A stretch of DNA of 62,183 nt, counting the filler, from Sphacelaria rigidula (taxonomy: Eukaryota): the NCBI GenBank assembly GCA_964200075.2. It is 11 parts of 11 records of this genome, joined end to end, with 100 filler letters (N's around TTAATTAATTAA, not from the genome) between each part and the next. Parts side by side here need not be neighbours in the genome. Positions count along the whole stretch, not along the records: positions 39,636 to 45,197 come from CAXNAA020026313.1; 10 more parts are not named here. One strand, 5' to 3'. Shown here in pieces: positions 1 through 62,183 of this stretch. Position 1 is the stretch's first letter. The number at the start of each line of letters is the position of its first letter. The position numbers were made by a program, and so were the translations under genes. The notes beneath the pieces were generated by a model that was given only the letters and a program-made list of their open reading frames with translations, was not told where the DNA came from and ran no database searches.

Positions 1-169
1 GGTTGCGGGACTTCCGGGGACCCCTGCGCGGGGCGTTGGTTGTTAAAATTACGAACGGTTGTCGGTTTTTTTTTTTGCTGTTGGATTTTTTTGTTTTGAG
101 GCATTTGATACGACACAGTTTTTGGGCCCCCAAACACGGCATATCGCTTTCACATAAACGTATACACCT

Positions 170-335
170 TCAAATAAAGGCAAACACCGCAGAAGGAAGG
201 TGGGGTGCCAATAACAAATAAAAAAAGTAAAAGCTCCTGTGTTGACCTTCCTCCTGTGTGACCCCGGCTGCTGCGCCCACATAGACCGAAAGGTGTAGAC
301 CCGCGTCCAGAATAGATGGGACGACGACACACACA
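170..335 (-). repeat. Dispersed SINE-like repeat, copy 1
   Basis: Reverse complement matches the copy starting at 4102 (gtgtgtg..tcgtcccat.tattctggacgc..cagccggggtcacacaggaggaaggtcaacacagga..cc.tccttctgcg). Confidence 0.8.
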
Positions 336-1504
336 CCTTCATACTCGAACGGTCAGCGTGCTTCATTGAGCATACGTGCGCTCTCAGCGCTCTAGAGCTG
401 TTTTTCTGCGATTTCTCCGCAGCTCGGCCTCGTTTCGCCGCGAGGCTTGCGCGCAGCAATAGCCCTCATTCGCGAGGGCCTTACCCATGTGCGGATCGCC
501 CTCGCCGCGGTCGTCGCGCAGCGCTGGCGAGGTGGCAACGTGGCGTCTCCGCGGTCTCCCACGCGTGCCCCAATCACAGCCCTGTTTCTTTACAACTACC
601 AGTCTGTTGGGGTCCTCCTACAACAGTCCCGCGGTCACGCTATTTTTTCTTGTCTCTTTCTGGTTCTCGACCGTCATGACTACCACGTAACAGCGTGTAT
701 ACGGTTACACCTGGTTTAGTGTCACTTTTTTTACCACCCCCACTAAAAACAGTACACGGTGACCGCAGTAGACTCGATGAAGCATGAACCCACAGTCATG
801 CAGGGCTTCAATTATAGTACATGCCCATGGCTACCTCCTCCAATAGCTCCGGCTCAAGTATATCCATCGCAACGCACAACTGACGATCGATATTATTTCC
901 CACCAGCTACTACTGACTGACGTAGCAAAAGGCAGGTACTACCTATGCACAAACGCAATGGTCAATTTCCATTCTGGAAACCAAAAACACGATCGCGCGA
1001 TTTCCCTGCTGTACTGCATATGTTTCGAATGTACTATCTTTTTCACACGCGAGCAGGACGTATTATTGAATAGGAGCTATCGTTCAAGCCCAAGAATTGT
1101 GTGCTGTCTGTTTGGCTGCTTGTTATTTCGTCTTCACCCTTGCTTTTTTTCCACCTGCAGAAACGTTGTGTATCGCACTGAAACTTGGTGCGTGTATTAT
1201 GCAGTGTTGATAATCGAGTATTGAAATATCAAGTATCGATCGCGATTTTCGGCCATTCTCAGCATCGGAATCACGAGCTGGTAAGCCGATACTTTCGACA
1301 CGCAAATTGGCTCTCTCGGAGCTTTCCCCGAGGCTTTCCTTGCAAAAATGACCCTTCAAGAACAGCAAAAAAGGCCCTGAAAACCGCCAAACTGATTTTT
1401 GGCGAAGTGTTTCTGGGCGACTGAAAAAATCCAAAATCCGGCCAAGAGTAAAACCGGCCGTACGAAAGATCGGACAAGCGCGCTGGAATCCTCGTGAAAA
1501 ATAT

Positions 1505-1610
1505 AGCAAGTCTTTCCGTGGAGGCCCAATCCGCCAAGGCCAGTATTCCGCCAATAATCCGTGATGAATGGTTGAAAAGGACAGTTCTCAAAGAGATTTT
1601 TTTTCGGTCT
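1505..1610. repeat. Dispersed repeat, inverted copy at ~4592-4700
   Basis: tctttccgtggaggcccaatccgccaaggccagtattccgccaataatccgtgatgaa is the approximate reverse complement of ttcatcacggattattggcggaacacgggccttggcggatttggcctcctcggaaaga. Confidence 0.7.
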
Positions 1611-2994
1611 GTAAGAAGTGGCCTAAAATGACAAAGAAGCGTCTTCCGACACTCTTTACGAGCTGGGCCAGCTGATGGTGATTTTTTAACGAAGAGGGGA
1701 GATGCCATTGGTGATTCGAAGAGTTGGGCGCTAATATTTTGATCCGACATTTTTATCATCAACCCGCGCAACCCTCTGAGTGGTGCAGAGGGAGAGAGAG
1801 AGAAAAAAAAAGGAAGATAAGGCGAGTTGAAGTTTCAGCAAAAAAAGGGAAAATGCTATAAAGAACTTCCTTGTAAATTGATGACAACGACGACAACGCT
1901 CCAACACATACGGGCACTCGCGTCAACGACATCCTGGTGAAGTTTCGGCCAAAAAAAAAATATCAAAGTGGGCTTTGCGCCGCACTTTTCGTGTGACGCG
2001 GCCGCACCCGTTTAATCCAAGTGATGCAAAAGACTCCAGTTCTGGAGGTCCTGAGTTCGAATCCCCGCATATTATCTCTTTTCTTTTCGTCCGTCATCAA
2101 GGTCATGAATGATGCAGTACATTTTTTTCTTTTTCTTTTATTCATTCAGCGGCGGTGCCGTGTGTTATCAGGTTGGTCTGAAGTTCATAGTGATATGCTC
2201 AAGTCGCGCTGATTCCGGAAACTTGAGAGATTGTGGTGTGGAAAGCGAATGCGGAATTTATTGCTGGCCCAGCTCGTGTTATCCCTTATTTTTTCCACCC
2301 CCTTCATTGAGTTAGCTTGCTGTCTGTGTTTGGTTTTATCCCCATACCATCCTGTACGTTTATGTATATATTTCAGTATTATTCCGCTGATACATGTTTT
2401 TTGTTGTTGTTCGCGCCTTCTTTTTTTTTTTCCTGTTCTTTGTTTTTTGAGCAGCTGCAAGGGGGGTTCCTCGTCCAACGACCCTTTCGTTGGACGAGTT
2501 GGCGCGCTGTCCCTTATGCTGACGTCGGTCATCGTTGCCGTGATTGGTCAGTATTGGCTGTTCGAATACCTCGATGTCCTCGACGCATGGACAGAAGGGT
2601 GAGCGCTGCTTACAGTACAGCACAGTACAGTGTATCGCAGACACACATGTTAACCTTGAGTACATTATCATTTCTGTGCTTTGATCTTGTTGACTTTTTT
2701 TTTTTTTTTCACACGTCTCAGCCTACGATGTTGTTTTGTTCGAATTTTTTTCTGTTCCTTCTTTTCTTCAGCAAGAGTTTTAGTTTTTTTTTCCTTGGGT
2801 ACCTCTGTCATGTGACCACGGCTGGATCATGACCCCTGGGGGGTCAGTTAAAGTACGACAATCAATCAATCAATTCAAACATCTGCCTCTCAGAAGAAGC
2901 GACTCAGGAAGCGCTTCTATCTCATGTAGGGAATAGTAACAGCAGTGACAGTACTGGACTGGCGAGCCTACGCCCTCCCCCCTCATCCTCATCC

Positions 2995-3301
2995 TTCATG
3001 CGACTCGCCGAGCGCAACACAGCGCTTCGCGCTTGATGGTTGAGTGCGAGCCTGGTCCGGCGAAAACCGGGCGTGCTTCATCCCGGTTTGTAGAGATGCG
3101 AGGTCATTGGTCCCATGACTACGGCATTCATGATCATGAGTACCCCCCCCCCCCCCCCCCCCCCGCCCCGCCGCGCCCGCCCGGCCCCATTGCGAGCCTG
3201 GTCGAGCGAAAACTCGTTGTGCCACGTCCCGGCTTGGTAGGAATGCGAAGTCAATGGCCTCATTAGTACGGCATGCAAGATCATGAGTGCATTCCCGCCC
3301 C
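2995..3301 (+). mobile_element. Two tandem 3'-end fragments of retroposon family B
   Basis: gcgagcctggtccggcgaaaacc..gaggtca.tgg..atgactacggcat..gatcatgagtac followed by poly(C). The second copy starts inside the C-tail of the first. Confidence 0.8.
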
Positions 3302-3342
3302 ATAGCAGCAGTACCTTATGTGGACCATATTTGTCGATTACT

Positions 3343-3386
<44 letters not shown>

Positions 3387-3895
3387 ATTTTTTCGTCTTT
3401 GCTGTTATTGCTCTCTTCGCTTTTCTGTCCTCCCTGCCCCCCTGAAGGTGTGATAATCCGGACTCGACGGAAGAATATCAGAACGTGTGTATAGGCAATA
3501 CGGCGGTGTACAGGGTCAGCTTCGTTGACGCGGTGAGCAAGCAGTGACAGAAAAAAGAAGGAAAAAAAAAAGAAAAAGGCAAACAAAAGCATACCCCATT
3601 TTGAAGAAAAACTTGACCCTTGTATTTTGTGTGCGTGTGTACCTACGTCTTGTATTTTGGGAAATTTCAATCGTGTTGCTTGTGTTTTGTCGTCCCATCT
3701 ACTCTGTACGCCCTTCTGCCGGAATCACACACAAGGACACGGACTTCTTTTTTTTTCGGTTTTCGTTTTTACATGAGGAAGTCGTATCGCTAGGGTAGAC
3801 AGGGACGTACGGGCAAGACTGTCGTCGGAGATTTCGTCCTGATGCCGAAGGAACTCCGAGGCTGGCGATCATTTCCTGTCGTATGCCTACATAAG

Positions 3896-4099
3896 CAAGG
3901 GCAGGTCGAGTAGAGTATACTCAATTGCGGGGTATTTTGAAAGACGTATTCGGGGTACTCAAATTAGGGTAGAGTGCTGGGAGTCGTACTCGAAAAATAA
4001 CTGGAAATCGATTCCTAAAACCCTACACTCAAGTGTGTACTTCAAGTACCACTTTTAAAATTCACCGCAATTGAGTATACTCTACTCGACCTGCCCTTG
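3896..4099. mobile_element. MITE, hAT-like (TIR CAAGGGCAGGTCGAGTAGAGTATACTCAATTGCGG)
   Basis: Perfect 35-bp terminal inverted repeat. Same family as 24707-24915, which has an 8-bp TSD. Confidence 0.85.
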
Positions 4100-4101
4100 G
4101 T

Positions 4102-4275
4102 GTGGTGTGTGTGTGTGTGATGTCGTCCCATTTATTCTGGACGCCAGTCTTCACCTTTCGATATATGTGGGCGCACCAGCCGGGGTCACACAGGAGGAAG
4201 GTCAACACAGGATTTTTTTTTTCTTCTGAGTACCCCCACTTTCCTTCTGCGATTCTTGCCTTATTATTTTTTATC
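4102..4275 (+). repeat. Dispersed SINE-like repeat, copy 2
   Basis: Homologous to 170-335 in the opposite orientation. Starts in a GT run directly after the MITE at 3896-4099. Confidence 0.8.
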
Positions 4276-4950
4276 GCAAGAGGGGTTCAGCAGTCCCTTT
4301 CCCTCGTCGACCGTTAAGTCCAATTTTGTGTACCCACGACATATTTTATGTAGGCAAAAAGTGGGTCAGACTTGATGTGATCACCGTGGGGTGACCAGTT
4401 CCTGGGGTCATGCAGGGTCATCCTGAGATAAGGCTCTTCCTGGCATCACCCCCACGTTGTCTAGTGTCGTTGCCATTACGGGGTCTCGGTAATCTGGTCC
4501 TTTCGGATCGTTCCTACCTTGTACCTGCATGCGCTGGTTCTTCACACATGTGTGGCATCAATATGTAGTATGTCAGGCCGGTTCTGTTGGACTGAAAAAA
4601 ATCTCCCTCTCTTGGGGAACTGGTCTTTAGAACCTTTCATCACGGATTATTGGCGGAACACGGGCCTTGGCGGATTTGGCCTCCTCGGAAAGATTCACGT
4701 TTCGGACGAATCATCGCCAGTTCGAATCACCGAATGCACGATTTGTTGCGATGTAAAATACGGTATTCGTATGTATGTCCGTCTGCCATTCATAAAATGG
4801 AGAAAAAAATCGTGGTACTTCTTGTTTTGGGCATTTTATTTTTATATTCTTGATATCGATCTATTTCGTCCATTTATTTATTTGTTCAATATTTTCTTCT
4901 TCTTTTTCTTTCCTTCCCTCTGGTCATTTTTTTTTCTTTCAATTTTCAGT

Positions 4951-5020
4951 CCTCCGTCTCGAAAGGGATGCGTGGTCAATGGTCAAATGACTAAGGCAAG
5001 CAACAAATGAGTACGCACCC
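4951..5020 (+). mobile_element. 3' end fragment of LINE family A
   Basis: ctccgtctcgaaagggatgcgtggtcaatggtcaaatgactaaggcaagcaacaaatgagtacg matches the end of the LINE at 17130-21269. Confidence 0.85.
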
Positions 5021-5563
5021 NNNNNNNNNNTCTTTTTATTTTTATTCCTCCGTCTCAAAAGGGTTTGTTTGTTTATTTTTATTTTTTTTTTTTAAGCAAT
5101 AAATTTTTACTCCCCCCCCCCCCCCCTTGTTTTTGCGTTTCTTTTTTACTTCTTTCCTTGCTTCCTTTTCTGCTTGAGCCCGCCTGAGGAAAACTATATC
5201 TACAACATATGCATTGGTGAAAGACCACATAGCAATAATATTGTATTGCTGCGTATCATGTGTTTGTATGTATACACAGACAGTGGCCTGCTTGGGCACA
5301 GCACGCGAAAGTCAGGGGAAAAGGGGACGGCACGTAATCCGAATCATTTTCCTCGATAAATGCTGACGGAATCACAATGAAATTATATACTTCGAAGTAC
5401 ATGACTTGTGCTAGACGGATGAAGCCCATGATTTGCACACCAGATTTTGATCAGGAAGCGAAGAGTTTACCCATAGAACCAGTGACGGCTCACTGGTTCT
5501 ATGGGTGAACTGCTCGCTTCCTGAACAAATCCCCCCCCCCCCCCCCTCTGAGACACCCATAAG

Positions 5564-5663
5564 NNNNNNNNNNNNNNNNNNNNNNNNNNNNNNNNNNNNN
5601 NNNNNNNTTAATTAATTAANNNNNNNNNNNNNNNNNNNNNNNNNNNNNNNNNNNNNNNNNNNN
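5564..5663. other. Artificial scaffold linker N44-TTAATTAATTAA-N44 (first of 10)
   Basis: Identical linkers at 5564, 11226, 16888, 22550, 28212, 33874, 39536, 45198, 50860 and 56522, exactly 5662 bp apart. TTAATTAATTAA gives stops in all six frames. Confidence 0.98.
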
Positions 5664-7970
5664 GGGTCCATATGAAAGTAATTTGTCTTGAATTCAGGTC
5701 AGGGAAAGCGCGGCTTTTGAGTTGAACCTCATTTGTTTTTTCAACCCCATTTTCGAGAATCGGCTGTTACTTCTTCTAGGTAGGGATGCGGTAATTCTGA
5801 TTGTGAACTTGAGTTTTAGCGCATTTGGCGCTGTTCATGACAGCAAACTAGGAAATATCATCACCTCAGCCCTTCTTGACAGCAAACATGTCTCCGGCGC
5901 TATGCATCACCTCAGCCCACTTTTCCGATTCGCTAGGCCGCCCCTAGATCTCGCAAACAGACAATTAATTGCCAAAAATCGAATTGGAAATCGCAAGTGT
6001 GGCCTGTGTTAATCATTGCAAAATTGCCACATCGTCCTCACATTCTCCCATGCCGGTTTGCGAAACCTAGAAGCCTGGCGAATGAATTCAAAAAGTGAGC
6101 TAGGCTCTCCTCGGTGGAACCAATTCGTAGTTGTTCAAGATATTATTGTATGTGGTGGTGGCGATGTTTCCCCTTTTGATGTGAAAAACGGCGTCAAATA
6201 TCCCAAAGCTTAGATATCCAACCAAATATTTCCACATCCCTACTGTATACAGAGACTATCATACCTCCATCAACCATTGTGGGGAAGCTTGTCGACTGTT
6301 GTGTACACCGAGTGGGCGCGTCCACCCACGTGATACTTGCATATACTACGCGTCGCTGCTGTCGTTCGTGAATGAATGTAGCGGATTCCTATTTGCTACA
6401 CACATGTGTTTGCTGTCTGTTCCGTACTGGTTCACACCCACAGTACTGGAGGCTGGCTACCGTTGTGTGCTGTTGCTTTGTCGTACTTACCATGAGTGCT
6501 GCCTGCACTGTTGTGCTGCGTGCAGATGATGATGTACTTGGTACATGACGCGATGTCTGGACGGCTAGGTGCTGCAACCTTGACGAGAGGCGATGTTGAC
6601 AAACCTCGTTTCCGACATTCTTTCATCTCTGCGTGTAAACACTTTGCTCTTCTCGACCAGCGATGAAGCTCGATGACAATTTGGCACGATTTATGTAGAG
6701 TGTGTCCTGTGTTGCTCGACCAGATTGGCGGGAAAAGCACCCATAATATGCGGAAAACTCGCAATTCCGGAGAACTCTTGTTCGGGAAGAGGGCCTATAG
6801 GAAAAAATCGAAGAAAAACTCACAGGCAAATACGCCGGAACCTTCTCTTCAGACTGGCATTATTGGACTAGACGAAGTCGTCTCGTTCAGCCTCACATTT
6901 GACGACACGGGACTCCGAAGGCTCGAAATGTAATGCTCGGCATCTGCCTTAGATCACGCGGTGGGGAGTACTCCACCTGGCTCGTCCGCGAAATAATACT
7001 ACTACAGTATTTCCCGAAGCTCGTGACGTAAAGTTTCGAGTGGAAATGTCGGACTTTGAACCTCACCGATGAATAAGATTTGAAGCCATCGCATAGATCA
7101 CCGGGCCCACAGGGTATAACTGCTGCCTCAAATCGGAATGGAAGTCTCGAATGCATCACGAAATGTGCCTTTCGACTTTCGACCAATCTCATTTCACCGC
7201 TAGCCGCTAGACTTCAACATTTGACGGTTACAACTTATCGCCACGCTTACGGTTGTGGTCATTCAAAATAGCTCAGACTGCACTTGAAGTGAAACGCACC
7301 CCGCAAGCGGAGCATTGTTGTCTGCTGCACTGTACAAGAGTTCAACAGGAGGAGCAGTCTGGCAAACACTCTGATAGCAAGGGAGGAAGTCACCCGCCAT
7401 CGGCAATTTCTACAAGGTGAACAGGTGAGACAGGAAGAGAGAGAGCGGAAAAGGGAGAAACAGAGATGGGGTAGCTTGAGGTTCCGTCCAGCCTTCCCTT
7501 GTGTTCTGTGCGCTACACGTTGAAGCTCCATACTCCACTCAATTCCTGATTTTAAACCCCATCGCCCATCTCTGCAACAGGACACGCCGTCCTTTCTTCC
7601 CCCCTCCAACCCTTGGCCAACCTCTACTCTACCTTCGTCTTGTATATGCATCTTGTGCCTTGCTTACCTGCCTCTCAGGTTCCCAATTTTTGCGTTGACC
7701 GTTGCAATTGACTTTGAACCCCTCAAGCCCACAAAACGTCACTCGCGCGTGTCTTCCGCCGCTCAAAAAAATATCTCAACAACAATAATAAACGTCTCAG
7801 AAGTGTCTCGTGCATACACGAGAGCGCCTCTCCTGCGCTCGAGAGCTTTCGAATATTGTTTCTGATGTGCTCCTCCTTCCTTCACCCGTGCCTGCCACGC
7901 GACGCGCCCACCCATGCACTCACCCCTGCCCAATAGATTCAGTACCAGAAGTACTTAACCCAATCAAGCA

Positions 7971-9473
7971 ATGAAGAGGGCTGTCTCTTCCATGGATGCA
8001 ATGGCAGTGGCGTCTCAGCGATCCACTGCAAAACACCACTCGAACAGCGGTGCACGTCAGGGCGTCGGCGCCAGCGGGAATGGCCCCAAATTGAAGCGCT
8101 GCAAGTCTGCTTGCATAAACTTGAAAAAGCTCGCCGCCGCTAACGGCGTGGTCAGCTCACCGACGAAAGAGGATACGCCGTCGCTGTTCTTACGGCGTTG
8201 GCGTCAACACTCGAGCTCACCCGCCTTCGCGCCAGTGTCTTGGAACGACTGCGCCCCAAGTTCAACGCAGCAGCACCAACATTCCATCTCATCAATATCA
8301 GCAGTACCGAACACTGGGTTCAACAGCCACAGAAGGGCTGGCAGCGGAGTAATTTCAACTGACGGCTTCCGCGGTGGTAGCGGCGGCGGGCGAGCTGCAC
8401 GAGTGGCTGCCAGCGACGACGCCTTTACGCCGCCGCCACCGCTTCTCACTGGGCGCAACCTGTCGTTCGCGGTGGCGCTCAATAACTTTAGCCCTGTCCC
8501 GGAGGAGGTGGGGGTTACAGCCTCGCCAACGTTGGCAGGCGCATCAACGGTGGCTGTGGCGTCCGAGCTTGCGAGCGCCGTTGGAGGATTCGCTCACTCT
8601 GGGGATACAGCTGGATATCGGAGCGATGATGGTGCTGGCGGCGCTGGACGTGATGCGGAAGATTTTTTCTGTGATGTCAATTTGGATGAGGATCAGACCG
8701 CAACACCACTGCCTCCGCCGTCTCCCCTGTCACCATCAACACCCCGAGGTTATGTTGGGGCTCGACAACATCGACAGCCAACTGTGTGTAGTCTACTCGA
8801 GGCACCGCCACCGCTGACCATAGCCGCTGCTCCATGTACTAACGACAACAACACCAGTGGCAGTGGTGGCGGCAGCAGCAATGACTATACCCTCGCCTGG
8901 TCCGCCACCGCCAACCCGTCCCCGACTAACAACTCCTGTTCTCCCACCGGTTTCAGCATCGAGGCGTTCGGTGAAGTGGACATCGACGTTGACGACGACA
9001 CCAACGACAATTATCCGCTACCCGCCCCTAAAGATAGGATTTTCAGAACTGGCGGGGCCGCCGACGTCACGCCACGACGGGCCCCCATGTTTGGGCGCAT
9101 GTCTTGGACCGAAGCCAGCCCCGCAGCGGGGCGCGCAGCTTGTCAGCCGACCGCACGGCTTGTGGCGGCTAGCGACGGCGCCTGTAACAACGCTAACAGC
9201 AGCCCTGCTAATAGCTCGAACTATTCCGATGCGATGATGCGGAACAGCTACACCGGCTTGGCGCCATCCCCACGCGATCATGGTGATGACGGCGTCGAAG
9301 CGGGAAGACAGGGAGAAGTTGTTCGCCTGATGGAGACGGCGACTTCTGGTACTGCCGGCCGTGTCGGCAGAGGAGACAAGAGCGGGGAGTGTGAGCCGCA
9401 GTCGACCATGTTGATGATGCGTCTCCAGCGGAGATTCGAGGACATGATGCTCGTTTCCAGGGTTGCGACCTGA
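7971..9473 (+). CDS. Hypothetical 500-aa Ser/Ala/Gly/Pro-rich, probably disordered protein (single long exon)
   Basis: 1503-nt open frame from ATG to TGA with GC-rich coding-like composition. No domain recognised. Confidence 0.65.
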   Translation: MKRAVSSMDAMAVASQRSTAKHHSNSGARQGVGASGNGPKLKRCKSACINLKKLAAANGVVSSPTKEDTPSLFLRRWRQHSSSPAFAPVSWNDCAPSSTQQHQHSISSISAVPNTGFNSHRRAGSGVISTDGFRGGSGGGRAARVAASDDAFTPPPPLLTGRNLSFAVALNNFSPVPEEVGVTASPTLAGASTVAVASELASAVGGFAHSGDTAGYRSDDGAGGAGRDAEDFFCDVNLDEDQTATPLPPPSPLSPSTPRGYVGARQHRQPTVCSLLEAPPPLTIAAAPCTNDNNTSGSGGGSSNDYTLAWSATANPSPTNNSCSPTGFSIEAFGEVDIDVDDDTNDNYPLPAPKDRIFRTGGAADVTPRRAPMFGRMSWTEASPAAGRAACQPTARLVAASDGACNNANSSPANSSNYSDAMMRNSYTGLAPSPRDHGDDGVEAGRQGEVVRLMETATSGTAGRVGRGDKSGECEPQSTMLMMRLQRRFEDMMLVSRVAT

Positions 9474-10206
9474 GAAACGGTTTCGTTCTGCTGCCTTGGT
9501 TGACCCAGGAACGGGCACGGCCATCCGGGAAAATGTATGTACTTGGAAAATAAGAAGCAAGCTGTGCATAAACAGAAGATTTGTGGTACTGTAGAGAGAG
9601 AAGACAGTAGTCGTAGCCGGAAACAAGTTTTTTATTATTATTGCTGAGGATGATGATGAAGGGAACTTCTAAACTTTTGGTTTGGCCCAGTGTGTGTTGT
9701 GTGTGGTGTGTGTAGTGTTTCGTGTGCTCTATTCTCTTTTCGGTCGACGGTACGTGTCGTGGAAATCACGTTGTCGAGTTTTAGGCACAACAATGTAGAA
9801 GTAGATATGCAAGTGCACCGAACGCGATTAGCGAGAAGTGGGTATACACACAGAAGCCCGTTTCCATGCCGTAACCCTTGCTGCTGTTCAATGGGATAGC
9901 GGTGCGTTCTTTGGTTGACGGGTTTCTCAGACGTGCTCATGCGTACTACTCATACGGATAATCGAAGCGGGGCCCTTTTTTTCTCTCCTTTCATAGGTTT
10001 GCAGTTGTTACGCTGACCGTACGACAATGGTATTATGGGCGATTTTTACACACAAATACGTACTGTTGTCGTACTTGAAGTTCGGGGTCTACCCAAAGCA
10101 GGATGAAGTGAGTGGTCATCAAACAGTTCGGCAGTGCCCCTCTTCGACGTATTTTCTACTTCTGCCCCACCGGCCCTACTCCCCCCCCCCCCTCCCCCCG
10201 CCCCCA

Positions 10207-10289
10207 GTGCTCCGTCTCGAACGGGATGCGTGGTCGATGGTCAAACGACTGAGGCCAGCAACAAGTGAGTACGCCCCCCCCCCCACCCC
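10207..10289 (+). mobile_element. 3' end fragment of LINE family A, with C-runs on both sides
   Basis: gtgctccgtctcgaacgggatgcgtggtc..gagtacg followed by a C-run. Preceded by a C-run at 10180-10205. Confidence 0.85.
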
Positions 10290-11325
10290 GCTATATTCGG
10301 TCTTGTGTGTGTGCGATACACATGATGCTGTATGAAACAAGGAGAGCAGCGAGTGCTCTCGTACTGCCCCACGTCCTTTGTACTACTACACACACTTAAC
10401 GGTGCAGTTGTTCCCTACTACAAAGCTCGCATGGTATAAAGTGCACAATGTACACGGTATCCAGTAGGATCGGATGTGGGCATTTACGCAGCATGGGATA
10501 GTTTGGCGGGTGTGCTTTGAGGTCTCGGCCACCGCCCTTACTTGTGTTTGCCCTCGTTTTCGGTCGAGTAGCGGTCGGTCGCACGCAGTGGTACGCAATA
10601 TATAAACTGTAGCTCTTTCACCGCCAGCATGGGTGATCTGTGGAACTGGTATCAATTTTACTTGAGAAAGTAATGCGTGACCCAGGTGACCTACGCTCAC
10701 GGAGGGGTGAAAGTACGTTGTGTCCGTGATTTTTTCGTAATTGTTTTCCGCTCATGATTACATTATTTTTTTCTTCGTCTCCTCTTGTCCTGATACCTGT
10801 ACTTTGTGTGTCGGTGGAAGGAGAGGCTGAGAAGTGAGAGCGGGTCTATGTTCGACACACGACACACTTACATTTGACGTAAAACGATAGAGTATGACAC
10901 ATAGGAATAAGTAAATAACTATAAATACACATGCAAAACAGACAGTGCAGTGCAGTCGAAGTCAACGTCAAAGTCGCGCATAGAAGTGTTTTTGTGAGCT
11001 GTGGCGGATAATGTCAAGCCGACGTGAAATGGTCCAAATGGTCCTGAGGCCTTGTGGGTTTAGTCACGCGGTACTCATCAGGAGCGTTGGCGATCAAGTG
11101 TGTGTGAGACTCGATAGAGGACCGAAGGCAGAGGCAAGCGCGGGGGGGGGGGGGGGCGGGGAGGGTGGATGCGCCGGAGACCGGAAAAAATGTTCTTGTG
11201 GCCTCAACCCGCTACATAGCCTTGGNNNNNNNNNNNNNNNNNNNNNNNNNNNNNNNNNNNNNNNNNNNNTTAATTAATTAANNNNNNNNNNNNNNNNNNN
11301 NNNNNNNNNNNNNNNNNNNNNNNNN

Positions 11326-11960
11326 ATAGAGACACCTCCAACATTCTGGCGCTCACTACGTTTCTTCACAAGCTCATTACGTTCCTTCCATATATTACAC
11401 AAGAATATTTTACATATTTTATCCCCGTCCGGGGGGGGGGGGTACTTGTGGTCTTGCATGCCCTAGTCATGAGGCCATTGACCTCCTAATCCCTGCAAAG
11501 TCGGGACAGAGCACGCCGGGCTTTCACCAGACCAGGCTGGCGATCACCAGGCGCGAAGCGCCGTGATGTGTTCAGCGAGTCGCACGAGGGGTGACCTGCA
11601 TCCTGCTAAGATAGTTCGACCCGAAGCATACTCATATTATTGCACATGAATGGTAGCCTCGAATGAGTTGCTCCATTTTCTGGTATCACCACTTCCAGGA
11701 CAAGCCACGGCGTACAAACTGCCTCGTGAGAAGCATACCATGTAAACACTACGTGGTGCGATCACCCCCTTTGCGCGGAGTTGAAGCTCTCCCACCCCCC
11801 GCACAAGATAATTCAACTCGGCCACCATCATGGTTACCGCAAAAAAAAAGACGAAGGCGAGATAAAAATGGCCGCTTGGTTGCCTAGCGTACGCAGCGAG
11901 TGGCGTGTTTCACAGTGTCGTTGCCAACCGATGCCAAGTCTCAAAGGGGAGGGGACATTC
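11326..11960 (-). mobile_element. Family B fragment (11431-~11960) abutting a family A 3' region (11326-11430)
   Basis: Matches 21360-21874 (family B) and the GDKICK..NVGGVSI region of family A. A G-run lies at the junction. Confidence 0.75.
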
Positions 11961-12836
11961 CTCTCCCACAACGTCTTCCGTACCTTGTAAGGGGTGCCGT
12001 ACCACCGCTCCTTCCGCCAGCCCCCGACCCCGGCTGCGGCGTGCTTGTCGGCTTCCCCTTCGTCTTGTTTCGACATCATCAAAATCTGAGGTGAACATGT
12101 AGCATGGCAGCATGGCGAACAGCACGGGTTGCTTCGAGGTGAGAATTGGTCCGACGGTTTGCGATCGTTCGACAGTTCGAGGAATCGACACATCGGTAGA
12201 GGGGGGCGCGCGCGCGGAGGGGGGGGGGGGGGGGGGGGAACAACCTATGAAGTAGTTCCGTGGATGAACAAGACCCATTGCACGTGCTGTAGCATCCCAG
12301 ACTTTGCACGTACACATACACATATACACAACATTCACTTTTGCACCGCCACTATTGCGGCTGCGGCCACGTGCAATACTCCAACACGTGTTGAACATAA
12401 CTACGGTGCTAAACGACAAAAACACGCGCAACACCACGAATAGTCCAAATCTTACGAAACAAAACAAAACAAAAACAAAAACAAAAACAAAAACAAAAAC
12501 AGAAAAAATAAACGAAGAAAATCATACGGACGAAACAGACTGGACTACAATAAAAAATACAAACGGGAGGATCCGAAACCTTCGCCGAGAAACTGCGGCT
12601 GCACGCAGTAGGCTAAGCGAACTACCGCCAAAAACGTGACCGGCACCTGACAGTTTCGTGGAGTCAAGCGTTCCAGCATATCCGTAATCGCGTCTGGGTT
12701 CCACTCCGGTATGGTGTAGGCGTCACTGAGGACCTGTCCAATGACGTACCAGCAAAAACAAAATTTGTGTCGCTACGATCAATGATTAGGAAACATGTCG
12801 ATGGTTGAACCACTGTCACTGACGCCATCATACACG

Positions 12837-13340
12837 CGGGGGGTGCACTCATAATCTTGCACGCCGTAGTCATAAGATCATTGACCTCGATCCTTACAAA
12901 GCCGGGACGGAGCACGCCGGGTCTTCGCCGGACCAGGCTCGCGCTCAATCGCCAAGCGTGAAGCGCCTTGGCGTGTTCGGCGAGTCACGTGGAGGGTGAG
13001 CTGCATCCTGGTGTGATTGTTTGGCCCCGAAGCGTACTGATTATCTTGCATATGGATGACAGCCTCCAATGAATCGCTTCATTTTCTGGTATCGCCACTT
13101 CCAGAGACAGCCACGACTTATATACTGCCTTTTGTGTGTCTCACCATGAGGGGAGGGGGGGAAGGGGGAGTGTACTCATATTCATGTATGTCATTAGTCA
13201 CAAGACTATTGACCTCTCATCCATACACAGCATAGACGGAGCACACCGGGTTTTCGCCGGACCAGGCGCGCACTCAATCACCAAGCGCGAACCGCCGTGG
13301 TGTGTTCGGCGAGTCGCATGAGGGGGGCGGGGGGGGGGGT
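12837..13340 (-). mobile_element. Two further family B 3' fragments
   Basis: The same motifs on the minus strand, each ending in a G-run plus t(g)actcat. The second copy also has a G-run at its 5' junction (13322-13339). Confidence 0.8.
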
Positions 13341-14032
13341 GCAAGGATGTTGNNNNNNNNNNCGGGTAGGGTGGTGCGGCCGGGTTGGCGGCGGGGGGGG
13401 AGGGGGGGGGGGGGGGGTAGACGTGCAAGGATGTTGATGACGTCACTCTTGCAGATAAAGAAGACAAGTAAAAAAGTAGAAGGCACATTATGCACCATCT
13501 ACATGTCATCAGCGTACAGTAATGAATATCCGCGTACACGTCCATACCCAGAGAGACCCGAATACGTCATGAATGACCTGCTCCGCCATGGGCGTAAGCG
13601 AGCGGTCCTGAAGCAATCTTGTAGATCACAAGGTTTCGTTTTCCTGTACCCTAGGTTACCGGTACAGTATCGTATCCAGAGATCGCCGTCAAAAATCCTC
13701 AAGCACACGAGATCAATCTAGCCCATCTACGCGGCTCACGGTCAAATTTTGACCTTTCGTACATCAGCAAGAGAGGGAGAGACGTAGTACGCTTCGCCTC
13801 AGAGTACCTTCGGCAAAAAAACGACAACAGCATATTTCAGCGGGAGGAACAGAAGACGGACCTTCTTCGGCAGCGCACATAGCCTTGCCGTGGGTATGGA
13901 CAACAAAACACGTTTTCTAATTTAAAAAAAAGTCTCAATGTGCAAAGGTAGTGCTTCTGTGATAAAACACTCGCGTGACCCTTTCACTACGAGTGCTCGT
14001 GAAGGGAAAAATTCACATCTCCCAATTATTTT

Positions 14033-14113
14033 TGCTCCGTCTCGAGAGGGACGCGTGGTCAACGCTCAAATGACGAAGGCAAGCAACACAATGAGTACGC
14101 CCTCCCTCTCCCG
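14033..14113 (+). mobile_element. 3' end fragment of LINE family A
   Basis: tgctccgtctcgagagggacgcgtggtcaa..aaggcaagcaacacaatgagtacgccctccctctccc. Confidence 0.8.
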
Positions 14114-15489
14114 CCGACTCTCTTTACAGTTTATATAATAGTTGCCTACATAATTTTGGCCGAGATTTTTTTTTTTCAAACGCGTCGATCGCACCGGGAT
14201 TCGATCGCGGGACCTCGTCGTCATTATTCGAGCAGTCACAATAATCTCATGATCTCAGCGTGAAAAGGCAACAAGTCAACAAAAGACATTTCCGGTGGTC
14301 TACCCATTCAAAAATGCAGTCTCCTTGTCTGTGCTGTCTTTTTTCCCCCCTTCTCTCTATAGATATGTGTTTGTGTGTTCTTTCCTCTTGGTGTATGCCA
14401 GTAGCAGTTTGATGCCTCGCTTCCGTAGGGTTCATGGGTAAGAGCTGCATCCACAAGATAGTGTGGTCGAATAAGATGGGCCACAACCTGTTCCCACGAC
14501 TCTTCACTTCTCGATTGGGAATCCAGTATGGCTTTTGGCTTTTGCGCAGGACCTTTTCCGTCGAAGCCATGTTGCGGCGGCCGGTCATGTCTAGTTTTTT
14601 TGGTGTTTCCTTCAGCTTTTCTTCTTTAGCGAGTATTTCACTTTTGTTTGGTCTTGGGTACGTCTATAATGTGAACTCGGCTGGATCCCTGGGGGACGAA
14701 TCAAGAAAGAAGTGCGAAAATCAATCAACCAATCACACGAAAGAAGCGTAGATAGTACTCATGTGAGTCAGCGAATGGAAAAACAGCAGGAGATGATTAT
14801 TTGTGGAAGTGCACTTTGATGCCTAATGTAATTTACGCTGACACACTTCATCTTGTTTAATCAGCCTGTGGCCATGGAAGGCGTCCACATCAGATGCCCA
14901 GTACTGAAGTAGAACTAATGCGCAAATTCTCGGAACGGCTTTTCATGTGAACATACCAATAACAACAATAACAACAACAGTACCGTGCGCGGAGCGCGTG
15001 TTAATAATCCACCGCTCATTCAACAAACGCAAGTCGTCATCGGCTCATCAACATCAAGTCTGATCAGCCGTACCTTTGGAAAATGACTCTCGCGCCTCGT
15101 GAGCCGAGTTCACAATACTCCCAAGTCTCTAGACTCAAAACTGCTGATCGATGCCAAATGAGAGAAGCTGGAAACAAAATCGAGCATTTCCACCTATAAA
15201 TGATTCATTTCAACATTTGGGTCGCGTCTTGGCAAATCATTTTTTGATCGAAAAGAAGTGGCGGAAAAGGAAATATCTGATTTGGTATTAATAGGTCATC
15301 ACTATTCTTGTCCACGTCATTCATGTTGAAATGGTGACCAATGAGAGGGGAATTTTTCCTTTCCCATCGCACTTTTTCGATCGAAAAGTCATGTGCGAAG
15401 ACACACTTTTATTACACTAAAATGAAAACACGCGGGAAAACTCAGCCTAGGCGGAGGACTCGTCCATGGATTCGGTTGCGTAAGCATTA

Positions 15490-15666
15490 CACCCTGGACA
15501 ATATAAGCTCAATACATGCAATAGACAAAATATGTACCGGATAAAGTTTAGGCATATTGCGACATTTGACGGCCGACAGTAGTTGCAATATGTCCATACT
15601 TTACCCAGTACGCTTTTTGTGTGTTGCATCTTTTGATCATATACAGTATTGTCATTGTCCAGGATG
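15490..15666. mobile_element. MITE with CACCCTGGACAAT TIRs (CACTA/CMC-like, tentative)
   Basis: CACCCTGGACAAT at the left end and ATTGTCCAGGATG at the right. Interior resembles 22752-22912, and the TIR is shared with 42420-43381. Confidence 0.6.
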
Positions 15667-17129
15667 TGGTAAATATACACGATGGAGTGGTACCACGGTA
15701 GGGGTGCCCAAAATACTTCTCGGGGTTTGAATTGTTAGTATAATAGCCTGCCATCTCATCCAAAAAATGACTTGTGAAATATATGAGAGCACGCCACGAT
15801 TAGCACTCTAAAGGGGCTAGAGATGACTCGAATGAACTCTAAAACGGCAATATCCTGGTCCATATATATGTCTGCCCCTTATCCAAAAAATATAGATCAC
15901 TTTCTAACCCAACCAACTTCCATTCCCAACCCAACATTCTCATCCCTTCCTCAGACATTATTCAACAAACAAATCAAATTAATATTTTCATACATCATTG
16001 CATGACAGAGAGCAGGACAGAACATTTTGTTCTTGTGTAGCTCCTCGCTTTAGTAGCACCGCAATGAGAATAATCTGGGCCCAAACGCCTGTAACCCCCA
16101 CCTACCGTGGCATGACTCGGTTTGAGAACTGGCACATACTCGTACCTCACCTATTAACAGGGCCTCCTGCAGCCATTTTGGTAACTAAAATATTAAATAT
16201 GTCTGCGTGTTCAAAGCAATGGTCATTGATATGTAGCTATCGATTCTTCTGTTTCGTATAGAGCTACCACAGTGAAGAGCTCTCCAACTTCAACGACAAT
16301 ACCATGCACGTCTCCTACAAGCCAAAATTGACATCTAAAAAGATATTTTCTCTATAGGATGCGAGAAAAAACGAGAAAGGGAGAAACAGATATCGTTTCG
16401 CTGCACACTCCATCTCATCATACACCATACTATAACAGGCCTTGCTTCTTCTTTTTTCATCTTCGAGGGTCATATTTTCCCAACGAAGTTTGAGCGAGTA
16501 ATTCGAAATACATGCATTAATATATATATATATATATTAGAAAAATCAAGAAGCTTCACCCGAATCATTTTCCGTTTATCTACAATAGCCCGACACTCTG
16601 TGCTTTCGGGAATTCCGTTGAACCACCAGTTGAGGCATTAATATCCACTTACAAAGCCTCTCACTTTTCAGCCGTAGTAGACCAGCACTATAATGGATAG
16701 TTGCCAACGACGACCACCCCCCCGTGATGATAGGCCAAGCATCCAACGGTCAGCATGGACGATCATATTCGAAGCACTTCATTTGAAATAAAAATTAGTT
16801 CAAAGAAGAAAAAACTTGTGATTTAGAGTTGACGTGTAACGAAAAAAAAAAAGAGAAGAAAAATAAAATACAAACAACGAAAAACATNNNNNNNNNNNNN
16901 NNNNNNNNNNNNNNNNNNNNNNNNNNNNNNNTTAATTAATTAANNNNNNNNNNNNNNNNNNNNNNNNNNNNNNNNNNNNNNNNNNNNCCATGAAGATAGC
17001 CTGGCACAAACGTGGGGTACTTGTGTCAAAGGTGTTGAACTTGGCTTCAGGCCACAAGCCCGTGTTAGAGGCAATATTCAGTGTCGGTGAGCCCGCAAAA
17101 TAGCTGAAAGATACCAGAACCCCAACGAG

Positions 17130-20100
17130 AACTAGGATTGGGATATCCCAGTACGCTGTCTACATCCCACCAATACAAGTGGAATGAATAAGCTGGAGAT
17201 TCTCTCGAAAGAGATCGAGAGAGAGAGACGGTAAGGAAGGGCGGATGGAGAAGTAAACAGTGGACGGGTAAAGTATTAGTTGTGCTGGTATCCGGAGTAC
17301 GTAGCGATATGACAAGAATAGAGTTTAAAAGGAGATGCGATGGAGTTGGATTATACTGTTTTGCACGACGAAAGTAAAAAGGGACGGAGAACACTTCCGA
17401 GTCACGCTAGAACAGAGCGCGAGCAAGCAGTGGGAAAGGATAGAAACAAGTAAGGTGTCGGCATGGGTTAGAAGAACAGGATGGAGAGTATGCATAGCTA
17501 ATGTAAAAACAAACCTAGAACGTAATCCACGGGTAAACGGCGGGGGAGAGAAGCAGGAACAGGTAAGTGTCCGGAAGGGGAAGGGAAGGGGACATAGCGG
17601 CCCGAAGCAAATAGACCAAGGGCAACCGAGCAAGGGGAAGTAAAAGCAAAAGCGACGGAGAGAGATTAGTAGACAACACGAAAGATAATGATTCGGAAAG
17701 GAAGTTGAGGATAGGGTCGTGGAGCGTGTCTGGGTCTGTCACAGACGAGCGCAAAGGAGAAGAGATAGTGCAACAAATGGGGAAACACTACCTAGATATT
17801 GTAGGAACCCGAAAGTCATGGGAGAAAGAGGGGGCGGAAATGGGATGCAAAGTTGAAGAGTACGCATGGATAGGGAATAAGCGGAAGACGCAGAAGTCCA
17901 AGAACTGGGGAGTGGGGGAAGTAGGATTTTCGGTCAAGGAATACCTGTGTGACAGTATAGAACTGATCAACGACACGAAATGCGACGAGAGCATATGGCT
18001 CAGGGTACGAGGAGAGCGGAGGACGAAGGACTTCTTCGTGAGTAATATCTACATGCCCCTAGAATCGAAGAGTAGGGTGAATGGTATACTACGGAGGTTT
18101 GGGGGATAGCAACATATGTACATAAGTATAAACGCAAGGAAAAGTAATTTCAGTGGGAAATGCAAGGGTAGGAAGAGCAAGTCAACTGGATGATATCATT
18201 GGGCAATACGGGAAAGGTAAGAAGAACGCGAGTGGCGTAAGGATGCTGATGTTCCTCGAGCAGAGCGAGATGAAGACGCTGAACGATAGAGCATAAAAAC
18301 CAGAGGCGCAATGGACACGGATTAGGATATGCAAAGGCGAGATGGAACGTCCCATTCTTGGCTATGCCGTGGTAGAGCATGGGAATCGTGAAGAAATGGA
18401 AGTACAGGTCTGAGCGGAGGATGTGGGAACCACAGATCATTGCCTAAAATGGACAGAAAGCCAACAGACGAGAACACAAAGAAATAGGCGGGGTGGGAAG
18501 TTGTACGAATGGAGAATCGATAAACTAGATGTGGAAGGAAAACGGCAAGAGTTCCAAGCATAGATAGCCAAAAGTGCAGTGAAATTTTCCGAGCAGTTGG
18601 AACACGTAGGTAGAGTCGATACCGAAATGGAAAGGAATCGGGCAGGAGCGAAGATCATAGAAGGATGGGAGTAGATGATCAAGAATACAGCGAGTAAACG
18701 TCATCGGCAAGAAACTGATCGTATGCAACAGAGTAGTAAAATGGTGGGATGAGGGAGAGAAAGAAGCTGTGGGAGTATGGAGAGGGGCCGACGCGAGGTG
18801 GATGTCGAGCAAAACGACGGTAGGGTGGGAGGAGTATATTGAAGCTCGGAAGAAAGTAAAAAAGAAGGTACCACAGAAAAAGAAGGAAGTTTGGGAAGGT
18901 GTAATAAATAAACAAATGAAGATTTCGACGGCGGGATGAAACAAATGTATGTAGGGATAAAAGGGATAACGCGAAACCAGGAGAGAGCTACGCTCCGGGC
19001 ACATAACGGTAAAATGGTCAGTAGTTCGAAGGAAAAAATAGAAGTGCTAGTGAGCATTACCGTAAACTAGGAACGCCAGAAACAACCAAGGAGTTCGACA
19101 AGGAATTGGGAAAAGAAATCAACGCGTGGGCTGAGGCAAATGTAGTAGAGACGTCGGAACGGGAGGATAGAGGCTCGACAGAATTGCAAAGATAGTTTAC
19201 CAGAGATGAAGCAAAGGAGTGCGGAGCTGAACTCAAGAACAGAAAGGCAGAAGGGGCAGACGGAATAGCGAATGAATATTTAAAGTACGGGGAGATGGAA
19301 TGATTACCATGATGATTATGCTGTACAACTGGACCTCGGAAAACGAGTACACACCCAAGCGGTAGAGAGAAGGAGTAGTCGTCAATCTTTTCAGAAACGT
19401 AGATGAGGCTGACCCAGGCAACTACAGAGGGATAATGCCACTGAGCACGGTAGAGAAAACATTCTGTAAGATTCTGAACGATAGAGTAGAAACGATACTA
19501 GGAAAAGAAGAAAAATTGGTGCCGGGCAAGCACGTTTTAGACCGAACCGTAGTTGCGTACACCATGTGTACACATTAGGTATGGCTATTCAAGGTAAACA
19601 AGTCGCTGGGCTGACAACGTACTGTTTCTTTCTGGGCGAACAAAAGCCACACGACACAGTATGTAGAAATGGGCTGTGGCTAAAGTTGTGGGAAACTGAG
19701 ATCAGAGGAAAGATGTGAAGAATGGTGAAGAAGATGAGAGAATGTGCCAAAAGTGCCATGATGCTAGACGGGGGAAAATCGAAATGCTTCGACACCTTAC
19801 AAGGAGTTGCGTATGGATTTACGTCATCACCCATTCTGTTCAAGGCATTCATTAATGGCCTGATAATAGCAATAGAAGCAGCAGAGCAAGGAGTCAAAGT
19901 GGCTGCAGATGTGATATTAGAATTGATGTTCGCAGATGAGTTTGTTGGGGTATCAAGAACACCAGAAGGATTGCACCTACAGATAGCGAAGGCGCTACAA
20001 AACACTAGGAAATGGAGAGTGACAGCGAACGTCAACGAATGCGAGGTACTTGTCTGTAACGAGGATAAGAAAAATCCGATAAAGTTCAAATGGAAGTGGA

Positions 20101-21269
20101 GAGACGAGGAACTGCCGATCGTAGGCCAGTATAGATACCTTGGCTTAGAGATATCAAAACACTGCTGTTGGGATGCACACATGAAAAACGTAATAGAAAA
20201 GGGTAAGGCACAGATAGGCAGGACGTGATCCTCGGAGACCCGCACCCAGACACTAGGATTAAGAGGTATCATGACGAACGTATCGTACCGAAGCTGGAAT
20301 ATGCAGGAGAAGTATGGGAGGGGAACGTGAAGTTGGTGAAAAAGTTTGAAACAGTACAGATGGCAGCAGCTAAGAAGATTCTTGGATGCTCGAAAACGAC
20401 GAGTAATAGCTGAGAGCAGAGTTGGGAATGTACTCACTTGAAACCAACATAGGCATGAGGAAATCGCGATGACAATATGAGAACATGCAGAGTAAGAGGT
20501 TGCCAGCTATAGTTGATGAGGCTGTATGAGAGAACAGTACGAAAGGGAGGGCTGGAGAAAGGTGGGATCAAGAAGCCGAGAAAGTGTGGAAAAATATGGG
20601 CAAAAACTCAGACAAAATACTGTTCATAGATGAAGACGCGGGGTACAAGGCAAAAGTAAGGGACATGATCGAAACAAAGGGAAAAAGGAGCGCTCAGACG
20701 CAAAGTAGACGAGGATTAACACCTGGAGATATACGGGGGGTTGAGAGAGGAGATAGGGATGAAAGCATATTTGTATGGCCCGATAGACGCTGCGAAAAAT
20801 ATGTAACTGCGATTTCGGGTGGGGGACCTGGACCTGCCGGAAAGAAGAAAGAACTATATCGGTCGTCGAAAGGAGGAGAAAGTAGATGGGCAGAACTGCC
20901 TTCGTGGCAAAGCAACAGAGAGCAGAACTCACATAGTGGCAGAATGTGAACTATACAAGGAGGAACGGGACGTGCTACAGGGGGAAATGCGGGACGTGAA
21001 CGAAGATAGCATGAAATCGTTTGATGCACTAGACAGTAGGGAGAAAACAAGGGCTATATTAGGTGATACGTTGTGTCCACAGACGGCGGAAGAGGACGGG
21101 GATAAGATGTGTAACAGGTTTTTGTGTAATGTATGGAAGAAACCTAATGAGCGCCGGAGTATTGAAGGTGGCTCTATTAGGAGTAGTAACGGTGCTCCGT
21201 CTGGAAAGGGATGCGTGGTCAATGGTCGAAAGACTGAGGCAAGTAACAAATGTGTACGCCTCCGCCCCC
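17130..21269 (+). mobile_element. Degenerate near full-length non-LTR retrotransposon (LINE family A; AP-endonuclease plus reverse transcriptase)
   Basis: EN start LRIGSWSVSG..DIVGTRKSW at 17705. RT motifs KAEGADGI, GNYRGIMPLS, QARFRPNRSC, QGVAYG..SPILF, MFADEFVG and YRYLG. C-terminal ESRTHIVAECELY. Many stops and frameshifts. Ends GTACG plus a C-rich tail. Confidence 0.93.
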
Positions 21270-21274
21270 TCGTT

Positions 21275-21874
21275 GACCTGGTCCGGCGAAAACCCCGTTA
21301 GCCTGTTTAGACGAGAACCCGGCGTGCTCCGTCACGGCTTTGTAGACGCGGGCCCCCCTATGGGGTTGGCGTCGGATGCTGATGACGCTGTGAAACGCGC
21401 AACCAACTGCGTGAGCTATGCAACCACGTTACCGTTTTTCTGGCCGCCTGCGTCTTTTTTTGTGGTAACCATGATGGTAGTCGAGCTAGATCACGCTGTG
21501 CGGGAAGGGAGAACCTCAACCCCGCGCAGAGGAGATGATCGTACCACCTAGTGTTTAAATGGTGAGACACCCATGAGGCAGTGTATAAGCCGTGGCTGTC
21601 TCTGGAAGTGGCGATACCCGATAATGAAGCCCCTTATTGCAGGCTGTCATCCACATGCAAGATAGCCAGTGCGCTTCGGGCCGAACAATCTCAGCAGGAT
21701 GCAGCTCACCCTTCATTCGACTCACCGAGCACACCACGGCGCTCCGCGCTTTGTGATTGAATATGAGCCTGGTGCGGCGAATACCCGGCGTGCTCCGTCC
21801 CGGCTTTGTAGGGATACGAGATCAATGGTCATATGACTATGGCATGCGAGATCATGAGTTCCCCTCCCTCCCCC
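21275..21874 (+). mobile_element. Family B fragments immediately after the C-tail of the family A LINE
   Basis: cctggtccggcgaaaacccc at ~21276. A longer copy runs from the C7 run at 21353 to gatcatgagttcccctccctcccc. Confidence 0.8.
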
Positions 21875-22751
21875 GCGTGCGCGATCGTGGTATCTTTCTT
21901 TCATACGCTGATCTGTCCGCTGCGGTAGCACTGCCTCCTACGAGTAGCTCATGTAGCGCGAATATATAACAAGCGATCTCCAACGGCTCCGTCGACCAAG
22001 GGTATCGTTGCCAAAATCCCAGCAGTGCGCACAACATATATACGCCGTAGCTCTGAATCGTATAGCATTTCTGTTATTGCCGGTACGGGGCGATGTGTGC
22101 TGTGTTTTCCTCTTTTTTAATAACGGAGGCACCAGTGATCTGGCTATGATTTCTGCTGCAGCGATATGAGGAGATGAGGGAAAACACTTTCCTTCATCTT
22201 GTGACAAACGAGATCCCGCTCTTTCGTCGATATTCTGGGCTTTCCCCCCTCCTCCCCACAAAAAACGGTAGACGGCGAAATATCAAAGTGTTTTCGACAC
22301 TTTCTAGGATAGCCCCCCCCCAAAACCAGCGAAAAGTGTCACAAAAAAAATGGCCATACAGCGCCTAACAACAAATTATACGAATTAAGGTTTAACCCCG
22401 AGATGAGGTTCAAGCCTAAAACAGTGTTTTCCCGACACTTTCAGTGATGGTGCCCAATGACGTTTTTGTCGGCATAATGCCCCTCGATCGCGTAGATACC
22501 TTTTCAGCGCAATTCACCGTCTCCGTGAGCTTACAGCGCTGACCGAAACNNNNNNNNNNNNNNNNNNNNNNNNNNNNNNNNNNNNNNNNNNNNTTAATTA
22601 ATTAANNNNNNNNNNNNNNNNNNNNNNNNNNNNNNNNNNNNNNNNNNNNATTCTCATTTCAAAATACGTTCTCATTTTTCTGGCAACCCTGTTAAAGACT
22701 GTGGAGAACCCTGTGCAGCTCGTACTACAGGGTGCTATTTGTTCACGTGTG

Positions 22752-22912
22752 TGGACAATGTATGGTCAATAGATTCAATAGACGAGAAATGTACTGCATG
22801 ATGTATAGGCCTATTGCAACTATTGCCGGCCGACAATGGCCGCAATAGGCCTATACATCATGCCGTACGTTTCTTGTCTATTGCAACTATTGACCATATT
22901 TTGTCCAAGGTG
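22752..22912. mobile_element. Foldback MITE, (CC)TGGACAA TIR family
   Basis: ~65-bp imperfect inverted arms: tggacaatgtatggtcaatag..gcatgatgtataggcctattgc and gcaataggcctatacatcatgc..ctattgaccatattttgtcca. Confidence 0.7.
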
Positions 22913-24706
22913 TGCAAAATTGAGGTGAAAGTCGGTCTGGAACCTACAGATCCGCTCACAGGTTGGCTCGGCTCGTCCTCATACGCGAAGGGGATGACTC
23001 TAGCAAGAGTAATACCCTTTGCTCATACGTAACAATGTACACGACGACATGACACCCACACCCGCGATGTATCGCCGTCTTCCGGCGATACATCGACGAT
23101 GATATATGATATCGCGATATATCGCCCCCGTTGGAGCTGATATCAGAATGCACTCTCATTGCTGCCTCGGGAGACCAGATCGAGTGATACGGTGAAATAC
23201 TCCGCACAAGCTCGACCAGGTGAATTCGAATGTTGCTGAATGCTTAAAATATTGGCGTGGGAGCGGGTAGCGACTGAATCGTAAGCTGATTATAGTAGAA
23301 GAAGACAAGAACGGCGGCCCCCTCGATGGTCCATCTGTCGTGATATCGCCTGTGCAAGCTCTTGTACTGTCTCGAAGGAGACGGTATCCCCTCCCCCAGA
23401 GATGCACTGTTGTACTACTGTTGGTATGAGTGGTCCTTGGTGGAACTCACTGTTCGCACTGGGTCAGTTTCAGGGCCACGTCTTGCGCGAGACGGAGGGC
23501 AAACGTGGAGGATAGCAAAAGCACACATATTTAAAGGAGGCCCAACCGTGCTCGTCACTTGTGTTGCTGTGAGGACCGTACGATCAGCGCACGGAGTTGA
23601 ACGATTACGCTGGCAGGATTGGCCGCTACCTCCTCACTGATTTGATGCCTTACCCCCTCCGCTGTATAATTGTCATTAGACATTTGAAAACAGTGAATGA
23701 AGCTTTTAGGTGTAGTCATTGAACCTACGCAGCGAACAGAGCGCCTTGGGCCACCGATAGTGTTGCTTCAACACTCACCTACGGCATCGAGAAACATATA
23801 CTGATAGTGCAGCATCATCAGACACCAGGTGCGGTGTATCCGTAGGCATGGCCGCCGAGTATACCGCCCCCGTATTGTTGAACGCGGGAATGACAAATGC
23901 TAGACGAGTACTCGTAGTCGAAAAACATAACACTACTACTCGTACTACGCTTCACACAACAGTCAGTTGCAGTCAAATATGGAAACTTCTCATGTTTCCT
24001 TGAGAAACTTTCCTCACAGCCGGTATATGGTGCAGACTGTAGCTGGCCTTCGGTTCCGACCAATCCTCACCCTCTGTGTCGACTGCGTTGCTTGCTGTTC
24101 ACCCATGGAACCAGGCAGACAGGACTAGGCAGAGCTACAGACCGCACTCTCTACTCCAGATGCTCATTGCGACCATTGTTATTGGGCTGTGTGGCCTCCC
24201 TACCGAATGACCGTACAAGACAACATATTGTATTACTGTACAGTAGTCAATAGTGCAAAAGTGGAAATGTACAGCAGGCCGTAGGACGTAGTACATTCAT
24301 GTATTACAGTTCCGTTTCGCATACGCACAACAATACGTGTGGGCGACTCCTCCGTAGCCTGCAGATAATCCCCGAACCTTCATGCGTCGTGTTCAGTCCC
24401 AAATAATGGTAGAAATGCACCCACTCATCATGTACTGAGTGTGCCATCTGTCGCGCACAAACGGTTCGACAGCATGACATGTCGTCACGATCCTATGATC
24501 CTGCATGCTGTACTGTTGTAGATCTCCAAGATCCGGCCCCTGGCCATTGCGCCGCTCATCTCTCCAGGCGTAGAGTTATTATCTTCGCTTGCGAGGCGCT
24601 GATGCCCCCGTGAAAACAGCCCTGGTTTCCTCTTACCCGTACTACAATAATGATTTACCAGCTGGGCCGGCCTAGACGCAGACTTACGCTTGCAAAGCAA
24701 TATCTC

Positions 24707-24915
24707 CAAGGGAAGGTCGAGTAGAGTATACTCAACTGCGGGGTATTTTTAAAGTCGAACGTCAAGTACACGAATTGGGGGTAGGGTTTTAGGGATCGCC
24801 CCCCACTTATTTTTCAAGTACGGCTCCCAACACTCTACCATACGTAATTTGAGTACCTCAAGTACGTCTTTCAAAATACCCGGCAATTGAGAATACTCTA
24901 CTCGGTCTGTCCTTG
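24707..24915. mobile_element. hAT-like MITE with 8-bp TSD
   Basis: TIRs CAAGGGAAGGTCGAGTAGAGTA and TTCTCAATTG-type right arm ending CTCGGTCTGTCCTTG. Flanks are AATATCTC and AATATTTC. Homologous to 3896-4099. Confidence 0.85.
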
Positions 24916-25129
24916 AATATTTCCTCGAGACAATCGAGTTGGGCCATGATCCGCATGGCATATGAATCGTCTGATCAAGGGGACGGTGCCCATCTACTCA
25001 AAAGTGTGGGTGAGTTTTTCTCGATTAAACCAGATGTCTGGTAACTGCCATACTGAATGTGTGGAGATACCGTCTATACTAGCTCTAGTACTACAGTGTA
25101 CATGAAGCCCCGAACGATTTTATACTCAC

Positions 25130-25453
25130 CGTTCCAGCGACACTTTGCATTTCCCGCTGGCCGCACTTTATTTTCGGCCAAACGTATTTGAAAAAAAACG
25201 GTCGAGCACTAAAGAAACAGCGGGGAAAACTGGTCTACCGACGGCTTTTCACTGAAAATCCGTGCTTGCCTGGTAAACAAAACTGCGGCCAGCGGGGAAT
25301 GCAGAGTTGCCGTGGAACGGTCTCAACGAGTAGAGATGGTCCTTCCAAGGCCTCAATATCCGACTAGCCCTCTTTTCGGGCGTAACTTTACGGAGACGAG
25401 CCCGTAAGGCAGTTTTCAACAGGAATTTCGAACGACTCCCATTAGAGTTGACC
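25130..25453. mobile_element. Partial long foldback MITE (PIF/Harbinger-like, family X)
   Basis: Homologous to 35562-36033. Right end cccattagagttgacc is followed by TTA. Confidence 0.75.
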
Positions 25454-25456
25454 TTA

Positions 25457-25675
25457 GGGCCTGTCTTTGCACATCAATTGTCGCTCGAAAAGTGCGGTGG
25501 AAAACAAAAATCCTGATCTGATAGGTCGTAATTTCAACTATTATCGAAAAAATCGACGATGGTTGAAATTCCGACCTGTAATAAAAAATGGAGATGGCTG
25601 ACATCACGATCAGATCGGGATTTTTGTTTTCCACCGCACAATTTCGATCGGAAACTCATGTGCTAAGACAGGGCC
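25457..25675. mobile_element. Tourist/PIF-like foldback MITE (family Y), TTA TSD
   Basis: TTA-gggcctgtctttgcacat at the left and atgtgctaagacagggcc-TTA at the right, with long internal inverted arms. Confidence 0.85.
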
Positions 25676-26009
25676 TTACCTTAGCACATAGAATCGCGAA
25701 GGCATGCTGAAGGGAAAAAGGGGGCCGTCAGTTTTTTTCTCTCCTTGGAGAGGTATGGGCGTTCCCGTGAAATTATGTTTCCTACCGTACCGTACTAGAA
25801 CGTTCTAAACAAGTGAAAAAAAATAAAAAAACACCATTTCCCACTTGTTTCAGTCATTATGACCTGGTGAGGTTCCACACAAAATTAAAAAAAAACACAC
25901 ACACACATACCAAACCTGGGCCGGTAAATGGCCTGGAAAATATTGTTCCGAATTTCGCCCGGCGGGGTTTCTAATCGCTCCGCCTTAGGCTATCCGACCG
26001 TCTCTACTC

Positions 26010-26415
26010 GTTGGAAAAGTGCATTTTGGCCCTTCTGCGTCGTTTTCCCCCCGAAAAGAAGGCTAGGCGGATGTTGACACCTTGGAATACCCTGCTTTAC
26101 CTGCTGAGGCCGTTCCAGGGCACGTCTGAATTTTCCGTAGGTCACGGTTTCGTTTTTGGCCAAATTTGCTTTTTCGATAACAAACGGTCTACTTACCAAA
26201 AAAATGCCAGTTTCCCCCCTGTTTTTTCGTAACTTGACCCTTCGTTGTCGAAAATGCAAGTTTGACCGAAAATAAAACTGTGACCCACGGGAAACGCAAA
26301 GGTGCCCTGGAACGATCTCAACGAGTACAGTAAGTCATTCCAACGTGTCAACATCTGCCTAGCCCTCTTTTCGAGCGAAAAACAATGGAGAAGTGTCAGA
26401 AATGCACCTCCCATT
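26010..26415. mobile_element. Long foldback element related to family X
   Basis: Arms aaaagtgcattttggccc..ggctaggcggatgttgacacc and gtgtcaacatctgcctagcc..aaatgcac. Homologous to 41684-42092. Confidence 0.75.
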
Positions 26416-28399
26416 AAAATTTATTTTTCGATACGTAAGAAGTAACCTTAGTAGAGGTATCTCAATCTCGGCTCCCGGTATCCGGGTTTGCTTTTTTTCT
26501 ATTTTTTTAAGTGAACGTGATGCCGATTCATCAGATGATGAGACCCGTTGACCGCCAGGTCAGGTCCTCCTATGAATCGCGATCACTTTCACTTGAAAAA
26601 ATAGTACACAACTCAGAGCCAGCGAATAAACCAGAGGATACGGGGAGCCGAGTTTGAGATACTTCTATTAGGGCTTGTCTTACCACTTTCCTTTTCGATC
26701 GAAAAAATGGGGCGGTGGAATCGATTTGAGCGAAATTTTATCGTTTTGATGCAGTTGGGTCCAGATAGATTTTCAAGCTCTCGATCAAAAAAAGACGGTG
26801 AAATTCGCAAAACGGTACGTGTCACTCGTGTACAGTACGGACGACCTGTACTGTCTGTACTGCTTGCAAGCAGTGTCTTGAGTGCGCGCGTGCGTGTTTC
26901 GTACAGGAGGATATGAAAGAGAAGCGAGCAACGTGCAGTGCAGACAGCCCAGGATTATCTGTTCTCTCTGCTCACAATGCGACGTGAAAAGGACTTCAGG
27001 AACGTGCAGCGTTGCATTGCCTGCACTGCCCATGAGCGTGCACGCAACTCGGTTGCCCACCGTGCCACACAGTTCTGTCGCTGATTACTACCATGAAGGA
27101 AGACGCGCAAGTTTTCGCCAACAAAAAATAAACAAAGCACACGCAACTACTGCAGTGTATATATCCCTGAGCTCAACTCGTGCTCTATGCTGCAGGGTTG
27201 CGGTGGTAGCTAAGAATGAGGTGGATGGAGTTTGCATGGTCCTGTGAACAGGTGTTTCGTCTGGCGTGGTGGTCTGTAAGATACGAGTCAAGTGTTGCTT
27301 CGTGCGTTTCGATAACATGTTTTCGATCGAAAACATTTACTTTTTGCCTAAAATGTTTTTTCTCCGCGCGTCAGCAATTATAATTTTGAGTTGAAGCCTT
27401 CTAGGAAGATGAATGCGGTGGACCTATCAGAGATCGGCAACAGAAATTTCGACAGCACTTTTTCGATCGAAAGGAAAAGGTGTTAAGACACACCCTTAGC
27501 TTAATTTCGAGAGTTGAACTATCAAGTCTGATTTGGGGCATGGATAGAGCGTAATCAAAGATAATGCTTCGGGATGGATTTTGTTTTCCTCGTGAGTTAG
27601 CGGTATTATCTGCCGTGCATACGGCATGAACTATGCGCACATGGTTCGAGATCCCTCCGGGATGAATCAAATTTGCGCTTTCCCAAGCAGCGACCGGTAC
27701 AAGAAACGTGATTTGTACACATCTTGTACTCTTGATTCGTGTGACACTATAGGGAACGTACACGATCCCGTAATTAATTCGTCCGATACTACCTCGAACG
27801 CACAATTTTCTCATTCGTGATTCAGGCCCAACATTATCGACACCGTTTTTTCGGAGATCTCTGAAATTTCCGGGACTGATCAGGTATCTGATGGCTCTCG
27901 AATGCTTGCGAGGGCCACGGCGTACACGCAAAGTAGCTCTCGGAGAGTGCTGCGTTGCAGTTTGAATATTTCGGGCTTGCCCAATGATAGTTCGGAGAAA
28001 GCATCAAGTCGCTTCGTTTTCGGAGTCTGAATGCAGAGTTCGAAGAGTCCGAAAATTTCTGAGATATCCGACAAAAAACAGAGTCGATAATAGTGGACCT
28101 CGAGCGGAGTCGACCGGTATGAACTCTGATTCATCTAATCCTTGTATTCATTCACGGTTAGGGCAAATAATGAGTCGTCAGGAAATTACTTGGTTCTAGT
28201 ATAATAAGTTGNNNNNNNNNNNNNNNNNNNNNNNNNNNNNNNNNNNNNNNNNNNNTTAATTAATTAANNNNNNNNNNNNNNNNNNNNNNNNNNNNNNNNN
28301 NNNNNNNNNNNAAAACCCTTTTCTCTAGGCTCCTGGGTTAGCGTCGAGTGGCAGCGATGCTGTGAAAACAAGTCCACAGAGTTTGCACATGAAATATAC

Positions 28400-29165
28400 A
28401 GCCTGCCATCATACATACTTCGTATACCAGAGATCAACAACGGACAACGAATAATTCTACCGACCAACAGACGCAATAGACATGAAGTTGCTCAAGTAAC
28501 AAACATGGAATAGCGAAGCTAGCCATTTTTCTTTGCACAACCAGAACAAAGCCTGAACATAGACACGGCACAGCGAACCTAACCATTTTCTCTTTGCATC
28601 GCTAGAACATAGACCGGATATAGATGATGGACAACGAAGCTGACCATTCTTCCTCTGCACTGCCCAAAACATGGATTGGTTGACACCTTCTACGATAGCT
28701 CCCCCCCCCAAAAGAAATCAGGCTGAAACTGTCACGAAGAAAATGGTCGTACAGCGCCTGATGTTTGGTTTAAGGCTGCATGAAGCGTCTCATGTAGGCG
28801 GCACTGGCGAAAACAAACCCAGTAGCGTGGCAATTCGCAGCTGCTCGTGGTGCTCGGCTTTTTTCATTTCGATTTACGTGTAGATTTTGCATCCCCCATC
28901 CAGCCACTTTTCGAGGGGGGGCTATCGTGGAAAGTGTTGGTTATAGAAATGAAGTCACGAAGCTAACCAATCTTGCCTTCAAACTACCGGAATACAGAGT
29001 GGATATAGACATCAAATCACGGACCTAAATATTGTTTTCTTTACACCGATAGGAACACAGCCCGAACATAGGCATGAAATAACGAAGCTCACCATCATTT
29101 CTTTGCATTCATCAGAACACAGACCACTTACAGACACGAGGTAACGGAAATCACCATTTTCTATT
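28400..29165 (+). repeat. Degenerate ~60-bp minisatellite interrupted by a MITE
   Basis: Recurrent unit cgaagct.accatt.t.ctttgca....agaaca.ag.c.g.a.atagac on both sides of 28680-28940. Confidence 0.6.
28680..28940. mobile_element. MITE with ACACTTTCCACGATAGCCCCC-type TIRs
   Basis: gacaccttctacgatagctccccc at the left and ggggggctatcgtggaaagtgttgg at the right. A related left end occurs at ~22295. Confidence 0.7.
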
Positions 29166-29625
29166 TCCCCATTCCACAACAAAAACAATCCGGGTTCTAC
29201 CCCTCATGTCGCAACAAAAGTAAGACGGCATAAAAACACCAAAACCTGGACCTGTAAGTAATAGCTTGGAGGTTGATCCCCTCGAACACGCAAAATCGAG
29301 AACACAGAAAAGATAATGACAAGAACAGATAGAATAAGGTCACCACAGCATGTCAAATTCACATGAAGGTTGGGTCTCCCGGTGAGATACCCCAAAAACT
29401 GTACCGATTTCCATTGGGCGGTGGAAATCTGGTCAGACGTTTCCCTACAATCCTCGACATTACCTGCACAGGCGCCAAATGAAGGGGAGGGGTAGATGAT
29501 GCACGACAAAACGTCAAGGCCTGCTGCACTCACGAAACAAACACCTTGTCAGTGACCGACCACATCACCAAAAAGAAAGAGCATCAAGCGGCACGTAACA
29601 TATCTCGAGATCTTGAAGAATAGAA

Positions 29626-29966
29626 ACTACACACGCGGCCATTTGACTACCCCCCAAAATGCCTCCGGAAGGATGCGCGGCCCTCCAGAGGCAAAGCAAG
29701 TCTCCGAAGGCCTTCAATCCCTCTGGAGGAAACCAAACACTACCGACCCGGAGGGCCGCGCACCCCTCCGGGAGAATTTGGGGGTATGCGCGGTCCTCCA
29801 GAGGCAAAAACAAGCCTCCGGAGGCGTTTAATCCCTCTGGAGGAAACAACACACTCTCCTCTGGAGGGCCGCGCACCCCTCCGGAGGCGTTTAATCCCTC
29901 TGGAGGCTCGAAAAGTTTGCCCACCTGGAGGAATTTCGGGAGTAGCCAAATGGCGGCGTGTGTAGT
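29626..29966. mobile_element. TIR element with internal CCTCCGGAGG/CCTCTGGAGG repeats (CACTA-like termini)
   Basis: actacacacgcggccatttgactac at the left and gtagccaaatggcggcgtgtgtagt at the right. Three internal aatccctctggagg repeats. Confidence 0.75.
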
Positions 29967-30379
29967 ACAAAATGTTGGGGAATCGTTCGCCAACATTTCG
30001 GCAGCGAACGTCTACAAGGGAGCATCAGTGTTGTAGCGACCCAATATTGAACCGTACACGGAATGGGTAACAGGGGTTATGTACGGGACAGGCTGATGTG
30101 TGAGTAATATCTTGTGTTTTGCAAGCCCTCCTTGAACCTTGCACAGTGAAAATGACCTCCCTGGGAGAAAGTAACCAAAGCAGCAATGGGGCAAGAAGAC
30201 AGTAGATACGATCGTGGGATGCCTGGATGGTTAGCCATACAGATCGCCTCACACAAACGTGGGGAACTTATGTCAAGAGTGTTGAGCATGGCTCCAGGCG
30301 ACGAACTCACGTTGAAGGCAAGTCTTTGTGTCTGTGAGCCAGGAGGAAGTGAAAAATGCTATACCACCAAAAAGTAGTA

Positions 30380-32010
30380 GATTGGGGATATCTCAGAGCA
30401 ATGCCTTGATTACGTCCCGCTTCCATATTTAGAGGAAGCAAGCTGGATATACTCTCGAACGAGATCGAGAGAGTGACGGTAACGAAGGGTGGATGGAGAA
30501 CAACGGAGTGGACGGGTATGGAATGGTAGCGCTAGTACTTGGAGTCCCTAGCGACATGAGAATAGAGTTCAAGAGGAAATTAAAGAGGAAAATGCGATGG
30601 AGTACGATCGTACTGTTGGCAATATGACAAGTAGAAAAGGGGAGAGGACACTTTCGAGTTACACTTGAACAGAGAGCAAGCGGGGCGTGGGATAAGATGG
30701 AGACAGGTAAAGTATCGGCATCGCTTAAAACGGGTAGGATGGAGTACTTGTGCAATCAATGGAGCAGCAAACCCAAGACGTAGCCCTCGAATAAACAGAG
30801 GTAAGCGTCAGCAGTCACAAGAAAATGACCTGAAGGAAAAGGGGGGAAAATCGCGGCCTTTAGTAATTTTTATCTGAAATAATTGAAGATTTTTGTAGTG
30901 TTTTCGTAGTCGGCGATTTTCAATGATTGTTTCGCGTGCCACCGCTCATCTCAGCGAGCGGTCGATCCCAACGTTTGGGAGTCGGGAGGTATTGAGTATC
31001 CGCTCCACATTCCGAAACAAAAAGCGTCTCTTCGCTCAATATTGAAGGACTGCTGAAGTGAATTGACAGGGGGTGTTATTGACCGTATTTTGTCCAAGAC
31101 ACTTTCCTTTTCGGCTCTAGCGCAATTAATAGGTGAGATACAAAAACAAGAGTCCGTGAAATCAGTCATGAGAGTGGCCGGAAGTGGTTCACCCTCGTCT
31201 GTGCTACGCAGAGCACGGTTCTGCACTTTTCTTTTTGGGTACTTTCTGAATTGTCTTATGTAGTATCCCTCCATGGCGCTGAAACGTCTTAGCGGCGATA
31301 GATGTTGAGAAGAGAAGCAGTTCGTGCTCACAGCAGAATTCTCAATTGGCATTGTCGGGGTGATACGGCGTGAGTACCTTATTCATCAGGGGGCGTTATT
31401 GACCGTCACCGGTCTAAAGAACATGATTTTTCGGCTATACCGAAAAAAAAACACGCAGAAAATGAAAAAACTCTTCATTCGTTAAAGAAAACGATTGGGA
31501 TTACTTCAATCGAGCAAGAATACACAAGAGCCAGAACTTGGGGCTGGGTATTCTCAGGGCCCCCGAAAACCGGTGAGCCCGCAAGTCGTTTCATTATGAG
31601 CGTAGATGTGATTTTATCTCGGAGTGTGGAGGGGATGACTGAGTGTATCTCCCGATCATCAAACCTTGGCATCAAACATTCACTGGGATAAGCGGTGGCA
31701 CACCAAAACACTTTTGAATATTCCCGACCATGAAAAAAACACACGAAAATCTCCTACTCCAGATGGAAACTACTGTGAAGGAAACAAGGACCAAACTAGA
31801 AACGACAAAAAAAAAAAGGATAAAAGTAAAAACGACGGAAAGAGAACAATAGACAAACATAAAATGGATGGCGATTCGAAAAGGAAACTGAGAATAGGGT
31901 CGTGAAACGTGTGCGGATCCGCCACGGAAGAGCGCGAAATAATACAAACGGCCGAACAAGAGAGTGGGCACGACCTAGATATATAGTGGGAACCCAAGAG
32001 CCATAGGAGA
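30380..32010 (+). mobile_element. 5' part of a second family A LINE copy, split by an ~0.9-kb insertion
   Basis: 30440-30850 aligns with 17190-17600, and 31880-32010 aligns with the EN start at 17700-17825. Confidence 0.75.
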
Positions 32011-32087
32011 AATGTGCCAGGAACCGAACCCGGGTTCTCCCGACCTAGTACAGGGTGGGCCAGCCTACAAGCGGATTTGTACTTTGC

Positions 32088-32363
32088 AGGCGAATTCGCA
32101 ATTTTTTCTTGGAGTTGGAAAGTGAAAATTGGTATGGACAATCAACAGGACATGAAGAAAAGCTGTCTGTGAGGTCTCAACGATTTTTTCTTTTTTTTCG
32201 TGAGTTAAGGGCATTTTTCTAAAACCTCAAAACTGATTTTTGCCCATAATTCACGAAAAAAAATAATCGCTGGGACCTCACAGACAGCTTTTCTTCATGC
32301 CCTGTTGATTGTCCATACCAAATTTCACTTTCCAACTCCAGGAAAAAAATTGCGAATTTACCT
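32088..32363. mobile_element. Near-perfect foldback element (~125-bp arms)
   Basis: aattcgcaattttttcttggagttggaaagtgaaa..gaagaaaagctgtctgtgaggtc and its reverse complement. Confidence 0.8.
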
Positions 32364-33817
32364 TTGAAAAACCGAGGCGGCTAAAAATTGGGAACAGTAT
32401 TTTGCAGGCCGTTTATCGGCCCACGTTTGGTGTTTGTGGGTTGAAACTTTTTGCGGGGCCTTGCTAGGTCGTGATGAACCAAGACAAATGGGGGAGGTTG
32501 AGTTCTATTATTATTTGTCACTGACTGAGGGCGTTTTAGTATAGTAACGATGAGTTTTTCACGAGAACGCCTGAACCTCCCATGAAAAAAAAAATGAAGG
32601 CCCATTTTTCTCTTTTACTCAGCATACCTCTGTCGTACTTCATGCCAAGTTTCAAATCACGATTCTAAAATTGAGCGGAAAAATTGAGATAAGGCCCAAG
32701 AGCAATGTTAATTTCTCCTCAAAACCCCCCTAAAAACATGGGAACATATGAGAAAAAACAAAACAAAAAAAGCCGAAAATGCTGTGTTCTATTTTTCATT
32801 ATGCACTAGCGGTTCTCCATGCCAAATTTCATAGCTCAACTCTAAAAACCTGAGACGCGATATCCAGATTCAGGTCATCTAGTGCCTCTGCTCGCAATAT
32901 ACTAATTTTAGTATGGAACATTATGTGCGCCATTTCTCGAGATAGATAACGAATTAGGTGAAAGTGAGGGCATCTATCGTCCCCCCGTGCTCCACGGAAG
33001 GCCCACACCAAAAATCGTCATCATCCGCTTGATCGATCGCTCGGGTTTTCATATAGATATTAGTGTGGACGCTATCTCCGCTAGGTACAGGAATTACTAT
33101 ACATGAGGTTTACTCGACTAGAAAAAAATTGGCACAGATTTTTGAGTAGATGGGCACCTTCCCCTTGATTAGACGATTAATACGATATGCGGATCACGGT
33201 CCAACTCGTCTGTGTCGTTGAGATATCGCTTTGAGAGCTTAAATCCGTTTTTAGGCTGGCCAAGCTCGTAGCTTTCAGTTCTACCACGAAACCACCAAAG
33301 TATGGCGACACGCAACAACATCTTCGTGAGATTAGGAACGGATTTATATTTTGGAACGGGAGGCTTTTCGTGATTCACACCAAGACAGTCGAATCGTCCG
33401 AAGCGGCCGTCACCCCCCGAAAAGCTAGTAGTGATCTGATGGGAATTTTGGTGCAATCAGATTTGAAATCGGTGACGCCTTCCATGACATACGGCCGCAA
33501 AACTTTTCCTTTCTTTTTTTGGCACATTCTCCCTCATGACTCTGCACTTACCACGTCGTTTTTTTGTATATATATTGCACCAAAATTATCGTCAGATCAC
33601 GGGCTTTCAGCGGGGTGACTGCCCTTTCGGACAATTCAAGTATCATCGTATACATCATGAAAAACCTCCCGTTTCGCGCAAAACCTTGTTCCTAATATCA
33701 CAAACATGTCGTTACCTATATCCTTACACATATGCAGTATAAAAGCAACAAAAAGTGGTAACACACGGAAAACATACGCAAAATTTGTCATCAGTCGTTC
33801 TGGAACCCCCCCCCCGT

Positions 33818-33873
33818 TGCTCCGTCTCGAAAGGGATGCATGGTCAATGGTCAAACGACTAAGGCAAGCAACA
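33818..33873 (+). mobile_element. LINE family A 3' fragment preceded by C10, cut by the scaffold end
   Basis: ccccccccccgttgctccgtctcgaaagggatgcatggtcaatggtcaaacgactaaggcaagcaaca. Confidence 0.8.
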
Positions 33874-34104
33874 NNNNNNNNNNNNNNNNNNNNNNNNNNN
33901 NNNNNNNNNNNNNNNNNTTAATTAATTAANNNNNNNNNNNNNNNNNNNNNNNNNNNNNNNNNNNNNNNNNNNNTTATTTTGGTAATGTGTCTGGTAAGGA
34001 ATAGCAGGGATGGTATTGGAAAGGCGAGCCTACGTCTGTGACCACGGGTTCGCGAGATCGGACTAATGTGCGGAAATAATCATAATAATAAATAATAATA
34101 ATAC

Positions 34105-34330
34105 TAAAAGATACATAATGGCCACAGACGGCGAAACAGGACGGGGATACGATATGTAAAAGGTTCTTGTGAAATATACGGAAGAAACGTAATGAGCGCA
34201 GGAATGTTGGAGGTGTCTCTATTAGGGGTAGGAACGGTGCTCCGTCTCGAAAGGGATGCATGCGTGGTCAATGGTCAAACGACTAAGTCAAGCAACAAAT
34301 GAGTACGCCCCCTACCCCCCCCCCCCCGCC
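34105..34330 (+). mobile_element. LINE family A 3' fragment with poly(C) tail
   Basis: WPQTAKQDGD..VGGVSIRGRNGAPSRKG..ATN then TGA GTACG and a C-run. Confidence 0.85.
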
Positions 34331-35023
34331 CGGTTTCCCCCACGTTTGAAAATATTCACCCACCTTGCCGACACGAGGCTTTTCGACGCGAGCTGTAGTA
34401 CCAGATTGAGCTCCTGCATCATACTCTTCACGTTTGTCGAGCACGTTGCACAAGAAATAGAAGGGGGGGAAGGAAGGCCGCAGGAGATGGAGTGGGGAGT
34501 GGGGATGGGGAGTGGGGGGGTGCTCAGTACGGTGCACGATATCCAGTGGAGTTCGTCCCACTTCAGCTACAATCTACCCATGGTTTGTATTACTTTAGTG
34601 GGGCTGACAGTCCCGAGTGCTCCTAACGTAAGTAGAACGCGTTTTCGTCCAAATCGGCGACGCAGGCGTCGATTTGAGGTCTGCCAACGCACATTTTCGT
34701 CAAGGAAACCCTGTGCACACCTCTTTACCCGAGGGTTCTCGGTATGCCTCGGGTTGGAGTTGAGGTTGGGGTCAGGGTTGGGGTATTAGCGTTGTTTCAA
34801 GATTATGTCGACCATGGGCAGATTGTGGCCGGACTTGGACAAACGTACCTCGCGATTATCAATGCAGCGACAGGTTTCGAGGAAGCATTTTCGAGCATAG
34901 AGCTAACTGCCGTATGTATGTATGTATGCTTCTGTTTCTGACCACGAGCTGAAATGTTGCAATCAGCGACGTAACGCGAGATAACCCTCTCGCTGTGTTG
35001 TTTGTGTTTTATGTGTTCATGTG

Positions 35024-35030
35024 TGTTGTT

Positions 35031-35075
<45 letters not shown>

Positions 35076-35092
35076 ATTGTTGTTGTTGTTGT
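35024..35092. repeat. (GTT)n microsatellite
   Basis: Visible directly in the sequence. Confidence 0.95.
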
Positions 35093-35549
35093 CGCTGCTT
35101 CCTTTCTTTCCTTTCTGTGGCTGTTGATTCTGTATTTTTCTGTTATTTTCCTCCTTTCTTATTCAGCTTTTTTTTTGCTGTTCCTGACCACGGGCTGGAT
35201 TGTTTCAATCAGCTAATGTGAGATAATCAATGAATCACTAGATGCTTCACAGAGAAGAAAAGATTGGATCTTGAGTGACTGACCGACCAAACGAACGAAG
35301 GACCGGCCGACCAACAGCCAGATTAATAATATATGTGTATGTTTATCCGTGGATGGAGGGAGCAAGCTTTGAGTAATGCCACGGTAGGGGTGCCGTTTCT
35401 TCAGTAATCCCATATATTTGCCATCGAGAGGCTCCTACAGCAAATAGCCTCGGGGAAAACAAGTGCACTCCTACCGTGGCAGTGCTCCTTTCGAACGTCA
35501 ATTTAAAGTTCGGCACACAGTTATTTGCGTTACATACAATGCATACTCA

Positions 35550-36215
35550 GGCCGTATCTTAGACCGACTCTAGTGGGAGCCGTTCAAAATTTCTGTTCAA
35601 AACTGCCTTTTTGGCCCTTCTCCGTCGTTTTACGCCTGAAAAGAGGACTAGGCGGATGTTCACGCCTTGGAACGACTTGCTCTATTCGTTGAAACTGTTC
35701 CAGGGCAATTTTGCATTTCCCGCTGGCCGCATTTTCGTTCTTGGCCGAACACGAATTTTCAATGATGAACGGCCAAGCGATCAAAAAACAGGGGGGGAAA
35801 ATCATCACCTGACCGTTTTTTACTGAAAATCCGCGTTTGGCCTGATTTGGCCGAAGAAAAAAGTGCAGTCAGCGGGAAACGCGAACTTACCCTAGAATGA
35901 TCTCAACGAGTAGAGCAAGTCATTCCAAGGCGTCAACATCCGCCTAGCCCTCTTTCACGGCGTGATTTGACGGAGAAGGGTCCAAAAGGCAGTTTTCGAC
36001 AGGAATTTTGAACGGCTCCCATTAGAGTTGGCCTTAGCACATCATTTTCCAATGGAAAAAGTGCGGTGGAAAACAAATATTCCGATCTGATAGGTCGTGA
36101 TTTCAACCACATTCAAGATAAACTACGACAGTTAAAATCACGACCTATCCGATCGGAATATATTTGTTTTCCACCGTACATTTTCGATCGAAGAACGATG
36201 TGCTAAGACACGCCC
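35550..36215. mobile_element. Nested PIF/Harbinger-like MITEs: family X (35562-36033, TTA TSD) inside the left TIR of family Y (TCA TSD)
   Basis: TCA-ggccgtatc-TTA-[gaccgactctagtggg..cccattagagttggcc]-TTA-gcacatc..gatgtgctaagacacgccc-TCA. Confidence 0.85.
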
Positions 36216-36989
36216 TCAAGAGCATGACTTGACAAATCCGACAACAAAATTTACCATTTGCCTCGTTAATGATGACACCCTCAGAAGAGGAAACAAGCTT
36301 TCGAGTACGAGTGGGAAAAAACAATTCCGGTGCGTATGCTCAACGAATAGTAAGGCTCAACAAAAGTTCGAAGCTAAGGAGGACTTGACCGCACAAGCCA
36401 AATTTCACTTAAATATCATCTTAATCCCGATATGAGTTTCAGAGATGATCATGAGTACGGAATTGCTGCGGTATGTACGTATGCTCAGAGTCCACTTGAA
36501 GTTCCAAACGTGCTCAAGATAGGGAACCGTGTCCCACCGCAACCTGGGTTCTCGACGTATATACAGTAGTACCCGTGTACCAGAGGGTTCCTGAGATATC
36601 AACTGCCCGAAATTACTTGATGCCAGGGTAACCGAGTAGATAACCGAAAATAACTGAGTATTTCAGGTTCCCTGGAACACTGACCATACAAGTACCAGTA
36701 CCAGTACCAGTACCCGCCACACACCCGCACCCGCACCCGCACTATGAGCACATTTGAAAATAAACAGTTCTGGATGACGGACAAATAACAAAAAAATCTG
36801 GGAAATGCGGGGGGCAGGGGGGGGGTGCAGTACGGTACATGTCATGTATTTTCAGACGAGTTGCGAACGTATCAAAACCCCTGACGCACGTTATGCGTTG
36901 TCAGTGCGGGATGTACGGTCATCGAAAACGAAATGAAAACCAAAAAAAGCAGCAAAACATGTTTATACCTACGGTCAAGAGCATTGTGG

Positions 36990-38577
36990 AGCATGGACAC
37001 GTACATGGTACTATACACTCTACCTGCATGAGCGTGGTCTTCAGGTCCCCGAGGTTTGTTTTGATGACCCCGTTCATCGACCACGACTGCAGCGGCAGAC
37101 TCTTTCGGAAATGAAAACGCAAAAAGAAGGGGGGAAGAAATGTCGAAAAGGTCGCGCGGTGCGGCAGTGTTAATTAAAATTCAGACTACCAGAATGTTAG
37201 GCATACATATGTACCGGGAGGGGGATGAATCTATGATGATGATTCCGCGACACCACGTACTCCTCCCGAGCAAGGGGCGGGATTGAAGTAAAATAATGTA
37301 TGTACACGAAGCATGAAAACGGCATACGTGGCGAGGAGAGCAAAATACACCAAGAAGCCGAGCAGAGTCCAATTACATTCGATGGACGGCAGGAGAGCTG
37401 ATTCAGTACTTGATAATAGCCCAGCCAAGATGGCGGGCTCATCCCTGGAGACTATAAACTTATCTCTCAGCAGGAGCGGGGCCGGGGGGGGGGCTCCCAC
37501 GTACGACGAGACAAAAAAAGCACTAAAAGACAAAGGCCAGTCACACCTTAACTCTGACGAGTCGGGCCATCAGACGCGCTCCCGGCAGTGCCAGTTCACC
37601 GCCACCTTCACCGCCACCTTCACCGCCACCACTACTACTACTACTGCTACTAGCTGTGCCGCTGTCTTTGGTTCCGCTCCAGAGCGCTCCCTCCTTCGTC
37701 CAAGGTTCAGATGCCGCAGGTGCCGACGTCAATGCAGAGTTCTTTCCGACGGCCTGACTCCCTCGTTTTTTGTTGTTACAGTTGATGCCAAGGGAACGAA
37801 CACAACACACGGAAGAAAAAAAAACAAAAAACAAACAGACACACACATGACCCCGGGTAGTTGCGGACGTGCCATGAAGAAAAAAATAGTGTTCATGAAG
37901 CGATTGTGCCCGTGGTGGGGTGATTTTCTTACCACGTGTACCTTGCTAACGTTGGCTCGAAGCGTTATACGAGTATCCGCATCCTGTTTCAGCCAACTCC
38001 GCCTTATCAGGCCATTTTTCTACTCCTCTGCAACACTACCGCACGCGGGGAGGGCGAGTGGGTAGGTGGGCTATATCAGGCGGGAGTACTACTCGATGGT
38101 ACAGGTATCACTTCTTCCACTTGTCATGTGACCTACCCTTCCTCTGCCACTCATGATGAACGTTCGATCACCGTCAGTTCATGTTCCGAAACAGCATAAT
38201 AGGCAGACACATATTAATGGACTGTCGAGATCCATGACTTGTCGTCTGTCATTCAACGATCACATACACACAGGTGGAACGCGAGGAGCACAGAGAATCC
38301 TCCCGCCCCCCGCCCCCGCCCCCATCCCCCCACCCCCCGTTGGCTGCTGGACCTTCTTTGCAAATGTGCATTTTTTCGCTCTTCTTCTCACCTTGACGAA
38401 AACACGCGCCAGCTGCTCACGAGTCAAAGCGCCATCACCACCACCGTTGTCGCCCCGCTGTTCCTGCTCCTGGTGCTGCTCGGCGAGCGCCACAGCTAGC
38501 AAAGAGACAAATTTTGCGGTCGTCTCCCGATCCGCGTGGCGAGATATACGCCACAGCAGTTCGGCGATTTCTGGTGC
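36990..38577 (-). CDS. Probable multi-exon gene fragment, product unknown
   Basis: Clean phase-0 exon 38577-38392 (cag|APEIAELLWRISRH..RVFVK|gtgag). Weaker candidate exons end near 37933 (gtaag), 37548 (gtgtg), 37330 (gtatg) and ~37024. A full model was not resolved. Confidence 0.4.
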
Positions 38578-38761
38578 CTGGCATTAGTCACGAGAAAACA
38601 ACATCCGCGTGCGTCACAAGTCGGGACTACTGTACTGCTTGGATTTGTCGTCGTCGCGAGAAATGAAGCACAAGTCGTCGACAGTATGTTTCGTTCTATC
38701 GTGGGCAAAAGAATAAAAAAGCGCGGCAAAAGCGTTTTATTCTTCACCATGACGATCCTCA

Positions 38762-38781
38762 GAAGTAGTAGTAGTAGTAGA

Positions 38782-38820
<39 letters not shown>

Positions 38821-38878
38821 TGGTAGTGGTAGTGGTAGAGGTAGTGGTGGTGATAGTGGTGGTAGTAGTGGTAGAAGT
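38762..38878. repeat. (AGT)n/(GGT)n compound microsatellite
   Basis: Visible directly in the sequence. Confidence 0.9.
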
Positions 38879-39324
38879 AAGACGATTTTTTTTGCACACG
38901 CGTGCAGAACAAAGACGGTTAAACGCGGGCCAAGAGCATTATGGTTGTCGCACTTTGACCTTCTGGGAAGACAATACCCAAGACATCGCATGAGGTATAA
39001 CCACAAAAAAAAAAACGAAACTATCCACAACTCTTGCTTACGATACCACCTACCAAACTGGCCGAGCATGGTACGCAACGCACACGAGCACCTTGTTTTG
39101 CGGGAATGCGCATACACACTGCAAAGCATGTAAGCTACAAAAAAGCAACACCAGCAGCACCACCACCAACCAATCAACGACACAAGAACAATCGCCAACA
39201 AAGTAACCACCGTCACCACCACACAACCATCAGCACTACCATTCGCACAACAAGTACCACCAATAACACCCACAACACCATACATAATAAAAAAAGTAGT
39301 AGTAGTACATTATAAAAAAGTAGT

Positions 39325-39535
39325 AGTACTAGTACTACTACTACTAGTACTACTACTACTACGCCCTACTAAGACTACGACTACGACTACGACTACGACT
39401 ACGACTACGACTATGACTATGACTACGACTACGACTACGACTACGACTACGACTACGACTACGACTACGACTACGACTACGACTACGACTACGACTACGA
39501 CTACGACTACGACTACGACTACGACTACGACTACG
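39325..39535. repeat. (TAC)n grading into a (GACTAC)n hexamer array, cut by the scaffold end
   Basis: More than 25 GACTAC units from ~39373. Confidence 0.95.
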
Positions 39536-39732
39536 NNNNNNNNNNNNNNNNNNNNNNNNNNNNNNNNNNNNNNNNNNNNTTAATTAATTAANNNNNNNNN
39601 NNNNNNNNNNNNNNNNNNNNNNNNNNNNNNNNNNNAATAATCAGTATTATTCTTTCCCAACACTCTCCGCCCCATGCCCTTCCCCATTCCTCCCCCCCCC
39701 CCCCCCCCCCACAAAATCGATCCTCGTTACAG

Positions 39733-40315
39733 GTTATGCTGGGCTGTGTTCATCGTGTGGACATGCACAGTGTTCGCTATACTCTGGTCCTTGTACCTGG
39801 CGCTCGTGTCCAGTCAAGCGAGACGCTGCTCTCTCACGGGTGCAGCATGCGGCAGCGGTGGTACTAGCACTCTGAACTCAGCGCAAGCGTCAAAAGTAGC
39901 AGCGGCATCTGCTTCGAAAACATCGCCATCGCCGTCATCATTAACACTTCGAGGGGCAGTCGCGTTGGGCACTGGTGATGGAACCAGTAGTCCCCCGATG
40001 AAGGATGTGCTGGGGGACGACGCATCGAAAACTAAAGCGGAGATGGGGATGCGGTCGCCCTGGGTAGATAGCGCGCAGAGCTTTGGACTACTCGTGAGTT
40101 CTTTGACGTTTCTGCCGGCGTGGAAAACGCTGTCGGGTGCTGAGAGCCTGGGGGGTGTATTGGTGCCTGTGGCGTTGGCGATTGTAGTCATGTGTGTGGG
40201 ATTAACCGTTCAGATGGTTCGATTACCTGTGCTGTGGTGCGATTATCGCACGAAGGAGTTGGTGCTGGCCGGGCGGGCTGGGGATGGTTTTTGTAACTCG
40301 CGCTTGGCTGCCTGA
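39733..40315 (+). CDS. Probable terminal exon of a membrane protein
   Basis: Pyrimidine-rich upstream sequence and a ttacag acceptor. Open frame to TGA with about 3 hydrophobic segments (LCWAVFIVWTCTVFAILWSLYLALV; FGLLVSSLTFL; GGVLVPVALAIVVMCVGLTV). Confidence 0.6.
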
Positions 40316-40520
40316 TGCGCTGTGGTTTTGGGTCGAATGATAATTAGTTGAGCTGATTCGCCTCTGTGTTAGTGATGGTGCTGTATGTTAGCCACACTTT
40401 TTCTTGTAGCTAGCTTTTTGCTTCGTCAGCTGGTTGGCTGGAACTCGCTCGCAAGTGATGCTTGCCGCACACGGTAGCGTGTCAATAGTGCATATCATGT
40501 CGTTAATTCCGTGGGTCGGT

Positions 40521-40630
40521 TAGGCTTTTTCTTACTATGCTAGCACGGTTTTACAAAATAGCGACCCAACATTGTTTTCGAGATGAACGAATTCTTCAAA
40601 AACCGTGCTAGCATAATAAGTAAAAGCCTA
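40521..40630. mobile_element. 110-bp hAT-like MITE with a perfect 8-bp TSD
   Basis: GGGTCGGT-taggctttttcttactatgctagcacggtttt..aaaaccgtgctagcataataagtaaaagccta-GGGTCGGT. Confidence 0.9.
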
Positions 40631-41683
40631 GGGTCGGTCCTCCGTTCTTGCTGGTTATGATCGAAACGCTTGGGCGTTGGTTGTTGTCATGTTCTAACCC
40701 TGGGTTCCGCTGATGTTGCACACGATGCTACTGTTGCAACGGCATGAAAGCGAGGGGAAGACGTTTTTTGAAAACAAAATGCCATTACATCGGAATATTT
40801 GGGACTCTAGGATGCGACCGTCACTCAATTAGCACGGGGCAAGTCAGACTGGTGATGCTGACTACTGCGATATCAGCATTTTTTTCTCTCTGTTGGTAAG
40901 ATTGTAGATGAGGGGCAGTGCGTAGGACGGGTGTAAGGGCGTGATTTGTGTGTGAGGGTGTGACTTAGAGGAGCTACGTGGTCATGTAGTTTTGCCCGAT
41001 GTGTTCATGTTTTGTGGTGAAGATAGTTCTTGACGAATCAAGAGGGGTAGACGGTATCTATGGGCTTTCCGGTCGACTCGCACGTTGTCTTGGGTTGTGT
41101 ACATTCAAACCTTCGTCAAGAAGTTGCCCCAGCGGTTGTAGGTAGGAACTGCGTTTTGATTTTAGTAGTTGTACATAATGTGGGGGTATCTCTTCTTGAA
41201 TACACCGCAACCATGTGTTTACATGTCAGCCGCTCGATAGAATCGGGCGGAGATGGCGAGAAGCAATGTATAGGCTCACTGCTTTCATTATATCGGTGAC
41301 CCTCATCCATCCTCCGCATCCTATGGATGTGTCCGAAGCCAGAAGACGAGTTTCACTGATCGCGTCGTTTGGTTCACCAGCTACGCTATCATCTCATACG
41401 CCAAGGTTTGTCGTTTCATCGCACATCCGTAAATATCAAAACCGAACGGTAACCCGCGATTGCAAAATACAAAATACACCCTGGCTTGCTATTCAACTGC
41501 GTGCGTGTTTGTCGGCTCGTGCGTAAATATTTTTGCGCGCGTATCCCCACGTGCTGCCAGCCTTGCCTTACTTGTTCCCATCTCCCGCTCCTCACGGAGA
41601 GTCTCTTCTGCTGCATTCTCCAGATGAATGATTTTCAAGTGCCATCTGATGCCACTCCTCCCTTATGTATCAAAAAGTAATTA

Positions 41684-42092
41684 TTGTTGAAAAGTGCATT
41701 TGTCACCCTTCTCCATCGTTTTTCGCCCGAAAAGAGGGCTAGGCGGATGCTGACACCTCGAAATTACTTGCTCTACTCGTTGAGAACGTTCCAGAGCACT
41801 TTCGCGTTTTCCGTAGGTCACAATTTCGTTTTTGGCCAAACTTTTGTTTTCAATAACAAACGGTGAAGTTATCAGAAACAGGGGAAGAGCTGCCATTTTT
41901 TTTTGATAACTTGACCGTTTGTTGATTGAATATGCATTTATGGCCGAAAACGAAACTGTGACCTACGGATAACGCAAACATGCTCTGGAACGGTCCCAGC
42001 GAGTAGAGCGAGTCATTTCAAGGTGTCAACATCCACCTAGCCCTCTTTGGGGGCGAAAATCGACGAAGAACCAAAAACGCGCTTTTCAACAA
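41684..42092. mobile_element. Long foldback element (family X-related)
   Basis: ttgttgaaaagtgc at the left and gcgcttttcaacaa at the right, with ~190-bp imperfect arms. Homologous to 26010-26415. Confidence 0.8.
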
Positions 42093-42419
42093 AATTCACT
42101 TTTTCCAATTTTCAAATTGGTTGTTGTCTCAGGCTATTCTAGATTCGGCATTAGATTTCTGTGACAGAAAACACTCTCGTTTTTTTCGGAATTCTTGGGA
42201 AAAAACAAGCAGAACTTTTCGAAAAATTGCTCAAACCATGACCCCATTATATAGAGTACAGGGTACTACACTGAACACAAGACAACACAGCAGTTCTGCA
42301 GTGTTTTTTAGTTTTAGAACCCGAAGACGGACTGTATACAGTATGCATCAGCGTCTCTGTCCAGCTGCTGCTGCTGTACTATTACAACAACACAGCAATA
42401 TTTTTTTCAGAATATTTGA

Positions 42420-43381
42420 CACCTTGGACAATACAATATGTAATATATATTGCCCGCTCAATATGTCGACGCGTCAGGTGGTCAATATATATCGGGCAAG
42501 CAATATGATGGCACGAGAGAGGATCAATATATATTGTGCCATCAGTATGTCAAGGCTCGCGACATGCAATATATATCGACCGAACAACATATCACGACAC
42601 GCGCCGCCTCAATATATATTGGACGAGTAATATGTTGGTGCGAGAAGGCACCAATATATATATATATATATATATTTGTCGAGTAATATACTAGCTGCCA
42701 CACGAGGTCAATCTATGTTGATGATTCAATATACTCAACACCCGAAGCGCCAATATATATTGCCGCCCCAATATGTCGTGCGTCAATGCGTCCAATATAT
42801 ATTGGGCGGACAATACACGAGGGAACCGACGGTCACAATACATATTGGTGTAGCAATATATTTTGATTTTCAACATGTAAATTGAAAAGTGCATAATTAG
42901 TATGGTGGGCAGTTCTATGTTCGCGGGCGCCATTGAAAGGTGTATCACCACACGCCGAAAACGCTCAATATACTTCTCCGCAAGCGTGTTCAATATATAT
43001 TGGCTGCACGATAGCTATGCGATGAGCGTGCGCAATATATGTTGGAAAAACAATACTTTTGCATGATTTGCGTTCAATATATATATATATTGGTATCAAT
43101 ATGCTACGCATCGCTTCGACTCAATATATATTGACACTTGAATGCATACACGGCTGGCATGCACAATATATATATTGAATGTTTTATTCCCGGAGCAAAT
43201 GCATGTGCAATATATATTGTCATACATCATTTCTTCATGATCATGACACGAGCAATATACATTGTTGCTTCAATATTTTCGAGAACATCTCAGCACAATA
43301 TATTTTGAAAGGACAATATTTGCGCTGGCTCCAATACAAAGTATTGGTATCATATTGGAACATATTGTATTGTCCAGGGTA
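42420..43381. mobile_element. TIR element (CACC(C/T)TGGACAATACAATATG) filled with a 42-bp-period CAATATATATTG motif array
   Basis: TIRs at 42420 and 43361-43381. About 18 palindromic motifs in two blocks. Confidence 0.8.
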
Positions 43382-43459
43382 TAAGCAACACAGCCCCGGT
43401 GACCACAGGGGTAACAAAAGGCGCATATCGACTCTTATGTCACCATATTTTCTGACCAG

Positions 43460-43493
<34 letters not shown>

Positions 43494-43629
43494 GGTCAAA
43501 CGCATTCGACCACTCTCCGTAGTATTGTACGCGAACTTCTTCGACTCCCTTTGAAGCTTCTCCCAATCTGCACGGGATCCGGCATCCATCGCGTCTCTGG
43601 TTCTTTCTTAAAGCGTACATCATCCTTAT

Positions 43630-43720
43630 AATATCCAATATATATTGACCGGTCAATACATTGGCCCCCACGTAGACCCAATATATATTGACCGGTCAAT
43701 ATGTTCTCACCAATGCGACC

Positions 43721-43762
<42 letters not shown>

Positions 43763-44007
43763 TCGTGCAATATGCTGTCGCCCGCGCTGCCCCAATATAT
43801 ATTGATGGGACAATATGTGTTCAACCCCGCAGTATCAATATATATTGGGCGAGCGATATGTATGCCATCCCACGACATCAAGATATATTGGGCGCACAAA
43901 ACGTGTGCAGTCCAAGGGTACTAATATACATTACGCCGGCAATATATCGCAAAATTTCAATGTGATCGACTCATATATGTTGAAAACATGTTGTATTGTC
44001 CAGGGTG
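43630..44007. mobile_element. Second, partial element of the same family (43-bp-period array plus right TIR)
   Basis: Motifs at 43636, 43679, 43722, 43793, 43836, 43879 and 43922. Ends catgttgtattgtccagggtg. Confidence 0.75.
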
Positions 44008-45297
44008 TGGTATATTTAGTCAAACGAACAAGGCGCTTCCCACACCCATCACTTCTATGCTGTAGTTGTCGCTGTGCTGTTGTGCATTTGAACACCCTAC
44101 GACGAACATGGTGTGATGTGCGCTGGAGAGTGCCTGAACAGTTGTAGTGCTGCATGCGGTGTTCTGGTAAGCACAGAAGTGGGGTGAGCGCTTATGGATA
44201 GTAGAGGCGCTGTAAAACTACTCGTCGTTCAAATCTGCTGCGTGGGCTCGAGATTTAAAAAAACGACGCAGCGTCGGTCATAATAATAGGTTGGGGTGGA
44301 TCCTTCTTTCCACCGTTGGCGCGGGCGGGGGTTTGTACAAGTGGCGCTCTCAGAAAAAAAAACGCACAGACACCCACCACTCACGCGCATTAGTTTCACT
44401 GCTGCTAGCCCTTGCTGATCTGCACACAACAGTCTTTGTTTGACAGCAAATCGGGCCGTAGCTGCTCATCAGCTGTGCACGTTGTGCGTGACCTTGCTCA
44501 CATCTGTTCAGATTTCATTGAGAAATGTTACGGCGGATATCGACTGTATGTGTAGTAGGCGTTTTGCAGTACACGTGGCAAGTGCAGTAGGTCTTATTCC
44601 ATTCGTCTGTTGGTGTTGTATTCCAATCGGGCGTCCTTGACCGGAGCCCACCGCCCTCAGAACTTCCACCACCCAGCAACTCTCGTTTAGCTACCTAGCT
44701 GAGCCAAATTAGTAACAGAGCTATCGGTCACCACTTGGAGACATCTCGCTTGCAAGGAAGTCAAGAGCACCTCTTCTGCACGTGAAAGTGAGTCCCTGCT
44801 TGGCCTTGCGATGCAGTGCTTATCGGACTCGATGGTCTGGTACTCACGCGCTCAAGGGTCGTTCCTCTCGACTGCGATTGTTCAATGTGGCCAGCCGCTG
44901 ACCTCGTGTCACCCCGGGCCGGGCGTGTTTTTTGAGAGTGACGCCAGTATCACCTCGTGATCAGACCACGACATGGTGACCAATCCGAGAATCGAACTCG
45001 GCTTTCCGCAGAATATGATTTTGTGTGAGACGCGCGCGCAGCACACGCTTACAAAACGGTCTGCAACAACACGTTTTCGGTTGTTTTTGACACGCATGCA
45101 GCCGCCATTCGTCCAATACAGAACGGATTTCTGTCAAACAAAGACTATCGTGTGTAGATTAGCAAGGGCTAGCAGCGAAACTAATGCGCGTGAGTGGNNN
45201 NNNNNNNNNNNNNNNNNNNNNNNNNNNNNNNNNNNNNNNNNTTAATTAATTAANNNNNNNNNNNNNNNNNNNNNNNNNNNNNNNNNNNNNNNNNNNN

Positions 45298-48200
45298 TCA
45301 GGGCAGTCACGCATACTGTGGCCAGTACCATTGCAGTTGATGCATGTGTTAGCATGGCGACGAAAAGCATCCTTGCGAGCCGAAGGCGAAATCAAGGGGG
45401 TCCACAAATGTGGGTCATGCGTGATAAAAGTAGTTGTGGGAACGGCATAAACGTCATCAAAAGTATCTGCCGAATAAGGCCAAGCGTCGAAGCTTGCTCG
45501 GGCGGGGTCTTTTTTGCTATGAACAGACATGACCGATTCGCCGACAGAATTGGGTGTCCAAGTGTTACTGGACAAAGTGTGGGTGCGTCCACGCGACCCA
45601 GAGGTGCTCGTGGATGCGGCACGCAAGGTCTGTGAAGACCCAGAAGAAAACTGTGTGCCACGAATGGCAGGCGTTAAATTATGTTCTTGATCTACAAACG
45701 CAGTCCACATCGCGTCTACGGAGGCTTAAGGCACCTCTTTGTGCGCCAAAGCGCCCGGAAACAAAGACGGCATCAGCGTCGGAAATTGCTGAGCGATACT
45801 GTTGCGAACATGTGTCTGACACATCGTATCACTAGGGCTATTCTGTCGGCTAGTACCAGTTACACTTGACACCAAAAGCTTGAAGTCGCGTAGGTAGTCA
45901 GCAAAGGGCACGTCTGTTGCCACGGCAAAGGAACTGAGGCGCTTGATGGCGCCTGCCTGATCAGACTTATCAAAACAACTTATGATGCGCCTTTCCAAAT
46001 TGCCGAATAGTAGCGGCACTGTTTGCCCGCCGGCACAATCTTGATCCATTGCGTCGAAGAAGGAGTCGAGAATCTGCGTGAAAGAAGCAGCGACGTCAGG
46101 GGAGCGACAGTTGATTGAGCGACGCAAAGCCTTGTGTAACGGGGTTTGCCATCCATCAATCCAGTCGGAGTCTTCGAAACATTGTTGTCCAGTTGCATCG
46201 GCCAACTCAAGGATGTTGCGCATCGTTCGACGCATTGAGGAAATGATAGCAGATGTAAACTGACCAGAGTCCTCATTGTCTGCAGCAGGCATGGTTTTGA
46301 TATGCTAAACTTTCTTGACATCCATCTGTAAGTACTCACGCTTGATTACAGCGACACGAGGCGATTCTCTACGAGTATCGGAAGCAGCTTTATCAGCGGC
46401 AGCTTGTTGCTTGGCTGCGACGGCGGCAGCTAGTGACCGAGCCGAGGTAGAAGACAATGAATGAGCCGAATTGTCACTATCACTATCAGTAAGACCTAGG
46501 AGGCGAGCAGACGCCGCCGCCAAAGGGGGCGTTACTTGCCTGACGGCCGGTGAGGGCCGTACGGATCGCGTTGAGGCGCGTTGTTGGTGCCTGGCAGTCG
46601 ATGAACTTGAAGACTGATTACCAGACCGTTTGTGGCTGCCCCGGGTTGTGCGTCGACCGTTGTTATTGTTGCGGTGGGCCCCTTGACCACGGCGTGGTGC
46701 GGCCCCGGGAGGGTCGTCGTCAGAGTCGTCATCATCACGACGGTGGCGAGGGGGGTGAGGTGTGATCCAGGCCCCATCATCATTGGGCGACAGCGTGTTA
46801 TGAGCTGCACGCATAGCAGCGAAGAGGGCGGCGGCGGCGGTCTCATAAGCGGGGCGACTGTCCCCGGTACCGATCGTTGGGTAGAGTACAAGTCGTTCGA
46901 TAGTGAGAGCGCCCGGGTCGTTGTCAGGCAGTTGTCCACCTTGCTGCAGGAAAGGGAAGATCACGCTGTTGATCGGTAGAGTAAGCGAGCGCCAAGCCTC
47001 CTCGGAGGCGCGGAGAACGTGCTTGCGGGTGTACTTTCCCGAAAGTTGGCGTAGCGTCCAAGAAAGCCAAGACCGTTCGCTGCCCTGAAGGCGGAGCCAA
47101 GGTGTGAGCCAAGGTGTGAGGGCAGGGGGCGCCGAGGCTTAGAGGCCCTGCGGTGGCGATGGCGGGGTGCGCGCAGGCGAGGCGGTAGGAGCCGCAGTAG
47201 CAGCGTGTGGGCGCGAGGGCTGGCGTGCTTCCGCCGAGCCGGAAATGGCGGCAGAAGATGCAGGCGCTGGCTCGCGCGGCGTGGTCCTCAGAAGAGGAAG
47301 GTATTGCTCCAGTTCTAGAGAGCGTAGAGCCGTGGTGGTAGTCTCCGTGGCCGTGGTGCATTGACGCAAACGATGTGCATCGCGTCGAATGAAGTCGCGC
47401 ATCTAGTCGAACGCAGCGAGGCGTTCAGTTAGAGTCCATTGAGCCGCCCGCTGGCGGCTGGTCGCCGAATCGACCGCCTGCCGTTGGCGCGTCAGACGTA
47501 CCGAGAGGTCGTCATGGAGAAGACGATGGCCAGCGTCATCCGCCGTTTGGCGGGGTGAGGGTGGCGCAGGGTGCGTGGCCGGGTGTAGGGTGCGGTATTC
47601 CTTGAGAATCTACTCCTGATCGGAGTGGGGTCCACGCAACCAGAATCGGGGAAGAAGGTCCGGCGGGCAATGCTCGACGCCCAACAGGGGGCGGTCGTCC
47701 GTGAAAGCATCTGGTGCAGGCGCCGGAGCCGAACTCGTGGCCGGAGTCTCTTGCGGCGAAGGGTCCGATCCCGCGGGAGCGGCCGTGATAGGGGTGTCAC
47801 CCTGATCCGCCGTGGCGGAAGCCGCAGTTGTCGCCGCGCGGGGGGCGGAGAGCGTGACACGGGTGCTTTCTGCATCCGTATCGATGTCTGCAGCCGCAGT
47901 AGGTGTGGGGGCTGCGATGGGAGCGGTAGTCGAAGGTGCCGGGGCGTCAGCCATGATGGAAGCAGATCGCAGGTATCGACGGAGATCTTCGATTTGTCGT
48001 TCCACCGCACGCACAGTGGCAGCATCAGGATGGGGCGGAAGTGCACGGTGAGTGCTGTGTCCGTCGCGTAAGGGTGCGTGGATGTCAGTCAACGAAGCAT
48101 TCGTGGGCAGCCGTGAACTCACGCGGGCCTGATCGACAGATTTGGGTCGTGAGGATCCCGTGGTTGATGATAATCCTGACAGCAATGCACGTACGTCATG

Positions 48201-49241
48201 AACATGAGTGGTACGATCATCATGGTGGACAGTGTCGTCACCACCCATATCCGAATCAAAGGGCACATCTGAGGTCGAACGTTCGTCATCATGGCCTGCA
48301 GTCGCTGGTACAGAGGCCTGATGGTTCACACTACTGTCAAAGTGAACATGATCTGAGGACGTTCAATGTTGAACGGCTGTGTGAAACGCGGCCGCAAGCG
48401 CTTGTGCAAGGGCAGTTGTCGCCGGACCGTCAGAAGTGACAGCCGGTGATGAACGGAGCAAGTGCTCAAGAGCCGTGACTAAAGGCAGGTGCCCTGTGGA
48501 AAGCTCTTCTGAGCGGCCAAGACGCGAGGAAAATGTTCGACGCGAGGGCTGGTGAACTGAAATGTCCTCACGATACATGCCGTGTCGTCGCGGGCGCTGT
48601 AAGGCATCGGAACCCTTGTGCGACGTACCGAAAACGTCGGAAGGCATGGACGGATGCAGTTCCTCAACACCGCGAGCGTGGAGTGAGTCGAGAACCGCGG
48701 CGGAAGCCTGGAGCAGTTTGTGTTGCACAGCAGTGGAAACGCGTGGCGACTCGGCAGATATGTTGGAACTCCGAGACGGTGTGCGGTTCACAACAGAGCG
48801 AGCGCGTAGCGACTCGGCGATCATGTTGGAACTTCAAGACGGCGTGCGTTTCACAACAGAGCAAGCGCGTAGCGACTCGGCGATCATGTTGGAAGTCTTG
48901 TACAGTGGACGGTCCGCGACAGAGCGAGCGCGTAGCGACTCGTCGATCATGTCGGGAGTCTTGGACGGTGTGCGTTTCGCAACAGAGCGAGCGCGTAGCG
49001 ACTCATCGTTCATGTTGGAAGTCTTGAACAAATGGTGGTCGTGGTCACCAGTAGCAGCCAAGTCTCGGGACGTGTAGACGCCAGAGTGGAGGGCCGAAGC
49101 TCTGTCAGATTTTACTTCTTCGTGTACAGGGGAAGTAAGAATGAATGGTTTTGAAGGAAATGATGAAAAGAAACGCTGACGGCGTAAAGATTTGTAAGAA
49201 AGAAGGGCCGAGGGGAGAATTATTTTCGGTGGTTGCGCCAT
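45298..49241 (-). pseudogene. Retroelement gag/ORF1-like pseudo-ORF (~1300 codons) with a CCHC zinc knuckle, truncated by the scaffold end
   Basis: Seven ORF-track pieces share one frame, broken only by in-frame stops. It ends CINCNGTGHSMRDCP (CX2CX4HX4C), preceded by a helical capsid-like segment (FADYLRDFKLLVSSV). Confidence 0.75.
48730..49030 (-). repeat. 63-bp (21-codon) tandem repeat, 5 copies, inside the gag-like frame
   Basis: gcgcgtagcgactc recurs every 63 nt. Peptide unit is approximately MIAESLRARSVVKRTPSKTSN. Confidence 0.9.
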
Positions 49242-50959
49242 ATTAAATTGAAGAGGTAGAAATGGACGCCAGACACCAGAGTACAATAGTTCTGATGTAG
49301 TAATAGCAGGTAGTGTAGGCTCGGCAGGGGATTGTAAGTACCGAAAAGCAAATTAAGCAGTAAAGACTCCAACATTTATAAATGGAGGTACCCGGAGTAG
49401 AGTAAACTGCGGTGATAATAACAATCAGCGTAATCGCGACAATTTTTACATGTACCGAAAGGGCACACAGCAGAGCAAAGTATGAAGAACTGAAGCTAAA
49501 CGCCGAAAAGAGAGGAACTGCGGCAGAAATACGACACCTGTAGAGGAAACCGTGTATGGGGAACCGCAGGAAGGCGCACTGAAGGTGTACCACATATATT
49601 AATAGTCGTCAAGGAACAAACTTACAGAAAAAGTCAATAGTTTTCGCACGAGAGGTGTGGTGCAAGAGCAAAACCTAACAACGAGACGACTGTGAAAGGA
49701 GGCGGACACTTGGACAGATATCCGACGGCGCACTGTGCACGTCAAATACAACAGGGGTACTTAGTGGCCAGGCACACACTGAACGAGGGTACTACAGTGG
49801 TGCAAGTAGGATACCGCACACAGAAAGTGTAGGTAAACACAACTCGAGACAGCGGAAGACACCACGACTAGTGTAAATCACTTGGCCAAGGTGAAGGCGA
49901 CGATGTGTAAATAGTTGTGGAATTCAATACAGAAAGAGAATCAAAAGGGCGGCAGCGAGGGTGCGAAACACTGGAGTCGAGTGCAGGGGTCCAAGAGGAG
50001 ACAGCTGGAGCAGCCGACTGAACCACAAATGTTGGGGCAGATCAGGCGCCAACTGAGAGGATTACAGGGGGATACGAAATTTCGAAAAACAACAGTAAAT
50101 CGTAAAAGGAACCCGGTAGAACAGCGCCAGAGAGGGAAAAGGTGGATAACGTAGGATACAACCAAAGGGGGGATCGCGCAGTACAGTACCAAAAGAGAAA
50201 AGTGTGTCCCGTAGTACACACACAAGAGATGAAGGATGGATCACCCGGTACACACAGAGAAGATGAAATGCGCGTCGCGGAATACACAACCACAAGATGA
50301 AAAGTGGATCGCGTAGTGCACACCCGGCGGGAAGTTTGAGAAGCGGGGCTGGGGTGTTGTATAAACCCGAGGGAGTGTGCGGTGACAGAAATACAGCACC
50401 GACACGAGTGAGTAAGCGGGGAAGGTGTCGTGTAAGCGGAAGAACAGACGATGTGCGGAAGAACAGATAATGTGTACTACAGTGCTGCAAGACGGTGGAG
50501 CGATGGTTGCTACTGCACAGGTGTTGCACCGAAAAAGTAAGCGTGGATGCTGTATGCGGTGAACTAAAACACTGAAACAGTCAGCGCAAGAGTAAGAGGA
50601 CACCGCACTATAGCCACAGCAGCGGCGCACAAGTGTCAACGTCCTGCAGGGAGAAAGTTAAAGCGGCGTGTTCTGGATTTGTCCAGTAAGGTAAATGTCA
50701 ACCAAAGGGTTTACAACAAGCAATCCGACACAGCGCTGGGCGGGATATTCGGCGAGCGATGTGGGGCAGAAAGGACGATAACAATAGAACAAGGGCACTA
50801 CAAATCAAGAGTGCGGCTCAGGAAAAGGAGCGACCAAAGCATGAGAAGGACAAAGACCGNNNNNNNNNNNNNNNNNNNNNNNNNNNNNNNNNNNNNNNNN
50901 NNNTTAATTAATTAANNNNNNNNNNNNNNNNNNNNNNNNNNNNNNNNNNNNNNNNNNNN

Positions 50960-51018
50960 GATGCGAGGTCAATGGTCTTACGACTATGGCAAGCATGATC
51001 ATGAGTGCACCCCCCCCC
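50960..51018 (+). mobile_element. Family B 3' end
   Basis: gatgcgaggtcaatggtcttacgactatggcaagcatgatcatgagtgcacccccccc. Confidence 0.8.
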
Positions 51019-52499
51019 TACCCGCGGTCGAGAATGAGGAAGAGGCCAAATCAATTTAGGAAAGACCTTTTTCTTCCTATTCCTCCACTAGTATACGGAA
51101 TTGAACGATCATTTAGATATTTCCGGGTTCGCCTCAACGTCAGCAGCCCCAAACCGAGGAGTTTGTCAGTTGTTCTTGCGGCGATCGGGGAGCAATTGAG
51201 CAATTTGGTCGGCTGGAAATGACTTTTGAGTCGTGGCGATCACTGGATAATGAACATTGAATCCCCCTGGCTCTTGCAACACCGGTTGTTACCGACCTGG
51301 CACTATCGCAGTGCTACGGCCGCCATGCTAAGAAGGGCGGTGTACGACGAACAGTGCTGTACTGCTACCGAATGACTGAAATGGACATGCAGTAAGTTGA
51401 CTGTGCGGTGTTACCAGCCGACACGAAAATCTTCTATTTTAGACGTGCACAATGTGTGAGTTGCAGATAATCACGTACTTTGCCCGCATTTGGGCAGACA
51501 GCCGTGTTCATACAACGCGTGTATCTACATATCGCAATTCATACTGCACTGTGACACAAGAGAGGGAGAGGTTGCAAAGGGGAATGTTATGGGCGTGATG
51601 TTGCGAAAAAGAATATCCAACATCGAGGTAGCGGCTGTCATGAATTGTAACAAACGTGATCTTGATATTGCTACGCCCGCAAGGGCAGATCCATGCAAAC
51701 TCCCGGATGCCAGGCGTGCGCGCCCACTTCACGTTCACCCCTTGCAAGACTTCTGGAATCTGCGGCACATTTCCAGCGCCGGTACCCTGAGCGCTTTGAT
51801 CTTCACTCCCTGCTCCTGCGGGTATGTTCTTCTCCACTTGCTTTGACTCACCCCTACCACCTACCGTTTCGGTACACCCGGCGCAGGCCGACATTACCGG
51901 CAAACACGTGCGGTGCAGTACAGCAACTACTATCGCCGTCATCCAGTAATCAGAGGGGTACCCCTCCCATGAAACCGGGTACCCCCCCCCCCCCCCCCCT
52001 CCTCCAACCCCAGGATGAGGTTCGTGCGGCGAGGGGGGGGATGGTGCATGGATTTCCCGATATGGGGCCCCTCGAGGAGGGAAAACGAGGAACTATGACC
52101 TCCCTCGGGTTCTGGTCAAGCAGCATCGTCATGGAAACACAAAAGACAGGGCGTGTCTAGTTTACACACGGCATAGCACTATCAGCAAAAAACAGAATCT
52201 GTTCAGAGTGTCCTATAATCAACCATGAAAACATGGGATACCATCTGTACGTAGTATCCGCAACAAATAACTGTACCAAGAACCCAACAGACGATAATGT
52301 TCCGCCCTCAACGAAAATTTGCCGCCTGCTCTGTTCTTCTCCGCTGCTAGGTCCTTTCCGAAGTTGACATCCTGACGCTCCCATCTGTCCTCACCAGCGT
52401 CCATGGACAAACCAACCGCCCATCCTCTCTGGTGTCCATGATCCCCAAACAGTACCCCCTCTGCTTCCTTTCATGATGGAACACCTCCCCCTTCCTTAT

Positions 52500-52755
52500 G
52501 CACTCTGGTGACAAGACATGTAAAATGTTTTCGTGCAATGTATGAAGGAAAGTAATGGGCGCCGAAATGTTGGAGGTGTCCCTATTAGGAGTAGGAATGG
52601 TGCTCCGTCTCGAAAGGGATGCGTGGTCAATGGTCAAATGGCCAAGACGAGCAACAAATGAGTACGAAGGGTAGGAACGGTGCTACGTCTCGAAAGGGAT
52701 GCGTGGTCAATGATCAAATGGCCAAGACAAGCAACAAATGAGTACGCCACACCCC
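52500..52755 (+). mobile_element. LINE family A 3' fragment with its terminal ~80 nt tandemly duplicated
   Basis: gtaggaa.ggtgct.cgtctcgaaagggatgcgtggtcaatg..gcaacaaatgagtacg occurs twice (52591-52666 and 52671-52746). Confidence 0.85.
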
Positions 52756-53786
52756 TTTACCCATAACATAAGGACTAGAGGAAGTGTCGAGTTTAAAACA
52801 CCTCGTTACAACAGGTGAAACGTCGGCTATGTGGTTTGCATTATGAAACCGGTCGCATGTGAAAACTGCACAAAGACAAGATGAACACTCAGCAGGTGGA
52901 AGCTATCGCGCGGCTTCCATCAACGCGAGGGGAGGCACTGCAAACACACAAAAATACTACATGGGCGATTGATACAAACGTTTACGAATACTTTGCCGCA
53001 TGCACAACGTATTTATAGGGGAAGGCGGTGATGGCACCCCATATCGCACGCGTGCGTTCTTCGTTGAGAGGCGTTCCATGAAGAACAGTTCCCACTGATA
53101 TGTCCCGAGTCCGGAAGGCCCGTATACCTCAGCCTCGGCGCCTTTTATCTGTTCGTGTGAGGGACTGCTTGTCAAACCCCCCACAAACCGAAGCTGCTCT
53201 CCCCCCATTCTCCAGTCATCCGGGGAAGAAAAAAATACCGCTCGCACCGATCATGCAGCAGCGTAAATGTGCATTTCAACTGTAGCAGCTGCAGGAATGA
53301 CCTCGTGCACATACATACTCGCTAGGTAACGTCATTTTTCTTCATCCTCGGTTCTTGTGGGGTGTGGGATCACCTCCAGGTGAATCCGCAACTCGACCCG
53401 ATTTTTCTCCTTTTCATCAGCACATGACTTTATCTTTCTCACTCGCGGGCAACTGTTGTCAACCCCTCCCAATTGTGGTCATCCTCACTACGAGTCCGGC
53501 GAGGGACTAATTACACCGGCACTTCAATTTGGAGGCCTTACAACACCTAGCAGCTCCGAAACCCTACCGTTTGAGGATAAAACTGAAATTCGGAGTGTGG
53601 AGTCCTTTTGAGTAATGGGAACCCCACCTAGCCTGAGTGATAACGCTTCGCGACGAATGCGGGTCCCCTTGTTTCGGCGATACTAGCTACCAACTTGGTC
53701 GTATAACAACGGTTTGAAAGCGAAGGTTGATGTTGTCTTCCGTTTCGTCATTTGCACGGCTATCAAATGACCAACCCTCACCCCGC

Positions 53787-56106
53787 ATGCCGTCGCGTCT
53801 TGACCCATGTACCTGCCGTACGGTACCTTCCACCCATCAATCTCTGCCATCAGGAAACGAGGTCAGTGTCACCGTCAACGTGAACAATGCGCCCCTGGTG
53901 CGCGAACAAGAGCAGCTCAACGAGTTACTGAATGCTATATTGCAGGCGTGCTATGTAGAAGAACCGGCGGCACCGAGGCAAGCAGTGCCATCGGCGGATA
54001 CGCCACAGGCGGAACAGGCGGCAGCAACCGAGGATGACGACGAGAGGTACTCGAGCTGTGAGGAAGGCGTCGTCATGGGAGAGCAGAAGGGGCGGGTGAT
54101 TGGTGGTTGCGTGGAGGCAGAGGGTGTCGCAGTGGCGAGGCAGGTGGCTGTGTCTGCCGAAGCAGAACGTTTGCCGCTATCGGTAGATGCCGCCGCCAAT
54201 TCGAGACCGGTGGCAGCAGCGGAGGAAGACGAAGATAAGTATTCGAGCTGCGATGAAGCCCCCTGCAAGGAAGAGAAGAACGGAGGGGTGATCGGTGGGT
54301 CCGGGAAGATGGGGGTTGTCGCGTTGGTGGGGCAAGCGGCCGTATCTGCCGAAACAGAGCATATGCCGCTATCGGCAGATGCCACAGCCAATTCGTCGCC
54401 CGACTTGGGGTTGGAGGTAGCAGGTGTAGCGGACCAGCAGGCACCGCCGGGAGACACCAAGACAATGGGCGCAGCTGTGGAGACACAGGCGGCGGAGACG
54501 GCCGAAACGAAGTATTCGCCGCCGTCGGTAGCCGCTGCCGTCAATACCCCTCCGGATACTGGGGTGGGAAAGACCGGTAAGGCGGCTGAGGCTTTCCCGA
54601 GGGATTCCCTTGAGATAGATCAGTTAACGACCGATGCGTTACGCAAGGAGGCCGATGATGCAGTATGGAAGATCCGACAAGACTTGGGCGATATAGTGGT
54701 AAGTACAGGGTCAACGTTTCGTCGCTCTGGCGGGTAATATTTGAAATAGCAAACGGGTATGCGAAGGCTTGGCATCTTGCGTCGTGATCGATGCAGGCAC
54801 AGTCTCGGGTCAGTGTTCGTGTACAATGCAGCGTGCGTTTTAGCTATACGAGGAAGAGCCAATGTTTCTTTCCTGTAGTGCAGTCAGAACAATTCCAAAG
54901 AATAAACCTGCTGCGGTCACTGGGCGATGAAATGGTTGTCGGTGATTTAAATGCTGGGCCTTGGAGACTGCGATGCATTGGGCTCGCGCGATCTAGTCAC
55001 TCCTCATTCTCTGGTTTATTGTGTATCCGTTGCGCTATTTGGTTTGGTCGTCGTTCGTTTATGAAGCGCATGTTAGCTGACGTCGAGCGGAATAACGGAC
55101 AATTGAAGGAGCATGTGACCACGCTCGAGGAGACAAATCTGAGATGGGAGGTGGGCTTACGAAGCGTTGCGATTTTTTCACCTGTGTATCATCTGCCTTA
55201 CTCTTCTGTACCTCTTTACTTCGCACAACTGCACGCAGCCGTGCTGCTGGGTTGTACTTTTCCAGTAAAACGTTTCCAGTAAAAACTGTATTAATCTGTT
55301 GTCTTCTCATGTCCTTTTGCTGGTGCGCTTGAATCTACACGCGCGATTCACTGTGATGCCGTGGTGCAGCAAGGAAGGGGTAAGATAGCTGCCGCCTTCT
55401 TTTTCAAAAACGAGAATAGTTTTCAGAACTACCGCTTGGCCAACGCAGTTGTGCTTCGTGTGCTAGTTCTGGTATTCTTGCCATTGTTCTTGAGACGAGA
55501 AAAGGCCAACCCCGAGAATTGAGGGTACCAAAAGGTACGTGTCTACGTTGGTAGTTCCCGGTGAATATTCAGGAAGTATATGACGCCATCACCCAGTGCT
55601 GACGACTGCGGGCATCTCTGATGAAGCATGCATCCTCCCCCTGTTCTCCGTCTTCATACCATGTCCCTGTGTTGTCAGTGGGCAAAATCAACCCCGGAGT
55701 TGTGCCGCCGGTTCAGGTGCAGCGGAGATGGTGTTGACATTGTTGGCTCAGTCGTTGGTCTTTGGTAATCGAAGCTGCAGTGTTCCAATCCCGTGTAGAC
55801 TTCTCCTGCATGCTCTGTTGGTGCCGTCTTGTTTGCTATTCCGCTGCTCAATAGGGGGAGCAGTCCTCGTTCCTTAGGCGCATCTCCGAGCTCGACCGCA
55901 AATGCTCCGAAGCCGTTTCCCTCCGGGAGAAGGAGAAGATGAAGGCGATGACAACGATTTCCGCACTTAGGACCAAGCTCTCGAACACGAATGAGGTGCT
56001 TCGGGTAACGCGGTCCAGGGAACGCAGTTTAGCCCTCGATGTCAAGGAGGAACGAGCCTGGACCAGCTGCCTGGTGGAGCAGATCAGCGACCAAGATGAG
56101 CTAAAG
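53787..56106 (+). CDS. Spliced gene fragment: acidic Ala/Glu-rich N-terminal region with a 64-aa internal duplication, then coiled-coil exons
   Basis: Exons ~53787-54698 (gtaagt), 55067-55150 (aag|..|gtggg) and 55855-56106 (tag|..|gtgagc) are all phase 0 and join into one open frame. Exons 2-3 have heptad-like sequence. The start codon is uncertain and the 3' part lies beyond the scaffold. Confidence 0.7.
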
Positions 56107-56873
56107 GTGAGCAGAAGGACAAATAATGACTATCTCGAGTGTTGACAGTGTGATATCCGGTTCGTATGTGTGTGTGTGTCGCTGTACTTTTCGTGAGCCG
56201 GCTGTCTCCAGGATCCTGTTTTCCTCAAATTCGTTCCTGCTTGGCGCGCGCGGCGCTTAATCGGTCGCGTGGTTGCTGACGACGTTCAGCAACCACAGGA
56301 CGTTGCGCACGATCGTTTGCGGTGTTTTTGCCATGGACACATGATACCCGCATGGAGTACCCCCCTTTGCCCCTGGAATTACCCCCGTTCATATTCCAGT
56401 CGTATCAAGATTCGGTGATATCATGTGGGCGGTTGGTGCTGGCGTGCTTTTATCGACGAGGAGCAGTGTTGCGGATCGCCCCCCCCCCCACTCCCCCTCC
56501 CCCGCCTGGTCCGGCGAGAACNNNNNNNNNNNNNNNNNNNNNNNNNNNNNNNNNNNNNNNNNNNNTTAATTAATTAANNNNNNNNNNNNNNNNNNNNNNN
56601 NNNNNNNNNNNNNNNNNNNNNTGACATGCTCCCGTGGCGATAGTCAGAGATGCCTCGTGTCTTCGTAGTTTATGGGGTGTTGGTCAATGGTGTTCGGTTC
56701 GCTCGGGTACCGCACGAGAAAGCACGAGACGCAAAAGACGACCAAATACTGCAAACAACTCACGAATCAAAGCCAAATGTTGCTGTTTCTCCGCTTCTAC
56801 TAACCGGATGATTGGTCCACACGTAGACCTCCCCGAAGACATCGAGGGGAAAATCGACAACGTGCGCCAGCTA

Positions 56874-57690
56874 CTGAGAAGCAGGTAGCTCAGAGGCCGG
56901 TAGCAGTCTAGTGGTAAGGAGGGAAGAAGAGAACGCCCGGGTGTGCTGGGAAGCAAGTGGGCCGATGGCCGCGAGCAGCCCGGTCACAAGGAAGCTTGCA
57001 GGGAACACGTAAAGCCACTGGGAAGCAAGTAGGCCGATGGCCGCGAGCAGTCTAGTAGCAAGGAAGGAAGAAGGGAACGTGAAGATGTGCTGGGAAGCAA
57101 GTAGGCTGACGGCCGCGAGCAGTCTAGTGGTGAGGAAGGAAGAAGGGAACGCGTGGATGTGCTGGGAAGCAAGTGGGCCGATGGCCGCGAGCAGTCCAGT
57201 CACAAGGAAGCTTGCAGGGAATACGTGAACCCACTGGGAAGCAAGTAGGCCGATGGCCGCGAGCAGTCTCGTGGGAAGGAACAAAGTAGGGGACGCGTGG
57301 ATATGCTGGGAAGCGAGTAGGCTGATGGTCGCGAGCAGCCCAGTCACAACGAAGCAAGCAGGGAATACGTTAACGCAGCACTGGGAAGCAAGTAGGCCGA
57401 TGGCCGCGAGCAGTCTCGTGGGAAGGAAGGAAGCAGGGAACGCGTGGATATGCTGGGAAGCAAGTAGGCTGATGGCCGCGAGCAGCTCAGTCACAAGGAA
57501 GCAAGCAGGGAATACGTTAACGCAGCACTGGGAAGCAAGTAGGCCGAGGGTCTCGAGCAGTCTAGTGGGAAGGAAGGAAGAAGGGAACGTGAAGATGTGC
57601 TGGGAAGCAAGTAGGCCGATGGCCGCGAGCAGCCCAGTCACCAGGAAGCAAGCAGGAACATGTGAACGCACTAGGAAGCAAGGATACACT
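56874..57690. repeat. 72/75-bp minisatellite, ~11 units of two subtypes
   Basis: ctgggaagc recurs at ~56946, 57018, 57090, 57162, 57234, 57306, 57381, 57453, 57528 and 57600. Confidence 0.92.
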
Positions 57691-60600
57691 GCAACCCGCG
57701 GACAGCACGGAACAGTATAGCACAGCACGCGTCTGCGTGCTTGAAGCGACTCCTCTAGCTGTTTATTTTCCCGAGCTAGGCTATTATTGACGGCCTTTCT
57801 GCTGTGTCATATTCTGTTCTGCGGTCCGGTTGGCTCGAATACATGAAACAGTACGAAAACAGCTTCAGACGCAGCACCAGCACTGCAAGAGGCGCCCCCA
57901 CATGTTCTCGTGAGTTTTTGGAGACACTCCGGCAACGCTCACTGCAGTCAGCGGACAGTACAGTGCAGTGTCGTTCAGCATAGCGAAGTACTGTGCAATC
58001 TGTAAAGTGGAGAGTAGACAACAGTACTACAAAACCTTTCATTCCTCCGGCATGAGTCATGGGGACATATTATATTTCTCCCCTATCATTTATGTAGCAT
58101 GAATCCCATGTACCTGTTTTCCACCTTGCATTCGTGCAGCGTGAATCATAGGCACATGCTCCCCATCTTCCACGGTTAGGACGAATCAGAGTTCATACGA
58201 GTTGGCTCCCCATGAAATGACAGCACTCAACCTGTATAAATTCTTCGCCCCGCTGAGTCGAGGGTGGAAAACACATATGCAGCGCAGGTATCTTGCGCGG
58301 GTAACAGCTGGGAGAAAATTACGCGTGATTCAGGGCCCATGAAATGACAAGATCCAACCTGTACGAATTGTTGGTCCCGCATTAACCCGAAGGTGAGAAA
58401 AATATACGGACGCTCACCTCGAACGACTCGGTCAAGCGAGTTGTACATGACGTTCCCCCCTCATGATGGTGAAACGTACGTAGCATGTACAATCGATTCG
58501 TTCAAGTTTGCAGTGCAGGGGATGACTGTGTGCCCGCCCTTCACCCCGGTGTTCACTGAAGGTAGGAAGCAGGTATCTTTGTCATGTACTGCACGACGCA
58601 CGAGCTGAAAAGCTGTATAAATTACAAATGAAATCGTATGATTTATTCTTCGGAATGATGAATATGAGTTGAATCACGAGTTTTGTCGTTCTAATCGTGC
58701 CACCTTCCCTTAATACGGAATGAAGCACGCGTACGTGTATATCCCCTTTACTTCACGCAAGCGTGAGGTATAGTACTACTGTAGATACATGTTCCTCACC
58801 TTCCGTTCATATAGTACGAGGTGGATCAACCGTACACGTTTCCAAATTTCCATGCATATACAGCACGAATCATACGCCCGCGTTCTCCGACTCACGTTCA
58901 TACGAGGCGATTCACGTGTTCATGTTCCCCAGTTACTTTTCATGCAGCATGAATAATTGCACGTATATATATTCCCCACCTCCCACTCATATGAAATGAA
59001 TCAAGTGTACAGGTTTCTCACCAGTGATTCATACGGGAATTGTGATTCGTGCATATGTTGCACTCTTGATTCATGTGGCACTGTTGTTGAAAAAAGAGGA
59101 TAATCTAACAGGCTGTCCTTTTCCGCGCCGTAGTAAAGCCTAATACCACGTGTGAAAAAACAAATTATCGGGCATGCTGCCCGGGGCGTGTGGATGAGGC
59201 GCTGAAATGTGTTTCCGAGGTGTTAAGCCCGCGTGCAGCGCTGCGCCCCGAACCCTCCTTCTGTACGTTGCCCTTTCATTTTCAATGCGAATGAACCCTT
59301 CCATCTTCAGGGTAAGCGATCTGCTGCATCGGCATTATTTAACCTCATGTTTCAAGTGTATATGATATCGATCCGACAGACCACCTACCCCATTCATGCA
59401 GCACATCCACGTGTTCCCTTCCTCCTTCCTTCTATCTAGATTATGCCTCTTCGCAATCAACCCGTTGACCATCACCAGGATTGGCAACCTGGGCCAAACT
59501 GTAACCTTTCGAGTGAAAATGATGCCGATTCCATAGTTGGACACCTTCCGCGCTAATCCAATCAAAAGCCCACACTCCATCAAATGCCAGACACTCAATC
59601 TGACGAAAGGTTCTCAGAGAATCTCATGAAAAGCAAATATTCCGAATCTGCCCCAAATTTCCATGCGCGTCACACTCCTTAGGCGAGATGAAGAGCGGTA
59701 GAGGTTTTATTCCGTGAATCATCATTCGGAAGAGTGGTTCTACGGCAGGGGTGCACATGTCTTTTCTCAGGCTCTGCACTGTCGGAGTCTCTGGATGACA
59801 AACACCCAGGTCTTAGTGTGCAGCCTCAGAAAAAAAAAAACGGACTAAAACGTTCATCCCTACCGTAAAACCCTCGTGAGTCATAGCCGAAACACCTCGA
59901 GTATTCAACGTAAGTTTTTATGCAGACCGATCTTCGTGCAAACATCGCAACGCGCAGCTTCCCTTTCCGACTTCGAGGAAGAGGGACCGAGGCGGTAGGC
60001 ATCAGAACGTTTCCGTTAGTACTTTAGTATGTTGCTCTGGAATACCATAATGCACGTGTCCATCCAGTTGAAGCCAAAGCGATTCCCAAGCAACCATACC
60101 CGTATTTGCTGTGAGCACGATGCAGTGAAGTGCCCCGACTCAGATGGTGGTGCTGCTGCCGCGCTGTCCAAGATTCAAGTCACACTAGGACGTGACCATG
60201 CGTCGCTGGCGGCCGTCAGTTCCCGAATATCAGCTTGTAGAATCAATTGACGTGGTGGATTCGACCAGAGCGCCGAGAACGCCTACTTCGTGCTTTGAGA
60301 AGGGTCATCTCGAGACGTCGGAACCCAGCGTTCAGTAAGAAGATACATGGCACCCAGTTACACGAGAAAACAAATGACAACGCTCATAAGTGAGGTAGCT
60401 CTGCCCGCGATGGAGAACGTTTAGGCGTAAGCACTACCTGCAGGGCTGCCACTGTCTCAGTGCGAGAACTTTGAGAAATAATTGTATTTCCCTTTGTCCT
60501 AATACATCTTTCGACACATCCACCGCCAAATACGTGAGCTATCTTTGCCGCTCTTGGGTAAACACGCCGTAGCTCAGAAGGCGCAGATTCGTCGCCCAAT

Positions 60601-61402
60601 ATGAGCTGCAAACTCATCCAATTATGGAAAAACGAACCGTTGTTGTCGGTATTGGCGGAATTTCCTCACCCATCAAGCATTTGGCTCTCCACCGTAGAGA
60701 CGGCACCCCGCGCCATTAATGGACTTTTTCGCGCTCTCGCCTGTGTGATAAATATAAACAACACAGTCCGACACAACGATGCGCGATTTATGGCGTAAAC
60801 AGTCGACCCACGCGAACAAGCACCGGCCAATGATTCTACCTTCCAAACGTGGTCAATGTCCTCGAGCGCTTGACGCGTCCCGTGTAAAGGAAAATGAAGC
60901 GCAGGCGTCGTCACCTCCTCCGTGCCCCTTCTCACCCCTGGCAATACAACACAAGGGAAACGCACCGTGTTACACCACTTCCAATCAACGTATGTGTTTG
61001 GTTTTACGGCACTCCAGTCGCCACGAAGCACTCCAGGTACCCACAAACCCGTACACTGTTGGGTTCCTGAACACAAACGCCCGAAACATTTCAAAAGTAA
61101 AGCCCAGGTCATCATACTTCACACATCCACGTACCCACCGCACCATGCCACCCACCTTGTTCAGCTCACGAATAACCCACTTCCCCCCCCCAGGTGAGTA
61201 GCCCGTTTCGTGATTGGAATGTAATTATATCAACTACTACTAGATGCCCTCTCACCCCCCGCCAATTTTTCCCGCATAATATCACCTATCCAACGCATCA
61301 AAACCCAGCCATGTAGCCAAGTGAGAACCATCGCCGAGAGAAAAACAAAAGGCGTGTGTGATTCAATTCGCTCCCCGAGCGGCGCAGGCGCACCGGCCTT
61401 GG

Positions 61403-61597
61403 TCATGCCAGGTACTTGTACATGCCGGGCTGGCCACGATCCCTGTCGAGATAGTCTCTCTTTATGAGCGACTCTATCATCTTCTTGAGGTCCGCCGTGG
61501 ACGCAAGGAACTTGACCGGGGAGAACAGCTCGCCCTTGAGGAGCGTGTGTGTCAACGTTTTCCGCACCTTCATGATCCATACAATCGCCTCGTCCAC
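61403..61597 (-). CDS. CUL4: Terminal exon of a cullin (neddylation/WHB domain), CUL4-like; divergent, possibly a pseudogene
   Basis: cag|VDEAIVWIMKVRKTLTHTLLKGELFSPVKFLASTADLKKMIESLIKRDYLDRD..YKYLA* matches the cullin C-terminal consensus DAAIVRIMK.RK.L.H..L..E......F.....DLKKRIESLI.RDY..RD....Y.Y.A. Cullin identity is strong, and the CUL4 subfamily call is less certain. Confidence 0.85.
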   Translation of the reverse strand: MDEAIVWIMKVRKTLTHTLLKGELFSPVKFLASTADLKKMIESLIKRDYLDRDRGQPGMYKYLA

Positions 61598-62112
61598 CTG
61601 GTCAATTCACAAAAATGTATGTGGCCTTCCATAACCCTACGCGGGGTGAGGGATATTCCGTTGTAGATACACCCGATGCAGGTACGAGCACAGGTGTACA
61701 CCTTGAGGAGGTATGGATATAGGTTTAATCCAAACACAACGTCATGACCTGAACATGTACCTCCTACCATTCAACCCACCCACCTCCTTCATTCAACATT
61801 GCACAAGAACAAAAATTCACGACTGTAAAGTTTGGAATCTGATGGGATACGAGGCCCTGTGAAAACATGAAACACGAGCAGCACTGCAGGCCGTCAGGAT
61901 GGATCACCCCAGACTCGAGGGGTGGCTCGAGTGGGGGGCGGTTCATCTACGCCACCAGGGGGATCAAGTAGCAAGACGCACGTCATCAACGTTGATGGTG
62001 GTTGTATCGTGGTCATCAAACCCCAGCTGTTCTGGACATGTCCGGCAAAGCGTATGAGCTGCCACCGGAAATTGTCGAGGCCGTCGACGATTGTGGTTCC
62101 GAAGGGCTCCCA

Positions 62113-62183
62113 GGGAGGAGGGGGGGGGGGGGGGGGGGGTACTCATGGTGATGCGTGCCATCGAGAGCAGGCCCTTGACCTCG
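62113..62183 (-). mobile_element. Diverged family B 3' end with a long C-tail
   Basis: Minus strand reads cgaggtcaagggcc..catcaccatgagtac followed by ~20 C. Confidence 0.6.

Follow-up and report, generated by a model that had tools for sequence, protein, structure and literature searches.

The segment at approximately 42417-44010 of the 62,183-base stretch of Sphacelaria rigidula DNA analysed here (the window) is, with a probability that we would put at roughly two in three, one member of a very numerous family of non-coding, non-autonomous cut-and-paste transposons, in which a phased array provides presumptive transposase-binding sites. The motif, its period, the inverted ends, an insertion with a target duplication, the high copy number, the fixed spacers and the lack of recognisable coding capacity were all observed directly, and from these we infer that a protein binds, which protein it is and that transposition benefits. 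The element is ~1,594 bp long, with 964 bp up to an internal copy of its end sequence. At this length "non-autonomous TIR element" is a better name than MITE, the latter being usually shorter than ~800 bp.

The array is built of the pattern CAATATATATTG-N6-CAATATR, which by eye gives 25 units in a single orientation at 42441-43945, arranged in three blocks on the plus strand: block 1 (42441..42860) has 10 units, each with the order palindrome-N6-half-site-N17 and a step of 42/43 bp, block 2 (42991..43320) has eight units in which the half-site is more decayed, and block 3 (43636..43946) has seven. The motif is tripartite, with a palindrome formed from two inverted CAATAT half-sites and a third half-site, CAATAT(R)T, 6 bp further on; the first position of N17 is T in 19 of the 25 units, so that the half-site is really CAATATRT. 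When CAATATATATTG-N6-CAATAT was searched for with up to three mismatches, 25 matches were found (21 on the plus strand and four on the minus strand, the latter being palindromic echoes), all of them within 42441-43945, compared with 0.03 expected by shuffling, and none of 100 shuffles reached 25. The first-pass annotation of this DNA, which had described about 25 units in the same orientation at these positions, was borne out in this respect. Twenty-one of the by-eye units were recovered by the composite pattern; the four that were missed are those at 42652, 43075 and 43164, whose palindromes are (TA)n-expanded, and that at 43208, which has no recognisable half-site. Of the 25 half-sites in the array, 18 have at most one mismatch, and most of the failures are in block 2. 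The 12-mer palindrome alone, with up to two mismatches, occurs 28 times in the window, 27 times in 42441-43879 and once outside, at 33566.

The steps from unit to unit range from 42 to 71 bp when uncorrected. However, after subtraction of the (TA)n expansions, the 22 within-block steps are 42 bp (12 steps), 43 bp (nine) and 45 bp (one), and those of block 3 are all 43 bp, in agreement with the earlier attribution of the larger departures from a 42/43-bp period to expansion of the palindrome (21 of 22 steps). Four palindromes are expanded in this way (at 42652 in block 1, at 43075 and 43164 in block 2, and at 43722 in block 3, the last to (TA)18) and the phase is broken at each, so strict phasing is not kept in the window copy. 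Between blocks 1 and 2 lies a central non-repeat segment (42861..42990), in which a single half-site stands at 42967, 24 bp ahead of the palindrome that opens block 2. Alignment of 42418-43381 with 43382-44009 reached only 60-70%, in many registers and driven by the motif, and the blocks are not recent duplicates of each other.

Conservation within the units is very uneven: averaged over the 19 motif positions the commonest base has a frequency of 0.85, but over the 23 positions of the spacers one of 0.41. Internal shuffling of the N6 and N17 spacers gave a mean ungapped identity of 0.252 ± 0.006, whereas the real spacers reached 0.281 over 300 unit pairs (z 5.2), meaning that the earlier description of the spacers as mutually unrelated is close to correct but does not hold wholly. 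The best spacer pairs (43636/43679 and 43836/43879) have an identity of 0.61, a value also reached by 9% of shuffles, and ACCGGT is, as had been annotated, the only N6 that recurs. Tandem Repeats Finder reported two short stretches of block 3 only (74-81% matches) and nothing in blocks 1 and 2, a near-silence that fits units having only the motif in common; elsewhere in the window it found ordinary arrays with 73-94% matches (e.g., 48740-49026, 52591-52746 and 56895-57670). An ordinary minisatellite, in which units are alike over their full length, was rejected on the basis of the spacer identity and the blank result for blocks 1 and 2.

A kept motif and spacing beside near-random spacers is what phased protein-binding sites, such as the subterminal motifs of known transposons, should look like, and the sites here are putatively of this kind. 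On this view the body of the element is a tandem array of long standing, with 25 direct units repeating every 42/43 bp, of which the motif and spacing alone have been retained. As judged from the sequence, the fact that unit length was kept despite near-saturated spacers argues for selection on motif and phasing in the lineage in which the array was built. An unlikely alternative is that the array is a neutral relic, an old minisatellite between transposon ends whose motif survives for mutational reasons and has no binding function, the AT-rich palindromes being re-created by slippage or conversion while the GC-rich spacers decay faster. A tandem-duplication origin is indeed shown by the weak residual similarity of the spacers and by that of neighbouring units, the (TA)n cores are unstable (in addition to the four expansions, two letters at 43166 are left out in ~30% of the depth), and it is common for satellites to be seeded by tandem repeats inside transposons (PMC9659126, PMC4079207). 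However, slippage accounts for the TATA core and not for the conserved CAAT/ATTG flanks, the separate CAATATRT half-site at its fixed 6-bp distance or the 42/43-bp length kept beside near-random spacers, and the end sequences share the motif.

Contigs of four public runs were aligned to 41900-44500; three of the runs are DNA-type (X1, X3 and X4, from two studies), and none of the runs listed as carrying the sequence is recorded as RNA. Run X6 is RNA by guess only, and the coverage that it gives the element indicates neither expression nor silence. Pieces aligned at ≥85% identity, mostly 85-95%, numbered 13,691 (X1), 13,368 (X3) and 11,171 (X4), although these counts, like the depth, were taken over all 2.6 kb, in which other repeats also lie, and are not copy numbers. 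Pieces from other copies span four to six units including their spacers at this identity, and single units are individually recognisable across the family, with only 59-75 pieces per DNA-type run fitting two places. Based on these multi-unit alignments and the few double placements, both the order and the sequence of the spacers are fixed across a very abundant family, contrary to the earlier inference that spacer sequence is free. The spacers are inherited rather than acquired, because they are the same, and in the same order, across the family.

This result removes an attractive but wrong reading, that of a eukaryotic CRISPR-like spacer array. We consider an array that acquires spacers or serves as a template of phased small RNAs extremely improbable. 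The first-pass annotation had raised spacer acquisition and had set the between-copy comparison as its refuting test beforehand; that comparison returned the same spacers in the same order. The likeness to CRISPR is one of superficial architecture only, in that a conserved repeat alternates with unlike spacers of constant length, whereas the element is dispersed and high-copy in a eukaryotic host with a eukaryotic-looking, repeat-rich genome, its "repeat" is a split motif of 12 + 7 bases, and no cas genes were found in the window, none of whose 113 stop-free frames has a cas-like domain. External viral matches, which had been suggested as a check, were not obtained: the two-unit pattern and the end pattern each had 0 matches in a collection of viral contigs, and the sole blastn match of the element to phage records was a 34-base TA run. 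The two-unit pattern also had 0 matches in 596 billion bases of prokaryote genomes. A scan with the single-unit motif did hit at least 119 metagenome loci and six viral loci, but none of the 125 loci checked has more than three loose palindromes or the end sequence, and these matches to a pattern that is too short were rejected as chance. Three matches of the end pattern in bacterial MAGs were likewise not accepted as relatives, as the motif is not nearby.

The end sequence occurs three times in the window, compared with 0.00 expected: as the left terminal inverted repeat (42420..42440, plus strand), as an internal copy (43361..43381, minus strand) and as the right terminal inverted repeat (43987..44007, minus strand), with 0, 1 and 0 mismatches, respectively, to the 21-bp end pattern. 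The annotation of a TIR element therefore stands with respect to the inverted ends at 42420 and 44007, but the TIR string that it gave is one or two letters off each copy. The inverted 31-nt arms are 84% complementary and the tips read CACCTTGG and CACCCTGG, or CACACC when two further bases are counted. A CAATATG half-site lies inside all three end copies at an equal distance from the tip, and the inner part of the left end, CAATA-CAATATG, corresponds to the half-site of the array. The span shared by the family begins at ~42419, the outermost one to three bases of the left end being uncertain; at the right end one contig record aligns up to 44008.

The neighbourhood of the element is packed with other repeats. 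The element itself sits in a host repeat, the left part of which (42103..42410) is very abundant in its own right, with a loose end at 42103 before which 122-132 contigs per DNA run have a flank agreement of 0.33-0.34, and the deepest coverage of the stretch is at 42074-42160. The right part of this repeat (44017..44161) retains high depth to 44161, after which depth falls, and has joints to 42284-42415. Copies of the surrounding repeat without the element were detected through the joint 42411->44012, which skips 1600 bases and is present in three, four and four contigs of X1, X3 and X4, respectively. These empty sites retain a single hexamer, whereas the window has two, flanking the element. 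Sequence and empty-site joints together place the left copy of the target-site duplication, AATATT, at 42411..42416 (42410-42417 in an 8-bp reading) and the right copy, TATATT, at 44011..44016 (44010-44017), with five of six or seven of eight letters alike; depending on where the tip is placed, agreement of the hexamers is 6/6, 5/6 or 7/8 letters. A second type of host-repeat copy, with the joint 42389->44017 and 24 letters between, also has a single hexamer-length stretch. The element was thus inserted with a target duplication of 6-8 bp, as observed for one insertion only. Since the flanking hexamer is palindromic, it could in principle belong to the inverted ends and lengthen them. Of the six listed pieces starting at the left end, four begin at 42411, which may reflect either a target preference or a longer end.

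A loose end at 42419 is shared by 61 contigs, and agreement among their flanks is low (0.41). These disagreeing flanks suggest many insertion sites and, together with the piece counts, mark many dispersed copies in differing flanks. We regard as very unlikely the alternative that this is a piece of satellite or an ordinary repeat, dispersed or segmental, which does not move as a unit and whose inverted ends and hexamers are coincidental. While such a repeat would suit the repeat-rich surroundings, and the duplication is known at one site only and its hexamer is palindromic, it is at odds with three properly inverted occurrences of a 21-bp end sequence, with host-repeat copies that lack exactly the stretch between the hexamers and with the disagreement of the flanks before 42419.

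The internal end copy has the orientation of a right end and is preceded by inverted half-sites (CATATTG; 43343-43372). Inverted half-sites are limited to the last ~40 bp before each right-end copy, and the array units all face rightwards across the element, whereas many transposons have mirror-image subterminal sites at their two ends. The linker beyond the internal copy (43382..43635) includes, at 43460-43497, a microsatellite of (TA)n(TG)n type, and at 43466-43552 the depth is far below that of the rest of the stretch (10,010 versus 50,000-200,000 in run X1). The first-pass annotation had treated the region as two element copies, which is doubtful, as three listed pieces of other copies cross the internal end into 43382-43434, reaching 43413-43434; loose ends stopping at 43432 were seen in 51-59 contigs per DNA-type run. 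The 1.6-kb arrangement looks like the structure of the family rather than two independent neighbours.

No Pfam family was assigned to the four stop-free frames of at least 110 aa that overlap the element, and a 100-aa translation across its left end had no homologue in the protein collection. Across the window, the 113 stop-free frames gave only weak matches to RVT_1 and zf-CCHC. The autonomous partner with the same TIR that had been proposed was not found within the window, where the end sequence occurs only the three times noted above and a transposase domain was not detected. A 500-aa ORF at 7971-9473 in the window has no Pfam family and only three unnamed matches. No Rfam family reached its gathering score, the sub-threshold matches being miRNA-like and falling on a neighbouring hairpin repeat and on TA runs. 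The palindrome string was not found in the literature, and a 12-base piece of the end retrieved papers on Staphylococcus biofilms, HIV and other subjects, with none on transposons among the matches listed. When 42418-43381 was folded as single-stranded DNA, the two ends paired and the palindromes paired (z -6.8 versus 20 shuffles), a score that is due to the inverted ends and palindromes and is uninformative on function.

Among known systems, the earlier annotation had pointed to CACTA/En-Spm elements. According to PMC2613891, CACTA elements carry repeated subterminal motifs, with an AT-rich part and a GC-rich part, that are bound by element-encoded proteins, and the soybean element Tgmt* has 24 repeats in 732 bp. 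The analogy holds for the repeated subterminal motifs, 25 units here: in both cases many short motif copies, separated by non-conserved sequence, adjoin the inverted ends, autonomous CACTA elements encode a Tnp2-type transposase and a TNPA-type binder, and their non-autonomous derivatives are moved in trans. Membership of the CACTA superfamily was nevertheless rejected, although with a single insertion this is not final, because the ends are CAC(A)CC and not CACTA and the duplication is 6-8 bp and not 3 bp; with the tips at 42420 and 44007 the 3-bp flanks are TGA and TGG, alike in two of three letters. In addition, the units of our element are all direct, strictly phased at 42/43 bp and fill most of its length, whereas CACTA repeats are mixed direct and inverted, form stem-loops and are confined to the borders.

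Elements of the hAT type (Ac, Hermes) are similar in having short inverted ends and multiple short binding motifs within; their target duplication is 8 bp, or 5-6 bp in some groups, beside the 6-8 bp of the one insertion seen here. However, hAT motifs are only 5-6 bp long and irregularly spaced, in contrast to the 19-base tripartite motif at a fixed period found here, and the hAT end signature, YARNG, is absent from our tips (CACAC and CACCC). In the window we found no hAT transposase (BED finger, DDE and hAT dimerisation domain) to which the element might be tied. According to PMC10368747, the repeated subterminal motifs of Hermes are bound by an element-encoded protein, and the oligomeric hAT transposase contacts several repeats through several BED domains, an idea that agrees with the mechanism proposed for our element.

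Tetris, miDNA4, pearl/CvA and Galileo, which are of the MITE or foldback type, are likewise non-coding and have inverted ends and an internal tandem array, as described in PMC9659126 and PMC4079207. Their units are alike over the full length and tend to homogenise, whereas only motif and length are kept here. They also share with our element a number of units that varies among copies; in the S. rigidula family unit number differs in steps of ~42 or 84 bp, as seen from joints that skip 42, 76, 83 and 84 bases. Protein-binding boxes kept in otherwise diverged tandem monomers are known from the CENP-B box of alpha satellite and from plasmid iterons. The resemblance lies in a short conserved box at a fixed place, a drifting remainder and phased binding of one protein, although those arrays are located at centromeres or replication origins and ours lies between transposon ends in a dispersed family.

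In the transposon reading that we favour, the half-sites most likely dock a sequence-specific DNA-binding domain of a transposase or accessory protein, which would be supplied in trans by an autonomous partner. Each palindrome would be occupied by one dimer, and spacing of about four helical turns would place successive sites on the same face of the helix, allowing many protomers to lie side by side. In this way the local level of transposase at the ends could be raised, and the element would exploit its partner as an efficient parasite. Weighing against this reading are the shared direction of all units, the decayed half-sites of block 2, the four phase-breaking expansions and a window in which no partner was found. 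The phased protein-binding scaffold proposed in the first-pass annotation is consistent with the kept motif and spacing, the near-random spacers and the location of the array inside a TIR element, with sites that are presumptive at the level of sequence. A phased same-face layout would suit any cooperative DNA binder, and the sites might instead bind a host transcription factor, a chromatin or silencing factor, or a replication or matrix-attachment factor, with the element spreading a regulatory or structural module. The CAAT...ATTG palindrome resembles what we take to be dyad sites of homeodomain-type factors. We nonetheless consider a host-directed function quite unlikely, as the motif lies within transposon ends, which points to the transposition machinery, only one of the loose palindrome matches in the window is outside the element, and there is no tie to genes. 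It is conceivable, but improbable, that the transposon represents a superfamily not yet described in this lineage, whose binder polymerises on the ~25 dyad sites at a four-helical-turn phase into a filament-like scaffold far longer than the contacts of Hermes or En/Spm, and which targets a palindromic AATATT-like site resembling its own half-site.

The element is an ordinary kind of object in the sense that arrays of subterminal binding motifs are a long-established feature of some transposons. It would be a clean example of selection on a mobile element keeping a binding motif and its helical phase while the rest between them drifts and, if the partner transposase is found, a natural and highly regular substrate for cooperative end recognition. 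Annotation of this repeat-rich genome gains a defined, very abundant family that can be recognised by two diagnostic strings, its end sequence and its tripartite motif. A family consensus was also defined, and it is more regular than the window copy: of 29 majority differences listed inside the element, eight restore letters of the motif (42588, 42973, 43260, 43855, 43882, 43900, 43929 and 43962), that at 42973 being a T in the lone half-site of the central segment.

We consider the element at ~42417-44010 to be a non-autonomous cut-and-paste transposon whose array would serve as a binding-site track for a protein supplied by an autonomous partner, either its transposase or an accessory DNA binder, a reading to which we give a probability of roughly two in three. 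Reading the sequence at 42000-44600 and tabulating the units gave 25 of them in one common orientation, in three blocks of 10, 8 and 7 (starting at 42441, 42991 and 43636). In each, the palindrome CAATATATATTG is separated by six variable bases from the half-site CAATAT(G/A), after which come another 17-18 variable bases; since a T lies directly 3' of the half-site in 19 of the 25 units, the motif is one base longer. With (TA)n expansion removed, the 22 within-block steps measure 42 bp (12 steps), 43 bp (nine) or 45 bp (one). The first-pass annotation's account of about 25 same-orientation units at a regular step was thus upheld, with 21 of the 22 steps at 42 or 43 bp.

Searched at up to two mismatches, the palindrome has 28 matches across the 62,183-base window, of which 27 fall within 42441-43879. 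The composite pattern, at up to three mismatches, occurs 25 times against a shuffle expectation of 0.03 (21 on the plus strand, and 4 on the minus strand that are palindromic echoes). It recovers 21 of the 25 tabulated units; those missed have (TA)n-expanded palindromes (42652, 43075 and 43164) or an unrecognisable half-site (43208). The 21-bp end sequence is found three times in the window (0.00 expected), on the plus strand at 42420 and on the minus strand at 43361-81 (an internal copy) and 43987-44007 (the right end), and its inner part, CAATA-CAATATG, has the half-site in common with the array. The TATA core of the palindrome acts as a microsatellite at 42652, 43075, 43164 and 43722, with expansion up to (TA)18, and two letters at 43166 are absent in ~30% of the family depth, so palindrome length differs among copies.

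The spacers within the element are very different from one another, although not wholly unrelated, as they had looked in the first-pass annotation: ungapped identity over the N6 and N17 segments of 300 unit pairs averaged 0.281, against 0.252 +/- 0.006 for internally shuffled spacers (z 5.2). The top pairs (43636/43679, 43836/43879 and 42483/42610) reach 0.61, a value attained in 9% of shuffles. Averaged over the 19 motif positions, the frequency of the commonest base is 0.85, versus 0.41 over the 23 spacer positions. Tandem Repeats Finder missed blocks 1 and 2 entirely and picked up only two short segments of block 3; in other parts of the window it reported ordinary arrays (73-94% matches). 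Taken together, this looks like a tandem array of old date that later underwent some local duplications and has drifted near randomness in all but the motif and the unit length. Near-saturated substitution is normally accompanied by many insertions and deletions, so the retention of a 42/43 bp length is itself evidence of constraint.

Contigs of four public runs were aligned to 41900-44500 at an identity of at least 85%. The three DNA-type runs (X1, X3 and X4), which come from two studies, gave 13,691, 13,368 and 11,171 aligned pieces over the whole 2.6-kb stretch, other repeats included, and since alignment depths are not copy numbers we read these counts solely as "very abundant". The X1 pieces comprised 1,524 at 99% identity or above, 3,428 at 95-99%, 5,616 at 90-95% and 3,123 below 90%. 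Among the matches listed, 31 of 32 pieces overlap the element (aligned length 171-290 bp), each with 17-35 differing letters and covering 4-6 units, spacers included. By our arithmetic, copies alike in the motif alone would show an identity of ~57% (100% over 19 of the 42 positions and 25% over the remainder); at the observed identity of at least 85% the spacers must therefore be common to the copies. Only 75, 67 and 59 pieces in the three DNA-type runs fit two places of the stretch, so every unit is individually recognisable across the family. Near-unanimous majority letters occur inside spacers, as at 42476, where G accounts for 230,840 of 232,612 depth units in X1.

The first-pass annotation had proposed spacers free to differ between copies and, more speculatively, a CRISPR-like array that acquires them. 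The first proposal is contradicted by spacers and spacer order that are fixed across the family (at least 85% identity over 4-6 units), and acquisition is excluded. By the annotation's own criterion, an unchanged order of spacers from copy to copy, the array reduces to fixed repeats of a transposon family. It disagreed with a CRISPR array on every point tested, and we reject the CRISPR-like option. Inside the element 29 majority differences were listed, and eight of them bring back motif letters (42588, 42973, 43260, 43855, 43882, 43900, 43929 and 43962), so the family consensus is more regular than the window copy, and joints skipping 42, 76, 83 and 84 bp in aligned contigs indicate that unit number differs between copies.

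The flanks of the element belong to another abundant repeat, with its left edge at 42103 (122-132 loose ends per DNA-type run, agreement 0.33-0.34) and depth that is high through 44161. This host repeat (42103-42410 and 44017-44161) is the most abundant part of the stretch in the aligned runs, with a depth maximum at 42074-42160 and a sharp left edge; no second copy was found in the window. In other host-repeat copies 42411 is joined to 44012, skipping 1,600 bp (3, 4 and 4 contigs in X1, X3 and X4), and in a second variant 42389 is joined to 44017 with 24 letters between, which close with a six-letter stretch at the equivalent place. The window has two flanking hexamers, AATATT at 42411-16 and TATATT at 44011-16, whereas uninterrupted host copies have a single such stretch, which is the pattern of insertion with target-site duplication. 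This single site allows two readings of the duplication, one of 6 bp, in which 5 of 6 letters agree (6 of 6 after a shift by one), and one of 8 bp, in which 7 of 8 agree. The family-shared span begins at ~42419 (loose ends in 61 X1 contigs, flanks agreeing poorly at 0.41), and on the right one piece among the matches listed extends to 44008. From its last letters, the loose-end consensus suggests a family tip with CC ahead of ACACC, as in the reverse-complemented right end; the window's left tip would then be slightly mutated. Among the matches listed, four of the six pieces beginning at the left end have 42411 as their first position, and the flanking hexamer is itself palindromic; either there is an AATATT-like target preference or the inverted ends extend beyond 21-25 bp, and the single hexamer in empty sites favours target preference.

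The stretch 42418-43381 is bounded by proper ends on both sides. Three pieces from other copies, among the matches listed, cross the internal end copy into 43413-43434, and the stop at 43432 (51-59 contigs per DNA-type run) has a consistent continuation (agreement 0.79-0.82), so that, judging from these contigs, the whole arrangement of complete unit, linker, block 3 and second right end is repeated in the genome. Block 3 has about half the depth of block 1, and shorter forms may therefore also exist. That the two parts are recent duplicates is ruled out by alignments of only 60-70% in many registers.

No Pfam family was found for the four stop-free frames of at least 110 aa overlapping the element, and all 113 such frames of the window yielded just two weak matches, to a reverse-transcriptase fragment at 19719-20225 and to a zinc knuckle at 45249-45725. 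Neither tRNA genes nor an Rfam family at gathering score were detected, and the window held no further copy of the element and no transposase linked to it. Against metagenome and viral contigs the single-unit motif gave only single chance matches among the matches listed. The two-unit pattern had no match in prokaryote genomes or viral contigs, the end pattern had three unrelated bacterial matches and none in viral contigs, and phage records had only a TA run in common with the element. The exact palindrome string did not occur in the literature searched, and a 12-base end piece matched 25 papers, of which the 10 listed deal with Staphylococcus biofilms, HIV and similar topics and none with transposons.

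For the binding-track reading, the motif, its phase, its presence in the ends, the insertion signature, the abundance, the fixed spacers and the lack of coding capacity are observed; protein binding, the protein involved and an advantage in transposition are inferred. Each unit offers a dyad of two abutting inverted CAATAT half-sites and a third half-site 6 bp away, and the half-site is present in each end sequence as well. As 42-43 bp is four turns of B-DNA, successive dyads lie on one side of the helix. The lone half-sites are on the opposite side, since by our arithmetic their distance to the centre of the dyad, 15 bp, makes ~one and a half turns. Many cooperative sites would raise the local transposase concentration at the ends, which would explain the abundance of a non-coding derivative. 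Against this, all units run direct from one end to the other, the block 2 half-sites are decayed, and the phase of the window copy is interrupted by four (TA)n expansions. The phased binding scaffold proposed earlier is a reasonable suggestion and the reading we prefer.

The element represents a new family within a familiar class, worth noting for its unusually strict phasing and for an array that occupies most of its length. CACTA/En-Spm had been offered as a parallel, and membership is not supported: the ends lack the CACTA end sequence and the duplication, at the one insertion site, reads as 6-8 bp rather than 3 bp. The duplication length of hAT elements is compatible with the 6-8 bp reading at the one insertion site; the hAT end signature is absent from the element's ends. 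In working principle CACTA subterminal repeat arrays are closest, their motifs being described as bound by TNPA-type proteins and as cis-requirements for transposition, with AT-rich and GC-rich parts and, in Tgmt*, 24 repeats in 732 bp (PMC2613891). The subterminal repeats of hAT elements likewise resemble the array; in Hermes, several BED domains of the transposase octamer contact them (PMC10368747). MITEs and foldback elements have an internal tandem array with varying unit number, as here (PMC9659126; PMC4079207).

Beside the element, 41672-42104 is a 433-bp foldback (hairpin) repeat (arms 41709-41854 and 41925-42070, 82% complementary), with relatives at 26010-26439 and 35588-36001 and a fragment at 25313-25382 (77-83% identity). 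It has sub-threshold plant-miRNA-like Rfam matches (best 58 bits, gathering score 140) and probably represents a MITE family of its own. At 44336-44500 lies a further abundant, sharp-edged repeat (loose ends at 44355, 44403 and 44451, continuations consistent at 0.75-0.88), with a 76-bp match on the opposite strand at 45126-45197. The stretch 17000-21000 has a strong plus-strand purine excess (GC skew 0.26-0.40, AT skew 0.28-0.36) and contains a weak RVT_1 match at 19719-20225 (E 7.6e-6, under the curated cut-off); it is likely a decayed retroelement. Skew is similar at 49000-51000. A 500-aa ORF at 7971-9473, where GC content is locally high (0.60), matched no Pfam family and has only three database relatives, all unnamed (the best apart from itself at 38% identity across 39% of the query), and recognisable genes were otherwise not found in the window. 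Long trinucleotide and hexanucleotide arrays occur at 39327-39535 and 38764-38879 (ACTACG x34, AGT-type x38), and Tandem Repeats Finder reported ordinary minisatellites at 48740-49026 (63 bp), 52591-52746 (80 bp), 54020-54395 (192 bp) and 56895-57670 (72/147 bp).
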